DNA of 64,000 bases from Dehalococcoidia bacterium. GTDB taxonomy: Bacteria > Chloroflexota > Dehalococcoidia > Lucifugimonadales > UBA3495. The stretch's first letter is position 1. Each line of letters opens with the position of its first letter. The notes under the pieces are model-generated. The model was not told the origin of the DNA and ran no database searches. It saw nothing but the letters and a program-made list of their open reading frames with translations. The DNA lies in NCBI GenBank assembly GCA_034420475.1, contig DAOULH010000025.1, positions 1,593 through 65,592 on the forward strand. The letters run 5' to 3'. Positions 1 through 64,000 of the stretch are shown one piece after another. The position numbers and the translations under genes were made by a program.

Positions 1-293
1 TGCTTTCCGACGGGAGTAGAATCAGTGCGACTGACGGCCCGCCGCAGCTGCAAATCCGGCGGGCGTGGTGACGGGCTACCGCATATGCCCGCCCGATGGA
101 GAAATGTGACATAACCGGCTGTTTGCCGGGAGATCGGCTTTCTGCTCCGCTCGCGGGAATGACTCGTGGAGAGGGGCAGCTTCCCGTTGGTCATGGCAAT
201 CACGCTCGGGGCGCCCGTGTGGCGCCGCGGGCGTTTCTGTTTTTCGTGCTCGATAAGGTCCCGTTTTCCTGATGTCTGCAAGGAGGTTTTGTC

Positions 294-986
294 TTGGAGT
301 CCATGGTTCCCACCGGTTCATCTCAACGCGTTTCCGCGACCGTGATCAGCGCCGTGATGGAGTGTCATGATGAGGCTTTTCTCCTCCTGGATAGCCTGGT
401 TTGGGGATCGGGCTTCGCCCGGTTCGAGGAAGCCTATGACCGCTGGCGGGATTTATCCGACCGCTGGCGGGCTTACCAGGATTCCAGAGGTCACGCGAAA
501 TTCGATGCCGCGCCTGGTTCGGGTCCTGTGGCCGAACGGGCGGGGGATTTCGCCGGCGATGGGGCCGGCGCGGAGTCGGCGGCTGAGGTTGGAGCGGTTC
601 GGCACCTGGTTGAACTGATGAGACTGGGAGACGAAGGGAAAATACGTTATTTGACCAATGCGGGGATGGCGGAGTCGGAGCTGGTCCGTTTGGTCGAGTT
701 GGCGATGGCCTGGAGGCATGATGCAGGGTTAGGGCGGCTGGGCGAACTGTCGAGGTTTGCGGCGGAGTCGGAGCTGGGCGCCGGGTGGGTGCTGCAGACG
801 TGGATAGACGCCGAGCACCGGGTCAGGCTGGCGCTGTTGTTAGAGGGTGAGGCCGTTGGGGAGTTGGGTCTGGCGGTCGCGCACGCGGTGTCCCGTACCG
901 CGGAGGTGGTGTTTGCGTCGTATTGGTTCGATCTGTACCGCGACGATAGCGAGATTGTTCTGGTGCCCGGCGATGAGCTGGAGTAG
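294..986 (+). CDS. hypothetical protein, 230 aa, no recognisable domain
   Basis: Longest ORF here. AAGGAGG at 280-286 lies 7 nt upstream of the TTG at 294 (ATG at 303 is an alternative start). Product is helical-looking and Ala/Glu/Leu/Arg-rich. Confidence 0.5.
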   Translation: MESMVPTGSSQRVSATVISAVMECHDEAFLLLDSLVWGSGFARFEEAYDRWRDLSDRWRAYQDSRGHAKFDAAPGSGPVAERAGDFAGDGAGAESAAEVGAVRHLVELMRLGDEGKIRYLTNAGMAESELVRLVELAMAWRHDAGLGRLGELSRFAAESELGAGWVLQTWIDAEHRVRLALLLEGEAVGELGLAVAHAVSRTAEVVFASYWFDLYRDDSEIVLVPGDELE

Positions 987-1096
987 CACGTCGTCGTGGG
1001 TCAGGTTGGGCTGTCGCGATCGTGGATGTCGCGTGACCGGGACAGTTGTTCAGGCGTGATTTCGGCGCCGAGAGCAAGTGTATATCTGCCCAGTGT

Positions 1097-1669
1097 TCAC
1101 TTGGGCCATCTGGCTACCTCGTCCTCGTACCCGCTGTCGGCCATTTCCTGGTCTCGCCGGCGCATCTCGTCACTGTAAGGGAGGACGTCTTCTACGGGTG
1201 GTAGATCGTCAATGATGGCCAGGTACAGGGCTGCGGCAGCCGTCTGGTATATCTGGCACGCTGCGTAGGCGTTGGCGAGGCTCTTCTGTTCGTTGGTCAT
1301 TCCGGCAAGCGCCGAGCTCAGCAGTTGGAAGTGGTGCGGTTCGGGCCATGCGCCCAGCAGTCTGTGGATGTCTTTCTTGGCGGTGGCGCACTCGCGCGCC
1401 GCCGAGCGCAGGGCGGGTTTGGCGGCTTTGCCGATGGTCTCCGCGACGGATTCGGTTATGAACCTGCTGGTTTGATCGTCGCCACCAACGACTTCCAGGT
1501 ACTGTATCCGTTTGTCGTTGCCCATTGGGGCCATGAGTTCGCAGTGCGCTTGCGATTTCATGACCCAGTCTGGTTGGTTGTCCTGGTCTTCGTAGTGGCC
1601 GTGTCGTTGGACGATGACTGCCGTGGTTTCGAACGTGGCCGGCGGCGGTGAGTCTATTTGGGTGGACAT
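1097..1669 (-). CDS. hypothetical protein, 190 aa
   Basis: Uninterrupted ORF, co-directional with and 34 nt downstream of the 1703-2479 frame. No motif recognised. Confidence 0.45.
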   Translation of the reverse strand: MSTQIDSPPPATFETTAVIVQRHGHYEDQDNQPDWVMKSQAHCELMAPMGNDKRIQYLEVVGGDDQTSRFITESVAETIGKAAKPALRSAARECATAKKDIHRLLGAWPEPHHFQLLSSALAGMTNEQKSLANAYAACQIYQTAAAALYLAIIDDLPPVEDVLPYSDEMRRRDQEMADSGYEDEVARWPK

Positions 1670-1702
1670 AATGATGTTCCGCTGATGTGGGTGTCCCTGC
1701 GT

Positions 1703-2479
1703 TCAGTCCTTGGCGGTGACCATGCTGATGGTGTAGGGGTGCCAGAGGCTGTTGAACGGGTTGTTGGTCCCGGCTTCGAGAGCATCGGCGAACAGATGCA
1801 GGGGGTTGACGGCGGCGGTGCCGACTTTGTCGTTCATGCCGACGGTGGTGTCGGCGCCGGGCAGCGCGATGCCGTATTTGCCGTTGACCTGACGGGCGAA
1901 CCCCATACCGAGGTCGAGGAGGTCAACGAACTTGGGCTGGCCGGTGAAGGGTTCGACGTCCATGCCGAACCACAGGCGCACTTCCGGCGGCGCTGCGGGG
2001 CCGTCCAGTTGGTCATCTTGGTACTGGAGGCCTTCGGGCAGGTCGCGGGCGGTGGCGTAGTCGAAGCTGACGGCTTCGCCGCCATCTTGGAGAATTGTTT
2101 CGATGCCGGTTGGCGGGTCGGCGGTTACGGTGCCGACGCCGTTTTCGGCGAGTTCCCGGCGTACGGTGTCGATGTCGAGTTCGCCGGTTTCCTCCGGGGT
2201 GATGACGTAGTATCCGGCATCGGACCAATCGCCGGCCAAGACGCCGTTTTCGTGGGCGACTTTGACCATGACGCCGTCGATGCAGTAGTAGTCCTGTCCG
2301 GCGATGCTGGCGTGGAGTGCCCCGGAAAGGGGTTGGAGGGTGCGGAGTTCGTCAACCAGCAGATCGATGCGGCGGAGCCACTCGCTCCTGGAGCCGGGCA
2401 GGAATTGGAGTTCGTAATCCAGGGTGGCCTGGTTGCCCTAGTAGTCGTAGCGTTGCGCCATTTGGAGAGGGGTGTTCAT
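1703..2479 (-). pseudogene. hypothetical gene interrupted by a single in-frame TAG (2438-2440)
   Basis: ATG at 2479 has GGGAGA 5 nt upstream. It is followed by 13 codons, a TAG, then 56 sense codons without any ATG/GTG/TTG before the ORF-track start at 2269. All are in one frame. Confidence 0.5.
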
Positions 2480-2660
2480 GACGTTCTCCCAATCTGGGGT
2501 GTTGGGGTAGGTGGGTCTATTTTCGTGGGTGTGGGGATTCCCGTAAACCCCTGTACGCAACTGATCTGCAAGATATTTGGCCTATGCCCCCGTTGTGGTG
2601 GTGGCGGTCACTCCGGCTGGGATCGCGTCGTCAATCCCATTGGTGGGCTGTTGTGGCCTG

Positions 2661-2780
2661 CCAAAAAAGCCAGCCGCCCCGTTAGTCGTGGGCGGCCGGC
2701 TGGTCGTCGTCGGTCGGCGACGGTGACATTGTGGCAGAGTCGGGCGGTTTCGCGCCACTGGCTGCTGTCATCGTTTTGAG
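2661..2780 (-). repeat. structured repeat element, copy A (three hairpins ending in an intrinsic terminator)
   Basis: About 80% identical to 12050-12165 and related to 12264-12381. Contains GTCGCCG-ACCGA-CGACGAC and a GC-rich stem 2669-2703 followed on the minus strand by a T6 run. Confidence 0.7.
2663..2703 (-). terminator. rho-independent terminator
   Basis: Minus strand reads CCAGCCGGCCGCCC-ACGACTAACG-GGGCGGCTGG followed by TTTTTT. Confidence 0.7.
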
Positions 2781-3041
2781 CATTGGACGGTCGTGGGCAG
2801 ACAGCGCAACGGTAAGGTATTGGACTATCACCAGGCGTTGACCGTGGAGCAGCAGATTTTCGGCTGGACGTAGCAGGTCCACCCGGTAGTCCCGGCGCCA
2901 GTCGCGGGACCTGAGACTGTCGAGCGACGTGCTCTCGACGTGCGCCGCCACGCGCTGGGCCGGCGAGCCGTGTGGGATGGCAACGTTGATGCTGGAAGTG
3001 GCGGTTGACATTCGCTGTGCGCCCTTGTAGGGTTTCATCAC
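2682..3041 (-). CDS. hypothetical protein (119 aa as drawn; C-terminal ~30 codons read into repeat copy A)
   Basis: ORF with a GTG/ATG start directly after a 9-nt G run (C run 3041-3049 on plus). No motif recognised. The 3' end is probably an artefact of reading through the repeat. Confidence 0.3.
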   Translation of the reverse strand: MMKPYKGAQRMSTATSSINVAIPHGSPAQRVAAHVESTSLDSLRSRDWRRDYRVDLLRPAENLLLHGQRLVIVQYLTVALSAHDRPMLKTMTAASGAKPPDSATMSPSPTDDDQPAAHD

Positions 3042-3562
3042 CCCCCCCCAGCGGGTAGTGCCGCTGGCCCGACGCCCCCCTGGCGGGGGCGTTTCTTTTT
3101 GTCGTCATCGTCGAGACGGCATGAAATTACCGCATCCCGAACTGCGCCGCAATCGCGCTACGGTTCTGGCGCCCGTGCTGCGCCTGCTTTGTACAGAGTT
3201 GACCGTGTTGGCGAAAACAGGCGTCCCCGGGGGTATCTGCGGGCGGTCCGAACTCAGACGGCTTCGATGCTTTGCAAGTGGGAGTGCTTGCGGTCACGCC
3301 ACTGGGCGATGCAAGCCTTACGGATGTTGCCTTTGGGTTCGGCGGCGTGTAGTTGGTGGCTGTCGCTAAACCAGAGAGTTCTGTTGAATGATGAGCGGCG
3401 TTGGCATTTTATTGCGAATTGCTTTGTTGACCGCTGGTGTGATGTCGCCGTGGATGCGTTGCGGGATGCCTGTCACGACCTTGGGGGTCTATCCACTGGC
3501 GGGATGCGTTGTCATGGAGCGATGCCCTTTCTGGCGTTTTGCAGCTATTCTGGCAGCGTCGG

Positions 3563-5314
3563 TCATTCGCTTTCCGGATACGGCCATGTGCGCACGGCGA
3601 TCTCTGCCATCCACACGGAGCGGTCGGTGATGTCCTGGTCTGTCCATTGGTCCTGATGGTGCTCCAGCAATTGCTTGGTGAGCATTACTTCGCTGCTGTC
3701 GCTCAGCGATGCTATTTTCTCTTCCCACGGGGCGTTGTTGTTCCGGTTCGTGGACCTGGTGACCAGCGTGAAGTTGCCGATGTACCGTAGGTGCTGTTGA
3801 CGCCGCTGGTGTCGTGCCTCTGTCCTGTTGCCCGTCATGGGGTAGTTGGTTTCTCCGGCTTCGCCGCTGGGCATCAGCTGTGTAGTTGTCACGCTCCTTT
3901 CCAGTGGTTCCAGCTCGGCGTCCCGCCTCAGTTGGGATTCCAGTGCCTTCAGAATGACATCGCGCCTGGTGGCGTTCATCTCGTGCGGTTGTGCACTCAG
4001 CCTGTCCATGATTTCCCGGTCACGGGGCCAGCGCGCCGCTTCTATGGTCAGCTGTTGCAGCGTTCTCCTGATTGCTTTTGCGGGGCTTTCGCCGGCGTCG
4101 GCGGCTTCCTTCAGCCGCGGCAACAGCATGTTAGTCATGATGTTGGTCATGATGTCGCCGATGCTCAGGTTGGCGATCACCCGACGTATGGCGTAGTTTT
4201 CTATCAGCCGGATGCAGGTCTGCCGCTCAATGCGGCTGACGCTGTTGTCGTCGTCCCAGAGCCACAGGATCACCGGCATAGTGGACGGTAGCCTCATGGC
4301 CATCAGCCGTTCGGAAGCTGGCATTGTGGCTGGGAAGTCGTTGTGCTGGACAGCTCGGTACATCTCGGCGGCGCGGTTCATGCGGTCTGTGATGTGTCGG
4401 ACGTCGCGTCCATTGGATTTGACTTCCTGGGTGTGCGCTCGGAACTCCGGGGCTACCCGTTGGGACCTGATCCGCCGGCGCTTCTGCGCCGTGAGCCAAT
4501 CGGCTAGGAAGTCGTTCAGCTTCCCGTCTTGCCACCAAGGTTCTTCCAGTGCTGGGCTCCACAGCGCGTCGGCTACTTGGTCATCTTCGGTGACGCCGCC
4601 TTCGTACATGATGGTGTTTTTCACCAGCTCAAAGGGATGCAGCGGCTCGCCTCGCCCGTTCAGTGTCTCGAATACGAGATTTGGCTGTTCATTGGCGTCC
4701 AGTTTCAGCAACGCTGTCTGCATTTTCTTGTCGAGCGTCGTGAGCAGGTTGACGCACTGTTCGGCGATGTCGTTGCCGTTGCGGATGTACCTTACAGCAG
4801 CGGTGTTGAAGTGGTCGTAGCACTGGTACATTCTGTTGTCGGCTATGTCCGTGCTGTTGATGCCTTGCAGCACCTCTCGCAAGTTCAAGCTGTCTTGTTT
4901 GCGAGTGTGGCGCACCTTTGGCGTTTTCTGCCCGTAGCCGATATTGTTCCAGATCCTTCCGAGGAATTCTTCGGCAAGTTCCGGTTGGCCGCATTCGCAG
5001 GCTGCGTCGCCGATGGCTTTCAGGATGATGAGCAGCGTGGTGATTCGCTGTTGCCCGTCTACTACGATGTAGCCCGGCGGTCTCCCGTCAGGATGGTGTG
5101 ATCTTTCCTGGATGACGATAGGCCCCATGAAGTGGGGTGGCACATCGTTTGGATCATCGGCGTTGCCGATGGCGTCGGCGACGTTGACGATGTCGTCCCA
5201 TAGTGGGGACCACTGGTTTTCTTCGTTCCAAGCGTAGCGACGCTGGAAGTACGGTATGACGTACTCCTCGTCGGTTTTCATCATTTCGGCCATTGTGGTG
5301 ACGTCTGCTTGCAT
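3563..5314 (-). CDS. GmrSD-like type IV restriction protein (DUF262 N-terminal, DUF1524-like C-terminal)
   Basis: DUF262 signatures IPYFQRRYAW and VVDGQQRITTL. C-terminal IGNFTLVTRSTNRNNNAPWEEK resembles the DUF1524 Asn-rich strand. The expected EH..P motif reads TQLMP. Confidence 0.8.
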   Translation of the reverse strand: MQADVTTMAEMMKTDEEYVIPYFQRRYAWNEENQWSPLWDDIVNVADAIGNADDPNDVPPHFMGPIVIQERSHHPDGRPPGYIVVDGQQRITTLLIILKAIGDAACECGQPELAEEFLGRIWNNIGYGQKTPKVRHTRKQDSLNLREVLQGINSTDIADNRMYQCYDHFNTAAVRYIRNGNDIAEQCVNLLTTLDKKMQTALLKLDANEQPNLVFETLNGRGEPLHPFELVKNTIMYEGGVTEDDQVADALWSPALEEPWWQDGKLNDFLADWLTAQKRRRIRSQRVAPEFRAHTQEVKSNGRDVRHITDRMNRAAEMYRAVQHNDFPATMPASERLMAMRLPSTMPVILWLWDDDNSVSRIERQTCIRLIENYAIRRVIANLSIGDIMTNIMTNMLLPRLKEAADAGESPAKAIRRTLQQLTIEAARWPRDREIMDRLSAQPHEMNATRRDVILKALESQLRRDAELEPLERSVTTTQLMPSGEAGETNYPMTGNRTEARHQRRQQHLRYIGNFTLVTRSTNRNNNAPWEEKIASLSDSSEVMLTKQLLEHHQDQWTDQDITDRSVWMAEIAVRTWPYPESE

Positions 5315-5416
5315 AGGGGTGGTGTCTCCTGCTCGCTTGGTCCTGGGGTGGTTTGGTTGGGCGTGACCGTCATGGTCACTCAGGTTGGGCGGCGGATATC
5401 GTTGTTGCGGCTTGTG

Positions 5417-8400
5417 CTAACCGGCGTACTGCCCGTAGCCGAGGCCGCGCACGTGCGGCTCCTGGTGTAGCAACAAGCGCAGGCGGGTGAGCTCGCTGGC
5501 GTCCCAGCCCATGGCGTCAGCGACGGCTTCGTCCCAGAGGCGTCGTACCTCGCACTCGCCTTCCCGGTACTGTGGGACGGTCATCCCTTTGGTGTGCTCC
5601 CAGCAGTCGGCGAGGATGCCGCGGATGCGGTCGACTTTGACGTTGGGGATTCGGATGTTTTCCAGCGGCTCGGGGTTGTACTGTGGAAATTCCAATGTGC
5701 GCCCGGCGTACCGTAGCAGTTGTAGCCTGCCCGCGGTTGAGTTGACGAACACGGCGATGGCTTTGGCTTCTTGGGCGTCTAGGCCGTTGATGGGTAGGCA
5801 CCCACGGCCTACGTACTTTTTGTCGTCGGCGATGGCAGTCAGGCGCGCCGTGTTAGTACGTTGTCCCGATGTGATTAGCAGGTAGCCGGCTTTTTGTAGC
5901 AGTTTGTCAGCCTGCGGGTAGGTTCCGCTGTTGAGGATGCGCTGCTCTTCGTCGGCGTTGTTTGGCGTCCAGTAGGCGTCAGGCGTGCTCTGGATGCTTT
6001 GCTGACCGTCGGCACCTTTGGAGCTGATGATAGGGAACTTGCCAGGGTCATCAGTGTCAGCAGGCACGAAATTGCTTTTCTTCAGGCTTTCCCTGGTGGT
6101 TTCGCATTCGCCGCCGTGTTCTCGGATGGTGAGCATTCTTGGGGATGTGTCGAGCTCGTACGCAGCATATGCGAGCTCTTGGCTGCGCAGGATCGCGGCT
6201 GACCAGTCGCCTGCTGTGATGCATTCCGCTGGCCAGTACGACACTGCTCCCCATCCGTTGGGGATTTTCCCTTCTTCGCACTGGCGCAGGGAGTATTCCA
6301 GTTCGTCTACTTCCGCTTCGTCTCTTGGCATCCAGTCAAGGTTGATAAATCTTGTAGGTGGTTTGTCACCCCTGTGCCTGCGCATGACGACGATGCTTTC
6401 ATTGATGCCGGTCTCTTGGCTCAAGTTGACGTTCTTCGGCTGGTGGCAGGTGAGGATCGTGTGGACGTGAAATTCTTGCGCCAGTGCTTGTCGTTCACTG
6501 AGACCCGATGGCGCGGACAGCGCGATTGTCGGGTTGATCATCGTTAGGATGCCGGTATCCCGGTTAACTATTCGCGCGGCTAGCATCACGAACAACGGTC
6601 GGACCGTTGTTCGTGATGCCATGAGTTTCAGGCTGATGTCGGCTTCAGTGGCTGTTTCTTCGAGCCAATCGACGCGCTTCCGTAGTCCTTGTTGGATGTC
6701 CTTGGGGAATTTCTCTCCCATCTTGTTCCGACTGGTGAACGGCGGGTTCATGATGACGATCTTGGCGCCCAATGCTTCGGATACCGTTTTGTCGGTTTTC
6801 GCGTCTGCGGTGTTGGACATCTGCAAATGGGCAGAGTTGACGGCTTCGTCGTCGATGTTCAGCTCGTTGCGCCGCGGCACGATTGCTTTCTGGCCCAGCA
6901 ACTCCAGCGTGCCGGCGGCTACGCGCTTGTTCTCCTGCGGGCCGTAGGACATCTGGTGCAGTCCCATCTGTTGGTAGCGGACTTCCGCGTTTCCAGCCGT
7001 CAGTTGTGCGGCTGCCAGTTGCAGTGAGACTGGGTTGATGTCAAGTCCTTTGATGGTGTCTTCCACGGCCAGCCGTTGCAGTCCGGCGATTTCCTCGTCG
7101 GTGGCTCCGGCTTCTCGGGCTCGGCGTTTCATGTCGGTGAGCATCGCCGCCAACAGGGTGCCGCTACCGCAGGCCAAGTCTACGGTCTTGTGCTCACCCC
7201 ATACTTCAGGGTCTCGCCAGTCCATGTCTCCGCAGACGTCCAGCGTAAGGCGCGCAGCTATTGATGCAGCCACGGGGCGGGTGAAGTAGGCGCCGTCTGA
7301 CGCCTGGTTGCCCATTACCTTGTTGAACAACGGACCCGCGTGGTCGGCGCCCATGTCCGCGTAGGCATGGGCGATGCGTTCTGCTTCCGCGCAGATGACG
7401 TGCAGCGCTTGGGTGAGTCCGTCCATCTTGCCGGTGGTTTCCACGGCGTAGATGGCTTCCAGTGCCGGCTCCAGCACGGGGTGGAAGTCGTGGCGCATGA
7501 TGCGTTCCCATTCTCTGGACAGGTTTCTGACCACGTTCTCGTCGTTCTTCAGTTGGGACAGGTCGCTGATGCCGGTGAGCCATTGGCCGGCGGCGATGCG
7601 CTGGTGCAGCATGGCAGCGTTCATCATCAGTAGTGCGCCGATGGTGCAGCCGTCGGCCTGCTTCTTGCGGCTTTCGCTGTCCAGATTGTCCAGGCTGAAG
7701 TGCGCGTCCAGCGTTGCCTTGAGGTGGTCCTCCCGCAGGCATCGGCCGGCTTCTCCCACGCCGTATTCCAGAAGGTTCAGGTCGCGGTCCACGCGGTTGC
7801 TGGTGAGCCCGGACTTGCTGAGCAGGTTCGCCGTGATGGCGTTGCGGTTCTGGTCGTCCAGGCCAATCATGTTCAGCATGAGCTGCGCGTGCTTGTCGCC
7901 GGGGTTGCGGCGGCGTTCCTGCTGTTTCCGGCGTTGCTCGGCGTTGGGAACTTTCACCCCAGTGCTGTTGTTGATCATGCCAGCCGCCTTTTTCTTGGTC
8001 GCCTGATAGTCAATCGGCGGCAGGCTTTCGCCGTTGGCGCTGTTGCGCTTCTGCCTGGCCGGGCTGTCACGACGCAGCTCCTTGCTGCCGTCGGCGTGCC
8101 TCTTGCCGGTGACCAGTGAGCTGGGCTCCGGCGGTGCCACTGCCGGTGCTTTGGGTTCTGCATTGGTGACCGCTGCGGTGGTTACCATGACTGGCGTCGG
8201 GGGCGGCGGTAGCAGTGTGCCCTGGTTGGGGTCGGCTGGCTTGGGCTGCGGCAGTCGCGGCTGGGCGTACTGTTCTGCCCAGCGCATGGGCTTGAGCCTG
8301 TCCAGCGGCCTCTGCCTGCCGTCCAGCACGGCTTCGATGATGTCCGGGACTTCCCTGGGATCGCCCACGTGGGCGTAGTATTGGATGTTCTTCTTGGCAT

Positions 8401-10573
8401 CGTCGGCGATGGCGATTGCCGTCGTCTCCTCTTCCGGCACCGGCGGGACGTAGATTTTCAGCAGATCGGCCAGGTTGTCCTCGATGCGGCTGTCGTGGGC
8501 GCGCAGTGCCAGCAGTATCTGCCCCAGCTCTTCCCAACCTTCCTCTTTGGACGAAGTCGCCAGCCAGGTTTCGGCATAGGCGTCGGCCGGAATCACGATT
8601 GGGCAGACGATGTAGCCCATCTCTTTGCCTGGGGATGTGCGCATGGCGCGTCCTACGGCCTGGATTACGTCCACCGGGCTTTTGCGGGGTTCCAGGAAGG
8701 CGACGGCGCTGAGCGACGGCGCATCGGTGCCTTCGCCGAAGATGCCGACGTTCAGGATGCCGTGGGGGTGCAGCTCGCTGGCCTGTGCTAGGCGCCGCTT
8801 GGCGTCCTCGCGCTTGAGCGCGTTGCTGGAAGCGTCCAGGTGTTCCAGCCGGAATTCGGCTGGCTGCTGTCCGTTGCGATTTTCCGCCATCCAGCGGTTG
8901 AGCCAGCGGCGCACGGTGTCCGACTGCAGTTGCTTGGCCATCTCCTTGGACTTCGCTACGGTGTTCATGAACCCGATGCAGGATTGCACCGGCGCGGGTT
9001 CTTCGGCGTCGGGGGAGTTGGTGGCGCCGGCCATGACCAGCGCTAGGGTCATGCCCTTCAGGAAATGGTCGGTGTGCAGCTGGTTGCGACCTCTGCCGCC
9101 GTACAGCTTGACGAGCTCATTGGCGGCCTGGTAGGTGTCCGGGTCGTTCACGCCCAATGCGATGATGCGGTAGTCGGAGAGCCAGCCGTTTTCAACGGCG
9201 TCACGGTACTCCCGGCGGTACAGTTCCACGCCGAAGGTGTTTTCGTCATCCATGTTGCGGACAATCCAGTTGGGATTGCGATGGCTGGGCTGGTTGGTGG
9301 TGTCGTACACCCGGGGGGTGGCGGTCTGGTAGATACGGAACCTGGCGGGGAACCGCTGGTTGTCGTGGCAGACGGTGAAGTCGCGGACCTTGTCGTTGGA
9401 CTCGTCCTTATTTACGCGGCGCAGGCCGGCGGTGCGGTGGGCCTCATCGGCGATCATCACGGCGGCTTCGGTGTTGCTGGCGATCAGAGCATCGGCAATG
9501 CGGTGGCTGCTCTGGTAAGTACCGAAGATCACGTTCAAGCGGTCTTTGCCGCGTCCGTCCTTGATCCACTGGGCGATTTCACCGGCGTCGGTGGTTACTT
9601 GTCCTTTGACGATGTCCGCGCTGGCGTTGCTGGTGTCCAGGGTAGGGTCGTTGGCCAAGTTCTGCCGGTCTTCGGATACGGGGTTTCCCACGGTTTCGTC
9701 GGAGCAGACGGCCAGTGCCCGGATGTCCCGGGTGGCGTGTTGCAGGAACTCGCGCCGTATCTGGGCAACCAGGGCGATGGATGGGCACAGGACGATGGAA
9801 GTATCGCCGGCGGGGGTTAGTTCCTGGACGAGCCGGAGTGCGATCCTGGTCTTGCCGGTGCCGCAGGGCAGGATGATTTTGCCGCGGGCTTGGCCCTTGG
9901 GGATGCCGCCGCTTCCGTTTTGCTCGTGGCGAAGCAGCAACGATTTAGCAGTGGCTACGGCTTTATCCTGCATACAGGAGCGGGTCTGTAGCTGGGTTTC
10001 ATCGTCGGGATAAAGGCAATGCGGACACTGATCGTCGGCGGGCGGCGGTTTGGCGGCGATGAGGTCGGCGTGGATGTTGACGTGCTTTACCGGCTTGCCG
10101 GTGACGTGGATCATCTGCATCGCCGGCCCTGCGATGGGAACGTCGCCGTTGGTGACCAGCCAGCGTTCGGCCCAGAGGTTGCCTGACGTGGCGGCGACGA
10201 ACTTGTCGAGCTCGCCTTTGTTTACGGCGGCGCCGGCGCCGTATTCATCCAGCTGTCGGGATTTGCACTGGATAGCGATGTATCGTTGGTCGGATCGTCG
10301 GACGGCGATGCAGTCGATGCCGATGTCCTGGCCGGTGGTGTCTGGGAACTCGGCTTCACGTTGCGGCCATTCGGGCCAGGTCCAGCACTCGCTGATGTCC
10401 CAATCGGGTATGTATGGGGCTATGGCTGCGGTCTGTCGTTCCAGCCATGATCCATCGGTGGCCTGCGGGTTCATCGTCTCCGTCTGGTTGATTGCGACGG
10501 AGATCATGGCTTCTGTATCGTTCAGTGCATGGAAATTGCGGTTGGGGTTTATCTGGTGCGATGTGGTGGGCAT
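5417..10573 (-). CDS. Type ISP-like single-polypeptide restriction-modification enzyme (Mrr-like nuclease + SF2 DEAH helicase + N6-adenine methyltransferase + specificity region)
   Basis: Nuclease: GIDCIAV...YIAIQCKS (D...QxK). Helicase: ILPCGTGKT, IADEAHR, QTATPR, VIQAVGRAMR. MTase: DLACGSGTLLAA, IVIMNPPFTS. The open frame extends to 10714, but a 14-bp perfect hairpin at 10585-10623 suggests the start is the ATG at 10573 or later. Confidence 0.85.
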   Translation of the reverse strand: MPTTSHQINPNRNFHALNDTEAMISVAINQTETMNPQATDGSWLERQTAAIAPYIPDWDISECWTWPEWPQREAEFPDTTGQDIGIDCIAVRRSDQRYIAIQCKSRQLDEYGAGAAVNKGELDKFVAATSGNLWAERWLVTNGDVPIAGPAMQMIHVTGKPVKHVNIHADLIAAKPPPADDQCPHCLYPDDETQLQTRSCMQDKAVATAKSLLLRHEQNGSGGIPKGQARGKIILPCGTGKTRIALRLVQELTPAGDTSIVLCPSIALVAQIRREFLQHATRDIRALAVCSDETVGNPVSEDRQNLANDPTLDTSNASADIVKGQVTTDAGEIAQWIKDGRGKDRLNVIFGTYQSSHRIADALIASNTEAAVMIADEAHRTAGLRRVNKDESNDKVRDFTVCHDNQRFPARFRIYQTATPRVYDTTNQPSHRNPNWIVRNMDDENTFGVELYRREYRDAVENGWLSDYRIIALGVNDPDTYQAANELVKLYGGRGRNQLHTDHFLKGMTLALVMAGATNSPDAEEPAPVQSCIGFMNTVAKSKEMAKQLQSDTVRRWLNRWMAENRNGQQPAEFRLEHLDASSNALKREDAKRRLAQASELHPHGILNVGIFGEGTDAPSLSAVAFLEPRKSPVDVIQAVGRAMRTSPGKEMGYIVCPIVIPADAYAETWLATSSKEEGWEELGQILLALRAHDSRIEDNLADLLKIYVPPVPEEETTAIAIADDAKKNIQYYAHVGDPREVPDIIEAVLDGRQRPLDRLKPMRWAEQYAQPRLPQPKPADPNQGTLLPPPPTPVMVTTAAVTNAEPKAPAVAPPEPSSLVTGKRHADGSKELRRDSPARQKRNSANGESLPPIDYQATKKKAAGMINNSTGVKVPNAEQRRKQQERRRNPGDKHAQLMLNMIGLDDQNRNAITANLLSKSGLTSNRVDRDLNLLEYGVGEAGRCLREDHLKATLDAHFSLDNLDSESRKKQADGCTIGALLMMNAAMLHQRIAAGQWLTGISDLSQLKNDENVVRNLSREWERIMRHDFHPVLEPALEAIYAVETTGKMDGLTQALHVICAEAERIAHAYADMGADHAGPLFNKVMGNQASDGAYFTRPVAASIAARLTLDVCGDMDWRDPEVWGEHKTVDLACGSGTLLAAMLTDMKRRAREAGATDEEIAGLQRLAVEDTIKGLDINPVSLQLAAAQLTAGNAEVRYQQMGLHQMSYGPQENKRVAAGTLELLGQKAIVPRRNELNIDDEAVNSAHLQMSNTADAKTDKTVSEALGAKIVIMNPPFTSRNKMGEKFPKDIQQGLRKRVDWLEETATEADISLKLMASRTTVRPLFVMLAARIVNRDTGILTMINPTIALSAPSGLSERQALAQEFHVHTILTCHQPKNVNLSQETGINESIVVMRRHRGDKPPTRFINLDWMPRDEAEVDELEYSLRQCEEGKIPNGWGAVSYWPAECITAGDWSAAILRSQELAYAAYELDTSPRMLTIREHGGECETTRESLKKSNFVPADTDDPGKFPIISSKGADGQQSIQSTPDAYWTPNNADEEQRILNSGTYPQADKLLQKAGYLLITSGQRTNTARLTAIADDKKYVGRGCLPINGLDAQEAKAIAVFVNSTAGRLQLLRYAGRTLEFPQYNPEPLENIRIPNVKVDRIRGILADCWEHTKGMTVPQYREGECEVRRLWDEAVADAMGWDASELTRLRLLLHQEPHVRGLGYGQYAG

Positions 10574-10584
10574 GTGTGACGTCG

Positions 10585-10623
10585 TCCCTGGCGAAAGTAA
10601 GTTGAACCCACTTTCGCCAGGGA
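10585..10623. promoter_or_regulatory. perfect 14-bp inverted repeat with 11-nt loop in the Type ISP leader
   Basis: TCCCTGGCGAAAGT-aagttgaaccc-ACTTTCGCCAGGGA, ending 12 nt upstream of the ATG at 10573 on the minus strand. Confidence 0.5.
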
Positions 10624-11189
10624 CTGCGTTGCCCCGTTTTGCGCGGCCGTTACCGTGGTCTTCGGCTTTTGTGGAGGGCGGTTTGCGCGGCGGTAAACGG
10701 CGCGTGTGGGCCACGGTGGTGCTGGAACGTCGGGCAGAGCCGCTGGTCGGGGATGAACACCGTGGGCAGGTGGCGAGGGTAGAAGTCGGTTGGAGTTGCC
10801 ATCGCGTGACGCGGACAGTGGCGGTGTGTGCCTTGGAAGCGGCGGGAATTGTCGCACTGGAACCACCCTGGTGATGTGAGGATAGCGAGGTCTCCCTGTT
10901 CGCCGGTTTCGGCGGTGAGGGTGGGGCTTGTTCCTCTCACCGGGGGATGTTCAGTGTGTCCCGGTCACACGGTCGGGAGCAGGCTACCCGCCGTCTTGGT
11001 CAACGTGACCGGAGGCGTCGAAGTGCCCGAGGGTGTTTTGCTGACGGTGGAGCCGCGACTGGCCGTGCGCTTCTGGTTTATTCTCAGTGGCGCGTGGTGC
11101 AGACGGTGAAATCGGACGGTTTGAAACCCAGTGGCGCAACTCGTCAAGGCGAGGACGCTCTGTGTCGTTCCGACGGGGATTTGAGGCCA

Positions 11190-11831
11190 ATGCTGGAGCG
11201 CAACGTCAGGCACAAGATGGACGGTCTGGACCTGCTGGGAACCCTGGCGGATGATTCCGTGCCGGCGGCGTTCTTCGACCCCCAATACCGGGGCGTCCTC
11301 GATAAGTTGGCGTACGGTAATGAGGGGAAGGCGCGGGGTCAGGCCAGGGCATCGTTGGTTCAGATGACGGAACCGGTCATTCTCCGGTTCTTGGGCGAGA
11401 TAGCGAGGGTGTTGCGCCCGAGCGGCCACGTTTTCCTGTGGACGGACAAATACCACCTCTGCTCGGGTGCCATCGGCTGGTTTGAGGAGTTCCCGCTGGA
11501 GGTGGTCGATCTGATCACCTGGGACAAGATGAGGATGGGGATGGGTTACCGGACGCGTCGTTATGGGGAGTACCTGCTGGTGGTGCAGAAGCCGCCCCTG
11601 GTGGTGTATGGGGGTTGGAAGGGTAGTGACGTTCCCGATTTTTGGTCGGAGAAGCTGTCCGGCCGTAGGGGACATACTCACCGGAAGCCGGTTGGGCTGC
11701 AGTCTGCGCTGATAGAAGCGGTGACGGAGCCGGGGGATGTGGTGGTGGATCCGGCGGCGGGGAGTTTCTCCGTGATGGAGAGCGCGCTTGCGGTGGGGAG
11801 GAATTTCCTGGGCGGGGACCTGAACGGGTAA
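11190..11831 (+). CDS. beta-class (N6A/N4C) DNA methyltransferase, no cognate nuclease gene adjacent
   Basis: Motif IV variant FFDPQYRG precedes motif I VVDPAAGSFS, which is the beta-class order; also HRKPVGLQ. The ORF is open from 10947 but the first 81 codons look non-coding. ATG at 11190 or 11217. Confidence 0.8.
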   Translation: MLERNVRHKMDGLDLLGTLADDSVPAAFFDPQYRGVLDKLAYGNEGKARGQARASLVQMTEPVILRFLGEIARVLRPSGHVFLWTDKYHLCSGAIGWFEEFPLEVVDLITWDKMRMGMGYRTRRYGEYLLVVQKPPLVVYGGWKGSDVPDFWSEKLSGRRGHTHRKPVGLQSALIEAVTEPGDVVVDPAAGSFSVMESALAVGRNFLGGDLNG

Positions 11832-12049
11832 TGCCGGTTGGCGGATGGTGGCAACGGCGCAGGAGTCGGTGTTGGTTGGAGTAGCCCGCTTCGACGTGCC
11901 CGGTGCGAGCTAGGCGTTGCATCGGTTTTCCCGGGGTCCACCGGTCGCGCAGGTGGGTGTTTGGTTTGCCGCAGTATGGGAATGCCCGCGGTGCCTTGCA
12001 GTGCTGTCACCGTGGCTGTACGGCCGTAACTTGGGCGGCGGTGGTGATT

Positions 12050-12165
12050 AAACCTTCCGCCCCGTCAGTCGGGGCGGCCGGCGTCGCCGTGGGTCGGCGA
12101 CGGTTCCATTGTGCCAGTGAGCGGCGCTTGTACGCCACTGGCTGGTGTCAACAATTCAGAAGTTG
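12050..12165 (-). repeat. structured repeat element, copy C
   Basis: Aligns with copy A: CCAGCCAGTGGCG...CACAATG...GTCGCCGACCCACGGCGAC...CCGCCCCGACTGACGGGGCGG. Confidence 0.65.
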
Positions 12166-12263
12166 GCGGTGGCGATTTCGGTCGACTGGTAGGGTTCCGT
12201 GATGATGTTGGAAGTGCAAGGTCTGATGTCTGGCCGCGGCACTGGAGGGCGTGTGCGGCGGCC

Positions 12264-12381
12264 AGAAAGGCCAGCCACCCCGTTAGTCGCGGGCGGCTGG
12301 CTTGTCGCCGTCGGTCGGCGACTTGTTGATGATGCCACGCGGGAACTGGCCGGCGCGACCGGTTGGTGTCATCAATTTTGA
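12264..12381 (-). repeat. structured repeat element, copy B
   Basis: Shares the GTCGCCG-ACCGA-CGGCGAC hairpin and the GCCAGCCGCCC...GGGGTGGCTGGC terminal stem with copy A. Starts at the TGA of the TPR frame. Confidence 0.65.
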
Positions 12382-12671
12382 GTTGGTGACGGCTCGCTGT
12401 TCGGGGGCTGTTGAATGGCGAGCTGCCGGTCTCGTTCGGCTTCGGCATGGTTGCCGAGGTTGTCGTGGATCCAGGCGCGCATCCTGTAAGCCTCAGCGTC
12501 GTGCTGGGGATGCAAGGGAATCGACCTGTCCATGTCTTCCAGGGCAGCCTGCCAATCCGGCGTAGGGAGGAGGGTGTAACCGACGGCGCGGTGCCCGTAG
12601 CCCATGTGGTGGGCCGGGTCAAGCTCTATGGCCCGGGTGGCGTCGTCGATGGCCGATTGCGGGTCCGCTGG
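12372..12671 (-). pseudogene. TPR-repeat fragment without its own start
   Basis: ADPQSAIDDATRAIELDPAHHMGYGHRAVGY...AEAYRMRAWIHDNLGNHAEAERD is TPR-like. The frame opens right after the TAG of the upstream ORF, in the same frame. First ATG is at 12605. Confidence 0.4.
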
Positions 12672-13199
12672 CTATTCGACGATGCTCTGTCGGTATGGTG
12701 GTGAGGAAAACCTCTTGGGGCTTCTGATGTGCCTCTTGATGGTCGGGCTTGGTGACGTGTTCAACGTAATCTCCAATGTTAGGTGGCAATCTGGTGCGTC
12801 GGGGTGCAAGAATATCGCGATCGCTGCCTGCTGGGTTTCGTATGTGATATGTCGTTGCCAGCGGCCTGTACGCTGGGTTATTGGAATGATTTCTCCAGTC
12901 TCAATCTGGTCATGATCTATCACTTCTCCATGGTCCAGATGATGCCGACGGCGCCAGTTGCTCCGCGTTCGCTTGATTGTGGCTTTTGTGAACACCCAAT
13001 CCGGGCGGTTGGATTCCGGCTCGAAAGTGATGTACAGGTCACGTTCTCCTGTGTCGGACCATCCGTGTGATATGGAGAGCCTGGGCCGGGCCTGAATTGC
13101 TGAAATCTGCTGAGTTCTGAGGCTGACCCACAGGGAGCCGGCAGCAAAAAATGCTGCGATTGCGGCGAAAGCGATCGAAAGGATTTCCAAGGAAAGCAT
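12672..13199 (-). CDS. hypothetical membrane-anchored protein, 175 aa
   Basis: N-terminal hydrophobic helix LSLEILSIAFAAIAAFFAAGSLWV. Lies in a lower-GC segment. No motif recognised. Confidence 0.45.
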   Translation of the reverse strand: MLSLEILSIAFAAIAAFFAAGSLWVSLRTQQISAIQARPRLSISHGWSDTGERDLYITFEPESNRPDWVFTKATIKRTRSNWRRRHHLDHGEVIDHDQIETGEIIPITQRTGRWQRHITYETQQAAIAIFLHPDAPDCHLTLEITLNTSPSPTIKRHIRSPKRFSSPPYRQSIVE

Positions 13200-13631
13200 A
13201 ATCGTGGTCTGACGCCAAAAGTTGTTGGTTGGCGTGGGATCTGCGGATTGATCGTCGTGAGCCGGTTAAACCGCCATGCCCATGTCTTTTAGTCGGGCTA
13301 TGAAGAACTATTGCGTTCTTCCGCCGTCGACGCGGTTGTAGTGAGCGCAAAGCAGCGTGGTTCGCGATTAGCCTTGGGGGGTTGAAGGTTGGGCGGGATG
13401 ATAGCACGATGAGGAACGGCGATAGCGGCGCTGATGTCGTTGACAGTGCAGTAGGCGCGTCGGGCTATGGTGGCCAGGGTCTGAAGGAGCGCTCGTTCGT
13501 TGAAATCCGGCGTGCCGGCAGCTTAGGAGGGCATATCGGTCATTTGTTGGATGCTGGTGCGGTTGTAGGCCGCGGGAATCGGAATGCTGGCGCCAGAGGA
13601 AACCGGCCTTTTGACCGGTGAGATACTGAAG

Positions 13632-14111
13632 TTAGGGAGTTGTGGGCCGCTTCATGAAAACTGCCGCTGTCCCGTATTGGTCGCCCTCGATGCACTCCAA
13701 ATTGTCGTGTTCAATGTCAACACCGTCAAATCCCATCTTGCTGGTCCATTTTTGAGAAGGGAGTTGCCGGCACGCATGAGTCGGGTAATCGTCCTTCACG
13801 AAGATGGCCACTTTCAGGTAGCCATCTTCGGATTCCGGGTTGTCGCACGGCACGTACCCGGTGCTTGTAAAATACTCGACGATGGCTTCGACTGATTCGT
13901 CGTTGCGGATGCCGTCGGGCCAGGTAACCTCTGGTTCCGTCATTACACCCTCTGCACCACTGGGCCAAAGGTGCTGATTTTCGATCCCGGCAGCCCACGC
14001 CACGCAGTTGTACGCGCGTGACGCAGGGCTGGTGACCCTGTGATTGTCGGGCCCTAAACGCGGAAAGTATTGCAACGGGTGTCTGGAGGATTCCGGTCTA
14101 GGCGTAGCCAT
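13632..14111 (-). CDS. papain-fold (CHAP/NlpC-P60-like) candidate protein, 159 aa, coupled to the DISARM-like operon
   Basis: The ATG at 14111 overlaps the last 14 nt of the 1821-aa gene. Candidate Cys (AYNCVAWAAG) and His (PTHACRQ) motifs are in the usual Cys-then-His order. Confidence 0.55.
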   Translation of the reverse strand: MATPRPESSRHPLQYFPRLGPDNHRVTSPASRAYNCVAWAAGIENQHLWPSGAEGVMTEPEVTWPDGIRNDESVEAIVEYFTSTGYVPCDNPESEDGYLKVAIFVKDDYPTHACRQLPSQKWTSKMGFDGVDIEHDNLECIEGDQYGTAAVFMKRPTTP

Positions 14112-17100
14112 TGTCCCGCCCCCATTGCAGCCATGCTTCGTCGTTGAGCGGCGGACTGCCTTTGGCGGATTCGGGAACGGGATTAGCTCCGGTAAGGGTG
14201 CGTAGCGCTGGGTACCACCATCCGCCGTTGTCTTTCATATCCTGCAGGATGAAAGGAATGACGGGTTTCCCCATGGCGATGATTTGCTGATATGCGTGGT
14301 GTCCGGCGATGGCTCGGGGCGACGACAGGCCGGCTGTTTCTGCTCGCCATTCGGTTACGAGTTTTGAGAATTGTCCGCGCAGCGACGCCGTATGTCCGTT
14401 GGTCTCGGCAATTGGGATGAACACGTGCGGGTACTCCCTGAGTTGTTCGATGATTGGTCGGTCATACCTGATGGCGATGACCCCAAAGCCAAAATCCTGC
14501 AACTCTTCACGGGTGTGACTGTCGGCTCTTTGCCGGTCAGGGTCGTCGTGGTGCGGGCCGTCGATGAAAATGCATATGCCCGGACGATTTTCCCGCTCGT
14601 AGTAGAAGTCGGGTTGGACCAGGACTTTCGATGAAGGGCGGTTCTGCGCGCTGTCGGGCAGACGCATTCCGTTGTCCCGCAGCGCTTGGAGGAATTCCCT
14701 TTCCAGCGTCGAGTTTGGGTCAGTGAGATTCATCAGCCGTTGGTATTGTTCGTCGTAGTCTGGCTCTTGTTCCAGCTTGGTTGTTGATGTCGCCAACAAC
14801 CGCAGGTAGTCCAGAATTTTGCGGCGGTCGATCAGCCGGTGTTCCAGTTGGTTGGAGTAGGTGAGCAAGCACTCATAGCAGGCTGAGACGCAGGCGGTTA
14901 TCTGAGCGTCATCGCCGTTGCCTGATGGGTCCTCGTGGCAAAGTCTGATGGCCATGCGGGCTACTGCGGAGAAGGCGTTGGGTTGAGTGACCAGGTGTTC
15001 CCAGACTCCGATGCCGCCTTCGGCGGCTTCCCAAAATATCATGCGGCGATGCTCGTTCTCGCCTATGAGCTCGGCGGAGATTTCCTGATCTTCAACTTGG
15101 TAAACGAACTGTATCGCGCGCTTGATGGCGTGGAGCAGGGTAACCTCGAATTCCGCCGAGGAATTCTCACTGTGGTGTTTCAGGAAAAGAACGTTTCTGG
15201 AGTCCTGTACGTAGGGCCTTACGCCCGATATCGTTGCTGGAACGCCAAGGTCGGAAATCGTTTCGTCCTCGCCGTTTCGAGCCTGCCAACGGCCGGTCGT
15301 TGGGTCAACTCTGAACCCGGGTTCCTCTTCGTTGCTCTGACGGAAGCCGTTGTTGATGCGCCAAAGGCGGGTTCCAGGAGCGTACTGGGCGGTGAGGATA
15401 ATTTCTTCGTCCGCGGACAGCACTTCAGCTGACAGACTTCGGCCTAGACCGAAGTTGAAGTGGGTGGTGACACGGTATCCGTTCCGAACTCGCTCCTCTT
15501 CCTCGGAAGAGATCCGTTCGCGCCTTCTGGCACGCATGGTGGGCTGTTCCAGTAGCTTCTGGATGTAGTCCGAGGATCCATCCAGCCTGGTCCCGCAATT
15601 CAGGCAGAGTTCCAGGTCGGCGTCAGCCCCGTCGTGGGCGTAACCGCAGTTTTGGCAGAGGCGTGCACGCCTGAAGGCTGCTTCGAAGCCTGATGGCGGC
15701 ACGATGGCGGCGTCGATCCGGTACTTCCGCCCCTCGTGATAAACCTGATTGCCGGGAGCGAATTCAGTGAGCCCGAGGAAACGTGGGCGGTCGATCATTT
15801 GGGTGGATTCTCTCATCGGCACGGATACGCGCACGGGTAGCCTGGGGAAGTTGTACCCGGGCAGGAATCCTTCGCTGGCGAGGTAGCGGTACGGGTAAAA
15901 ATCGGATTCTTCCTGTCGGTTGGTCCGGTTTAGCAGCAGGTCGATTTCTCGACGAGCTCCCCGTTCTCGGTGTTCAGCCTGCTGTTTGGCCGATCGGGTA
16001 GCATTGGGATCATCCATCTCTCTTCTGGCGTCGTCGCGTTCGTCGCAGGCTGCTTGATACAGCTCGCGCCACCGTAGGAAAGCCGCGTCGAACTCATCGG
16101 GCGCGGCGCGGAGCGTGTCATTGACCCAGTTGTGGGAGAACCAGGGAGCGTACTGGACTTCCGGTGTACGGTCGATGATGTTCTGTGCTCGTTGGACTGC
16201 CTGCTGGAAATAACGTTCTCTGCGGATTCCTTCGAACTCGGCGGCGAGGTCCTCCTTGATGGGGAAGCTGGGGTCATTCAGGTCGAGGATTTCCTGCATT
16301 CCGCGGCCCAAAGCGATGCCCGTGGTGGCGAGCCAGGTTGAATAGAGGTGGGCCTTCAGGAGTTCCTGATTACGCAGATCCATCCGAGCCGGTTTAACCG
16401 CGCCGGAGATCATTTCATGGCGCCGTCCGAAGTAATACTGATCGTGGGCATTACCCTGGGCCGCGAACGCAACGATAAGTGCTGGCCTGCCCCCGCGACC
16501 TGCGCGACCGCTGCGTTGGGCATAGTTGGCCGGCGTTGGCGGTATGTTTCGCAGGTGTACTGCGTCCAAGTCACTGATGTCCACGCCCAGTTCCATGGTG
16601 GGTGAGCAAAAGAGGGCGGGAAGTGTTCCTTCTCTGAACTCCCTCTCGCGGTCTTCGCGGTCCTTAGCGCTGACCTGGCCAGAGTGAGGTTGGGCTAGGA
16701 TGCCGCGCAATTGGAGCGATCCTCGGTCGTAGAGGTTGGTGAAGTAACTGTTTGGTTGTTGCGTTGCACGGGTCTGACGTCGGAGGTGCAGAGATCGACT
16801 CCGCACCGGGTCGGGACTTGCGGGCGTGGCGTTGCCGGCGACCCATTGCATTCCGGCTGCCAGTAGTCGCACTCCGCGCGCTGCGCCGTTGTTATCGTTT
16901 ACTACGGACAGGAACTGCCCACGGAGTTGTTCGACGATACCGTTGACCAAGGCCTCGCCTTCTGCAACCGATAGGTTTTGGTCAATGCCCCAGGTGTGTT
17001 GGGACCGCAAGTATCGAAGGATCGCGGAACGAGCTCCCAGGCTCATAACGGCCCGCCCATTGCCTTCGTAACGGGTGCGCTGCTTGCCTGGCAGAAGAGC

Positions 17101-19563
17101 GAGACCCGGCCTAGCCAGGATGTCGTTCTCCTCTAGTCGCCAAGGGTCTTTCAGCCACTGATCCGCTCGGTGCGTCAGACTACGTTGAGCGTCTGTGGTC
17201 AACGGATTGGCGTCGATGACGAGGTTCATCCGCAGGTGGTCCAGAAAAGCTTTCAGGACATTCTCGCGCCGGTTAGCATCAGCGTCGGCGATTACCGGTA
17301 AGGGCTGCCATCGGTGATGCTCCAAGGCTAGTTGATCCAGTCCGGGGTACGCGATGCGCAAAAGGCCAGTCTGTTCAAGATTGGGTTGCGTTATCCGCCA
17401 CCCGCGGCTCAGGTCTTCGAGCAGCAGGTACTCCAATAGATCGACCATGGCCCGCTTGCTCTGGTCATATCCAGGCCCGCTGTCGACGGGTTGTAGCAGA
17501 AAGTCGTTGGGTCGGAGTTCCAGGGCGTCAAATACTTTCGGACCCACTTGGTCGAAGGTAAGTTGACCGTTGCGGCGTAGTGCCGAGACTACGCCGGCTC
17601 GCAACATGGCCACTTGGACAAAGTCGTTGAGGTGTCCCGCTTGCAAGGATGCGTCCTGTCGGTTGTCGGTGAAGCTCAGGGCCTTGGCTTCACCGGTTGG
17701 CAGGCCTTGACCTGCCATGCCGGATACGGCGGCGTTTACGGAAATGGTCGTTGCTGTGGAACGGCCGGTCTGGCTCAGTGAGGAGAGTTTGCGGTATTCG
17801 CCTTGCCGGCGGTCATAGACCGCGCGGCAGCGGAGGCATATCAGGAAGGGTTGGGGCTGATACCAACCGAAGACGGCGCCATTTGCGCCTGGTGATTCCT
17901 CTTCCTTGAGCGTTGACCCACTCGTGGTGGGATCCGTCAGCGCACCGTTGGCGGTGGCGGCGTATTTATGTGGAATGAATTGTGCGTAATCGGATTTGAC
18001 AGCCCGGCCTGATCGACGTTCGTTGAACCACTCCTCGGGGAGTTCGTCGGGGTCGCCTGCCCAGATGCCATCGGTGTCCAGGGCGAAGAATCCTCCCTCG
18101 CCTTGGATGCTCTCATCTGCGGCGCCGACGGTTGGAGAGCGCGGCAGGAGCAGTTGCTGCCCCTCAACTTGAGTGAGGATGACCAAGTAATATTCTTGAC
18201 CGCATTCGCGGCAGAAGGCGAGGGGGAATAGCAAGCGCTCGTCGTCGAGCCGGTACTGGCCGTCCATGGTGAACTGCCGGGTTTCAGCGTGTTCGAGGGT
18301 GGCGGAAACGCTGCCACCCGAGGAAAGCCATTGGTGCAGTCTGAAGGCTAGGACGGGTTCTTGTCCTTCAGAAAACGATTGGCTTCCGACGTCCAGTATC
18401 CCTTGCAACTGCTTTCCACATTGTTCGAGTGGAAGGCGGGTTTGTTCGCTGAGGCGGCGTGTGGCATCAGCGAATGTCTCCGGCCGGCGGCGCACTAGGC
18501 GGTCGCCGTGGCTGGTAATGCCGAAGGCTTCTTCCACCCATGCGGTGAGAGGATGGGTTTTCACGGCTTGGGGGGTTGGGACCGGTAGTGGCAGCTCTAC
18601 CGCCGCTCGTAGTTCCGCTTCACCTTGCGGTGTCGGAACTTCGGCGACGTGGCGCAGGGTTTCGTCCACGACGTTGGTTGAAGGTATTTCTTGGCCAAAG
18701 AAGTTGGAGGCGAATCGTGCGACCGTTGCTTTCTGCTCTTCGCGCGTGATGTTTTGGTTCCCGTTGGAAGCTATGGTTGCGCTGGTCGCGATGGTTTGCA
18801 GTTCTCTGCCTGCCGCTTCCTGGAGCCGTCGCGTGAGCATGGCGACGTCGGCGCCTTGCCGGCCCCGGTAGAAATGAAGTTCGTCCATTACCAGGGTTTG
18901 CAAATTGCGGGTTGCAGTTTGAAGCATCGGGCGTTCGCTGGGTCGAAGCAGGAGGTATTCGGCCATCATGTAGTTGGTCAGCAGGATGTGTGGTGGTTCC
19001 TGCTGGATGCGATTTCGTTCGTCCTCACTGGTTTGCCCGGTGTAACTGGCGAAACGCACTGGCGAGTCGGGCCAGTTGCGAGCTTTGAAGCGTTCCAGTG
19101 CCTCAAGCTGGCTGTTGATGAGGGCGTTCATCGGGTAGATCAGTAGAGCCCTCACGGAGTGATGCGACGGTTCGTTGCGGATGATGGCGTCGAAGATGGG
19201 CAGGAGGTAGGTCAGGCTTTTGCCGGATCCGGTGCTGGTGGTGACGACATAGGACTCCCCCTTCAAGCCGAGATCCAAAGCTTCGCGCTGATGCTGGTAG
19301 AGCTGGAGTTCAGGCCCAAAGAACTTGGCGGTTTGCCCGGTCAACAGGCCTTGCTCGGCCAATTGGCGCAGGTTCAGTTCCATTTCGAAGGCCGGGTTTA
19401 GCTGGAGCACTGCGTCTGGCCACAGTGCGCCTTTGCCGAGCATCTCCGCCACGTAATCGTCGATTCGCGGGTCCAGCACTTGGACGAAACTCTGCAAGTA
19501 GTCTTGGTATTCGGAGACTACGGAGTCTTTCAGTTGGAATACGTCCAGCGGCATGATGCTCAC
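14098..19563 (-). CDS. DrmA+DrmB-like fusion (DExH helicase + DUF1998, DruE-like architecture) with C-terminal Vsr/DUF559-like nuclease module
   Basis: Helicase: TSTGSGKSLTY, VMDELHFY, QRSGRAGRGG. DUF1998-type Cys ribbon: CQNCGY...CLNCG and ACYECLLTYSNQ. Nuclease-like: VQPDFYYE...ICIFIDGPHHD...GVIAIRYD. Start is 1 nt after the methylase stop. Confidence 0.85.
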   Translation of the reverse strand: MSIMPLDVFQLKDSVVSEYQDYLQSFVQVLDPRIDDYVAEMLGKGALWPDAVLQLNPAFEMELNLRQLAEQGLLTGQTAKFFGPELQLYQHQREALDLGLKGESYVVTTSTGSGKSLTYLLPIFDAIIRNEPSHHSVRALLIYPMNALINSQLEALERFKARNWPDSPVRFASYTGQTSEDERNRIQQEPPHILLTNYMMAEYLLLRPSERPMLQTATRNLQTLVMDELHFYRGRQGADVAMLTRRLQEAAGRELQTIATSATIASNGNQNITREEQKATVARFASNFFGQEIPSTNVVDETLRHVAEVPTPQGEAELRAAVELPLPVPTPQAVKTHPLTAWVEEAFGITSHGDRLVRRRPETFADATRRLSEQTRLPLEQCGKQLQGILDVGSQSFSEGQEPVLAFRLHQWLSSGGSVSATLEHAETRQFTMDGQYRLDDERLLFPLAFCRECGQEYYLVILTQVEGQQLLLPRSPTVGAADESIQGEGGFFALDTDGIWAGDPDELPEEWFNERRSGRAVKSDYAQFIPHKYAATANGALTDPTTSGSTLKEEESPGANGAVFGWYQPQPFLICLRCRAVYDRRQGEYRKLSSLSQTGRSTATTISVNAAVSGMAGQGLPTGEAKALSFTDNRQDASLQAGHLNDFVQVAMLRAGVVSALRRNGQLTFDQVGPKVFDALELRPNDFLLQPVDSGPGYDQSKRAMVDLLEYLLLEDLSRGWRITQPNLEQTGLLRIAYPGLDQLALEHHRWQPLPVIADADANRRENVLKAFLDHLRMNLVIDANPLTTDAQRSLTHRADQWLKDPWRLEENDILARPGLALLPGKQRTRYEGNGRAVMSLGARSAILRYLRSQHTWGIDQNLSVAEGEALVNGIVEQLRGQFLSVVNDNNGAARGVRLLAAGMQWVAGNATPASPDPVRSRSLHLRRQTRATQQPNSYFTNLYDRGSLQLRGILAQPHSGQVSAKDREDREREFREGTLPALFCSPTMELGVDISDLDAVHLRNIPPTPANYAQRSGRAGRGGRPALIVAFAAQGNAHDQYYFGRRHEMISGAVKPARMDLRNQELLKAHLYSTWLATTGIALGRGMQEILDLNDPSFPIKEDLAAEFEGIRRERYFQQAVQRAQNIIDRTPEVQYAPWFSHNWVNDTLRAAPDEFDAAFLRWRELYQAACDERDDARREMDDPNATRSAKQQAEHRERGARREIDLLLNRTNRQEESDFYPYRYLASEGFLPGYNFPRLPVRVSVPMRESTQMIDRPRFLGLTEFAPGNQVYHEGRKYRIDAAIVPPSGFEAAFRRARLCQNCGYAHDGADADLELCLNCGTRLDGSSDYIQKLLEQPTMRARRRERISSEEEERVRNGYRVTTHFNFGLGRSLSAEVLSADEEIILTAQYAPGTRLWRINNGFRQSNEEEPGFRVDPTTGRWQARNGEDETISDLGVPATISGVRPYVQDSRNVLFLKHHSENSSAEFEVTLLHAIKRAIQFVYQVEDQEISAELIGENEHRRMIFWEAAEGGIGVWEHLVTQPNAFSAVARMAIRLCHEDPSGNGDDAQITACVSACYECLLTYSNQLEHRLIDRRKILDYLRLLATSTTKLEQEPDYDEQYQRLMNLTDPNSTLEREFLQALRDNGMRLPDSAQNRPSSKVLVQPDFYYERENRPGICIFIDGPHHDDPDRQRADSHTREELQDFGFGVIAIRYDRPIIEQLREYPHVFIPIAETNGHTASLRGQFSKLVTEWRAETAGLSSPRAIAGHHAYQQIIAMGKPVIPFILQDMKDNGGWWYPALRTLTGANPVPESAKGSPPLNDEAWLQWGRDNGYA

Positions 19564-19564
19564 C

Positions 19565-22500
19565 TTAGTGGTTCAGGTTGGGTGGGTGGCCTTGGGCCAG
19601 CAGATCGTAGGCTTGCAGGACATAGCGCTGGGTGCGGTATTCACCGAACTGTCGCTCTTCGTTGCGTTTCAGTCCGGGAAAAGACTGTGACGGCTCTGGG
19701 GCGTCAAGGATCCACTCTAAATCTTCGCGTTCCAGCTGGTAAAGATGGGCGTAAATGGCGTCCAGTTCGCACTTGAGCCGGTGTCGGCGGTCTTCGTCCC
19801 AGGCGAAGGGCGGGCCGTCGTAGCCCAGGTCTTGGGCGAATGACTGCAAGTCCCATGCAGTGTAGGTTAGTTCCAATGCTCTGGGCACAACGAGTTCGAT
19901 CCAGGTATGGCCTGGCGGTGCGGTTTCGATGTAGACATCGGGCGGTAGCACGGGCAGTTGCTTGACGATGAAGAAGCTCATGTGGGTGCCGCCCACGGAA
20001 AGGCGGGCAGCCCAGTCAAATGGCAGGCTGTTCATGTTGGCAAGCACGAGTACCGAGGCAACAGCGCGCTCGTTCTGGTAGTCGAGGACTGGAGCATTGT
20101 TTCCAACGCCATGGCCGGGTACGTTGGCAGGGACCATGGTGCTGGCGTTGGTGCTGTTCGTGATGTCCCGAAAGACTTGATGCCAACCTGCGTAATTCAT
20201 GCGCGCAATGGGAGCTCCTCCGTCAACGGCGGTTGTTCGTAACAGGGTCGAGATCGAAGTTCGTTGGTCGGTGGCACGGGCGACGTTTCTGAAACCTATG
20301 AACCAATCGTAACTATGGTTGCGGTGTGGCCTACCCCGAACGAGGGAATGACCGACAACATCATGGTGCGTTCGTTGGTTGCGTTGGTGATGTCCCGGAG
20401 AACGAGTTGCGAGCCAGCTCGGCAAGTTTGTAGAACGTCTGATCGGGGGGGGGGGGGTAGAAGTTAAATCGGATTCCGATGCACCAAGCCGCTGAGAGAC
20501 TTCCTCTGCGGGAACCCAGTATCTGGGGATCACGACTGCACTAGGGTCAGCTTTTTCGTGGCTTGCCATTTCCCTGGCGTTGCCGGCGGAACGCGCGCGT
20601 TCATCTACGTCTTCGAATGTGGCGAAGCGGTGGTCGTACTGGTGGAACAGCTTGGCCTCGTAAAGCGGAAGGTAGCGTTCGTCGCCCTTGACGAATTCGT
20701 TGCCGTCCAAGTGCCAACCGTTTAGTTCCAGCTGTTCCCGGGTTTGGAACAGGCCCGAGTCGTTGGACATATGGAACATAGCGGAGAATCTAACACCCCA
20801 CGGGTTGCGCTCTGGCTCGCCGGCTTGGGCTTCTTTCCAGAATACCCCGGCTCGTCGGTATAGTTTGGCGGCGATGTCCGCATCCCGCCGGGTGCGAAAG
20901 ACGGGGCAGGTGCGCGTGTTGGGGTTGAACAATGCAAAGTCTGCTGGCTGAAGGATGAAGCGGCGGCCATCGTCTTGGAGTTGCTCAGTGCGGTATAGGA
21001 AGAAGGCAAATTCTGCCTGATGCGATGGGCGATCTGTTCCAGTCATGGTCAACAGGCAGAACTTAATTCGGCTGTCTATACCTGGGAAAACACGCTCGCG
21101 GTTTTCGAAGTCGTACAGGCTCACCAGTGATTGGTGGTTCACGAGGTCGGCGAAAAACACCTTCGTCGTATCGTCGGTGGCTATCCCAGAAGGGACGATC
21201 ATGCCTGCTTTGCCGGAGGGATTGCAGATGCCTCGCGCGGTTTCGGCGAAGATGGAGTAGGTGTTGACATCACCTCGTCCGGTCATCGGAAAACGCTCGC
21301 TGCCACGGACGAAGCGGCTGATTGATTCTGCCTGGTGTAGGGCGTCAGAAAATTCCTGCGCTAAGTGTGGGTTCTCTTGAGGTAACGCCTGGATGAGTCT
21401 GTCCCTGGCAGCTTTGTTGGGGGCGTCGGCAATTTCTTGGTCCCTGGTTTCGAAGAATTCCTTCTCCTGCAGCTTGATCCGCTCCCACGGTGGATTTCCC
21501 AACACGACGTCGAATCCGCCGGTGTGGAACACATCGGGAAATTCGAGGGGCCAGTGAAAGAATGTGTTGGCTTGTGAAGCAGCGATCGCTGCGGCTTCGA
21601 GTTGGGGTTGCGTGGCCCGATTCGCCAGGGCCTGACGGATGTTATCCGTGGTGGGAACACGGGCCGGGCTACCCGATGCCTGCGGTTGTAGCGGGGCAAA
21701 GAAAGCGTAGGTCCAAAGGTCGCAGGCAACCTTTTGTTGCCACCAATGGGTATCTGGGCCCCGCAGCTCTTCGTAGAGGTTCTCTTTGGCCTGCACTTCG
21801 GCAGGGCTGTGTTCTTCCAATTCAGTGAAAGCCGTCCATTCGGCTGCGATGGCATCGACGTCTGGTTGATCAGCGAACATCGCGGCCTGCCCTGGTCGCT
21901 CCCGTCTGTTGCGCCTACGGAAGTATGTGGCTTCGGTTCTATCGTCACCGGTGACGGCCTTGTAGGCGTCGTCGGGAATGCCGGTGTGTAGGACGTCCAA
22001 GTCCTTGACGCCCACCAGGCTGTCGCCGCATTTGATGTGGTGGTCGAGGAACCCAAGTGGGAAGCCTGCGGCGTGACTTTCGATCCACAGAGCGACTTTG
22101 CACAGGTCCACCGCCAGGGGGTTCTTGTCGACGGCGTAGATGCAGTTGCGCACGACGTCGCGGAGGGCGGTGCGGTACTCGGTAGGTGGTGGTTCTTCCT
22201 CGCTGGAGCGTGCGCGCGCGAGCTCTCGGGCGATGCGCCGGGCGGCGGCCAGTAGGAAGTGGCCGGACCCGGCGGCGGGGTCGCATACTTTGAGTGAAAG
22301 GAGGGCCTGTTCCTTGGCTTCCGCAGTTCGGCTGTCATGCAGTCTTTCGTTGATGACTGGAACGAGGGCACTGTCCACAAGTTCGCGGACCAGTTCTGGC
22401 GGCGTGTAATAGGATCCTGTCTGTTTGCGCTCGGTGCCGGGCGCCAACTGGAAGTTGGGTCTTCGACCAGTTACTTCGTTTTCGGCGAGTACCAGCGGGC

Positions 22501-23779
22501 GGTAGTCCAATAGGCTTTCGTAAACGGAGCCGAATTCCTCGACGTCTAGGTGGGCGTAGTTGACGCGGCGTACGACATCACCATCGCGGAAGGTGGACAG
22601 GTTGCGCAACGCATTGAGGAAGTCTTCGTTGGGGCAAACGGCGTTTTCGAGGTCCCGACAGGTGGACTCCTTGAACAATTCACCATTCATGGGGAACAGG
22701 TTCAGGGCGTCGGCCGCGGCGGGATTGCGGAATAAACGGAACGTTTGGGCGAGGCCTTGCCAGAGGTCGGTGTGGGTGTCGCCGGCATACCGGCGTTCTG
22801 CGCGCTCTCGCAAGCTGGCGACGCTGTAATAGCGGTGGTAGATGTTGTGGCGCTCGGTGTCGTCGCCGGTGGTGAAGAGTATCTTCCTCTCCTCGCTCAC
22901 CATCAGGAAAAGCAGGCGGTACACGAAGCTGAGCAGTTGGCGATAGTAGGCGTTCTCCGTCAATCTCCCGTTGCGGAAGGATTCACGGAGCGCGGCGTTT
23001 TCTGGGTGGCGCAGAAGAGCGGCGCCCAGGATTTCGAGGGCGTTTTTGACGCCATCCCGGAGTTTCTCACGGACCCTGCCGCCCTCTTCGACTCCTTGAT
23101 TGTAGTAGCTTTCCAGGAGGCAGTCGTGGGGTTCTGCACCTGGTTGTGGAAAACGTGTGGAGTGGACCAGCCGGTAAAGCGCGGTGAACTCTGCGTAGGC
23201 GTTACCTTCCAGCATCGCCTGGAGGTCGAATTCAAGGTAGGTCGGCTTCGATAGTCGAGCGCTGTCCCGTAGCAGGCGCAGCTTGGCACCGTTGGTGACG
23301 ACGCCCCAAAGGGTCTCGGAGCGGTTCAGGTATTCCTGTACCAGCGCGTGGGGGGAACGGCGGGTGGTGCGGCCGCGTTGATCCAAGGTCTGGTCCGGAG
23401 AGACGACGTGGACCGGCGGCGCGTGTTCGTCGCTGTAAGCGAAATGGGAAATCGGGAAGGTCGTCCCGCCGAGGTCTATGCCGGTTCGTTGAAGCTCCAG
23501 AGGCGGAAATCCGAGGATCTCAAAGAAGGGAATCGCCCAGTCTTGGCGAGTGAGCGTGGTGAGGTTTTGCCGGGACCGGTCTCTGCGCCGGTTGAAAGCG
23601 TCCCAGCGCAGAGCGGCGTCGCTGAAGCCGCTCTGGATTTCGTCCAGGAGAGTGCGGTTGGGGCGCAGCCCGAAGTCTCTGGCTGTCTGGCCTGCGACGT
23701 TGCTGTTGGGTTGGGAAATTCGTTCCAGCAGGTCAGGATTGAACAGTCCGCCTTCAAGGCTGATGGTTGAGTAATTCAA
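19565..23779 (-). CDS. DrmMI-like N6-adenine DNA methyltransferase, 1404 aa
   Basis: PglX/DrmMI-like N-terminus (LWGVVTNGAKLRLLRD). GSYYTPPELV, VCDPAAGSGHFLLAAA, VLGNPPWERIK. Contains a C13 tract (G13 on plus, 20445-20457). Confidence 0.85.
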   Translation of the reverse strand: MNYSTISLEGGLFNPDLLERISQPNSNVAGQTARDFGLRPNRTLLDEIQSGFSDAALRWDAFNRRRDRSRQNLTTLTRQDWAIPFFEILGFPPLELQRTGIDLGGTTFPISHFAYSDEHAPPVHVVSPDQTLDQRGRTTRRSPHALVQEYLNRSETLWGVVTNGAKLRLLRDSARLSKPTYLEFDLQAMLEGNAYAEFTALYRLVHSTRFPQPGAEPHDCLLESYYNQGVEEGGRVREKLRDGVKNALEILGAALLRHPENAALRESFRNGRLTENAYYRQLLSFVYRLLFLMVSEERKILFTTGDDTERHNIYHRYYSVASLRERAERRYAGDTHTDLWQGLAQTFRLFRNPAAADALNLFPMNGELFKESTCRDLENAVCPNEDFLNALRNLSTFRDGDVVRRVNYAHLDVEEFGSVYESLLDYRPLVLAENEVTGRRPNFQLAPGTERKQTGSYYTPPELVRELVDSALVPVINERLHDSRTAEAKEQALLSLKVCDPAAGSGHFLLAAARRIARELARARSSEEEPPPTEYRTALRDVVRNCIYAVDKNPLAVDLCKVALWIESHAAGFPLGFLDHHIKCGDSLVGVKDLDVLHTGIPDDAYKAVTGDDRTEATYFRRRNRRERPGQAAMFADQPDVDAIAAEWTAFTELEEHSPAEVQAKENLYEELRGPDTHWWQQKVACDLWTYAFFAPLQPQASGSPARVPTTDNIRQALANRATQPQLEAAAIAASQANTFFHWPLEFPDVFHTGGFDVVLGNPPWERIKLQEKEFFETRDQEIADAPNKAARDRLIQALPQENPHLAQEFSDALHQAESISRFVRGSERFPMTGRGDVNTYSIFAETARGICNPSGKAGMIVPSGIATDDTTKVFFADLVNHQSLVSLYDFENRERVFPGIDSRIKFCLLTMTGTDRPSHQAEFAFFLYRTEQLQDDGRRFILQPADFALFNPNTRTCPVFRTRRDADIAAKLYRRAGVFWKEAQAGEPERNPWGVRFSAMFHMSNDSGLFQTREQLELNGWHLDGNEFVKGDERYLPLYEAKLFHQYDHRFATFEDVDERARSAGNAREMASHEKADPSAVVIPRYWVPAEEVSQRLGASESDLTSTPPPPIRRSTNLPSWLATRSPGHHQRNQRTHHDVVGHSLVRGRPHRNHSYDWFIGFRNVARATDQRTSISTLLRTTAVDGGAPIARMNYAGWHQVFRDITNSTNASTMVPANVPGHGVGNNAPVLDYQNERAVASVLVLANMNSLPFDWAARLSVGGTHMSFFIVKQLPVLPPDVYIETAPPGHTWIELVVPRALELTYTAWDLQSFAQDLGYDGPPFAWDEDRRHRLKCELDAIYAHLYQLEREDLEWILDAPEPSQSFPGLKRNEERQFGEYRTQRYVLQAYDLLAQGHPPNLNH
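20445..20457. repeat. 13-nt G homopolymer (C13 on the coding strand) inside the methylase gene
   Basis: Direct count in gatcGGGGGGGGGGGGGtag. Encodes TPPPP in the drawn frame. Confidence 0.95.
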
Positions 23780-23780
23780 T

Positions 23781-26648
23781 TTACACCCCCGATGGCGTCA
23801 ATACGTAGCAGCCGATGATGTCTGGAGGACGGTGGGGTGTCACGGTGGCGTGTCGTCCGGGGACGGCTTGACGGAGCCGGGTGTGAGCTGCTTCCAAAGT
23901 TGCTGCCCGGTGGGTGACGATTTCGGTGTCCCATCCATCACTTAAGCGGTCTAGCGCCCAACTTACGTGTTCGGCACGCTCCTCCGGCGATAGGTTGGCC
24001 ACCGGTTGTGCATCGGCGACGAGGCGTAGTATGCGATTTTGGCTGTCGTCGGTGTGGTCACCAGTCCAGTTTAGGCCGTCTGCCCGGCTGGAGAAAGCGG
24101 CGACGACGACTTCCTCGGCGAATTGTTGGCTTTCGGCACTCTGATCTGAGGTCTGTATCAGAAAACGGAGCCGTAGGAGAAATACTGCGGTCCTGCGTTC
24201 GACCGCTGGGGTAACGATGGCGCCTGCCCTGGCGAAAAGGGGTTCTTGTGCCTGCAGTGCCTTGGCCAGGACGGCGTCGGCGGCGGTGCTGACCACTGGG
24301 TGGTTGCGCCCGATGAGGGCTACGCCGTTCTGTGGTACGCCTTCGAAAGCTACGGTCATTGGGAAATTGAGGCGGTTATCGCGATCTGCGATGTGGTCTT
24401 TAAGGTCGCCTGGGGTTAGCCTGAATACGCCCGCTCGGTTGGTGGGGTTGAGTTCGCCGTTGAATCTTTGCAGAGCATTGGTGAGGAATCTTTTTACGTC
24501 GGCGGCACTGCCGAGGACTGGTTCCATTTCCTGGAGTTCGTTGGATATCGCGTCTGGGTGGATGCCATGTTGGGCGAAGTATGTGCGGGTTCGGTCTTCC
24601 CGATCGGCGACCTCATCCCACGCTTGGTGCAATCGGCTGACTTCAGCGGTTTGTAGCGGAAGGGTTGCTTGTCTGCCTTGGGTTCGTCCGCGGAGTAGAA
24701 CGCTGTCGACCAGGGTGTTGACCACCTGTTCAGGCTGCACTGGAACCGGGACCGTGATGCCCAAACGTTGGCGGATGGTTTGTGCCTTTCGCAGGAGAAC
24801 GTCGAGCACCACGAGGTCCACTTCATTGTCCGCACCGTAAAGGAGGACGGTTTTGATTGTTGGTTTGGGTTGACCATAGCGGTCAACTCGGCCCTCTCGC
24901 TGCTCCAAGCGGTTGGGGTTCCAGGGCAAGTCGTAGTGGACGACCGCGTCGTAATGGTCCTGGAGGTTGACGCCTTCGCTGAGGCAATCGGTTGCCACCA
25001 GCACTCGTGCGGGGTGTTGGGCCAGGTCGAGGACAATCTCCTTGCGCTGTTCGCTGTCGCCGTCGTTGCCGGTGACCGCGCTGACGCGGAGACCTGGATG
25101 GCGCGATGTCAGCTCGTTCCTGATCTGTTCTGCGACGTAATAGGCGGTTTGGATGAATCGGCAGTAAACGATGGGGCGGTATCCGTCATCGAGGAGTTCG
25201 GATACCGCGGAAATAGCCTCGCGGACTTTCGCATCATGCTCTGGTCCGGCGAGCGTGTTGGCGCGCCGTAAGAAAGCGCTGAGGCGCCGATCTTCGCTGG
25301 AGGACGTTGTGTCGTCGTCTTCCAGCGTGATTGCGGGTACGTAGTCGGCGGCCTGGTCTTCCTCGGCAGAGTCAACTATCTGGGTGCCGAGGAGATCGTC
25401 GGGGATCTGCCCTCCATTTGCGGGATCGTCCTCGTGCGTCCCGTTGTGGGCCGGGCGCCTGTTTTCAAGGGCCGCTCGTGCTGCCGAGGGGCTGGATAGC
25501 ACGCATCGCAAGATGGACAGCGCTGCCCAGTAGCGGACTCGCTGGCGTTGTTCAGCCATGCCGCTGGTGTCAACGTACTCTCGGCAATAGGCCAGGATGT
25601 CTTGATAAAGGCGGTGGTAATCAGCCGACATACGGTAGCTGCGTTCCACGGCCACGCGGTCTGGGAAGGGCGTCTCTACGTCGAGCCATCGTTTCAGGTC
25701 GGCGCGTTTGCGCTGGATGATGTGGGGCGTCAACTCCGCGCGGGGCAGGTCGTCGTCGTTAGCGGAATCGAACTCGGGGTTCAGCAAGCCGAGTAGTGAC
25801 TGGAAACTCTGCTCTATCCCACTGTGTGGGGTTGCGGTGGCCAGGATGACGTGGCGGCGCGGATCGATGGCGAGGTCTTTGGCAAGGGCATAACGCTGTT
25901 GCTGAGCAGCGCCGCGGTCGCTTCTGGGGCGCGCGGCGGTGTGGGCTTCGTCCACGATGACCAAATCGGGTGCGTTGGCTAGAAAAAGGTGCCTGTTGCG
26001 GTCGGATTTCGCGAAGTCGATGCTGACTACCATGTGGCGGTAATGCTGGTATAGCGAGACATCGTTTCGCGGCAAAGCGCGCTCCAGCTTGCTGATGGTG
26101 GAGGACTGGATGACCGCGGCGTCGATATTGAATTTGGTTCGGAGCTCTTCGTCCCATTGCTCGCACAGATGTGGAGGGCATAGAACGCATAAGCGGCGGG
26201 CGGTGCCCCGGTCCAATAATTCTCGGGCGATCATGCCGGCCTCGATGGTTTTTCCCACGCCCACGTCATCGGCGATCAAGAGGCGGACCGGGTCCAGGCG
26301 CAGAGCCATGATCAGAGGGACGAACTGGTATGGCCGTGGCGTTACGGATATACGACCCATCGACCGGAAAGGGCCGGCTCCGCTGCGTAGGTTGAGACGT
26401 ACGGCGTCCCTGAGCAAACTGGCTCCAGAAGAGTCTCCGGCTTTATCCGGGTCGGGTGGCAGGTACTGCGTCGGCTTGAGGGCGTCTGGCTCTAATGGCA
26501 GGTAGATGCCGATGGTATCGGTCTCGGTGCCGTCAATGGGTCGGAGACGAACGATTTCGGGTTCGTCTTGAGGCAATACGACCCAGTCCCGGTTGCGGGC
26601 TCGAGCCAGTTGTCCTGGCGCCCATTCGTATGCAGCTGTCGCTGTCAC
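23781..26648 (-). CDS. DrmD-like SNF2-family helicase
   Basis: RPYQ, ADDVGVGKTIEAG, VIVDEAHTAA, HYDLPWNPNRLEQREGRVDRYGQ. The frame is open to 26813, but that start lies upstream of a TGCTACAAT promoter-like box. GTG at 26648 has AAGGTGA 4 nt upstream. Confidence 0.85.
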   Translation of the reverse strand: MTATAAYEWAPGQLARARNRDWVVLPQDEPEIVRLRPIDGTETDTIGIYLPLEPDALKPTQYLPPDPDKAGDSSGASLLRDAVRLNLRSGAGPFRSMGRISVTPRPYQFVPLIMALRLDPVRLLIADDVGVGKTIEAGMIARELLDRGTARRLCVLCPPHLCEQWDEELRTKFNIDAAVIQSSTISKLERALPRNDVSLYQHYRHMVVSIDFAKSDRNRHLFLANAPDLVIVDEAHTAARPRSDRGAAQQQRYALAKDLAIDPRRHVILATATPHSGIEQSFQSLLGLLNPEFDSANDDDLPRAELTPHIIQRKRADLKRWLDVETPFPDRVAVERSYRMSADYHRLYQDILAYCREYVDTSGMAEQRQRVRYWAALSILRCVLSSPSAARAALENRRPAHNGTHEDDPANGGQIPDDLLGTQIVDSAEEDQAADYVPAITLEDDDTTSSSEDRRLSAFLRRANTLAGPEHDAKVREAISAVSELLDDGYRPIVYCRFIQTAYYVAEQIRNELTSRHPGLRVSAVTGNDGDSEQRKEIVLDLAQHPARVLVATDCLSEGVNLQDHYDAVVHYDLPWNPNRLEQREGRVDRYGQPKPTIKTVLLYGADNEVDLVVLDVLLRKAQTIRQRLGITVPVPVQPEQVVNTLVDSVLLRGRTQGRQATLPLQTAEVSRLHQAWDEVADREDRTRTYFAQHGIHPDAISNELQEMEPVLGSAADVKRFLTNALQRFNGELNPTNRAGVFRLTPGDLKDHIADRDNRLNFPMTVAFEGVPQNGVALIGRNHPVVSTAADAVLAKALQAQEPLFARAGAIVTPAVERRTAVFLLRLRFLIQTSDQSAESQQFAEEVVVAAFSSRADGLNWTGDHTDDSQNRILRLVADAQPVANLSPEERAEHVSWALDRLSDGWDTEIVTHRAATLEAAHTRLRQAVPGRHATVTPHRPPDIIGCYVLTPSGV

Positions 26649-26764
26649 TAGATCACCTTCAGGTGGCGGCGCGGGCGGCTCGTTGTCGTCGCGGACCGCC
26701 AGGCAGTTACGATGTGCTGAGCCGTGGGATGCGATGGGGTGAGGGGAGGAGGCCGGAATCCGCT

Positions 26765-26855
26765 CGCGCGTTGCTCGTATGTCGGGCGGATTGTAGCACC
26801 AGCCGCTTGTCACATACAGTGCCGCCGGCGGGTATGGAGGGTGGAAGTTGTGGTG
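26765..26855. repeat. ~90-bp direct repeat, copy 1 (contains TGCTACAAT on the minus strand at 26790-26798)
   Basis: About 80% identical to 28362-28452. The shared core is GCGGATTGTAGCACCAGCCG. Confidence 0.75.
26790..26798 (-). promoter_or_regulatory. extended -10 promoter candidate (TGnTACAAT) for the DISARM-like operon
   Basis: Minus strand reads TGCTACAAT about 140 nt upstream of the GTG at 26648. The same box recurs in repeat copy 2, and TGnTATAAT boxes flank dnaN/alaX. Confidence 0.45.
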
Positions 26856-27035
26856 GAGCTTACCGGTTGGTGTTCACCGTGATTGACCTGGAGGTCGATG
26901 TGCTGGGGAACTTATCCCTCGCGTACCCTGCCGTCGTCGCCTTCTGTGGCGCTAGGCACGGTCCACTTTGGGAAGTCTGTGCCGCCGCCCTTGCTGCCTT
27001 GGATGCGCCGTTCGCCGGCCGTCTGGGCGGGGTCA

Positions 27036-27053
27036 CAGGACATATATGTCCTG
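27036..27053. promoter_or_regulatory. perfect 18-bp palindrome CAGGACATATATGTCCTG
   Basis: Read directly. Lies in a 600-nt stretch with no convincing ORF. Confidence 0.4.
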
Positions 27054-27459
27054 GTCTCTCGCGTCGGGTGTGCTGATCGTTTGGTGAGTGCGGGCGCTTG
27101 TCCAGATTGGGCGAGTTAGCGAACCGCCGCGTGGATATCGGTCGTGTCGCGAGCCGGGCTAACGGCGGCGACAAGATACCTGGCCCCGGTTGCTTCGCAA
27201 CTGGTCTGCTGTGACCGCATCGGTCTCGTCGATGCGCTGGCCGGCTACTTAGCAGCGATCCATTCTCGGACTGTTTTCGTGACTGCGTGGGGTATTCGGT
27301 GCGTTTCGGGTTCAGCTTGAGCAACAAGCCCAGAGGGTTACGGTGCGCGAAGAAAGCTGGGCCATTAGGTGGTGCTCGGGCTCAGCATGGGCCGATGGTG
27401 CCTACGGGTCCGAGGCGGAAAAGACCATGAAACGGATCAGATGAACTGGCCGCCACGGT

Positions 27460-27885
27460 TTAGAACCACCATTGGTGTTCGCGTTGCCGTCTCGCTCTGG
27501 ATTGCCTAGCTTTCTTGCTCGCTGTGGTTTTCGCCACGGCGTCGAATTTGCTCTGTGGAATGGCCTTGGATGGCGGGGCCTGTGTCTGAGGTACGCCGAT
27601 GGACTTGAACTTGGTTCGGAACTGGCGGTCCGTGGTGGCGCCTTTACGCGTGTTACATGAGCGGCAGAGCAGTTGGAGGTTGCGTTTCTGGTCGGAACCG
27701 CCTTTGGCCACCGGGTTCTTGTGGTCGATGTCCATCAAGTCGATGCCGGGTTTGCGGCCGCAGTACATACACTTGCCCGCTTGCTTTTTGTGCAACTCGC
27801 GCTTCAACGAAGCTGGGAATGTCTTTCGGCTGCGCCGCGGCTCTTCATCGTAGAAAAGCATTTGCTTGCTCCTGCTTGGCGTCAT
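27460..27885 (-). CDS. HNH endonuclease, 141 aa
   Basis: CMYCGRKPG...DIDHKNPVAKGGSD...NLQLLCRSCNTRKG is a canonical HNH/His-Me motif with two CxxC pairs. Confidence 0.8.
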   Translation of the reverse strand: MTPSRSKQMLFYDEEPRRSRKTFPASLKRELHKKQAGKCMYCGRKPGIDLMDIDHKNPVAKGGSDQKRNLQLLCRSCNTRKGATTDRQFRTKFKSIGVPQTQAPPSKAIPQSKFDAVAKTTASKKARQSRARRQREHQWWF

Positions 27886-28079
27886 CGCGTGTCAGTTGAT
27901 CTTCGGCGCCGATGTTTGTGCTTGCCGATTTGGCTTTGATTCACTTGCCAAACATAATCTTTGGATTTGCAGGTGCTCCACGCAGCGTGGGCGTGACTGC
28001 CACTAAACGGAAGAGCCAGCTTGCGCTGGAAGTGAGCCCCAGTGGCCCGCGTCAACCATTCTTGCCGATTTATCGTCGA

Positions 28080-28365
28080 TTAGTTTTGCCGGTTCACTTC
28101 CTCGGCCGCAGCAGTCTCACCGCGTTGCTGCGCTGCGTGAGTCTGGTAGCTGGGGACGTCGAATTCCAGGATGACGACGTGGTGGACGACCCGGTCGATG
28201 GCAGCGGCGGTGGCCATGTGGTTGGCGGTTATGCGCTCCCCCTCGGAGAGGGCCAGGTTGGACGTGATCCCCAGAGACCTGCGTTCGGCGACGAGGGTTA
28301 AGAGGACCTCGTACTCCTCGTTGCCTTGGGGCAGGTAGCCCAGGTCGTCTAGTAGGCAGACTGCT
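28080..28365 (-). pseudogene. istB: 5'-truncated IS21-family istB (ATP-binding helper) remnant
   Basis: The minus frame reads LLDDLGYLP (Walker B region) ...ITSNLALSE...AAAIDRVVHHVVILEFDVPSYQ. It has no start and no Walker A, and abuts repeat copy 2. Confidence 0.7.
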
Positions 28366-28452
28366 CACGCGCTGGTCGTATGTGGCGCGGATTGTAGCAC
28401 CAGCCGTTGGTCCAATACAGTAGCACCGGAGGGTAATGTGGGTGGAATTCGT
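28362..28452. repeat. ~90-bp direct repeat, copy 2
   Basis: Matches 26765-26855, including TGCTACAAT (minus strand, 28392-28400). Confidence 0.75.
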
Positions 28453-29252
28453 GCCAAGGCGTTGGGACGGTGCGATAGGTCGTGGAATGAAGAGAATGGC
28501 AATGACGGATTGGTGTTAGATCATTACAGGCAACCTCTCGTGGGGACCGACTGTGCCGCGGTAATTGCGTAAGGAAGTTTGGTTGTGGCTGGGGCGGCGT
28601 GTACCGTCATGTATGTGATAACTGAGATATGCCGGTACTATTGGTGTCGGTGGCGGGTTATGACTATGTAGGCGCGCTTCCGGGCGCCAGGTGTACGAAA
28701 ATATCCTGCGCATCATCTTGATCGGCATCGCGGGCTCGAAAAAAGCCGCGGGCAAGCACCTTGCACGGCCGTTGTTGGTTCGAACTGCTAGCTGGACGAG
28801 TTCGACCCAAAAGGCAGTTTTTGCGTGGTGGTTACCCAAGGTGATCCGACTTTTGCGCTTGGGGTCTCGATCGACTGTGAAGTCGTTGATTTGCTGGGCG
28901 AGAAGAGCGCTTAGGTTTGCTGCGCTGGCATTCTTCGGCACAGCCTATGCACGATCCAGTTGCTTTGGGCTGCTGGATTGGGTTTCGTTGCCATGGTTCG
29001 ACGGGTTGGTCTTTACGAACATTAATTGGCGTCGGCCCTCGGTGGCGACCAATTCTGCCTTGGCTGGAAACGGCGGTGGGTTTTTACCGTTCGATTGGGT
29101 CGGCTATGATGCGGGCAGCGGTTCGAGGAGTAAAATGCGTGTATGTCGTGGCACTCGCCATGCCATTGATGCGTTTGGTCCGCTGTCGTCGCTATACTAT
29201 GTTTTTGCTCTGTCGCTCAACTTTGCTGCGTCTTCGCCAGGTGCTGTGGCGT

Positions 29253-31862
29253 ATGATGGGATCGCTCACAGAAACCGATCTTCCATCCAGTCGGGATGCT
29301 CTGTCGGCGTTGTCTTTAGCGGCGGCGGTCGTGATCGCTGGGATTGTTCCAATATGGCTGGTCCAGATGGAGCCCATCGGTGGATTAGATAGGTCGGGTG
29401 GGTCTGCCGCATTACTCGGTGGTGTGCTGGGTGCCCAGGCTGCCATAGCGGCGCTGACGCTTGCCGTCACGCTTTTTGTGATGCAGGGAGTCAGCAATAG
29501 GAGAGATGCCGACGACAGGGTTTACGCTGAGTACGTTCGCCGGTCGTGGGTGCGTCCCATCTTCTGGGTCAGCATAGGTGCCGTTGCCACTACCGGTGCC
29601 GTGTTGACCGCGGTGGAGTTGGTCAGTGTATCTGAAACCACAGCTGCGATTGCACCTGGGATGCCCAATCTTGCCTTGATAGCTGTGGTTTGTTTAGCGG
29701 TGAATCTGGTTGCTGCCCTTTCGCTCTTCGAGCGGGCGATTAGGCTCGCGGAGCCGGAGCATTGGCGACGGCTACGACTGGATGTGAACAAGCGTGATGT
29801 TCGTGAGGCGGTGCGCGTGTTTCTGGGTCGGGCCGAACGTGCAGCCACGTCGCAGGCGAACAGTGAGGCTGACTTGAGCACCTGGTTTCCCGATCTGGGT
29901 GAGGGATCTGCGGATGAGGCGGTCCGAGCGTTGTTGGATGACGCTCGGAGGGCAATGGATGAACGTAGGCACGGAGAGGTTCAGCGAACGTTGAGTTCAA
30001 TTCAAGAACTTGTCTCGTACGCGGTTGACGAAATGGACAAAACCGGTGTGGTATGGGGCGTTCATGGGTCTCGAGCTGAGTGGCCACCGCTGCGGGAATT
30101 GGGTAGGAATCTGTTCTCATTCAGAGAGGAGGTGATCCGCACGGACAACCGGGAGTTCTTGGACGAGTTGCTGAAGCTGGATCTGTGGCTGGTACGTACG
30201 GGGTTCAGGCGATCTATCGGGGAATTGGTCACGGCTGGTCTCGATGGTTACAGGTGGAACTACCGGATAGGGACTCGGATCGGTAGTCCAGATACCCAGA
30301 GGGTCCTTCGCGATGGCGTGTTACCTCATTTACTCATACTAACTCTCGTTGGCGAAACCGAGGAGTTGTTGTCGTTCTTAGTCGCGGTGGTACGACACGT
30401 AAGCAACGTGTTGTCTGATGCGTTGCATTCTGATCGCGGCGATGACTTTCGATGGGTGCAACGGGAGTTCGGAAGGATATTGTCCGACATCCTCGAATAT
30501 AATGGCAGATATGATTCACCTTTTGGGAGAGAATCGGAAATGTCCGAGGGCGTAGCCCAGGAATACCGCATCGCGTTGATGGGGTTGGGCGGACGCGCAG
30601 TGCTTCTTGCAGAGTCGGGTGAACTATCTGACGCCGAACCATATTTGGACGCTGCGCGTGCTGTGTATGGAGACTCTGAATGTCTCGCTGGCGACATTTC
30701 GGCCGCTCTCGCTATGGAGCGATCTGATGCACACTCTCAGTGGCAGGATTGGGAAGTTCCAGAGCATATTGGCTCTTGGTCTGGCATGGTGTCGGCGGAT
30801 CGCTACCCGCTGACGTGTTTTGCTGTGCTGCTGATGGAGCGTACCTACGACGCGTCTCTGGCCCTAAATTTGCGTGGAGATGCAAGGCACACCTTGGATT
30901 GGTTCAACGCGAACTCTGAGCGGCTGGAACGGTTTGTCGTCGAAACTCCATCGGCCAGTGCTGAGCAGCGACGTCAATTCTCGACCGAAGTCCTGGAGAA
31001 GGCAGCCCGCCGCGATGAAGTGGAAGAGGACCTCGAAATTATCGGTCGGCCGCTCAGCACTGAGAAACTAAACAATTTGCGGTCTGGGGTTCAGGCTGGT
31101 TGGATTAGATCTGGTGTCGTGGAGAGGTTGTTTGATGAGGCGAAAGCGGTTCTGCGCGTTGATGGTGATGGGGTCCTGGCGCCCAACGAGCGAAGCATTC
31201 AGGATTGGTTTGGCAAAGGTCATTTTGTCGACGCGAAAGACTATGACCGCATCGGTTACTCGGCTGTCGGCGGGGAATTATGGGGCCAAGGGTTGTCTCG
31301 GGACGCTGTGCCACTTTTGTGGGAAGCGCTGGCGGGCGCTCCACGTATGTTGGCACCTTTGGATTCCGCTGAATCGCTTTTCCAAGCGATTGAAAGTGCT
31401 GCAAGCGACCTCGGTGTAGACAGCAATTTAGCTGTTGTGTTGGGAGGAAACATGGCCGGTCTCTTACACCACGCCCGAGTGGGTCTGGTGGAGGGATATG
31501 AGCCATTGAGGCGGTCGCCGGACTCGGATCCGTCAGTGGAGTTAGCCCGTTATCACGGTTACCCAATTCTGCGAGGACCGGAGAGTGGCAAACCTGAGGC
31601 TTGCGTCGTCGACGTGGGCACATGGGGAAACTACGTTCGCGCGCCGTTCGACGATGGAGAGGAATTACGCGTCGACGTCGAAGTAATCTCCCAGGAGCAG
31701 GCGCGCGAAATTTTGGATGGAAACCCCGACTATGGGGCCGACCAACTGGACGATGAGTCCCGGGTGCGGAAGATTCAGACTATGGTGTTGGTGAAAGTCG
31801 GCGTCCGACATGGTTTCCGGGTTGTTGATCCCACGCGAGCGCGAACCATCGTGTCCGAATAA
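29253..31862 (+). CDS. large membrane protein of unknown function (about 869 aa, four predicted TM helices then a ~680-aa soluble region)
   Basis: Hydrophobic segments: ALSLAAAVVIAGIVPIWLV, ALLGGVLGAQAAIAALTLAVTLFV, IFWVSIGAVATTGAVLTAV, LALIAVVCLAVNLVAALSLF. No P-loop or nuclease motif seen. The frame is open from 28917, so the start is uncertain. Confidence 0.6.
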   Translation: MMGSLTETDLPSSRDALSALSLAAAVVIAGIVPIWLVQMEPIGGLDRSGGSAALLGGVLGAQAAIAALTLAVTLFVMQGVSNRRDADDRVYAEYVRRSWVRPIFWVSIGAVATTGAVLTAVELVSVSETTAAIAPGMPNLALIAVVCLAVNLVAALSLFERAIRLAEPEHWRRLRLDVNKRDVREAVRVFLGRAERAATSQANSEADLSTWFPDLGEGSADEAVRALLDDARRAMDERRHGEVQRTLSSIQELVSYAVDEMDKTGVVWGVHGSRAEWPPLRELGRNLFSFREEVIRTDNREFLDELLKLDLWLVRTGFRRSIGELVTAGLDGYRWNYRIGTRIGSPDTQRVLRDGVLPHLLILTLVGETEELLSFLVAVVRHVSNVLSDALHSDRGDDFRWVQREFGRILSDILEYNGRYDSPFGRESEMSEGVAQEYRIALMGLGGRAVLLAESGELSDAEPYLDAARAVYGDSECLAGDISAALAMERSDAHSQWQDWEVPEHIGSWSGMVSADRYPLTCFAVLLMERTYDASLALNLRGDARHTLDWFNANSERLERFVVETPSASAEQRRQFSTEVLEKAARRDEVEEDLEIIGRPLSTEKLNNLRSGVQAGWIRSGVVERLFDEAKAVLRVDGDGVLAPNERSIQDWFGKGHFVDAKDYDRIGYSAVGGELWGQGLSRDAVPLLWEALAGAPRMLAPLDSAESLFQAIESAASDLGVDSNLAVVLGGNMAGLLHHARVGLVEGYEPLRRSPDSDPSVELARYHGYPILRGPESGKPEACVVDVGTWGNYVRAPFDDGEELRVDVEVISQEQAREILDGNPDYGADQLDDESRVRKIQTMVLVKVGVRHGFRVVDPTRARTIVSE

Positions 31863-32385
31863 ATGGTTCCCGATTTGCAGGCGTCAATTCGGCATTCGTC
31901 GCCGATTCTGGGGGCGTGCCGCTGGAGGCCAGTCGTTGGTCGTTATGCTGGTGGGTGATTACGCGAATGCTATCAGAACTCGTGGGTGTTTCTGTCTTGG
32001 GAGCGTGGTCCTCGTTGACCCGATCCGGGCAGTCTGCGGTGCTGATTTCGCAGAAACGGCACTCTTGCGAGCTGGGAGCGTGGCTCGGGGGCCTGTCCGC
32101 AGCCGGGTGTCGGATCAGGGATGAGAGGTGCTCGACGAACGTGGTGGGTTATACGATCTCGCCGGATATCTAGGCGTCGCGGTACTGGTGCTAGCAGCAA
32201 TCGTCAGGCATTTTGCTGCTCTGACTCGAGGTCGTTTCCGAGGGAAATGTCCACAGCCTTCCGGGATGCGTCCTGGTAGATTGTTCGGAGCGCCGGAATG
32301 GGTTCGAGCTCGCTCTGCCAGAATGGGAAACGGCCCAATTGCTGGGGCAGGGCAGTATGCAATCCGGGTGCCGGGATGGCGCCGT

Positions 32386-33039
32386 TCAGAAATCGCTGGT
32401 CCGTTCTTGGGAAACCTCGTTGGGTTGGTCGACGCGTTCGGGACAATCGGCCGCCGTGATGTCGCAGAAGCGACACTCCTGGAAGCTGGGCGTCGGCTTC
32501 GGCGGGTCAGGGGCGGCGAGGCGGCGGATGGTCGAGCCGAGTTGGTTGATGAACTGACCGGTCAGGGCGCCCCTGGGCACGCGGGCGATGCGGGAGGGAT
32601 AGACGACCTCGCCGGACAGCCTGGCGTGACGGAAGTGCTCTGGAATGGCCTTTGGGAGGGCGTACTGGTAGATCTGGAGTTGGACTGTGTGCCAGGGCTG
32701 TTCCTGGCCGGTTTTGACGTCGATGATGAGGGCGTCGTTGCCGCGGTCGACGATGAGGTCGGGCCGGCCGGCGAGAGTGGCGGTGCGGCCACGGAGCTGG
32801 AAGCTGTTCTGGGCTTCGACGTAAACGTCGCAGCCGCGTTCTTGCCACTCGGCTTTGGTCTGATTCAACAGTGCGGTGTGGTCCAGCAGCCACTGGGATT
32901 GGTCAAAGTCGCGGGGCGGCCTGTTCCAGTGCTGGTAGTGGGCTTTGAACCAGATGGCCCACTCACAGGACCGTTCGCCGGTGAGGAGGCGGGGCAGCCA
33001 GGTGGCCCAGATGTAGGGGTGTTCGCGTTGTTGGGGCAC
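32386..33039 (-). CDS. Cas4/RecB-like PD-(D/E)xK nuclease with Fe-S-type cysteines, not linked to any CRISPR
   Basis: GRPDLIV...ALIIDVKTG...QLQIYQYAL (D, DxK, QxxxY). One N-terminal Cys (ERSCEW) plus C-terminal CRFCDITAADC. Confidence 0.75.
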   Translation of the reverse strand: MPQQREHPYIWATWLPRLLTGERSCEWAIWFKAHYQHWNRPPRDFDQSQWLLDHTALLNQTKAEWQERGCDVYVEAQNSFQLRGRTATLAGRPDLIVDRGNDALIIDVKTGQEQPWHTVQLQIYQYALPKAIPEHFRHARLSGEVVYPSRIARVPRGALTGQFINQLGSTIRRLAAPDPPKPTPSFQECRFCDITAADCPERVDQPNEVSQERTSDF

Positions 33040-33132
33040 TGCACGGCTCCGGTAGGGGGAGTAGCCGTGGTCGGCTCCATTGGATGATATGTGCTGAAGA
33101 TTCAGGCGGGCAATGGCCGGCTGTCATCAAAT

Positions 33133-34257
33133 TCAAATTGAGTGAGAGTCGGCGTCCTGCGGGCTCAGGCTGACGGTGCGGTCTGGGTTGATGACCAGGG
33201 TGTCTCGGTCTGCTTCCTTATAGAGTGCGGTAATCAGGGCGCCGTCGGTGACCTCGAACCGTTTGCGGATATGCTCTTGCAATTCGGTGATTGGAAGGGG
33301 GTGCGGTGATTGTTCAAGGAGGTGGAAAACCTCGTCTGAGAGGGTGAGGCGTAGGCCACGTTGATTGCCGGGATCGGAGTGGCCTACTGGCCATGATGAA
33401 AGGCCGTACTTGCTGGGGCCGACCCATTTGAAGTCTGGTTTGTTCTGGAGGGTACCCAGGACTTGCCACCAGGTGATTGGTCGTTCGAAGCCGTCGTCTC
33501 TGGCGATTTGGTTGGCGATCTGTAACGTCTCTTTGACGGTGAGACAACGGTTGGCGTGTTCCAGGGCCTTGGCGGTGTAATGAACGGTGAAGTGAGGGTC
33601 TGAGGCGAGGCGGATATCCCAGCCCATTACCGGGTGATACCGGCCGGTTGCCTGTAGGGGAACGATTGTGGTCATGGCCTGGATGTGCAGGGCGAGGTTG
33701 AGTTTGGGCCACTGGGTGAATGCATCGTGCCAGTGGGTCAAGTGTCGGCGGATGTGATGGGGAGTAGCGCCGTTGCGGTGTTGGCCGGCGATCTGGCGCG
33801 CGTCGCGGGCCAGACGACGTAGGGATGGCCGTGGTTGCGCTGGTTTGGGCATGGCGTCGAGAATCGCCAGGCCCCAGGATTCTTCATTGGAGTGGATGGC
33901 GCCGATATTGGTGAGTTGCCGGATTACGGCGGACTGTTGTTTGGGGCTAAGCCTGATCCGCTGTAGCGCGAGCTCAAGGCCGGCCATGTTGGTTATTTCA
34001 TCCGCGTTGACGATGGCTGCGCAAACGGGATTCCGTGTGTCCCGGCGGGCCTGGTCGAGTAGTCGTGTCAACCCTTGGTTAGCAACCTGGCGGGCGCGTT
34101 CCCGGGTGATGCCGTGATGTTGGGCGATTTCGACAAGGGACTGGCGGTCGTGGAGTGATGCGTGCACGATGTCTCTTTGGTTCTGAGTCAGATTGGTCTG
34201 CGCGTCGTACCAGGCGGTAACGAACTGGTCGAGGTCGGCAAAGATTCTGTGGTCCAT
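33133..34257 (-). CDS. sigma-70 region 4-like HTH protein with HARE-HTH-like winged helix, paralog 1 (374 aa)
   Basis: LTQNQRDIVHASLHDRQSLVEIAQHHGITRERARQVANQGLTRL is region-4-like. DFKWVGPSKYGLSSW is HARE-HTH-like. The start is taken at the conserved MDHRIF, and the upstream part of the ORF overlaps a terminator. Confidence 0.7.
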   Translation of the reverse strand: MDHRIFADLDQFVTAWYDAQTNLTQNQRDIVHASLHDRQSLVEIAQHHGITRERARQVANQGLTRLLDQARRDTRNPVCAAIVNADEITNMAGLELALQRIRLSPKQQSAVIRQLTNIGAIHSNEESWGLAILDAMPKPAQPRPSLRRLARDARQIAGQHRNGATPHHIRRHLTHWHDAFTQWPKLNLALHIQAMTTIVPLQATGRYHPVMGWDIRLASDPHFTVHYTAKALEHANRCLTVKETLQIANQIARDDGFERPITWWQVLGTLQNKPDFKWVGPSKYGLSSWPVGHSDPGNQRGLRLTLSDEVFHLLEQSPHPLPITELQEHIRKRFEVTDGALITALYKEADRDTLVINPDRTVSLSPQDADSHSI

Positions 34258-34324
34258 GGTTCGACGGTATCCGTGATTTGGGAATCCGGTTGGCGGAAAT
34301 AGAGTGGTTTGGGGTTTGGGCAAC

Positions 34325-34347
34325 AAAAAAGCCGCCTGTGGGCGGCT
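34325..34347 (-). terminator. rho-independent terminator after paralog 2
   Basis: Minus strand reads AGCCGCCCACAGGCGGCT followed by TTTTTTG. Confidence 0.7.
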
Positions 34348-34397
34348 CCGTTGGATGATATGCGCTGAAGACTCAGCCGGGCAATGGCCGGCTGTCA

Positions 34398-35522
34398 TCA
34401 AATGGAGTGAGGGTCGGCGTCCTGCGGCTTCAGGCTGACCGTGCGGTCCGGGTGGATGGTGAACCGCTGTCCGCCGCGCTTTCCTGCCAAAGCGTAGTAA
34501 ACCGCACCGGGGGTGACGTTGAATCGTCCGAGGATATGTTGCTGGATGTCGTCGTACGCAACCGGTTCAGTTGACTTGAGGAGCAGGTAAACGATCTCCT
34601 GGGTGATCTGGGTTCGCTCGGAGGTGGGTTGGCTGTCGGAGGAATGGCCGACGTCCCATGATTTGAGCCCGTAGGTGCTGGGCCCGGCCCATTTGTAGCC
34701 CTGGTGGGTGTGGATGGTCCCGGCGACCTGCACGTTGGTGTAGGTGCGGTCGATGCCGTCGAGTCGGGCTAAGCGGTTGGCGGATTGAACGATTTCCGGG
34801 ATGGTGAGAGGTTGGCCGGCTTTGTCCAGGGCCCGGCTGATGTAGTGTTTGGTGAAGATCGGGTCGTTCTTGATGGGTATGGTCCAACCTTTTATGGGGT
34901 GGAAGGCGCCGGTCTTTGGATCGGTAGCGGTGCCGGTCATGGCCTTGATGTGGAGAGCGATGTTGAATCTGGGCCACTGGGCGATGGTGTCGTGCCATTG
35001 GGTGAGGTGAGCACGGAGGTGACGGGGGGTAATGCCGCGGTGGTGGGTTCCGGCTACTTGGCGTGCATCATGGGCGAGGCGACGGAGGGATGGGCGCGGG
35101 CGTCTGGGTTTGTGCATGGTGTCCAGGATCACCAGGGCCCAGGAAGTTTGGTCGGGCGAGATGGCTCCGATGTTGGTGAGCTGCTGGATGACGGTTTCTG
35201 ATGCCTTGCCGGAAAGGCTGCGTGGCCGTAGTGCGATCTCTAGTCCTGCCCTATCGGCTATCTTTTCGGCTTTGGCAACAGCGATGCGTACGGGATTGCG
35301 GGGGTCCTTGCGAGCCTCGCGGAGCAGGCGTCTGGCTCCTTTCTCGGCGATCTGTCGCACGTATTCGCGGGTGATGCCGTATCGTTGAGCGATTTCGGCC
35401 AACGTCTGTCGGTCGTGCAGTGATGCGTGGACGATGTCCCTTTGCATCTGAGTGAGATTGGCCTGTGCCTCGTACCAGGCGGTGACGAACTGGTCGAGGT
35501 CGGGAAAGATTCTGGAGTCCAT
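34398..35522 (-). CDS. sigma-70 region 4-like HTH protein with HARE-HTH-like winged helix, paralog 2 (374 aa)
   Basis: Collinear with paralog 1 from MDSRIF to the shared C-terminus RTVSLKPQDADPHSI. Same length. Confidence 0.7.
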   Translation of the reverse strand: MDSRIFPDLDQFVTAWYEAQANLTQMQRDIVHASLHDRQTLAEIAQRYGITREYVRQIAEKGARRLLREARKDPRNPVRIAVAKAEKIADRAGLEIALRPRSLSGKASETVIQQLTNIGAISPDQTSWALVILDTMHKPRRPRPSLRRLAHDARQVAGTHHRGITPRHLRAHLTQWHDTIAQWPRFNIALHIKAMTGTATDPKTGAFHPIKGWTIPIKNDPIFTKHYISRALDKAGQPLTIPEIVQSANRLARLDGIDRTYTNVQVAGTIHTHQGYKWAGPSTYGLKSWDVGHSSDSQPTSERTQITQEIVYLLLKSTEPVAYDDIQQHILGRFNVTPGAVYYALAGKRGGQRFTIHPDRTVSLKPQDADPHSI

Positions 35523-35670
35523 GGTTCGATGGTATCCGGGTTGTGGAAATGGGGTTGCGAATGAATCGTTGTCAAGGAAGTGGTTGTCGGTGGAGGCGCC
35601 GGGAGGGGTCGATGCGGTATGGGTTCCGGTGTCGGGATGACACGAGAAGAGGCCGACGGTTGGAGGCATC

Positions 35671-35694
35671 AAAAAAAGCCGCACTTGGCGGCTT
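35671..35694 (-). terminator. terminator vestige upstream of paralog 2
   Basis: Minus strand reads AAGCCGCCAAGTGCGGCTT followed by TTTTTT. Resembles the 34325-34347 terminator and its flank (GGATG). Confidence 0.5.
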
Positions 35695-35900
35695 GGATGT
35701 GGTTCCCGGTAGCGGGAGTCGATTTCAGGGTTTCCCTGAATCGGAGACTGTGAGCGTGGCGGAGGTCGAGGAACCCGGTGTTGGGGTTAGGTTGGAAACC
35801 TGAGAGGTGGTGGTGAACGCGGTTTCGCGTTTGGGTTTAGGCGGTGTAAAACGTGTCAAAAATTGCCACGTATTCAGAAGGAAATACGTCATTATTGGCG

Positions 35901-35929
35901 TTGACAAGGCGTCAAGGCTCCAGTAGGAT
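35901..35929 (+). promoter_or_regulatory. sigma-70-type promoter candidate (TTGACA-17 nt-TAGGAT) overlapping a TTGACnnnnnGTCAA palindrome
   Basis: Read directly. About 75 nt upstream of the ATG at 36007. A second small inverted repeat ACGTATT...AATACGT lies just upstream. Confidence 0.5.
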
Positions 35930-36006
35930 ACGCGCAGTAGAAAAGCCCGGGGGTAGCCGGAAAGTCGGGCCCTGGGCTTCCAGAACGACGGAGGCTACTC
36001 GGAGAG

Positions 36007-36582
36007 ATGGAAAATTCTGGGGATGAAAGCGGTCTCTCGACAGACGAAGAAAGGCTGCGTGAGCACGAACTGATTATGCGGGACATGGCATGGACGGCGC
36101 TCGCGCGGATTAACGAGCATCTGCGGGATCTGGAGATGTGGGTGAATCTGTACGAGATGTATGACGGGATTCTGGGTGGCCTCACGCATCTCACATCCGC
36201 TGATGCTGAGAGGAAAAACCTGGCGGAGGAAATAGCAAAATGCAGGAATCAGCGTGAGGGAGTAAGGCGTGTCGCCGAATTGCAGGGTGGGACGGTGCGC
36301 GTGCGGGATGTGGCTCGACTGATCCATGAGTCTGCTCTGAGCAGAGGAAGTCTGTCGAGCGTAAGATCTGCGTTGCTGAGGTACGTTAAAGGCAGCGACG
36401 AATGGGAGGAGATGGGAGACGGGTACTTCCGTCTGGTGGGTAGGGGGCGGGTGGACGGTCCCAGACAAGGAGGATTGCCGTCGTTGCCGCCGAGATTGTC
36501 GCCAGTGATGGCAAAAGCCAGGGCTTTACGGCAGGAGGCGGAAGTCACGGTCGGTGGGGACGATGCGGCCGACGATGTCTAG
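36007..36582 (+). CDS. hypothetical protein with C-terminal winged-helix-like segment, 191 aa
   Basis: GGAGG lies 12 nt upstream. VRDVARLIHES...LLRYVKGSDEWEEMGDGYFRLVG resembles the HARE-HTH-like ending of the two paralogs. Confidence 0.5.
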   Translation: MENSGDESGLSTDEERLREHELIMRDMAWTALARINEHLRDLEMWVNLYEMYDGILGGLTHLTSADAERKNLAEEIAKCRNQREGVRRVAELQGGTVRVRDVARLIHESALSRGSLSSVRSALLRYVKGSDEWEEMGDGYFRLVGRGRVDGPRQGGLPSLPPRLSPVMAKARALRQEAEVTVGGDDAADDV

Positions 36583-36886
36583 GGGACCAGGGTTGGAATT
36601 GAGGTCTTTGCACATGATGGAGGGACGAAAGCGGCTTCGGGTGACGCATTTGATGACACGCTACGGGTTAGGTTGGGTGGCGTGAAATGGTATAGTGTGA
36701 CCGACATGCCAACGGTGTGTACGTGTCTGGAAAGCACGCTTTGGAAGCGCATTCGGCGGCGTTTTGACCGCATTGAGGAGGTGCCTGTGATCTGAAATGT
36801 CGGAATCACCCTGGTGGATTGGTCCGCTGGATCAGCGGAATGTACCGGGGAGATCGAGCACGATGACACGATATCGGAGGTGATCC

Positions 36887-38099
36887 GTGAGGGATCAAAA
36901 AAATCCGGGCCGTGAGTGGCCCGGGAAATCCGAGCCGCGGGAGATTGCGACGCCGCCCGCAGCTCGTGACCAAACCAAGGCGTCTCCCCAGCCGGTCCGT
37001 TTTAATGATACCGCACCCAATTCTGTGGTGCAAATCGCCGGCGGTGACCGGTTTGGGCAATCTGAGAGTGACGGCGGTTCTGGAGATTCGGTTGGTAACC
37101 CGGTGATGGTGCGCGCGGCGGTTTACGCGCGCACCGCGACCCCGAAGGGATCCGGTGAGGCCGGCCTGGATATGCAGGTGGCACGATGCCTGCGGTACGC
37201 GGCGGAACACCAATACGACGTGTCGCCAGAGCATATCTGGAGGGTAGTGGGATCCGGCGTGGATCCGCGCCTTGATGGTCTGACCGAGTTGATGGAGGTG
37301 ATAGACGCTGGCGAGCTGGACGTGGTGATGGTGTGTGGAGTCGGCAGGCTGTCACGGTCCATGGTCCGGTTGGTGTTCGTGGCCCAGTTGATGAGGGCCA
37401 AAGGCGTGCACGTAGTGGACGTGGGGGAGAGTGGTGGGAGACATCTGACGTCTCCTGTGGAAGTTGCAAACGCTGGACGATCGGGATCCGACGATCGGTG
37501 GTCTTTTGAAAATGTCACGACAGTCTTGGACCGGTAAGTGGCCCGTTTCAAGCACAAGGATACGGGTCCGCCGGCTGAAACGGTGATCGTTTCGAGGAGT
37601 GACAATCATGGAAGAGACGCGAGATAACACGGATCGAGCCATGCGCGCGAAGAGGAAGCGTGTGTCGGAAGAGATGAAGCCGGTGGTGGTTGGCGGTCCC
37701 GGTATCTACGGGTACGACTGCGACCCGGTGACCGGGGAGCGCACGATAAATGATGAGGAAGCGCTTGTCGTGCGGCGAATCTTCGAGTGGGACGCAGCGG
37801 GGTGGACCTGCAAAGCGATTGCTCAGGAGCTCAACGAACGGGGTGTGCCGACGCGGAGCGGGGCTCCGTGGAGCGCACGAATGGTGAGGTGCGCCTTGAG
37901 GCACAGGCCATACACCGGCAGATGGCGGTACGGCAAGTACCGTTGCTCGGGCGTGTCCCCCAGGTCGAAGAATGCACAAGGAGGGTGGATAGATATTGAG
38001 GTGGGCGGTCTGAGGATCGTCAGTGACGAGGCATTCGAGAACGCTGCGAGGCGTGGCGTATCCCGCGCGATACGGCGGGGGCGCCATGACGTTCAGTGA
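36887..38099 (+). pseudogene. decayed large serine recombinase (resolvase domain and recombinase domain in two frames; no zinc ribbon or coiled coil)
   Basis: The first ORF has AAVYARTAT where the intact paralog has YRRVSD, so the catalytic Ser position is Ala. The second ORF (37599-38099) has GIYGYDCDPVTGERTINDEEALVVRRIFEW, matching GIYGYDYDTVTQIRTVNEVEAAVVVMMFEW of the intact gene. Confidence 0.7.
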
Positions 38100-38708
38100 A
38101 CAAGACGCCTACGACCCCTGCTGTGGCTCTGCAGCGACGGCAAAAAAAGCATCCTTGGTGGAAAGGAGGTGATGGTGAACTGAAACTTTCGGCATCGTGG
38201 CGGCGTGGTATTCGGAATGCATGGTCGCGGCGATGCGATATGGAGAGAACGCAAAGTTGGAGGTGATCCGATATGGATCGAATGACGTCGTTGGACCGCA
38301 AGCGGTCCGCAGATAAAGCGGCACCGCGGGAGATCGAAGAGTCCACCGCGGCGCCAGACCCGGACGAGGCTCAACTCGGACCGGCTACAGATGATGTTAA
38401 CAGCACTGGAGGGGAATTGTCCACCGGGGTTGAGGACGTCGATGGATGGAATGAGGAGGGGCGCGATGTGGTGGTGGATAGCGGTCGGTACCGAGACCAG
38501 GGAATGACGGTTCGCGTGGTCGTGTTGGGTGGTGTCCCTGATCGACGGCGATGGTCCTGGCTGCAAAGGAGTGTGCAGCGCGGGTAGAAGGAAATCGGGC
38601 GGTGATGCCGGTTGCGCTGGAAGTTCAGTGTTGCGGTTTTCACCGCCCGGTCGAAAAGGTGCGACAGCCTCGCAATGTTCGGGGGCAAATGGCTTTAGGA
38701 GGAATCCG

Positions 38709-40397
38709 ATGCCTGGAAAGAACGAATTCAACGATGACGTGACGACTGGGGCGGGATCGCCGGCTGACCCTGACGAAGGGCCGGTGGTGAAGTACGCAGA
38801 GTTGGTCTTGCCGGTAGAGGAAGGGGGGCGGCAACCGTTTCTGGGGAACATGGCAGGGTATAGGCGCGTGAGCGACCCGAATCAAGCGAGGGACGGGACA
38901 TCCTTGGATACCCAGGGAGAAGAGCTGATGCGGTATGCGGCCGATCAGGGCTACCAGATGCGCCCTGAGTGGCTCTTCACGGATGTGGTGACTGGGGCTT
39001 CTACCGTGAGACGTGGATTCACGGAATTGCTGGAGTTCTTGGATACGGGCGTGATCGACGCGGTGAGCGTCTATGACCCGGACAGATTGGCGAGGGACCC
39101 GCTGGTGCTGCTCACGCTGAGCAACGAGATTTTGGAAAGGGGGGTGTCCCTGGAATTTCTGCGAGGTCCGTCGGGCGATAGCGACGAGGCCCAGATGATG
39201 AGGGTAATCATGGCCTATGCGGCCAAGAGAGAGCGTGCGCAGATCGCGGAGCGTACGATGCGTGCGAAGAGGCGGGTTGCCCGAAACGGGCGGATGCCGG
39301 TCGGTGTTGGCGGGAACGGGATTTACGGGTACGACTACGACACGGTGACGCAGATACGCACGGTGAACGAGGTGGAAGCTGCGGTGGTGGTGATGATGTT
39401 CGAGTGGTACGTGGGGGGTTGGTCAACCTACGCGATTTCGGAGGAATTGAACCGACGCGGACTGGTGACGAAGCGGGGAAAACTATGGCATCCCCGAACG
39501 GTGCGGAACATTCTGACGCATACCTCGTATGTGGAATGGGACGTGTACGGGAAATACCGTTGCCAGGTCTGGTTTGAGAACCAGGGCAAGCCCAATGAGA
39601 AGAAGCGCATCAAGCGTACGCTGAGGCCGGAAAGCGAGTGGGAGTGGATCTACGGATTCTCTCCGAGGATCACGGAAGATGATTTGTGGGGAGCTGCGCA
39701 AGCTCGTTTGGCGATGCCGAGTGTGCGGACGGGTAACCAGGATCTGTACCTGTTGACCGGGTACACGCGGTGCAGTGTGTGTGGTCAGCCGGTGAACGGC
39801 GGCAGCAAGTACAACGGAAGGCGGAGGTATCGTTGCCAGGGTACTCAGAAGCGGGGTAAATTGATTCCGAAGACGTGCAGCGCGTCATACATTCCTGCGG
39901 ACGAGTTGGAGGCAGCGGTGTGGGGCGGCCTGGTGAACGCTCTGAAGAATCCCGTGGTGCTGATGGCGGATTTGGAAGAACACTTTGATACTGGTGGGGG
40001 CGATGTGGGCCCGGAGATCCGAGACTTGAAGAAGGCTGTTGGTGAGTGTGAGAAGCAGGAGTCCAGGCTGAGGGAGGTGTTTTCGAGGGATCATGAATAT
40101 GAGCTGGATCAGCTGATGAGGGATCTGGCGCCGATCAGGGTAATGCGGTCGGAGCACCAGCGTGAGCTGGAGAGGTTGGAGAGGCAACGGGAAGTTGCAG
40201 GCTCTGCCGACGAGTGCAAGGCGCTGGTGCAAGCCAAACTGGAGGAACTGTCGGTGGGTCTGGAAGAGCTGGACTTCGATGGTAAGCGTCAGGTGATGGG
40301 TGCGCTGGACATGAAGGTGAAAGCAGTGCTGGGTGACGTGTCGATGTCGATCGTGGTGGGATTTAATCCCACTACCATTGGACGTACATCGGCATGA
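38709..40397 (+). CDS. large serine recombinase (integrase)
   Basis: Has YRRVSDPNQ with the catalytic Ser, a recombinase domain, the zinc ribbon CSVCGQPVNGG...YRCQG and a C-terminal coiled coil. AGGAGG at 38697-38702 lies 6 nt before the ATG at 38709 (ATG at 38850 is an alternative). The last 26 nt overlap dnaN. Confidence 0.85.
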   Translation: MPGKNEFNDDVTTGAGSPADPDEGPVVKYAELVLPVEEGGRQPFLGNMAGYRRVSDPNQARDGTSLDTQGEELMRYAADQGYQMRPEWLFTDVVTGASTVRRGFTELLEFLDTGVIDAVSVYDPDRLARDPLVLLTLSNEILERGVSLEFLRGPSGDSDEAQMMRVIMAYAAKRERAQIAERTMRAKRRVARNGRMPVGVGGNGIYGYDYDTVTQIRTVNEVEAAVVVMMFEWYVGGWSTYAISEELNRRGLVTKRGKLWHPRTVRNILTHTSYVEWDVYGKYRCQVWFENQGKPNEKKRIKRTLRPESEWEWIYGFSPRITEDDLWGAAQARLAMPSVRTGNQDLYLLTGYTRCSVCGQPVNGGSKYNGRRRYRCQGTQKRGKLIPKTCSASYIPADELEAAVWGGLVNALKNPVVLMADLEEHFDTGGGDVGPEIRDLKKAVGECEKQESRLREVFSRDHEYELDQLMRDLAPIRVMRSEHQRELERLERQREVAGSADECKALVQAKLEELSVGLEELDFDGKRQVMGALDMKVKAVLGDVSMSIVVGFNPTTIGRTSA

Positions 40398-41532
40398 CCA
40401 CATGTACGTACCGGTCGGAGTCGGCGGGCCGGAACACGCCGGGGCTGGAGGAGTTGGTCACCTCGATGGCGACCTTGCCCCGTCCCAGCACGTTCACGAT
40501 GTCCTGGAGGTAGCGGACGTTGAAGGCGATCTTGGCGTCCGCGCCGTCCAACTGATCGATGTCCAGCTCGTCCAGGCTGTCGCCCACCTCCTCGGAACGC
40601 GCCGAAACCTTGAGCTGGCCGCCGTCGCTGGCTTCCTGGGGCATCATCTCCAGCCGGACGATGTTGCTGCCGTCACGGGCGAAGACCGACGCCGACTGCG
40701 TGGCGCGCTTCAGGTCGTCCAGTTCCATCACGGCTCGGGTCTCGTATCGCTCGGGGATGAGTTGCTCGTAGTTGGGGAAACTGCCCTGGAGCAGTTGGGA
40801 AACGATCTCAACGTGTTCCAGCTTGAACATGGCCTGCCCGCGGTCGGGGGACAGGGTCATGTGAACGGGACTGCTCTGTTCCGAAGCCAGACGCTGCACT
40901 TCCTGCATAGTTCGCGCCGGAACGATTACCTTGATTTCCTCTTCCACCGACTGCGAAATCTGGCCGGAATAGACTGCCAGACGGAAGCCGTCGGCGGCGG
41001 CCATCACCACGCTGGATTCGCTGAGCTTGAGTTCCACCCCGGTCAGCACCGGGCGCGATTCGTCGGTCGCGGCCGAGAATGCCACCAGGCTGATCCCGGA
41101 GCGCAGGACGCTGGGGTCGATGTCAATGGCGGTGCCGGTATCGACCTGGGGAACGGGCGGGAAGTCTGCGGCGTCGGCTCCGTTGATATGGGTCACGGCG
41201 CGACCGCAGGCCAGGTGCAAAACGCTGCCCCCGCTGGCCGGCCCGTCAGCGTCGGGTCCGCCCAGATCGAGGTCAATCCGGTCACTGGGACGGGTGTTGA
41301 CCCAGTCGGCCAGGAGGCGGTGCGGAACCGTTATCGCTCCTTCTTCCTCGATCATCGCGCCGATCCACGTGGTGATGGCGATTTCGAGGTTGGTGGCGGA
41401 CAGCATCAGCATGCCCTGGTCGGTCCGGAGCAGGACGTTTTGGGTTATGGGCAGCGTCGATCTGCTGGCCACCGCCCGGCTGACTACGCTGAGGCCACGG
41501 GCCAGATTCTCCTGAAGGCACGACAGTTTCAT
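40372..41532 (-). CDS. dnaN: DNA polymerase III beta subunit (sliding clamp)
   Basis: MKLSCLQENLARGLSVVSRAV...TNLEIAI and a C-terminal VVMPM motif. Length is 386 aa. Confidence 0.95.
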   Translation of the reverse strand: MKLSCLQENLARGLSVVSRAVASRSTLPITQNVLLRTDQGMLMLSATNLEIAITTWIGAMIEEEGAITVPHRLLADWVNTRPSDRIDLDLGGPDADGPASGGSVLHLACGRAVTHINGADAADFPPVPQVDTGTAIDIDPSVLRSGISLVAFSAATDESRPVLTGVELKLSESSVVMAAADGFRLAVYSGQISQSVEEEIKVIVPARTMQEVQRLASEQSSPVHMTLSPDRGQAMFKLEHVEIVSQLLQGSFPNYEQLIPERYETRAVMELDDLKRATQSASVFARDGSNIVRLEMMPQEASDGGQLKVSARSEEVGDSLDELDIDQLDGADAKIAFNVRYLQDIVNVLGRGKVAIEVTNSSSPGVFRPADSDRYVHVVMPMYVQW

Positions 41533-41564
41533 CTCTAATCAACCCGACGTTCAAATTGGGCGAA

Positions 41565-41573
41565 ATTATAGCA
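41565..41573 (-). promoter_or_regulatory. extended -10 candidate (TGCTATAAT) for dnaN
   Basis: Minus strand reads TGCTATAAT about 33 nt upstream of the dnaN ATG. Confidence 0.45.
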
Positions 41574-41583
41574 TGGGGACGCT

Positions 41584-41592
41584 TGTTATAAT
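41584..41592 (+). promoter_or_regulatory. extended -10 candidate (TGTTATAAT) for the alaX-like gene
   Basis: Plus strand reads TGTTATAAT about 49 nt upstream of the ATG at 41641, back to back with the dnaN box. Confidence 0.45.
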
Positions 41593-41640
41593 GTTCGACA
41601 TCCCGGGAAAAGTCGCACTGCGACCCACGATGAGGCTACC

Positions 41641-42360
41641 ATGACCGAGTTGCTGTTCCTGACCGACGCCTACGTGTCCGAGTTCGACGCCACCGTAACG
41701 GAGATTACGGACGACGGAGGCGTGGCGCTGGACCGTACCGCCTTCTACATCGGAGGGGGCGGGCAGCCCTGCGACGTGGGCACGCTGACCGATGCGTCGG
41801 GAGCCGAGTTTCGCGTTACCAAGGCGTCCCGCGCCGGCGGTTCCATCGTGCACGCCATTGACGGCCCCGACCGTCCGGCCGTCGGAACTGCCGTACACGG
41901 CGTCATCGACTGGGAACGTCGTTATCTTCTGATGCGAACTCACACGGCCCTGCACATCCTGTGCGGCGTCGTGTGGCGCGACTACGGGGCGCTGGTGACC
42001 GGGGGCGACATGCAGCCCGGCCGCGCGCGCATGGATTTCGAGCTGGAGAATATGTCCGCCGAGTTCGCCGACGAGGTCGAGGCGCGCATCAACGCCGAGG
42101 TGTCGGAAGGGAGGGACATCGGAGTGGGCTTCCTGAGCCGGCACGAGGCCGACGCCCACCCGGACCTGATTCGCACCAAGATCAACCTGCTGCCGGCGGC
42201 GGTCACCGAAGTCCGCACCATTGACATCCAGGGTCTGGATCTGCAGGCCGACGGCGGCACACACGTGCGCAACACCGCCGAGGTTGGCCGCATCCAGGTC
42301 GTAGGCCACGAGAGCAAGGGACGGATCAACAAGCGGCTGCGCATCGCCCTGGCCGAATGA
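41641..42360 (+). CDS. alaX: AlaX-type alanyl-tRNA editing protein (threonyl/alanyl-tRNA synthetase second additional domain)
   Basis: LFLTDAYVSEFDATV, the RTHTALHIL HxxxH motif, GGTHVRNT, and a length of about 239 aa. Confidence 0.8.
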   Translation: MTELLFLTDAYVSEFDATVTEITDDGGVALDRTAFYIGGGGQPCDVGTLTDASGAEFRVTKASRAGGSIVHAIDGPDRPAVGTAVHGVIDWERRYLLMRTHTALHILCGVVWRDYGALVTGGDMQPGRARMDFELENMSAEFADEVEARINAEVSEGRDIGVGFLSRHEADAHPDLIRTKINLLPAAVTEVRTIDIQGLDLQADGGTHVRNTAEVGRIQVVGHESKGRINKRLRIALAE

Positions 42361-42373
42361 TTTGGGGGTCTGG

Positions 42374-42889
42374 ATGAACCCACGGCGGCGATTGTATATA
42401 CTGGCTTTCGCCGCGTACACAACCACACTGGCATTGATGACGGCGCTGGCGTGGCTGGCGTTCCAGCATAGTACGGCTGCCGGCATCGCCCAATTGACTG
42501 TTTCCCTCAGCGGAAATGCCCTGGGAGGTTTCGCTTTGGTACTGGGGATCTTGCGAGACGACCGCGCCGAACGTGAACGGCAACGCGCCGACGAAGCCGT
42601 GGAGTCGGCCCGGAAATCCGAACAGAAAGCCAATGAGGCCCGTCAACTGGCCGATCAGTTGCAAAAACAGGTCGAGCAATCAAAGAAGGAAGCCGAGCAG
42701 TTGCATGCCCAGGCCGAGCAGGAACGTCGGCAAACCGAGTTGGAACGTCAGCGGGCCGACCGGGCCGAGGCGGAGCTGCGTCGTGTGCGCGATGAGCAGC
42801 AACTGGAGGCCAGGTTCCGACGCCTCGAGGAGGCGCTGGGCCTCATACCGGAAACCGGGACGTCCGACGATCAAGTCGAAGAGAGCTGA
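42374..42889 (+). CDS. membrane-anchored coiled-coil protein
   Basis: Two hydrophobic helices, then a Glu/Gln/Arg/Ala-rich heptad-like tail (QLADQLQKQVEQSKKEAEQLHAQAEQERRQTELERQRADRAEAELRR). Confidence 0.5.
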   Translation: MNPRRRLYILAFAAYTTTLALMTALAWLAFQHSTAAGIAQLTVSLSGNALGGFALVLGILRDDRAERERQRADEAVESARKSEQKANEARQLADQLQKQVEQSKKEAEQLHAQAEQERRQTELERQRADRAEAELRRVRDEQQLEARFRRLEEALGLIPETGTSDDQVEES

Positions 42890-42895
42890 TAGCGA

Positions 42896-44902
42896 ATGGC
42901 AACCACCGTAGTCGGCATTGATGTCGGCGGCACTTTCACCGATATAGCCGTCCTCCGGGACGGCGTTCTTTCCGTCCACAAGCTCCCTTCGACGCCGGCC
43001 GACCCGTCGGTTGGCATCACTGCGGGGGTGCGCGACACCGGCGTCGACATTGCCGGCGCCGACTTTATCCACGGGAGCACCGTGGCGACCAACGCCCTGC
43101 TGGAGGGCAAGGGAGGGCGTACTGCCCTGGTCACCACCATGGGCTTCGAGGATGTCCTCGAAATCGGCCGGCAGAACCGCGCCGACCTGTATGACCTGTC
43201 CATGGAGAGGCCCGAGCCCCTGGCCCCCTGGCAGTTGCGCTTCGGGTTGCCGGAACGGGTCGATTACACGGGAACCATACTGGATGATCTGACGCCGGAA
43301 TCGATTGACGCCCTGGTGGATCTGCTGGACGAGGCCGAGGTGGACGGGATAGCGGTGTCGTTCCTGTTCTCGTTCCTGAACCCGGCGCACGAGGAGATAC
43401 TGGCCGAGCGGTTGGCCCGGCTGCCCAGCCGGCCGTTCATCTCGATATCATCCCGGATCCTGCCGGAATTCCGGGAGTACGAGCGCACCAGCACGGTGGT
43501 GGTCAACTCCTACGTGGGTCCGGTGATGGCGCGTTACCTGACACAGCTGGAATCGGCGTTGGGCCACGGGTTGCGCATCATGCAGTCGTCGGGCGGCAGC
43601 ATCACCGCCAGCCTGGCGGCGGACCAGCCGGTGCGCACGATCCTCAGCGGGCCGGCCGGCGGCGTGGTCGGCGCGTTTTACACCGGCGTTCAGGCGGGGT
43701 ACCCCGACATCATCACGCTGGACATGGGCGGCACCTCCACCGACGTGTCGCTGTGTCCGGGGCGCATCAAGGAGACCACCTCGGCCAACCTGGGCGGCTA
43801 TCCGGTCAGCGTGCCGATGATCGAGATCCACACCGTGGGAGCCGGGGGCGGCTCCATCGCCCGGGTGGACGCCGGCGGCGCTCTGGTAGTCGGCCCGCAG
43901 TCGGCCGGCGCGGACCCGGGACCGGCGTGCTACGGTCGGGGCGACCGGATCACCGTCACCGACGCCAACCTGACGCTGGGACGCCTGCGGTCGGATGGGT
44001 TCCTGGGCGGACGCATGACGCTGGACCAGGAACGCTCGCAGTCGTTGATGACCGACCTGGCATCCGGCGTGGGAGCGTCGGCTACGGATACGGCGTTGGG
44101 CATCATTCGCGTGGTCAACTCCAACATGGAGCGCGCCATCCGCGCCATCTCGCTGGAGCGGGGTTATGACCCACGGGAGTTCACGCTGGTTCCCTTCGGG
44201 GGCGCGGGTCCCATGCACGCCTGCGAGTTGGCGGCGGAGCTGGGCATCCCGCGCGTGCTGGTGCCCGGGCATCCCGGCATCCTGTCGGCGCTGGGGGTCG
44301 CCATCGCGGACGTGGTCAAGGATTACTCGCGCACCGTGATGCTGCGGGGCGATGACCTGGACAAAGCGCGTCTGGAGGAAGAGTTCCACGGCATGGAACA
44401 GCTGGCCCGGGCCGAGTTGGTGGAGGAGAGTCTGCCCGCGGATGCCATGGCGGCGCGCCGGTTCCTGGACGTCCGTTACGTGGGACAGTCCTTCGAGCTG
44501 ACCGTGGACTGCCCGTCACTGACCGGGCGCGGTGACCTGACCCGGAGCATTGCCGCGGAGTTCTACGCGGCCCACCTGCAACGGTTCGGGTACGCCGACC
44601 GCGCGCTGCCCGTGGAAGTGGTCAACCTGCGGCTCAAGCTGGAGCTGGCGGTGGACAAACCGCACCTGGAGCCGGCTCCCGACGGCGGCAGCGACGCGGC
44701 GCACGCGGCCGTCGGCAACGTCGAGGTGGTGTTCGCGGAAGGCTCGATGGACACGACGCTGTACGACCGGGACCGGCTGCAAACCGGCAACCGGATTGCC
44801 GGGCCGGCGTTGCTCTTGCAGTTGGACACCACCATCGTGGTTCCGCCGGGCTGGGCGGGCGAGGTTGACCCTTACGGCAACTTGCTGCTGGAACCGAGCT
44901 AA
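42896..44902 (+). CDS. hyuA: hydantoinase/oxoprolinase family protein, A subunit
   Basis: N-terminal VVGIDVGGTFTDIAVL, SGPAGGVVG and DMGGTSTDVS ATPase motifs. 668 aa. Confidence 0.85.
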   Translation: MATTVVGIDVGGTFTDIAVLRDGVLSVHKLPSTPADPSVGITAGVRDTGVDIAGADFIHGSTVATNALLEGKGGRTALVTTMGFEDVLEIGRQNRADLYDLSMERPEPLAPWQLRFGLPERVDYTGTILDDLTPESIDALVDLLDEAEVDGIAVSFLFSFLNPAHEEILAERLARLPSRPFISISSRILPEFREYERTSTVVVNSYVGPVMARYLTQLESALGHGLRIMQSSGGSITASLAADQPVRTILSGPAGGVVGAFYTGVQAGYPDIITLDMGGTSTDVSLCPGRIKETTSANLGGYPVSVPMIEIHTVGAGGGSIARVDAGGALVVGPQSAGADPGPACYGRGDRITVTDANLTLGRLRSDGFLGGRMTLDQERSQSLMTDLASGVGASATDTALGIIRVVNSNMERAIRAISLERGYDPREFTLVPFGGAGPMHACELAAELGIPRVLVPGHPGILSALGVAIADVVKDYSRTVMLRGDDLDKARLEEEFHGMEQLARAELVEESLPADAMAARRFLDVRYVGQSFELTVDCPSLTGRGDLTRSIAAEFYAAHLQRFGYADRALPVEVVNLRLKLELAVDKPHLEPAPDGGSDAAHAAVGNVEVVFAEGSMDTTLYDRDRLQTGNRIAGPALLLQLDTTIVVPPGWAGEVDPYGNLLLEPS

Positions 44903-45255
44903 AGGCTTTCCAGCAAGCGTATGAAGTCGGCTATCTCGCCTTTCCCATGGTGAATTATTCTTTCGTCGGGTGGGCCGTCGTAAAATCGCGAGTGGAACCA
45001 GTTTGCCAGGGCATAGTAGGTGTACAGAACTGCCGGAGCGCCTTCGTCATCAACCAAGCGCATCACCACTTCTTCCAAGTCCCGGTGTGCGCCGTGGGGC
45101 CAATTGCGCTTCATCGCAACCCATTTGATGGCATGAGCAGCCGCACCCCACAACTTGTTGCCGGCTTCTTCCAACTCGCCACGTTCTACCTCATCATCCA
45201 CCAATCCCAGGAAGTGCCAGCTACGCTCCAAGTGGTAGTCAACAGTTGTGGTCAT
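44899..45255 (-). CDS. PaREP1/HEPN-like small protein, 118 aa
   Basis: AGNKLWGAAAHAIKWVA...WFHSRFYDGPP matches the helical PaREP1-type pattern shared with 62195-62578. Confidence 0.55.
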   Translation of the reverse strand: MTTTVDYHLERSWHFLGLVDDEVERGELEEAGNKLWGAAAHAIKWVAMKRNWPHGAHRDLEEVVMRLVDDEGAPAVLYTYYALANWFHSRFYDGPPDERIIHHGKGEIADFIRLLESL

Positions 45256-45359
45256 TGAGATGATCCTCGCGCTGATAGCAGTATCTTACTGTAACATTGA
45301 ACGCGTTCGACTGTAAAATTTGTTTGTCACCAGTTACCGGTTGCCCCGAATGTGATGCC

Positions 45360-46172
45360 ATGACTTTTCCTGATATTTCGCGCCTGTCGGTGCTGGCGTG
45401 CTATGCCCATCCGGACGACGAGGGGTTCGCCTCGGGCGGGCTGTTGGCGCTGCTGGCGGCCGGCGGCGCGCGGGTCACGCTGGTGTGCGCCACCAACGGC
45501 GACATCGGAGAGATCAGCGACCCCGCGCTGGCCACACCGGAAAACCTGTGGCAGGTCCGCAAGCAGGAACTCCGCAACGCCATGGACATCACCGGCATCA
45601 GCGACGTGCGGTTCCTGGACTACCGGGACAGCGGCATGGAAGGTTGGGATGACAACCGCCATCCTAACGCCTACTGCAACGCCAGTACCGAAACGGTGGT
45701 GGAGCGGTTGCGCGGCATCATCGCCGAGGTCAACGCGCACGTCGTCATAACCCACGACCCCACCGGCGGCTACGGCCACCCCGACCACAAGACCATGTGC
45801 GCCCACGCCACCGCTGCCGCCGAGCGCGCCTCGGATCCTGACGCGGCCACGCCCCTGCTGTATTACGTCTGCTTCCCCCGGAGCGTGTTCCAGCGCATGT
45901 GGCAGGAGATGACCGACCGGAACATCACCCCGCCCTTTGCCGTTGACGCGGTGGACACCCTGGGCACGCCCGACGACGAGGTGGCCACCACGCTGGACAT
46001 CTCGCCGTGGGTGGAGACCAAGATCGCGTCCCTCTCGTGCCATCGCACCCAGATCAGCAGCGACGGCCCCTTCGAGCAACTGCCGCCGGAGGTGATGCGC
46101 CGGCTGATGGGAACGGAGTACTACCAACTGGCTGCGCCGGCGGGGGCGGTGGATTTGCTGGCGGCGCTGTGA
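45360..46172 (+). CDS. PIG-L/LmbE family deacetylase
   Basis: Has the LACYAHPDDEGFASGG signature, followed by HPDH. Confidence 0.85.
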   Translation: MTFPDISRLSVLACYAHPDDEGFASGGLLALLAAGGARVTLVCATNGDIGEISDPALATPENLWQVRKQELRNAMDITGISDVRFLDYRDSGMEGWDDNRHPNAYCNASTETVVERLRGIIAEVNAHVVITHDPTGGYGHPDHKTMCAHATAAAERASDPDAATPLLYYVCFPRSVFQRMWQEMTDRNITPPFAVDAVDTLGTPDDEVATTLDISPWVETKIASLSCHRTQISSDGPFEQLPPEVMRRLMGTEYYQLAAPAGAVDLLAAL

Positions 46173-46187
46173 CGACTGTGGAGTTTC

Positions 46188-46751
46188 GTGATGACGACTG
46201 AGCAGAGTTTCTCCCAGGACATGGGCAAGTTTATCGAGGCGGCGCTGTACATTGGCGAGCGGTCGGAAGACGACCCGCACTTTGGGGTGAGCAAGCTGGT
46301 GAGGCTGCTTTACTACTCCGACTGCGGGGCCTACGCCGCGTGGGGTAAGCCCATCACCGGCACTACCTACCTGCATTTTCCCCACGGCCCCTACCCGGAG
46401 AACTGGTATCAAGCTCGGATGAAAATGGAACAGTCCGGCTCCATAACCGTGCTCCGCGACCAGCACGCCCAAGGCTACCACCGCTACGGCCTGCTCACCA
46501 ACCGCCCGGCCAATCGGGAGGCGCTGGCCCCGGAGGACCTGGAGGAAATGGATTTACAGATGGAGCGGTTCGCCGATTACAGCGCGGCAGCCATTGAGAA
46601 CCATTCCCAGTACGAAGCTGCCTGGCTGACCACCGAGGATGGGCAGCCCATGCCCTACGAGATGGCCGGCTTTACCGCCCCGCCGCTGAGCCAGAACTCC
46701 ATCCGCCACGGATTGAAAGTCGCCGATGAATTCGTTGCCCGGACAAGGTGA
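46188..46751 (+). CDS. Panacea (SocA/DUF4065) domain antitoxin candidate
   Basis: KLVRLLYYSDCGAYAAWGKPITGTTYLHFPHGPYP fits the Panacea-domain pattern. It overlaps the next small ORF by 26 nt. Confidence 0.7.
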   Translation: MMTTEQSFSQDMGKFIEAALYIGERSEDDPHFGVSKLVRLLYYSDCGAYAAWGKPITGTTYLHFPHGPYPENWYQARMKMEQSGSITVLRDQHAQGYHRYGLLTNRPANREALAPEDLEEMDLQMERFADYSAAAIENHSQYEAAWLTTEDGQPMPYEMAGFTAPPLSQNSIRHGLKVADEFVARTR

Positions 46752-47037
46752 GCCTTACCGCATCGTGCGGAGCGTCGCTTTTCATACCGATTGGGACGCC
46801 GGTGTGGCCGCCGGCTGGCTCAACGCAATGGTCCATCCCGCCCAGGTGGAATACTTCACTCGCTCCGTGCTGCCCACTAATCCCTTTTTCGGACAGACTG
46901 TGCCAGGTGCGGCGGCGAACGTCAGAAAGATCAGCTTCCCGCATTCTCCGAACAGTAGAAACGTCATTGAAGTGACTTATGCGGTAATCGAGGATGACCG
47001 CGTCATAGCTTTGCAAGCAATCCGTTTGTTGGCCTGA
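46726..47037 (+). CDS. candidate toxin partner (RelE/ParE-like ending), 103 aa
   Basis: Overlaps the Panacea gene. The C-terminal NVIEVTYAVIEDDRVIALQAIRLL resembles RelE/ParE-fold toxins. Confidence 0.45.
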   Translation: MNSLPGQGEPYRIVRSVAFHTDWDAGVAAGWLNAMVHPAQVEYFTRSVLPTNPFFGQTVPGAAANVRKISFPHSPNSRNVIEVTYAVIEDDRVIALQAIRLLA

Positions 47038-47060
47038 AACAGCCAGGAGTTATACTCACC

Positions 47061-48644
47061 ATGCCCGTTGACGCCATCAGCCTGGAAGTTTTCAAGAACA
47101 TGTTCATCTCCGTTTCCGAGGAGATGGGCGTGGCCCTGCAACGCACCAGCTACTCCACCAACATGAAGGAGCGGCAGGACTTTTCCTGCGCGCTGTTCAA
47201 TCCCGCCGCCGAAATGGTGGCCCAGGCCGCCCACCAGCCGGTGCATCTCGGAGCCATGCCGGCCTCGGTGCAGGCGGCGCTGCAAACCTTTCCGCGCGGT
47301 TTGCGCCCCGGGGACATCATCATCCTCAACGACCCCTACCTGGGCGGCTCGCACCTGCCGGACATCACGCTGGTAGCGCCGGCGTACATTGATACTGAAG
47401 ACGGCAAGCAGCTCATCGGCTACGTCAGCAACCGGGGCCATCATTCCGACGTGGGCGGCATGGCGCCCGGCTCCATGCCCCTGTCCACCGAGCTTTACCA
47501 GGAAGGGATGATCATCCCGCCCCTGAAGCTGGCCCGGGGCGGGCGCATCAACCACGAGGTCATCGCGCTGATCTGCCGCAACTCCCGCACGCCGGACGAC
47601 CGGCAGGGCGACCTGGCCGCGCAGATCGCGTCCATCCGGGTGGGAGACAAGCGTCTGACCGAAATCGCGGAACGGTACGGCCTCGATGAAACGCTGGAGC
47701 ACATGGACGCCCTGCTGGACTACTCGGAGCGGCTGACCCGCCGCCGCATCACTGAAATACCCGACGGCACCTACAACGTGACCGACTACATGGACGATGA
47801 CGGCCTGACCGAGGAGCCAGTGCGCATCTCGGTGGCGGTGACCGTGGACGGCGACCGGATGAAGATCGACTTCACTGGAACCGCCGAGCAGCGGCCCGGC
47901 TGCATCAACGCGCCCCGCGCCGTCACGGTGTCCGCCAGCCTGTACGTCGTCCGCTGCGTCGTCGGCGACGAGGCGCCGGCCAACCAGGGTTGCCTGCGGC
48001 CGGTGGAGGTCATCACGCCCCGGGGCAGCCTGGTGGACCCGCTGCCCCAGCGCGGAGTGGCCGGCGGCAACGTGGAGACGTCCCAGCGCATCACCGACGT
48101 GCTGCTGGCGGCCATGAGCCAGGCCATGCCGGATCGTATCCCGGCATCGTCTCAGGGCACGATGAACAACATGATCATCGGCGGGCACGACATCTCCCGG
48201 GACAAGCCCTACGTCTATTACGAGACCATCGGCGGCGGCATGGGCGCCCGCCCCGATAAGGACGGCGTGTCCGGCATCCACACCCACATGACCAACACCA
48301 TGAACACACCCGTGGAGGCGCTGGAGTTCGCCTTCCCGCTGCGTTTGCGCCGCTACGCCCTGCGCCGGGGCTCCGGGGGCGACGGTCTGCACAAGGGCGG
48401 CGACGGCCTGATCCGGGACGTGGAGTTTCTGAGCCCGGCTCGCGTCACCGTGTTGTCCGAGCGTCGGCGGTACGCTCCGCCCGGCTATCATGGTGGACAC
48501 CACGGCGAGCACGGCGAGAACGTCCTGCTGAAGGGCGGTTACGAAGAGGTCCACCTGGCCGGCAAAGAGACCCTGGACGTCGAGGCCGGCGACGTGCTGA
48601 GCATCCGCACGCCCGGCGGCGGCGGCTGGGGCGCGCCCGCGTAA
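47061..48644 (+). CDS. hyuB: hydantoinase B/oxoprolinase family protein
   Basis: ISLEVFKNMFISVSEEMGVALQRTSYSTNMKERQDFSCALF is a typical N-terminus. 527 aa. Confidence 0.85.
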   Translation: MPVDAISLEVFKNMFISVSEEMGVALQRTSYSTNMKERQDFSCALFNPAAEMVAQAAHQPVHLGAMPASVQAALQTFPRGLRPGDIIILNDPYLGGSHLPDITLVAPAYIDTEDGKQLIGYVSNRGHHSDVGGMAPGSMPLSTELYQEGMIIPPLKLARGGRINHEVIALICRNSRTPDDRQGDLAAQIASIRVGDKRLTEIAERYGLDETLEHMDALLDYSERLTRRRITEIPDGTYNVTDYMDDDGLTEEPVRISVAVTVDGDRMKIDFTGTAEQRPGCINAPRAVTVSASLYVVRCVVGDEAPANQGCLRPVEVITPRGSLVDPLPQRGVAGGNVETSQRITDVLLAAMSQAMPDRIPASSQGTMNNMIIGGHDISRDKPYVYYETIGGGMGARPDKDGVSGIHTHMTNTMNTPVEALEFAFPLRLRRYALRRGSGGDGLHKGGDGLIRDVEFLSPARVTVLSERRRYAPPGYHGGHHGEHGENVLLKGGYEEVHLAGKETLDVEAGDVLSIRTPGGGGWGAPA

Positions 48645-48725
48645 GTCATCTCACATCGATGGACAGGATAGACATGATATTGATTTGGTTATCCTGTTCA
48701 TCCTGTATATCGATGTAAAAATAAT

Positions 48726-49415
48726 ATGCTGGATACAATTGCCGACGTTCAGGAGCGGGTGGTAGCCTGCCGGGCCTGCCCTCGCCTGGTGGAATGGCGG
48801 GAGGAAACCGCGCGGGTCAAGCGGCGGATGTACCGCGAGGAGGACTACTGGGGTCGCCCGCTGGCGGCCTTCGGCGACCCCAACGCCCGCCTGCTCATCG
48901 TCGGCCTGGCGCCCGCCGCCCACGGCGGCAACCGCACGGGCCGGATGTTCACCGGCGACCGCAGCGGCGACTGGCTGTTCGGCGCGTTGCACCGGGCCGG
49001 TTTCGCCAACCAGCCGGAGTCGGTTCGACCGGGTGACGGTCTGGAGCTTCGAGGCGCGCTGATCACGGCTGCGGCCCGCTGCGCTCCGCCGCAGAACAAG
49101 CTGCGGCCCGATGAACTGACCGCCTGTCGTCCCTACATCACCCGCGAGATCGAGTTGCTCACCGACCTGCGCGCGGTGGTAGCCCTGGGGCGCATTGCCT
49201 TCGATGCCTTCCTGCGGGCCTATGCTGCGGCCGGACGCAAGCCGCCGGAGCGCAAGCCTCCCTTCGGCCACGACGTGGCGACCCTGTTACCGGACGGCGG
49301 GCCGATGCTCATCGCCTGCTACCACCCCAGCCAGCAGAACACCCAAACCGGCCGGCTCACCGAGCCGATGCTTGACGCGGTGTTTGCCCGGGCGCGCGAT
49401 GCCTGCGGGTTCTGA
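48726..49415 (+). CDS. uracil-DNA glycosylase, family 5-like
   Basis: CRACPRL, VGLAPAAHGGNRTGRMFTGD, CYHPSQQN. Confidence 0.8.
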   Translation: MLDTIADVQERVVACRACPRLVEWREETARVKRRMYREEDYWGRPLAAFGDPNARLLIVGLAPAAHGGNRTGRMFTGDRSGDWLFGALHRAGFANQPESVRPGDGLELRGALITAAARCAPPQNKLRPDELTACRPYITREIELLTDLRAVVALGRIAFDAFLRAYAAAGRKPPERKPPFGHDVATLLPDGGPMLIACYHPSQQNTQTGRLTEPMLDAVFARARDACGF

Positions 49416-49429
49416 GTTCGTTTCGTGCC

Positions 49430-49489
49430 CCGCTCATGGTGAGCCGGTCGAACCACGAGCGGGTCCTTCGACAGGCTCAGGACGAGCGG
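49430..49489. repeat. REP-like imperfect palindrome just after the UDG stop
   Basis: The arm CCGCTCATGGTGAGCCGGTCGAA pairs with TTCGACAGGCTCAGGACGAGCGG. One copy in the window. Confidence 0.6.
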
Positions 49490-49642
49490 AATGTTGAGTG
49501 ATGTGGAACTTTGGAGGTGCCTGTCTGCCGGGGGTCTCGGCGGTTTTACACCCCGACGCCTAGCGGGTATCATGCCTGCACCATCCAGAAATCCCGCCGG
49601 CCTCGTTGACGCCGGCGTTTTCCGCGACCCAAGGAGGCCGTC

Positions 49643-50842
49643 ATGAGAGGAGTAGCCATAGTTTCCCCGGTCCGCACCGCCGTCGGCAATTTCGGCGGAG
49701 CGCTGCGTGACGTGCCCGCCGCCGAGCTGGCCTCCACCGTCATCCAGGCCGCGTTGGAACGCAGCGGCGTGGACCCCGCCCAGGTTGATGACGTGATCCT
49801 AGGCCACGGGTACCCCTCGGGCGAGAACCCCGCGATTGGCCGCTTGGCCAGTCTGAAGGCGGGACTGCCCATCGAGGTGCCCGGCTACCAGTTGGACCGC
49901 CGCTGCTCCTCGGGTCTCCAGGCCATCCTCAACGCCTCCATGCTGATCCAGACCGAGAACGCCGACGTGGTCATCGCCGGCGGCGCCGAGAGCATGAGCA
50001 GCGCCGAGTTCTACAGCAACGAGTCCCGCTGGGGCGCGCGGTTCGGCTCGGTGACCTTCCATGACCGCCTGGCCCGGGCGCGTGTCACCATCGCGCCGGA
50101 CGAGCGCTTCGGGCCCATTCCCGGCGGCATGGTCGAGACCGCCGAGAACCTGGCCCGCGAGTACGAAATTCCCCGCGAGGAACAGGACGAGTACGCCCTG
50201 CGCAGCCACCAGCGCGCCGTGGCCGCCCGCGACTCGGGCAAGTTCGCTGATGAGATCGTGCCGGTGAGCATCCCCCAGCGTCGCGGCGACCCCAAGATCT
50301 TCGACGCGGACGAAGGCCCCCGCGCCGACACCACCATGGAGGTCCTGGGTCGGCTGCGCCCGGTGATGCGCGACGGCGTGGTCACCGCGGGCAACGCCAG
50401 CAGCCAGAACGATGCGGCGTCGGTTTGCCTGGTGGTGGCCGAGGACAAGCTGGAGGAGCTGGGCCTGGAACCCATGGCATTCCTGCGCGGTTGGGCCGTC
50501 ACCGGTTGCCATCCGGCGACCATGGGCATCGGCCCGGTGCCGGCGGTGAACAAGGTCATGGACAAGATCGGCATGACCCTGGGCGACATGGACATCATCG
50601 AGCTGAACGAGGCCTTCGCGGCCCAAGTGCTTGCCGTGCTGCGCGAGTGGCAGTTGCCCCACGAGGACAACCTGAACGTCAACGGCTCCGGCATCTCCCT
50701 GGGCCATCCTATCGCGGCCACCGGCGCCCGCATCCTCACCACCATGCTCCACGAGATGCAGCGTCAGGACGCCCAGTGGGGCCTGGAGACCATGTGCGTC
50801 GGCGGCGGCCAGGGCGTGGCGGCAGTGTTCGAGCGTAAGTAG
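49643..50842 (+). CDS. acetyl-CoA C-acetyltransferase (thiolase)
   Basis: VAIVSPVRTAVGNFGG, the active-site Cys region DRRCSSGLQA, and the C-terminal CVGGGQGVA. Confidence 0.9.
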   Translation: MRGVAIVSPVRTAVGNFGGALRDVPAAELASTVIQAALERSGVDPAQVDDVILGHGYPSGENPAIGRLASLKAGLPIEVPGYQLDRRCSSGLQAILNASMLIQTENADVVIAGGAESMSSAEFYSNESRWGARFGSVTFHDRLARARVTIAPDERFGPIPGGMVETAENLAREYEIPREEQDEYALRSHQRAVAARDSGKFADEIVPVSIPQRRGDPKIFDADEGPRADTTMEVLGRLRPVMRDGVVTAGNASSQNDAASVCLVVAEDKLEELGLEPMAFLRGWAVTGCHPATMGIGPVPAVNKVMDKIGMTLGDMDIIELNEAFAAQVLAVLREWQLPHEDNLNVNGSGISLGHPIAATGARILTTMLHEMQRQDAQWGLETMCVGGGQGVAAVFERK

Positions 50843-50934
50843 AATTCCGGTTGCTGCATCAGCGTGTAAGGGCGAGCCTGTTGACTACAAGTTCGCCCTG
50901 TTTCATTAGGTACTGCAAGTGCCGGCACGCGCCC

Positions 50935-53900
50935 ATGATGGAATTCAATCAGGAATACACCGCTATGACCCCCTCCGATTTTCGCGCTTACATTCAAACC
51001 CTGCGGGTCAACATCTCCCAGGGCAATGCTACCGAGCATACCCACCGCTCGGCCCTGCAAGCGTTGGTGGAGGCGAACGCCGGCATCAGCGCTATCAACG
51101 AGCCCAGGCGCATCGACTGCGGCGCGCCCGATTTCGCCATCGTCAAATCCGGTGATAACCCGTTGTCCATTGGCTATATCGAAACCAAAGACGTTGACGC
51201 CAATTTGGACAACGTCGAAAACGATGAACAACTGAAACGCTACCGTGCCGGCCTCTCTAACCTGATACTGACCAACTATACCGAATTCCGCTGGTACGTG
51301 GACGGCGAGTTGCGAGGATCAGCGGTCCTGGCCAATATTGACGGTAACGGTCGCCCATCCATCACCGCCGATGGTATCAGCGATACCGGCGTGCTGCTGG
51401 GAAACTTTCTCAGCCGCAGCCCTGAATCCGTCGGCGACTCCGTGGAACTGGCCCGACGCATGGCGCGCCTTACTCACATTGTCCGCGACGCGGTGCGCGC
51501 CGGTTTTGAGCAGGGCCTGGTATCGTCGGACGTACAGGACCTCTACCTGGCCTCGCAGGAATGCCTGGTGCCCGACCTTTCTGCCGACGCCTTCGCCGAT
51601 ATGTTCGCCCAGACTCTGGCCTACGGCCTGTTTGCAGCCCGAGTCAATCATCCGGCCCGCGACTTCAGCCGTCACACCGCCGCTCACTTCATTCCCCCCA
51701 CCAATCCCTTTATACGCCGGATTTTCGGTATGGTGGCCGGCCCCAGCCTTGATGATGAGCCCTTCGTGAGCTTCGTGGACGACCTGACGCAACTGCTGGG
51801 CAACGCCGATATGTCGGCGATACTGGCCGACTTCGGCAAGCGGACCATCCGCCAAGATCCGATAATGAACTTCTATGAGACCTTCCTCGCCGCCTATGAC
51901 CCGGCCCTGCGGGAACGTCGGGGCGTCTATTACACGCCGGAGCCGGTAATTGGCTACATCGTCCGTTCCGTAGATCACCTGCTGCGGGAAAGTTTCGGCT
52001 GCGCCGAGGGACTGGCGGACTACGCCATGACCAATTATCGCTGCGATGACGGCGCCGGAAACGTGAAAACGGGCGAGGCGCACCGTGTCCTTGTGCTGGA
52101 CCCGGCCTGTGGCACCGGTTCCTTTCTGTACGCCGTGATTGACCACATCCGAGAGCGCTATCACGACGCGGGTCTCGGTGGCATGTGGAGCGGCTACGTC
52201 AAGGAACATCTGCTGCCCCGCCTGTTCGGGTTCGAGTTGCTGATGGCCCCCTACGCCATGGGACACCTCAAGCTCGGTATGCAGTTGGCGGCACGGGACT
52301 TGCCTGACGAGCAGCAGGCCGGTTGGGCCTATGAGTTTGACAGCAACGAGCGACTGCGGGTGTACCTTACCAACTCTTTGGAGCAGACCGACCGACAGAC
52401 GCCGGTCATGTTCGGCCCGTTGCGCGTTATCACCGAAGAAGCCAACGCGGCCGCCGAAGTCAAGCGTGACTTGCCCATTATGGTGGTGCTGGGCAACCCG
52501 CCCTATTCCGGCCATTCCTCCAACAAGGGCGAATGGATCAGCGGGCTGATTGACGACTACAAGCGGGTTGACGGCCAGCCCCTGGGTGAAAGAAACACCA
52601 AGTGGCTGCAAGATGACTACGTGAAGTTCATACGGTTCGGGCAGTGGCGCATCAAGCAGTCCGGCAGCGGCATACTGGCGTTCATCACCAACCATGCCTA
52701 CCTGAACAACCCCACCTTCCGGGGGATGCGCCAGCAACTGCTGGACACCTTCACGGACATTTACCTGCTGGACCTGCACGGCAATTCCCGCACCAGAGAA
52801 CGCGCTCCGGACGGCGGCGTTGACGAGAACGTTTTTGACATCCAACAGGGCGTGGCCATCGCAATATTCGTGAAAGCGCCGGACAGGCCGGGGCCGGCCG
52901 CGGTTCATCACGCTGACTTGTGGGGTACGCGCGACGCCAAGTACGCGGCCCTGTCCGAACTGGAAATATCAAACACCGATTGGGAAGAGCTCCGTCCGGC
53001 GTCTCCTGATTATCGGTTCAAGCCCTGGGACAATGAACTTGAGGCTCAATACCTGCAATGGCCCAAGATTTCAGACGTTATACCGATTCATTCCGCAGGT
53101 ATCGTAACTGCACGAGATAGTTTGACTATTCGCTGGTCGCGTGATGAGGTAATGACGGTAGTACGCGATTTCGCTGGGATTCCGTCCGAAACGGCCAGAG
53201 GCAAGTACAACCTGGGTGGAGATGTCCGGGACTGGAAGGTTCAGTTGGCGCAGGATGACCTGAATGCCGCCGGCGTAAATGACGAACTGGCTGTGCCAAT
53301 CCTGTACCGGCCATACGATACCCGCTATACCTACTACACCGGCAAAACTCGCGGTTTTATCTGTATGCCGCGCCCGGAAGTAATGCGGCATTTGCTCGCA
53401 GATGGAAACCTAGCGCTCATAACGACCCGTCAGACTACCGATCAATGGGGAGCGTTAGTCACCCAATACATTTGCGGACATAAAACGTGCGCTGCACAAG
53501 ATATCAACACTGCATTCCCTCTTTACACCTACCCCGCCGAACAGGAAATCGCCGCTGGCCTGTACGACACTGGCTACCGGGAACCTAATCTTGCTCCCGA
53601 CTTCACTGCCGCTATGGAGAGTGGCCTCGGCCTGCGCTTTATCGCCGACGGACCCGGCGACTTGCAGGCTACGTTCGGGCCGGAGGACGTGTTCCACTAC
53701 ATCTACGCCGTGTTCCACTCGCCCGCCTACCGGGAGCGTTACGACCAGTTCCTGCGGGCCGATTTTCCCCGCGTGCCATTTCCCCGCGACGCGGCGCAGT
53801 TCCGCGCCCTGGCCGGCTTGGGGCAGCGGCTGACCGATACCCATCTGCTGCGTTCGCCGGAATTGGCGGCATCGACGGTAGCCTTTCCCATCGCCGGTGA

Positions 53901-54483
53901 CAGCGCCATCGCCAGGGGTTACCCCAAATACACGGAACCCAACCCCGCCGGCGGCGTTGTGCAGGGCCGCGTCAATATCAACCGCCGCCAGTATTTTGAG
54001 GGCATCGCGCCGGAAGTCTGGCAGTTCCGCATCGGCGGCTACCAACCCATGGATAAATGGCTGAAAGACCGCCGAGGTAGAACGCTGTCTTTTGACGATA
54101 TCGACCACTATCGCCGTATGGCGGCGGCGATTGGCGAAACCATCAACCTGATGGAGCGGGTTGACCGGGCAATTGAGGAAACGGGCGGGTTGTTCGGGAC
54201 GAAAACCGAACAGACGCCAACCAATGAGAGCATCCCCTACCCTGAAAAGCAGCGTGAGGCGCACGCGATTTATGATGCACAGATCCGCCCTTTGCTGGCG
54301 CCGGGCGACGAGGACAAGTACGTGATGATTGACATTGTCTCCGGAGACTACGAAATAGGCGAAAATCGAGCCACCCTGGTTCGCATATTGCGGGAGCGTC
54401 GCCCTGACGCGATTATGCACACCATACACCGCCACCAATCTTACCAGGGACGTATCCGCAGCCCGCGCCGCGTCGTCCGTTAG
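50935..54483 (+). CDS. type IIG / Type ISP-family restriction-modification enzyme (PD-(D/E)xK-like N-terminus + N6A methylase + ISP-type C-terminal domain) with an extra ~92-aa C-terminal extension
   Basis: ATEHTHRSAL...CGAPDFAIV...IGYIETKD. GVYYTPEPV, VLDPACGTGSFLYA, VLGNPPYSGHS. FHYIYAVFHSPAYRERY, IGGYQPMDKWLKDR. The extension spans 54205-54483. ATG at 50965 is an alternative start. Confidence 0.8.
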   Translation: MMEFNQEYTAMTPSDFRAYIQTLRVNISQGNATEHTHRSALQALVEANAGISAINEPRRIDCGAPDFAIVKSGDNPLSIGYIETKDVDANLDNVENDEQLKRYRAGLSNLILTNYTEFRWYVDGELRGSAVLANIDGNGRPSITADGISDTGVLLGNFLSRSPESVGDSVELARRMARLTHIVRDAVRAGFEQGLVSSDVQDLYLASQECLVPDLSADAFADMFAQTLAYGLFAARVNHPARDFSRHTAAHFIPPTNPFIRRIFGMVAGPSLDDEPFVSFVDDLTQLLGNADMSAILADFGKRTIRQDPIMNFYETFLAAYDPALRERRGVYYTPEPVIGYIVRSVDHLLRESFGCAEGLADYAMTNYRCDDGAGNVKTGEAHRVLVLDPACGTGSFLYAVIDHIRERYHDAGLGGMWSGYVKEHLLPRLFGFELLMAPYAMGHLKLGMQLAARDLPDEQQAGWAYEFDSNERLRVYLTNSLEQTDRQTPVMFGPLRVITEEANAAAEVKRDLPIMVVLGNPPYSGHSSNKGEWISGLIDDYKRVDGQPLGERNTKWLQDDYVKFIRFGQWRIKQSGSGILAFITNHAYLNNPTFRGMRQQLLDTFTDIYLLDLHGNSRTRERAPDGGVDENVFDIQQGVAIAIFVKAPDRPGPAAVHHADLWGTRDAKYAALSELEISNTDWEELRPASPDYRFKPWDNELEAQYLQWPKISDVIPIHSAGIVTARDSLTIRWSRDEVMTVVRDFAGIPSETARGKYNLGGDVRDWKVQLAQDDLNAAGVNDELAVPILYRPYDTRYTYYTGKTRGFICMPRPEVMRHLLADGNLALITTRQTTDQWGALVTQYICGHKTCAAQDINTAFPLYTYPAEQEIAAGLYDTGYREPNLAPDFTAAMESGLGLRFIADGPGDLQATFGPEDVFHYIYAVFHSPAYRERYDQFLRADFPRVPFPRDAAQFRALAGLGQRLTDTHLLRSPELAASTVAFPIAGDSAIARGYPKYTEPNPAGGVVQGRVNINRRQYFEGIAPEVWQFRIGGYQPMDKWLKDRRGRTLSFDDIDHYRRMAAAIGETINLMERVDRAIEETGGLFGTKTEQTPTNESIPYPEKQREAHAIYDAQIRPLLAPGDEDKYVMIDIVSGDYEIGENRATLVRILRERRPDAIMHTIHRHQSYQGRIRSPRRVVR

Positions 54484-54501
54484 CAAGGAGGAAATGCCCT
54501 G

Positions 54502-54912
54502 ATGCATCGCGGCACGGTCAACGAATCCCTCGAACCGTGCGTTCGCCTCACATTGTCAGACTTCGGCAACACAACGCGCGCCGTCGATTTCGTTATCGAC
54601 ACCGGAAGCAACGAGGAGATAGTGCTTCCCCGAACCATCATCGACCAATTCAATCTGATACCGGGGGATAAAACGTCCGTTATCATGGGCGACGGGAGAA
54701 CCACCATCTGCGCTACGTACAGCGCTCAGGTTGAATGGCATGGACAGCCTAGAGACGTGATGGTCACAGAGGGGTTTGAGCCGCTAATCGGGATGCTGCT
54801 GCTCGAGGGGAGCAATCTCAGCGTTGACGCAACTCCGGGAGGCGCGGTAACCATCTCCGAACTGCCCTGGCGTGCCGTCAATTTACCCCAACCGCCCCCG
54901 CCGCCGTTATAA
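54502..54912 (+). CDS. retropepsin-like (clan AA) aspartic protease
   Basis: FVIDTGSNEEIVLP has the DTG motif. AAGGAGG lies 8 nt upstream. 136 aa. Confidence 0.7.
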   Translation: MHRGTVNESLEPCVRLTLSDFGNTTRAVDFVIDTGSNEEIVLPRTIIDQFNLIPGDKTSVIMGDGRTTICATYSAQVEWHGQPRDVMVTEGFEPLIGMLLLEGSNLSVDATPGGAVTISELPWRAVNLPQPPPPPL

Positions 54913-54947
54913 TGTGCCGCAACCTCCATACGCAGGAGCAAACACTT

Positions 54948-56543
54948 ATGGGCAGCAAGCACAATATCGCCGACGTCCTGGTCATCGGGGCCGGGGCTTC
55001 CGGCGGGGCTTTCACCTGGAGCCTGACCCAGGCCGGCGTCAAGGTGGTGTGCCTGGAGCAGGGCGGCTGGGTGCCGCTCAACGCCTTTCCGGTAAACGAG
55101 CCACAGGCGCAACTGCACTGGCAGACTGACTTCCATCCCAACCCCAACTTCCGCGGGTTGCCGGAGGACTATCCGGTCAACGAGGATGACACCCCCATCG
55201 CGCCGTACATGTACAACGCGGTGGGCGGCAGCACCATCCACTGGGGTTCCCACTTCCCCCGGTTCCATCCGTCGGACTTCCGCCTGAAATCGCTGGACGG
55301 CGTGGCCGACGACTGGCCCATGGACTACTTCGAGCTGGAACCGTACTACGACCAGAACGACCGCGCCCACGGCGTCAGCGGATTGCAGGGCGACCCGGCC
55401 TACCCGCCGAAGCCGGCCCGGCCCACGCCGCCGCTGCCCATCGGCCCGGGCGGCGAGAAACTGGCGCGAGCCTTCAACCAGCTGGGTTGGCACTGGTGGT
55501 CATCGGACAATGCCGTTGCCTCCACTGCCTACGACGGTCGGCCGGCGGACGTGGGTGAGTACCTGCGCTCTCCGTCCAGCAGCGACATCATCTTCTGGCC
55601 CGCCGCTCTCAAGCAGGGCGCGCGCCTCATCACCCACGCCCGCGTGCGGGAGATCCTGGTGGATGCCGCTGGTCGAGCCACCGGGGCCGCCTACTATGAC
55701 CGCAACGGCAATCTCCAGGCGCAGCACGCGAAAGTCGTGGTGCTGGCCGGCAACGGCATCGGCACCTCGCGGCTGCTGCTCAACTCCAAGAGCGCGCTGT
55801 TCCCCGATGGGCTGGCCAACAGCAGCGGGCAGGTGGGACGCAACCTGATGCACCATCCCTGCGGCTATGCGCTGGGCCTGTTCGACGAGGACCTGGGCCC
55901 CGACGACGGGCCACGCGGTTCCTCCATGCTGAGCCAGGAATTCTACGAGACCGACCCGCGGCGGGGATTCGTGCGCGGGTACGACATGCAGATTTCCAAC
56001 GTGGGCGGCGCTCCGTTGCAGATCGCGTTAGGCGGATTGGTCGGCCAGCAAGTGGAATGGGGCGAAGGACACCACCGTGACTTCGCGGAACGTTTCCGGC
56101 ACCAGATGGGCATCGTCATCATGACCGAGGACCTGCCGGAAGAGCACAACACGGTGACGCTGGACCCCACGCTCACGGACAGCCACGGCATCCCCGCGCC
56201 CAAGATCGACTACACGGTGAGCGACAATACCTGGGCCATGCTGGACCATGGCATCGCCCGCGCCACCGAGGTTCTGGAAGCGGCCGGCGCCAAAAAGGTC
56301 GTCTCCTCCCGGCTGCGTCGCAACGCGGGCTGGCACCTGCTGGGCACCGCGCGCATGGGTTCCGACCCCGACCGCTCGGTGGTTGACCGCTGGGGCCGCG
56401 CCCACGACGTGCCCAACCTGTTCATCATCGACGGCAGCATCTTCACCACCGGGGCCTGCATCAACCCGACTACCACGATCCAGGCGCTGGCGCTGCGCAC
56501 CGCCGACTACCTGAAGGGAGAGGGTTCTTCCGCAATCTCCTAG
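54948..56543 (+). CDS. GMC family oxidoreductase
   Basis: DVLVIGAGASGG FAD fold and a typical C-terminal GTARMG...NLFIIDGSIF. AGGAG lies upstream of the ATG at 54948. Confidence 0.85.
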   Translation: MGSKHNIADVLVIGAGASGGAFTWSLTQAGVKVVCLEQGGWVPLNAFPVNEPQAQLHWQTDFHPNPNFRGLPEDYPVNEDDTPIAPYMYNAVGGSTIHWGSHFPRFHPSDFRLKSLDGVADDWPMDYFELEPYYDQNDRAHGVSGLQGDPAYPPKPARPTPPLPIGPGGEKLARAFNQLGWHWWSSDNAVASTAYDGRPADVGEYLRSPSSSDIIFWPAALKQGARLITHARVREILVDAAGRATGAAYYDRNGNLQAQHAKVVVLAGNGIGTSRLLLNSKSALFPDGLANSSGQVGRNLMHHPCGYALGLFDEDLGPDDGPRGSSMLSQEFYETDPRRGFVRGYDMQISNVGGAPLQIALGGLVGQQVEWGEGHHRDFAERFRHQMGIVIMTEDLPEEHNTVTLDPTLTDSHGIPAPKIDYTVSDNTWAMLDHGIARATEVLEAAGAKKVVSSRLRRNAGWHLLGTARMGSDPDRSVVDRWGRAHDVPNLFIIDGSIFTTGACINPTTTIQALALRTADYLKGEGSSAIS

Positions 56544-56553
56544 CCCCACGCAC

Positions 56554-57111
56554 ATGCGCATCACTACCGAGCGACTGTTCCTGCGGGAGTTCGGGGAAGA
56601 CGACTGGCGGGTCGTGCTGGATTACCAGCGCGACCCGCTTTATCTTCGCTACTACCCGTGGGAAGACCGCAGCGAAGCCGACGCACGGGCATTCGTCGAT
56701 ATGTTCCGGCTCTGGCAGACGGAACAACCAAGGCGCCGGTTCCAGCTGGCCATCATCCATCGGGAGAACGGCGAGTTGATCGGCAACTGTGGTCTCCGCC
56801 GCAAGCCGGACAACGAGTGGGAGGCCGATGTCGGTTACGAACTGTCTCCGCGCTACTGGGGATGCGGCTATGCTACGGAGGCAGCCTGGGCCATGGTGGA
56901 TTTCGGGTTCCGTGAACTGGGTCTGCGGCGGATCTCATCCTGGTGCATCGCCGACAACGTGGCCTCTGCCCGGGTGCTGGAACGGCTGGGGTTCCGGCAG
57001 GAAGGAAGGTTGCGCAGCAACGAATTCTTCAAGGGCCGATGGTGGGATACACTATTGTATGCGCTGCTGGCGGAGGAGTGGCAATGTACTCCGGAATCTG
57101 CCGGCAGCTGA
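56554..57111 (+). CDS. GNAT family N-acetyltransferase (RimJ/RimL-like)
   Basis: TERLFLREF...GNCGLR...WGCGYATEAA...ADNVASARVLERLGF. Confidence 0.85.
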   Translation: MRITTERLFLREFGEDDWRVVLDYQRDPLYLRYYPWEDRSEADARAFVDMFRLWQTEQPRRRFQLAIIHRENGELIGNCGLRRKPDNEWEADVGYELSPRYWGCGYATEAAWAMVDFGFRELGLRRISSWCIADNVASARVLERLGFRQEGRLRSNEFFKGRWWDTLLYALLAEEWQCTPESAGS

Positions 57112-57138
57112 ACCTGACCATCAGCCTACGGAGGAACC

Positions 57139-57516
57139 ATGCCCAAGATCGTGCACTTTGAACTGCCCTTTGACGACGCCGAGCGTGCCAACAAGTTCTA
57201 CGCCGACGTGTTCGGCTGGCAGTCCAGCAAGTGGGACGGGCCGGAAGAGTACTACCTGCAACAGACGGGCGGGGACGACGAGCCCTACGGCATCGGCGGC
57301 GCGCTCATCGCCCGCGCTTCCGCATGGAACGGAGGCGGCGCCCTCGTTATCATCGGCGTGGATGACCTGGATGCCTACACGGAAAAGGTGAGCGCAGCCG
57401 GATGTGAAATCGTCACGCCCCGGACCGCAGTCCCCGGTGTCGGCTGGTTCGTCAACTTCCGCGATACCGAGGGCAACGTAGTGGGGATGTTCATGGACGA
57501 CAACAGCGCGGCGTAG
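57139..57516 (+). CDS. VOC (glyoxalase/bleomycin resistance) family protein
   Basis: IVHFELPFDDAERANKFYADVFGW...VNFRDTEGNVVGM. Confidence 0.8.
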   Translation: MPKIVHFELPFDDAERANKFYADVFGWQSSKWDGPEEYYLQQTGGDDEPYGIGGALIARASAWNGGGALVIIGVDDLDAYTEKVSAAGCEIVTPRTAVPGVGWFVNFRDTEGNVVGMFMDDNSAA

Positions 57517-57517
57517 G

Positions 57518-58057
57518 TTAGTCATCCGCGGGAGTGGCTTCCGGCTCCCGCGTTGTCGGGTCGGGCTGGCTTGCTGGAGGCGGTGCAACGAACACGGGAG
57601 GGCCGCCGGGCTCGGGATGGGAATGATTCACCAGCGCGTTGATGATGTCACCTTTCATCTGCGCCATCTGTTGCATCAGCTCCCGGTGCGACTGGTCGAT
57701 CTTATCGCTCAGATCCCGGTGCGAGTGGTCGATTTTGTCGCTCAGTTCACTGCGGGTTTGATCGATCTTCTCGTTCAGATCATTGCGGGTCCGAACGATT
57801 TTATCGCTAAGGTCACTGCGGGTCTGATCGATCTTCTCGTTCAGATCATTGCGGGTGTGATCAATTTTACCGCTAAGTTCACTGCGGGTCTCGCCGATCC
57901 TTTCGTTGGTTTCCCCCAGCTTGTCGGCAAGCTGGTCAACCCGGTTGAACAGCCGGAAAACGAATATCGCCCCAATAGTGATGAACGCCACGATGATCGC
58001 AATCAAGCCGCCGATGATGGCGATTTCGAGCGCGTTGCCGGCTAAAGCGCTTTCCAT
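57518..58057 (-). CDS. membrane-anchored protein with six to seven 11-residue repeats
   Basis: An N-terminal TM helix, then SELSGKIDHTR / NDLNEKIDQTR / SDLSDKIVRTR and further units with strict 33-nt periodicity. Confidence 0.6.
   Translation of the reverse strand: MESALAGNALEIAIIGGLIAIIVAFITIGAIFVFRLFNRVDQLADKLGETNERIGETRSELSGKIDHTRNDLNEKIDQTRSDLSDKIVRTRNDLNEKIDQTRSELSDKIDHSHRDLSDKIDQSHRELMQQMAQMKGDIINALVNHSHPEPGGPPVFVAPPPASQPDPTTREPEATPADD
57652..57883. repeat. 33-nt tandem repeats inside the 57518-58057 CDS
   Basis: The near-identical block ctgcgggtYtgatcgatcttctcgttcagatcattgcgggt occurs twice, 66 nt apart. Confidence 0.8.
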
Positions 58058-58286
58058 ATCAATCTCTCTTGCTATCGGGATTATCGGGCGGTACTGTAAA
58101 CGCTGTCAACCGCAACTTTCCCAATATTTCAAGCGCGTAAGCCTTATGACAATTTTGCACGATCTGGGATGAACTGGGTCGGACATTCTACGAACACCTG
58201 CCGCCGCTGGTTGAGCAGTTGCAGGCGATCATCGACGAAAACCTGCCGGCGAAATTGACCCGCCGGCTTTTCACGGGAGGTAAATC

Positions 58287-59063
58287 ATGGGCCGAATGGA
58301 TGGCAAGGTAGCGATCATCAGCGGCGGCGCACGCGGCATGGGCGCCGAGGAAGTGCGCCTGTTCGCCCGAGAGGGAGCGGAGGTTGTCTTCGGCGACATC
58401 CTGGACGATCTGGGGCAGCAGGTAGAGGCGGATTGCCGTGCCGAGGGCCTCGACGTGGCCTATGCCCACCTGGACGTTACCAGCGAAACGGACTGGCAGG
58501 CCATCGTCGCATTAGCCGAAGAACGCTACGGCAAGCTGGACACGCTGGTGAACAACGCCGGCATCAGCATCTCCGTGGAGGGCGGCGCGCGGAATATCTC
58601 GCTGGAAGACACCAGCGTTGAGCAATGGGATCGAGTGATGGACATCAACTCCAAGGGCGTGTTCCTGGGAACCCGGGCGGCTATCCCGGCCATGCGGCGG
58701 GCCGGCGGCGGGTCGATCATCAACATCTCTTCCATCGCGGGGATGACCGGAGCGTGGTCCCGGTCGCATCCGTACAACGCATCCAAGGGCGCGGTGCGCT
58801 TGTTCACCAAGGCTACCGCCGTGCAGCACGCCCACGAGGGCATCCGCGCCAACTCGGTGCACCCCGGGCCGATAATGACGCCCATGAGCGAATCGACCTA
58901 CGCCGACCCGGAGGTCGCGGCGCAGCGGCTGGCGCTGGTGCCCCTGGGACGGCGCGCGCATCCCATCGAGGTGGCGTATGGCGTGCTGTACCTGGCGTCG
59001 GATGAAGCGTCCTTCGTGACGGGCGCGGAACTGGTCATCGACGGCGGGTGTATTGCCCAGTAG
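58287..59063 (+). CDS. SDR family oxidoreductase
   Basis: KVAIISGGARGMG, NNAG, YNASKGAV (YxxxK). Confidence 0.9.
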   Translation: MGRMDGKVAIISGGARGMGAEEVRLFAREGAEVVFGDILDDLGQQVEADCRAEGLDVAYAHLDVTSETDWQAIVALAEERYGKLDTLVNNAGISISVEGGARNISLEDTSVEQWDRVMDINSKGVFLGTRAAIPAMRRAGGGSIINISSIAGMTGAWSRSHPYNASKGAVRLFTKATAVQHAHEGIRANSVHPGPIMTPMSESTYADPEVAAQRLALVPLGRRAHPIEVAYGVLYLASDEASFVTGAELVIDGGCIAQ

Positions 59064-59106
59064 TGCGGCGGCAAGTAAGATAGCCCCGACGAGCCGGGTC
59101 GGTTGA

Positions 59107-59212
59107 CTGTCATGGCGAGGAGCGCAGCGACGTGGCAATCTCGCAACCAATCAGTGACCGCTACCGTTCCCGTTGCGTCGACGAGATTGCCGCGCTGCGC
59201 TCGCAATGACAG
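59107..59212. repeat. long imperfect inverted repeat (REP/MITE-like) between the SDR and NHL genes
   Basis: CTGTCATGGCGAGGAGCGCAGCGACGTGGCAATCTCG pairs with CGAGATTGCCGCGCTGCGCTCGCAATGACAG across a 38-nt spacer. Confidence 0.65.
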
Positions 59213-59263
59213 TCGGGTTTGGCCGCGCACAACTTACAACACGCATCTGCAAGGGAGAAGATT

Positions 59264-60211
59264 ATGCCTGAAACTTATGGCCAGGGAGATTTTCAGTACA
59301 CCTTCGTCGAGGACTGGCTGAAGCTGCCGGACGGCATGCGCCTGCTGGAGTGCCCCGGCGTGGCCGTGGACGGCGACGACCGCGTGTTCATCCTGACCCG
59401 CGGCGAACATCCCATCATGGTCTTCGACAAGGACGGCAACTTCGAGCGGTCCTTCGGCCAGGGCCACTTCAGCGAGAACCGCACCCACGGGCTGTACTAC
59501 AGCGCTGCGGACGACACCCTGCTGGCCGCCGACGATGGCATCCACACTATCCAGAAGTTCAGCGTCACCGGCGAGAAGCTGATGGAGATCGGCGAGAAGA
59601 ACCATCCGGCGCCCCGCTGGAGCGGCCAGCCCTTCAACCGGCCCACCTCCGCGGCCATCCGGCCCAGCAACGGCGACATCTACGTCTCCGACGGGTACGG
59701 GAACTCGCGCATCCACGTGTACACCGCCGAGGGGCAGTACAAGTTCTCCTGGGGCGAGCCGGGCATCGACGCCGGCCAGTTCATCCGCCCGCACAACATC
59801 GCCTTCGACGAGGACGAGCGCGTGTACGTGGTGGACCGGGAGTGCCACCGCATCCAGCTGTTCGACACCGACGGCAACTTCACGGAGATGTGGAGCAACA
59901 TCCACCGTCCGGACGCCATGGTGTACTGGGGCGGCCATATCTATGTAGGTGAGCTCAACGGCATGGGCGGTGTGGACGACGCGCCGGGACTGGGCCACCG
60001 GGTCACGATCTATGACCGGGACGGCAACCGCGTCTGCGTATTCGGCGCTCCCGAAGAAGGCGAAGGAGCTGGCCAGTTCATCGCGCCGCACGGGATTGCC
60101 GTGGACAGCACCGGCGCCGTGTACGTGTCCGAGGTGTCCTACACCATCCGCGGCAGCCACATGGACCCGCCGCGCGAACTGCGCAGCTTCTCCAAGTACG
60201 CCAAGGCATAG
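59264..60211 (+). CDS. NHL-repeat beta-propeller protein (peptidyl-alpha-hydroxyglycine lyase-like)
   Basis: Repeated blades of the form F..P..iA.d..g.iYVsD/VVD. GGGAGA lies upstream of the ATG at 59264. Confidence 0.75.
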   Translation: MPETYGQGDFQYTFVEDWLKLPDGMRLLECPGVAVDGDDRVFILTRGEHPIMVFDKDGNFERSFGQGHFSENRTHGLYYSAADDTLLAADDGIHTIQKFSVTGEKLMEIGEKNHPAPRWSGQPFNRPTSAAIRPSNGDIYVSDGYGNSRIHVYTAEGQYKFSWGEPGIDAGQFIRPHNIAFDEDERVYVVDRECHRIQLFDTDGNFTEMWSNIHRPDAMVYWGGHIYVGELNGMGGVDDAPGLGHRVTIYDRDGNRVCVFGAPEEGEGAGQFIAPHGIAVDSTGAVYVSEVSYTIRGSHMDPPRELRSFSKYAKA

Positions 60212-60266
60212 ACTTTGCGCCCGCAGTACCGCAGTATAGGGGCGAAAGATCTTTCGCCCCTCGTCT

Positions 60267-60722
60267 GTGTCGGGTGATAACATGGGAAATCCGATGGAAA
60301 ACCGTGATGCTTCCAGAGCAATCGTGATGGCTACCACCGAGACCGACGTCAACGAGACCGTGACAATCAACCGCCAGGTAAAGGCGCATCTGGATGCTGC
60401 CGACCGGGAGTTGATGGTTCCCGACACTGTGAAAAGCTCCGCTGAACTGTGGTCTGCCGTCCGCTTGGCCGCAGTTCTGACGCTCAAACAGCGCGGGTTG
60501 CCCCACGGGACCGACGACGATATTCTGGCATCCATCGACATCCTGGATGATCAGGAAAAGGCTGCCGGGAAGATCAAGCTGAAATACGGCGCCGCGGGCA
60601 TATTCCGCGATAACGCCAGCCACGACTTTATGGAATTGCACGAGTTCTTGTTCTGCCGTCCTTCTGCCACCGAATTCGCGGACTGGATGCAGGCCCTGCT
60701 GGAAAAGAAAATGCCATGCTGA
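60267..60722 (+). CDS. PaREP1/HEPN-like small protein, 151 aa
   Basis: SAELWSAVRLAAVLTLKQRG...FRDNASHDFM pattern. Its stop overlaps the next start (ATGCTGA). Confidence 0.45.
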   Translation: MSGDNMGNPMENRDASRAIVMATTETDVNETVTINRQVKAHLDAADRELMVPDTVKSSAELWSAVRLAAVLTLKQRGLPHGTDDDILASIDILDDQEKAAGKIKLKYGAAGIFRDNASHDFMELHEFLFCRPSATEFADWMQALLEKKMPC

Positions 60723-61087
60723 CCGGAGCGGAGCACGCCAGAGAAGCGTTGGACTGCATCCAGATCAGCCATCAACTAATGGCGCGCGGACGCCGTCGGC
60801 CTGCCTCCGATGTCCTCTGGTTGGCCGTAAAGCACGCCATCAGCGTGATCGGCATCGCAAACGGACAAGATTATGGCAAATATCAGCACAAGCGGGCTGT
60901 AATTCGCAGACTGGCTGACGAGACCAACAATGCTGAACTTAATGACTCCCTAAAAGTGGCGATGCGCATTCACGCCGATGCGGACCAAGGGTTTCTGTCT
61001 GTTTTGGAATTGATTGTACGGCAGCAGCAAACTTTGGACTTTGCTGAACAGCTGCTTGCCATAGCCAATGTAACCAGCGACCACTAG
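60716..61087 (+). CDS. PaREP1/HEPN-like small protein, 123 aa
   Basis: ASDVLWLAVKHAISVIGIANG...RIHADADQGFL pattern. Confidence 0.45.
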   Translation: MLTGAEHAREALDCIQISHQLMARGRRRPASDVLWLAVKHAISVIGIANGQDYGKYQHKRAVIRRLADETNNAELNDSLKVAMRIHADADQGFLSVLELIVRQQQTLDFAEQLLAIANVTSDH

Positions 61088-61098
61088 AGGCAACCAAA

Positions 61099-62166
61099 TT
61101 GACCACTAATTTCACCGACATAACCACCACCACCTGGGACGACGCCCTGTCCGCCATCGAGAAGGGCTACGAGCTGGGCTGGAGCGACGGCCTGCCCGTG
61201 GTGCCTCCCACGACCGCTCGCGTGGCCGAGTTCATCGGTTACTCCGGCCGAAATCTCGACGACGTGATTGGTGAACTGCCGGAACGTCGCCGGGTGATAA
61301 CGGTGGAAAAGGCGGCGGCCAACTCCGTGATGGCCGGCTGCCTGCCCGAGTATTTCCCCGTGGTGCTGGCCGCCACCGAGGCCATGCTGGACCCCGTGTT
61401 CAACCTGGTGGGGCCGTCGTCCAGCATGGGCGGCGCGGCGGTGCTGTGCATCGTCAACGGCCCGATCCGGGAGCAGATCGGGCTGAACAGCCGCAACAAC
61501 CTGTTCGGACCGGGCAACCGCGCCAACGGCACCATCGGCCGCGCCATTCGGCTCATCCTGATGAATGCCTGCGCCGCCATCCCCGGCCTGTTCGACCGGA
61601 GCGTCATCGGACACCCCGGCAAGTACACCTACTGCATCGCCGAGGCGGAGGGCGAAACCCATTGGACTCCCCTGCACGTTGACCGCGGCTTCGACGCCGG
61701 GGACAGCACGGTTACGGTGTTCGCCAGTGAAGCTCCGCGCCAAGTGAGGTCGGTGGGGCGGCCTGAGGCCATCCTGTACGCTATTGCGGACGTGGCGTCG
61801 TCGTTGGGAACGTCGATGTCCACCTCCGGATCGGTGGGCGACGTTTCCGTGGGCATCCGCCAGGGGCAGGTGGGGATCACCATCGCCGGCAACAGCAACC
61901 TGTGGCGGGACTGGACGAAGCAACAGGTCAGGGAGTACCTGCACGCCAACATCCAGCGCTCCGTGGCCGACCTGAAACGCGGGCTGGTTCTGCGCGGCGA
62001 CGTGGAGCCGGGCGATGAGGCGGAGATGGTTCCCCTGATTCCCGAACCGGACGATATTCTGGTAGTATTCGCCGGCGGTGAGGAGTCCAACTCCTCGTCG
62101 GTGATACCCAGCTGGGGACCGAAGGTGGGCTCAACCGCCGTCACCAAGGCAGTCCGTCCCGTCTGA
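61099..62166 (+). CDS. conserved-looking hypothetical protein, 355 aa
   Basis: Long ORF with coding-like composition. Contains GWSDGLPVVPPT, which I cannot assign to a family. Confidence 0.55.
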   Translation: MTTNFTDITTTTWDDALSAIEKGYELGWSDGLPVVPPTTARVAEFIGYSGRNLDDVIGELPERRRVITVEKAAANSVMAGCLPEYFPVVLAATEAMLDPVFNLVGPSSSMGGAAVLCIVNGPIREQIGLNSRNNLFGPGNRANGTIGRAIRLILMNACAAIPGLFDRSVIGHPGKYTYCIAEAEGETHWTPLHVDRGFDAGDSTVTVFASEAPRQVRSVGRPEAILYAIADVASSLGTSMSTSGSVGDVSVGIRQGQVGITIAGNSNLWRDWTKQQVREYLHANIQRSVADLKRGLVLRGDVEPGDEAEMVPLIPEPDDILVVFAGGEESNSSSVIPSWGPKVGSTAVTKAVRPV

Positions 62167-62194
62167 TCATAAACGCCCGGGAACAGGTGAACGC

Positions 62195-62578
62195 ATGACC
62201 TCCCTCAGCCACCGAGCCGACGCCATTTTTGCCGACGCTCGCACGCTCCAAGAAGACGCCTTGGAAATGCTGGAGCTGGGCACAATACGGAACGCTGCCG
62301 AAAAGGCCTGGGGAGCGACCAAGCGAGCCACTGACGCCCTCATCCTGGCGCGTACCGGCAATGAACCTGAAAGGACGCCGGAAACCTCTGCTGAATTGCG
62401 GGCCCTGGCGGGTCGAAACCCCGAAGTGCAGAGCCTGGTTGGGCGCTATTATTCGAGGCAGGGCGTATTGCATGGCGATTGTTTCTATCTGGGCCTTTGC
62501 GAACCTCTGGAGGATACGGAACGTCGCATCCGGGAAACAGCCACTTACATCAACGACGCTGAACGATTGGCTGCATAA
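62195..62578 (+). CDS. PaREP1/HEPN-like small protein, 127 aa
   Basis: AAEKAWGATKRATDALILA...VLHGDCFYLGL. Confidence 0.55.
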   Translation: MTSLSHRADAIFADARTLQEDALEMLELGTIRNAAEKAWGATKRATDALILARTGNEPERTPETSAELRALAGRNPEVQSLVGRYYSRQGVLHGDCFYLGLCEPLEDTERRIRETATYINDAERLAA

Positions 62579-62591
62579 AGGAGAACTGAAC

Positions 62592-63128
62592 ATGGCAACC
62601 CAACAATACACGCTGGTCAACCCGACCACCGAGCCGATCATTGCGCCTTTCGACGGCGCGCCGCGCCTGCCCACCCTGGCCGGCACTCGGGTGGGCCTCA
62701 TCGACGACAGCAAGCGCAACGCGGACGTGCTGCTCGAAGAGTTGGCCGAAGTCCTGCGCAACCGCTACGAGATTCGCGAGGTGCGTTGGCTCCGCAAGCC
62801 CAGCGCGTCGCGACCCGCCGACCCGCAGGAACTGGAGGAATTGGTGGCCAACGTCGACTCGGTGGTGGTCGCCATCGGCGATTGAGGGAGCTGCAGCGCG
62901 TGCAGTGTGCACGACGGAATCCACGTTGAGAAGGCCGGCCTCCCCTCCGCCACCATCTGCACCGACCGGTTCATCCCCACGGCCAACGCCATGGCCAAAA
63001 TGTGGGGGGCGGAAGACTATCCGACGATCTTCACCCAGCATCCCATCGAGAACCTGGACCGTCCCGCCCTGCGGGAACGCGCCGAGGGTCTGGCGACCGA
63101 GGTGGCGGCGATCCTGACGAGCGGCTAA
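62592..63128 (+). CDS. UGSC-type selenoprotein candidate (178 aa) with TGA at 62883-62885 read as selenocysteine
   Basis: AAGGAG lies 9 nt before the ATG at 62592. The ORFs ending at 62885 and starting at 62907 are in the same frame, giving ...VVAIGD-U-GSCSACSVHDG... GC-rich hairpins begin 5 nt after the TGA. Confidence 0.65.
62890..62913 (+). promoter_or_regulatory. candidate bacterial SECIS hairpin(s)
   Basis: Either GCUGCA-gcgcg-UGCAGU (62890-62906) or CGUGCA-gug-UGCACG (62899-62913), directly downstream of the in-frame UGA. Confidence 0.4.
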
Positions 63129-63199
63129 CCCCGCACGTATCGATTTCTCGGCAGGGGCGAATGATCATTCGCCCTTGTTTTTTGCAATGGGTTTGGCTG

Positions 63200-63622
63200 T
63201 CAGTAGGCGACCAATTCTATCCGGTCGCCAAACCGGCGAGAGTCGGCGGTGTTGAACGTGAGAAGACGACGCTCTCCGTGGGCCAGCATGGTTGCGACAA
63301 TGTTGGCGTCGTGGATCTGCCTCCCGCCAATGGGGATTTCTCGAAGCAGCGTGAGTAGCCACCCAGTTGCCGCTATCCCGTCTTCGAGTATCTCGAAGTC
63401 GTTGAGTAGCCAGTTCACGTCATGGAGGGCCTCATTGGAAGTTAATGGCCCTGACCAAATTTGCGGGCGGGTGACCACCGCCAGATACTCACGTACAACT
63501 TGGCGGCTGATCCTCAACGGTTCCGCTCCCTGACGTGCAGTGGTCAACAGTTCCCTGGCGATTTCGTGATGCGGTGCTCCGGCAGCACGAGAATTTACCA
63601 GCACGTTGGTGTCAACAAACAT
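63200..63622 (-). CDS. vapC: PIN-domain toxin VapC
   Basis: MFVDTNVLV..., the later acidic residue in FEILEDG, and DANIVATML...LLTFN. The start is taken at the ATG at 63622, 8 nt after the upstream stop. Confidence 0.8.
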   Translation of the reverse strand: MFVDTNVLVNSRAAGAPHHEIARELLTTARQGAEPLRISRQVVREYLAVVTRPQIWSGPLTSNEALHDVNWLLNDFEILEDGIAATGWLLTLLREIPIGGRQIHDANIVATMLAHGERRLLTFNTADSRRFGDRIELVAY

Positions 63623-63629
63623 CGGGGAG

Positions 63630-64000
63630 CTAAAGCCTCTCGTCGTAGAGGTCTTCACGTCGCAGGCTCAAGTCTTCTGGCCATGGGCCCAAGGAACGGG
63701 CTGGCCACACTTCATCGAGACCGCGATTCCGGAAGGCCGGCGAATCCTTCCGCCAGAACAACACTGTCTCAGCCTCTATGTCAACTTTCGCCACCTTCCA
63801 TCCGGCGGCTAGGCAGGCCCTGACTTGATCAAACCCGCTGTCGTACCACCAGGGGCTGTATTCACGCGCCCACGGGGGTAATTTGAACCCGACAATGGCC
63901 TCGACTTGGCTGAAAGTGGCGCACCACTCGGATTCCGTAATCTTGCAGAGATGCTCGTACAGCTTGCGGTATTCGCCTTTTAGCGCGTGTTCCAGGTACA
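63630..64000 (-). CDS. partial CDS (5' end outside the window): putative antitoxin partner with a non-canonical N-terminal domain
   Basis: The minus frame is open to the window edge: ...YRKLYEHLCKITESEWCATFSQVEAIVGFKLPPWAREYSPWWYD...GWKVAKVD...PWPEDLSLRREDLYDERL, then a stop 8 nt before the vapC ATG. It is absent from the ORF track because it has no start in the window. Confidence 0.55.
   Translation of the reverse strand, partial: YLEHALKGEYRKLYEHLCKITESEWCATFSQVEAIVGFKLPPWAREYSPWWYDSGFDQVRACLAAGWKVAKVDIEAETVLFWRKDSPAFRNRGLDEVWPARSLGPWPEDLSLRREDLYDERL

Follow-up and report, generated by a model that had tools for sequence, protein, structure and literature searches.

An in-frame UGA in a UGSC-family gene of a Dehalococcoidia bacterium: a probable selenoprotein, its hairpin and its conserved gene partner

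Towards the end of the window, by which the whole analysed DNA stretch of 64 kb is meant, two short open reading frames (ORFs) lie one behind the other on the forward strand: one starts with the ATG at 62592 and runs into a TGA at 62883–62885, the other starts with a GTG at 62907. The question raised by this locus is whether two small genes are present or a single one, in which the UGA would be decoded as selenocysteine (Sec). A sequence-only reading had proposed the latter, taking the two adjacent ORFs as parts of one frame which gives 178 amino acids (aa) if the TGA is read as Sec, and these coordinates were confirmed in the sequence. The GTG-started ORF shares its frame with both the ATG-started ORF and the TGA, and the read-through translation comprises 178 residues with ...VVVAIGD-U-GSCSACSVHDGIHVEKAG.... 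The main reading, to which a probability of about 0.93 is assigned, is that of a single 178-residue UGSC selenoprotein gene (62592–63128) which uses the UGA as Sec codon together with a SECIS element and probably codes for a redox subunit acting with the product of a partner gene.

The gene and its family

The features of the locus are as follows:

61099–62166, + strand: conserved partner gene upstream of the UGSC gene, 355 aa, uncharacterised family, unannotated
62195–62578, + strand: PaREP1-like ORF of 127 aa (Pfam PF05942, E 6e-8) in the spacer that separates partner and UGSC gene
62578–62583, + strand: Shine-Dalgarno sequence AAGGAG as read from the sequence, spacer to the ATG (62592–62594) of 8 nt
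62592–63128, + strand: complete UGSC-family gene, predicted selenoprotein, 178 codons including Sec98, stop codon TAA at 63126–63128
62883–62885, + strand: predicted Sec codon UGA, residue 98, position 1 of the U-G-S-C redox motif (62883–62894)
62897–62916, + strand: putative bacterial SECIS hairpin, CGUGCA (62899–62904) paired with UGCACG (62908–62913), loop GUG (62905–62907)
63150–63183, + strand: intrinsic terminator 3′ of the UGSC gene, GGGCGAAU-GAUC-AUUCGCCC and then UUGUUUUUU

The good Shine-Dalgarno sequence claimed earlier upstream of the ATG at 62592 is present, and the homologues begin with the N-terminus MATQQYTLVNPTT as well. At the other end of the gene the terminator has a free energy of −19.4 kcal/mol (z −4.6), and none of 200 shuffles was as stable. 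It was found by folding and had not been picked up by the pattern scanner. The predicted tryptic peptide that spans the UGA is PADPQELEELVANVDSVVVAIGD-U-GSCSACSVHDGIHVEK.

For the family profile searches Cys was put in place of Sec. In this form the window protein scores 153.5 bits (cut-off 125) with the NCBIfam model NF041046 “UGSC family (seleno)protein” over profile positions 2–147 of 147, and 187.8 bits (cut-off 25) with the Pfam model PF24696 “UGSC” over positions 3–171 of 172. Both scores are above the curated cut-offs over the full length, and the assignment to the UGSC family, made beforehand from the motif, is thereby borne out. NF041046 is also matched by all of 16 diverse full-length members. 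The invariant residues of these members include R25, K41, K69, S100, C101, D108 and T124, and H150-P151 is nearly invariant.

The first description of the family was based on metagenomes from the Sargasso Sea and GOS, and in the GOS ocean metagenomes the “UGSC-containing protein” with its UxxC motif was among the most abundant predicted selenoprotein families (PMC2398784). In a 2026 review it is still listed as uncharacterised (PMC13188914). The window protein shares with the known family the U-G-S-C motif, a length near 175 aa and uncultured hosts from aquatic habitats. A strong bias for Sec over Cys is likewise common to both, with 255 Sec forms to 21 Cys forms in GOS (PMC2398784) and 128 to 4 here among the best 150 of 924 clusters. 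Nothing essential differs, and the window protein is therefore a member of a family that has been known since 2005–2008 and possesses a curated model naming UGSC; the novelty is low in this respect. The closest loci belong to metagenome-assembled genomes of uncultured Dehalococcoidia and SAR202-cluster Chloroflexota, and the protein of one of them (L007, CBDBDS010000013.1) is 99 % identical to the window protein; OZ242004.1, OZ220731.1 and OZ253540.1 also count among the closest relatives. Several of these genomes come from marine sponges, the habitat of several close relatives of the window organism.

Conservation of the UGA and of the hairpin behind it

The window, 80 species-representative genomes and 6 further long contigs make up the genome set of 87 sequences on which the comparison is based. 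Each of the 87 carries a TGA at the position homologous to 62883–62885, and the C-terminal half follows directly in frame 0. The same arrangement of a TGA and an in-frame downstream half was found in 80 of 80 JGI metagenome loci as well as in 8 of 8 loci from distant clades, where the N-terminal half is only 33–44 % identical, so that in total 175 of 175 Sec-type loci keep the TGA, far more than would be expected by chance. Homologues which consistently end before the motif, with unrelated sequence downstream, had been named as the case that would speak against a selenoprotein; this is contradicted, since the downstream half is in frame in every locus.

The part 3′ of the TGA is subject to strong purifying selection. 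Frame 0 contains no stop within 50 codons, and the pN/pS ratio is 0.10 downstream versus 0.26 upstream of the TGA. Among 85 distinct sequences the variation falls mainly on third codon positions, 3′ as well as 5′ of the TGA; in the downstream part the minor-allele fraction is 0.03 for codon position 1, 0.04 for position 2 and 0.24 for position 3.

An exhaustive search of the N-terminal ORF against 1.84 billion cluster representatives yielded 924 clusters. Among the best 150 representatives, 128 stop exactly one residue before the Sec column, at G-D or A-D, and four are Cys forms with the Cys at the TGA column, namely P0328, P0359 and P0390 (GD-C-GSC) and P0334 (GA-C-GSC). The expectation that Cys homologues would align their Cys with the TGA thus held for these four proteins. 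At the DNA level the Cys-form loci L177–L179 possess a TGC at the Sec codon, and in the loci L087 and L088 a CGA (Arg) is found there. Taken together, the comparison demonstrates one gene in which selection maintains both the UGA and its translation; Sec decoding in the window organism is what we infer from sequence.

TGA is also the ordinary stop codon of 11 of the 26 other well-supported genes of the window, including the 355-aa partner gene. A genome-wide reassignment of UGA is therefore ruled out and the recoding is local.

In the hairpin 3′ of the UGA (62897–62916) A62914 is bulged, and the core stem is extended by the two closing pairs 62897–62916 and 62898–62915. Hairpins had been said to start 5 nt after the TGA; a conserved stem of the SECIS type does exist, but its start was misplaced, as the extended stem begins 11 nt (62897) and the core stem 13 nt (62899) past the TGA. 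The published constraints for bacterial SECIS elements comprise a loop of 3–9 nt, a stem of 4–16 bp, a G in loop positions 1–2, a UGA-to-loop distance of 16–37 nt and a minimum free energy (MFE) of −7.5 kcal/mol or lower (PMC13188914). The loop GUG, the stem of 6 bp plus 2 closing pairs, the distance of 19 nt and the free energy of −9.7 kcal/mol are all in agreement with this model, and a SECIS-like element is thus present where a bacterial one had been expected. The hairpin resembles the bacterial consensus, whose prototype is the fdhF element of E. coli (bSECISearch model, PMC13188914 Fig. 2A), in its position inside the coding sequence just 3′ of the UGA, in its 3-nt loop beginning with G-U, in the 6-bp upper stem and in its loop distance and free energy. 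Unlike the consensus, the UGSC element is very short, unusually invariant within the SAR202 clade and not covered by any Rfam model; no Rfam family was detected at gathering thresholds in the window, nor around the TGA up to an E-value of 10.

The folding energy itself is uninformative. The MFE of the whole 63 nt 3′ of the TGA is no better than that of shuffled sequence (z 0.33), and over all folds z lies between −1.4 and +0.45. Support for the hairpin is therefore taken from sequence comparison, that is from synonymous sites and from distant clades. Codons +5 to +10 (GCG TGC AGT GTG CAC GAC) show no synonymous variation in the 85 distinct sequences, with the exception of one GAT, and this freeze includes 4- and 6-fold degenerate sites. 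The Ala, Val and Ser codons nearby do vary, the commonest codon being used in only 35–82 %. In the 80 metagenome loci the hairpin codons are frozen in the same way, with a single change, which lies in the loop. Within the close clade RNAalifold gave invariant pairs only. In the distant clades the hairpin is found in the same register and with a loop that always starts with G-U; the stems compare as follows:

Window: CGUGCA-GUG-UGCACG, 6/6 pairs, reference
L171 and L170: CGGGCA-GU(G/U)-UGCUCG, 6/6 pairs, U-A changed to G-U
L169: CGUACA-GUG-UGUACG, 6/6 pairs, G-C changed to A-U
L175: CGUGGG-GUC-UCCACG, 6/6 pairs, C-G changed to G-C and A-U to G-U
L176: CGUGGG-GUC-UACAUG, 5/6 pairs, the changes of L175 and G-C changed to G-U, with pair 5 (G, A) lost
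Cys forms L177/L178 and L179: decayed hairpin, 4/6 pairs, mismatches inside the stem

In a non-redundant alignment of 98 sequences 99.4 % of the cells are paired and 5 of 8 pairs have double-sided changes, values that were reached by 0 of 500 shuffles and in comparison to which all slid registers are far worse; no more than a few distant lineages (6 cells) contribute the compensatory changes. Because the stem is kept in the distant clades, the amino acids encoded by its two arms change in a coordinated manner: on one arm Cys is replaced by Tyr, Gly or Trp, and on the second arm Tyr or Leu takes the place of His. By these comparative measures a SECIS-type hairpin under RNA-level selection is demonstrated.

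How far other explanations can account for the locus can now be weighed. Two independent small genes, one of 97 aa ending with the TGA at 62885 and one of 73 aa from the GTG at 62907, are exactly what gene callers produce, and both products are listed in databases: N-terminal halves make up about 118 among the best 120 of 409 matches, and C-terminal halves at least 120 among 224 matches. However, the 21 nt between TGA and GTG encode, in frame, GSCSACS, the peptide that is best conserved within the family, and the GTG at 62907 is not preceded by a Shine-Dalgarno sequence. In addition, a single ORF runs uninterrupted through the Cys and Arg forms, and one Pfam/NCBIfam domain and one predicted fold cover both halves. 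A pair of genes is thus effectively refuted and must be regarded as extremely unlikely. The probability of a pseudogene or a sequencing error, i.e. of a Cys-type UGSC gene with a nonsense mutation, is negligible. TGA and TGC do differ by one base, but the TGA recurs in 175 independent loci, drawn from many different assemblies and sequencing technologies, purifying selection is stronger downstream of it than upstream, as the pN/pS of 0.10 indicates, and the conserved RNA hairpin 3′ of the TGA argues against both versions of this explanation, which the comparative data, taken at the level of sequence, refute.

Very unlikely as well is a read-through of the UGA without Sec, be it by near-cognate Trp or Cys or by another kind of recoding, for instance after a loss of the Sec machinery. 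In its favour, none of selA, selB, selC and selD was seen among the ORFs scanned within the 64-kb window, and in L087 and L088 the TGA is replaced by CGA with the hairpin kept, so that the position tolerates change. Genes for tRNAs, tRNA-Sec included, were found neither in the window nor in any fetched locus, and the fetched loci likewise gave no selA, selB or selD. On the other side, the hairpin fits the SelB-type bacterial SECIS consensus, and only in lineages that carry the TGA is it preserved through compensatory changes, whereas in the Cys forms it decays; the homologous residue is a Cys within a UxxC/CxxC redox motif, and UGSC has long been recognised as a selenoprotein family (PMC2398784). 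An indirect point is that SelA and SelB COGs have been reported together for most of the sponge-symbiont bins, which belong to various phyla (PMC5649159). The selenoprotein therefore remains the preferred reading of the locus.

Predicted fold, distant relatives and the partner gene

The fold was predicted for the full-length homologue P0001 (57 % identical), for which an AlphaFold2 model based on an alignment of 140 sequences reached a pLDDT of 92 and a pTM of 0.86. The model consists of one domain over both halves, the beta-sheet taking strands from each of them, and a five-fold beta-alpha repeat forms a flavodoxin-like three-layer sandwich. Strand 3 is directly followed by the Sec column, and the next helix contains the resolving Cys in its first turn. 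A Sec/Cys pair at a strand end and in the first turn of a helix is the usual geometry for such a redox pair. A Foldseek search of the model against the PDB yielded no more than generic folds of the flavodoxin type, namely lumazine synthase, flavodoxin domains of flavodiiron proteins and the C-terminal domain of GH3 with TM values of 0.4–0.5, and thioredoxin was absent from the top 50; by sequence and profile, UGSC gave only noise against the PDB. A ‘likely Trx-like fold’ had been proposed for the family in 2008 (PMC2398784). Such a thioredoxin-like fold is not supported by the flavodoxin-like model and the Foldseek top 50, and the predicted assignment of UGSC to a flavodoxin-like instead of a thioredoxin-like fold goes beyond the earlier literature.

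A faint relationship to the B subunits that carry the Sec in glycine and D-proline reductases, the nearest analogy, is seen in the profile searches. The model TIGR01917 (GrdB) matches 7 of the 16 diverse members (best E 3.7e-6) and TIGR01918 (GrdB/PrdB subfamily) 6 of the 16, and further secondary matches were to GrdF in two members and to GrdH in one. The sole match outside the Stickland-type B subunits was HdrA, in one member and weak (E 0.005). The alignment with GrdB/PrdB is in register with the Sec and joins query residues 82–160 to model positions 331–400 of 431. The window protein itself scores 21.5 bits (cut-off 602.2) and 17.8 bits (cut-off 65.45) with the GrdB/PrdB models. With scores so far below the cut-offs and only residues 82–160 aligned, membership in GrdB/PrdB was rejected, and the relation would at most be a distant homology of the Sec-bearing segment.

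A UxxC-type Sec motif is common to UGSC and to GrdB, GrdF, GrdH and PrdB of the glycine, sarcosine, betaine and D-proline reductases (PMC2398784, Table 2). Furthermore, GrdB and PrdB act with a separately encoded partner subunit, and UGSC may do so too. The lengths differ (178 aa for UGSC, about 430 aa for GrdB/PrdB), and whereas GrdB and PrdB pair with the pyruvoyl proproteins GrdE and PrdA, the partner of UGSC shows no similarity to either. Among the called neighbours of UGSC no grdA, trxB or trxA was seen.

In 85 of 87 loci of the genome set and in 67 of 82 metagenome loci UGSC is directly preceded, in the same orientation, by the partner gene. Homologues of it (41–49 % identity) also adjoin UGSC in distant Sec clades, in one case downstream (L175), and they accompany the Cys forms as well, upstream in L177 and L178 and downstream in L179. 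The partner family comprises 4,318 homologues, none of which is named or has a Pfam domain, and its invariant motifs are GW[TS]DGLPxxPP, AGC, NGP, RAN..GR and CxAE. Searches of the partner against Pfam, NCBIfam and PDB, including profiles and relaxed E-values, gave no match, and its AlphaFold2 model (pLDDT 51; shallow alignment with 27 close homologues) is too poor for a fold search. The partner could be the ‘Unknown_1’ domain that has been reported as fused to UGSC in GOS. That UGSC is almost always paired with this unannotated gene (about 350 aa) is beyond the earlier literature. The PaREP1-like ORF between the two genes occurs in only 13 of 87 loci (the window and 12 others) and is a variable insertion outside the conserved pair. 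Elsewhere the spacer holds a DUF1326 gene (marine subgroup), a DUF948-like or another small ORF, or consists of only 12–130 nt. Recurrent wider neighbours are a family III CoA-transferase and an amidohydrolase_2; a hydantoinase recurs as well, and an aldehyde dehydrogenase is a further neighbour.

From these data a mechanism can be proposed. The UGA at 62883–62885 would be decoded as selenocysteine and not as a stop, and the mRNA hairpin about 11–33 nt 3′ of it would take the SECIS role. In line with the established bacterial pathway, SelB-GTP-Sec-tRNA(Sec) would bind this hairpin and deliver Sec at the ribosome paused on the UGA. The product is predicted to be a single flavodoxin-like alpha/beta domain, with Sec98 at the end of beta-strand 3 and Cys101 in the opening turn of the helix behind it. 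The geometry of the motif and the Sec/Cys pair suggest that U98 and C101 would cycle between a selenol/thiol and a selenenylsulfide state. Because of the gene linkage and the similarity to GrdB/PrdB, UGSC is proposed, with moderate confidence, to be probably the redox-active subunit of a two-component oxidoreductase with the upstream 355-aa protein. A farther-reaching idea, tentative and rather doubtful, is that UGSC and its partner of about 350 aa form an unrecognised two-subunit selenoenzyme, akin at a distance, by way of its Sec-bearing domain, to the Stickland B components. Such a complex would carry out a reductive or a thiol/selenol-dependent step when SAR202 and other aquatic bacteria break down organic matter, a role with which the CoA-transferase, amidohydrolase and hydantoinase neighbours would fit.

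Consequences for annotation

Since gene callers treat the UGA as a stop, the gene is broken up into two ‘hypothetical proteins’, one of 97 aa and one of 73 aa. The C-terminal halves have catalogue entries of their own as proteins of 67–75 aa, which also match PF24696. Public catalogues thus contain hundreds of “hypothetical proteins” of 97–100 aa and 67–75 aa that would be the halves of one selenoprotein, a systematic error, and merging the halves would correct the gene content of many Dehalococcoidia and SAR202 genomes.

The current understanding is not overturned. What is added is the annotation fix, a documented SECIS-type element, the partner gene and a corrected fold assignment on the basis of the model. 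UGSC is abundant in aquatic metagenomes (PMC2398784; PMC13188914), and the functional leads now available are the partner gene, the flavodoxin-like model with U-x-x-C at a strand-helix junction and the specific but weak link to GrdB/PrdB. The gene is also a clear illustration of how a SECIS inside a coding sequence constrains the protein, as the residues on both stem arms change together.

The window was scanned for further selenoprotein genes by means of in-frame TGA codons between segments of high GC3, and no convincing candidate was obtained. A second pair of ORFs in one frame, 45297–46172 and 46188–46751, turned out to be two separate genes, coding for a PIG-L deacetylase and a SocA/Panacea protein.

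Partner gene family and insertions around the UGSC gene

The partner gene (window 61099-62166, 355 aa), located upstream of the UGSC selenoprotein gene, belongs to a large family with 4,318 homologues, for which no relative was found in Pfam, NCBIfam or PDB. The invariant motifs of this family are GW[TS]DGLPxxPP, AGC81, NGP, RAN..GR and C179xAE, and the protein may represent the 'Unknown_1' domain, reported as a fusion to UGSC in reads of the GOS ocean metagenome set. Further ORFs are found around both genes.

ORFs next to the partner and UGSC genes (window coordinates)
60716-61087, PaREP1-like ORF on one side of the partner gene
62195-62578, PaREP1-like ORF on the other side, in the partner-UGSC spacer
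63200-63658, minus strand, PIN-domain toxin just 3' of the UGSC gene

The two PaREP1-like ORFs are not related to one another, and the PIN gene is overlapped by a 54-aa ORF, the pair spanning 63200-63794. Occurrence in the 87 related loci was counted for the 62195 ORF and the PIN gene; because they are present in only 13 and 12 loci, respectively, both are recent insertions. Between the partner and UGSC genes, the spacer is a hot-spot for insertions; in other lineages it contains a DUF1326 (locus L060:3279-3899) or a DUF948-like ORF (locus L013:3552-3944). Furthermore, an intrinsic terminator of the textbook type, missed by the promoter/terminator pattern scan, lies 3' of the UGSC gene at 63150-63183 (stem GGGCGAAU/AUUCGCCC followed by a U-run; −19.4 kcal/mol, z −4.6).

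UGSC loci in relatives

In close relatives lacking the PIN insertion (L001-L006), genes for Trm112p, CopD and an AhpC/Redoxin-family protein are located downstream of UGSC, in a region at a distance of about 1.3-2 kb. The called length of the AhpC/Redoxin gene varies from 173 to 238 aa among these near-identical loci, which could reflect the choice of the start codon, but it could also be due to another Sec-truncated gene, in this case peroxiredoxin-like.

A lineage known from two independent samples possesses Arg-form UGSC genes (L087:356-934 and L088:73-693; homologues P0001 and P0003). Here CGA (Arg) replaces the Sec TGA and the following Gly is changed to Ser, so that the motif reads GD-R-S-S-C. 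Despite the CGA, the nucleotides of the SECIS hairpin are unchanged with 6/6 pairs; the TGA may have been converted to CGA recently.

Defence genes and other genes of the window

The region 3563-26813 is a defence island with a DISARM/Dpd-like gene combination. Taken together with the adjoining region 28917-40397, it resembles the border of a mobile element that has integrated here.

Genes of the defence island and the adjoining region (window coordinates)
3563-5314, minus, GmrSD type IV restriction enzyme
5417-10714, minus, type IIG restriction-modification enzyme
10947-11831, DNA methylase
13632-14111, minus, DUF7689
14098-19563, minus, DruE-like helicase (1,821 aa)
19565-23779, minus, DrmMI-like methyltransferase
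23781-26813, minus, DpdE/DrmD SNF2 helicase (E 4e-187)
28917-31862, 981-aa ORF with no match in Pfam or PADLOC
33133-35684, minus, two paralogous ORFs of ~425 aa each, sole match sigma-70 region 4
36887-37537, serine recombinase
38529-40397, serine recombinase
40372-41532, minus, dnaN, abutted by the serine recombinases

A Type ISP restriction-modification enzyme of 1,210 aa (50851-54483; Type_ISP_C, E 3e-80) is surrounded by metabolic genes encoding a thiolase, a GMC oxidoreductase and a GNAT acetyltransferase. At 45297-46751, two ORFs in one frame, separated by a TGA and 15 nt, superficially look like a second split selenoprotein but are actually two unrelated genes: 45297-46172 encodes a deacetylase of the PIG-L family, whereas the product of 46188-46751 is a SocA/Panacea antitoxin-like protein.
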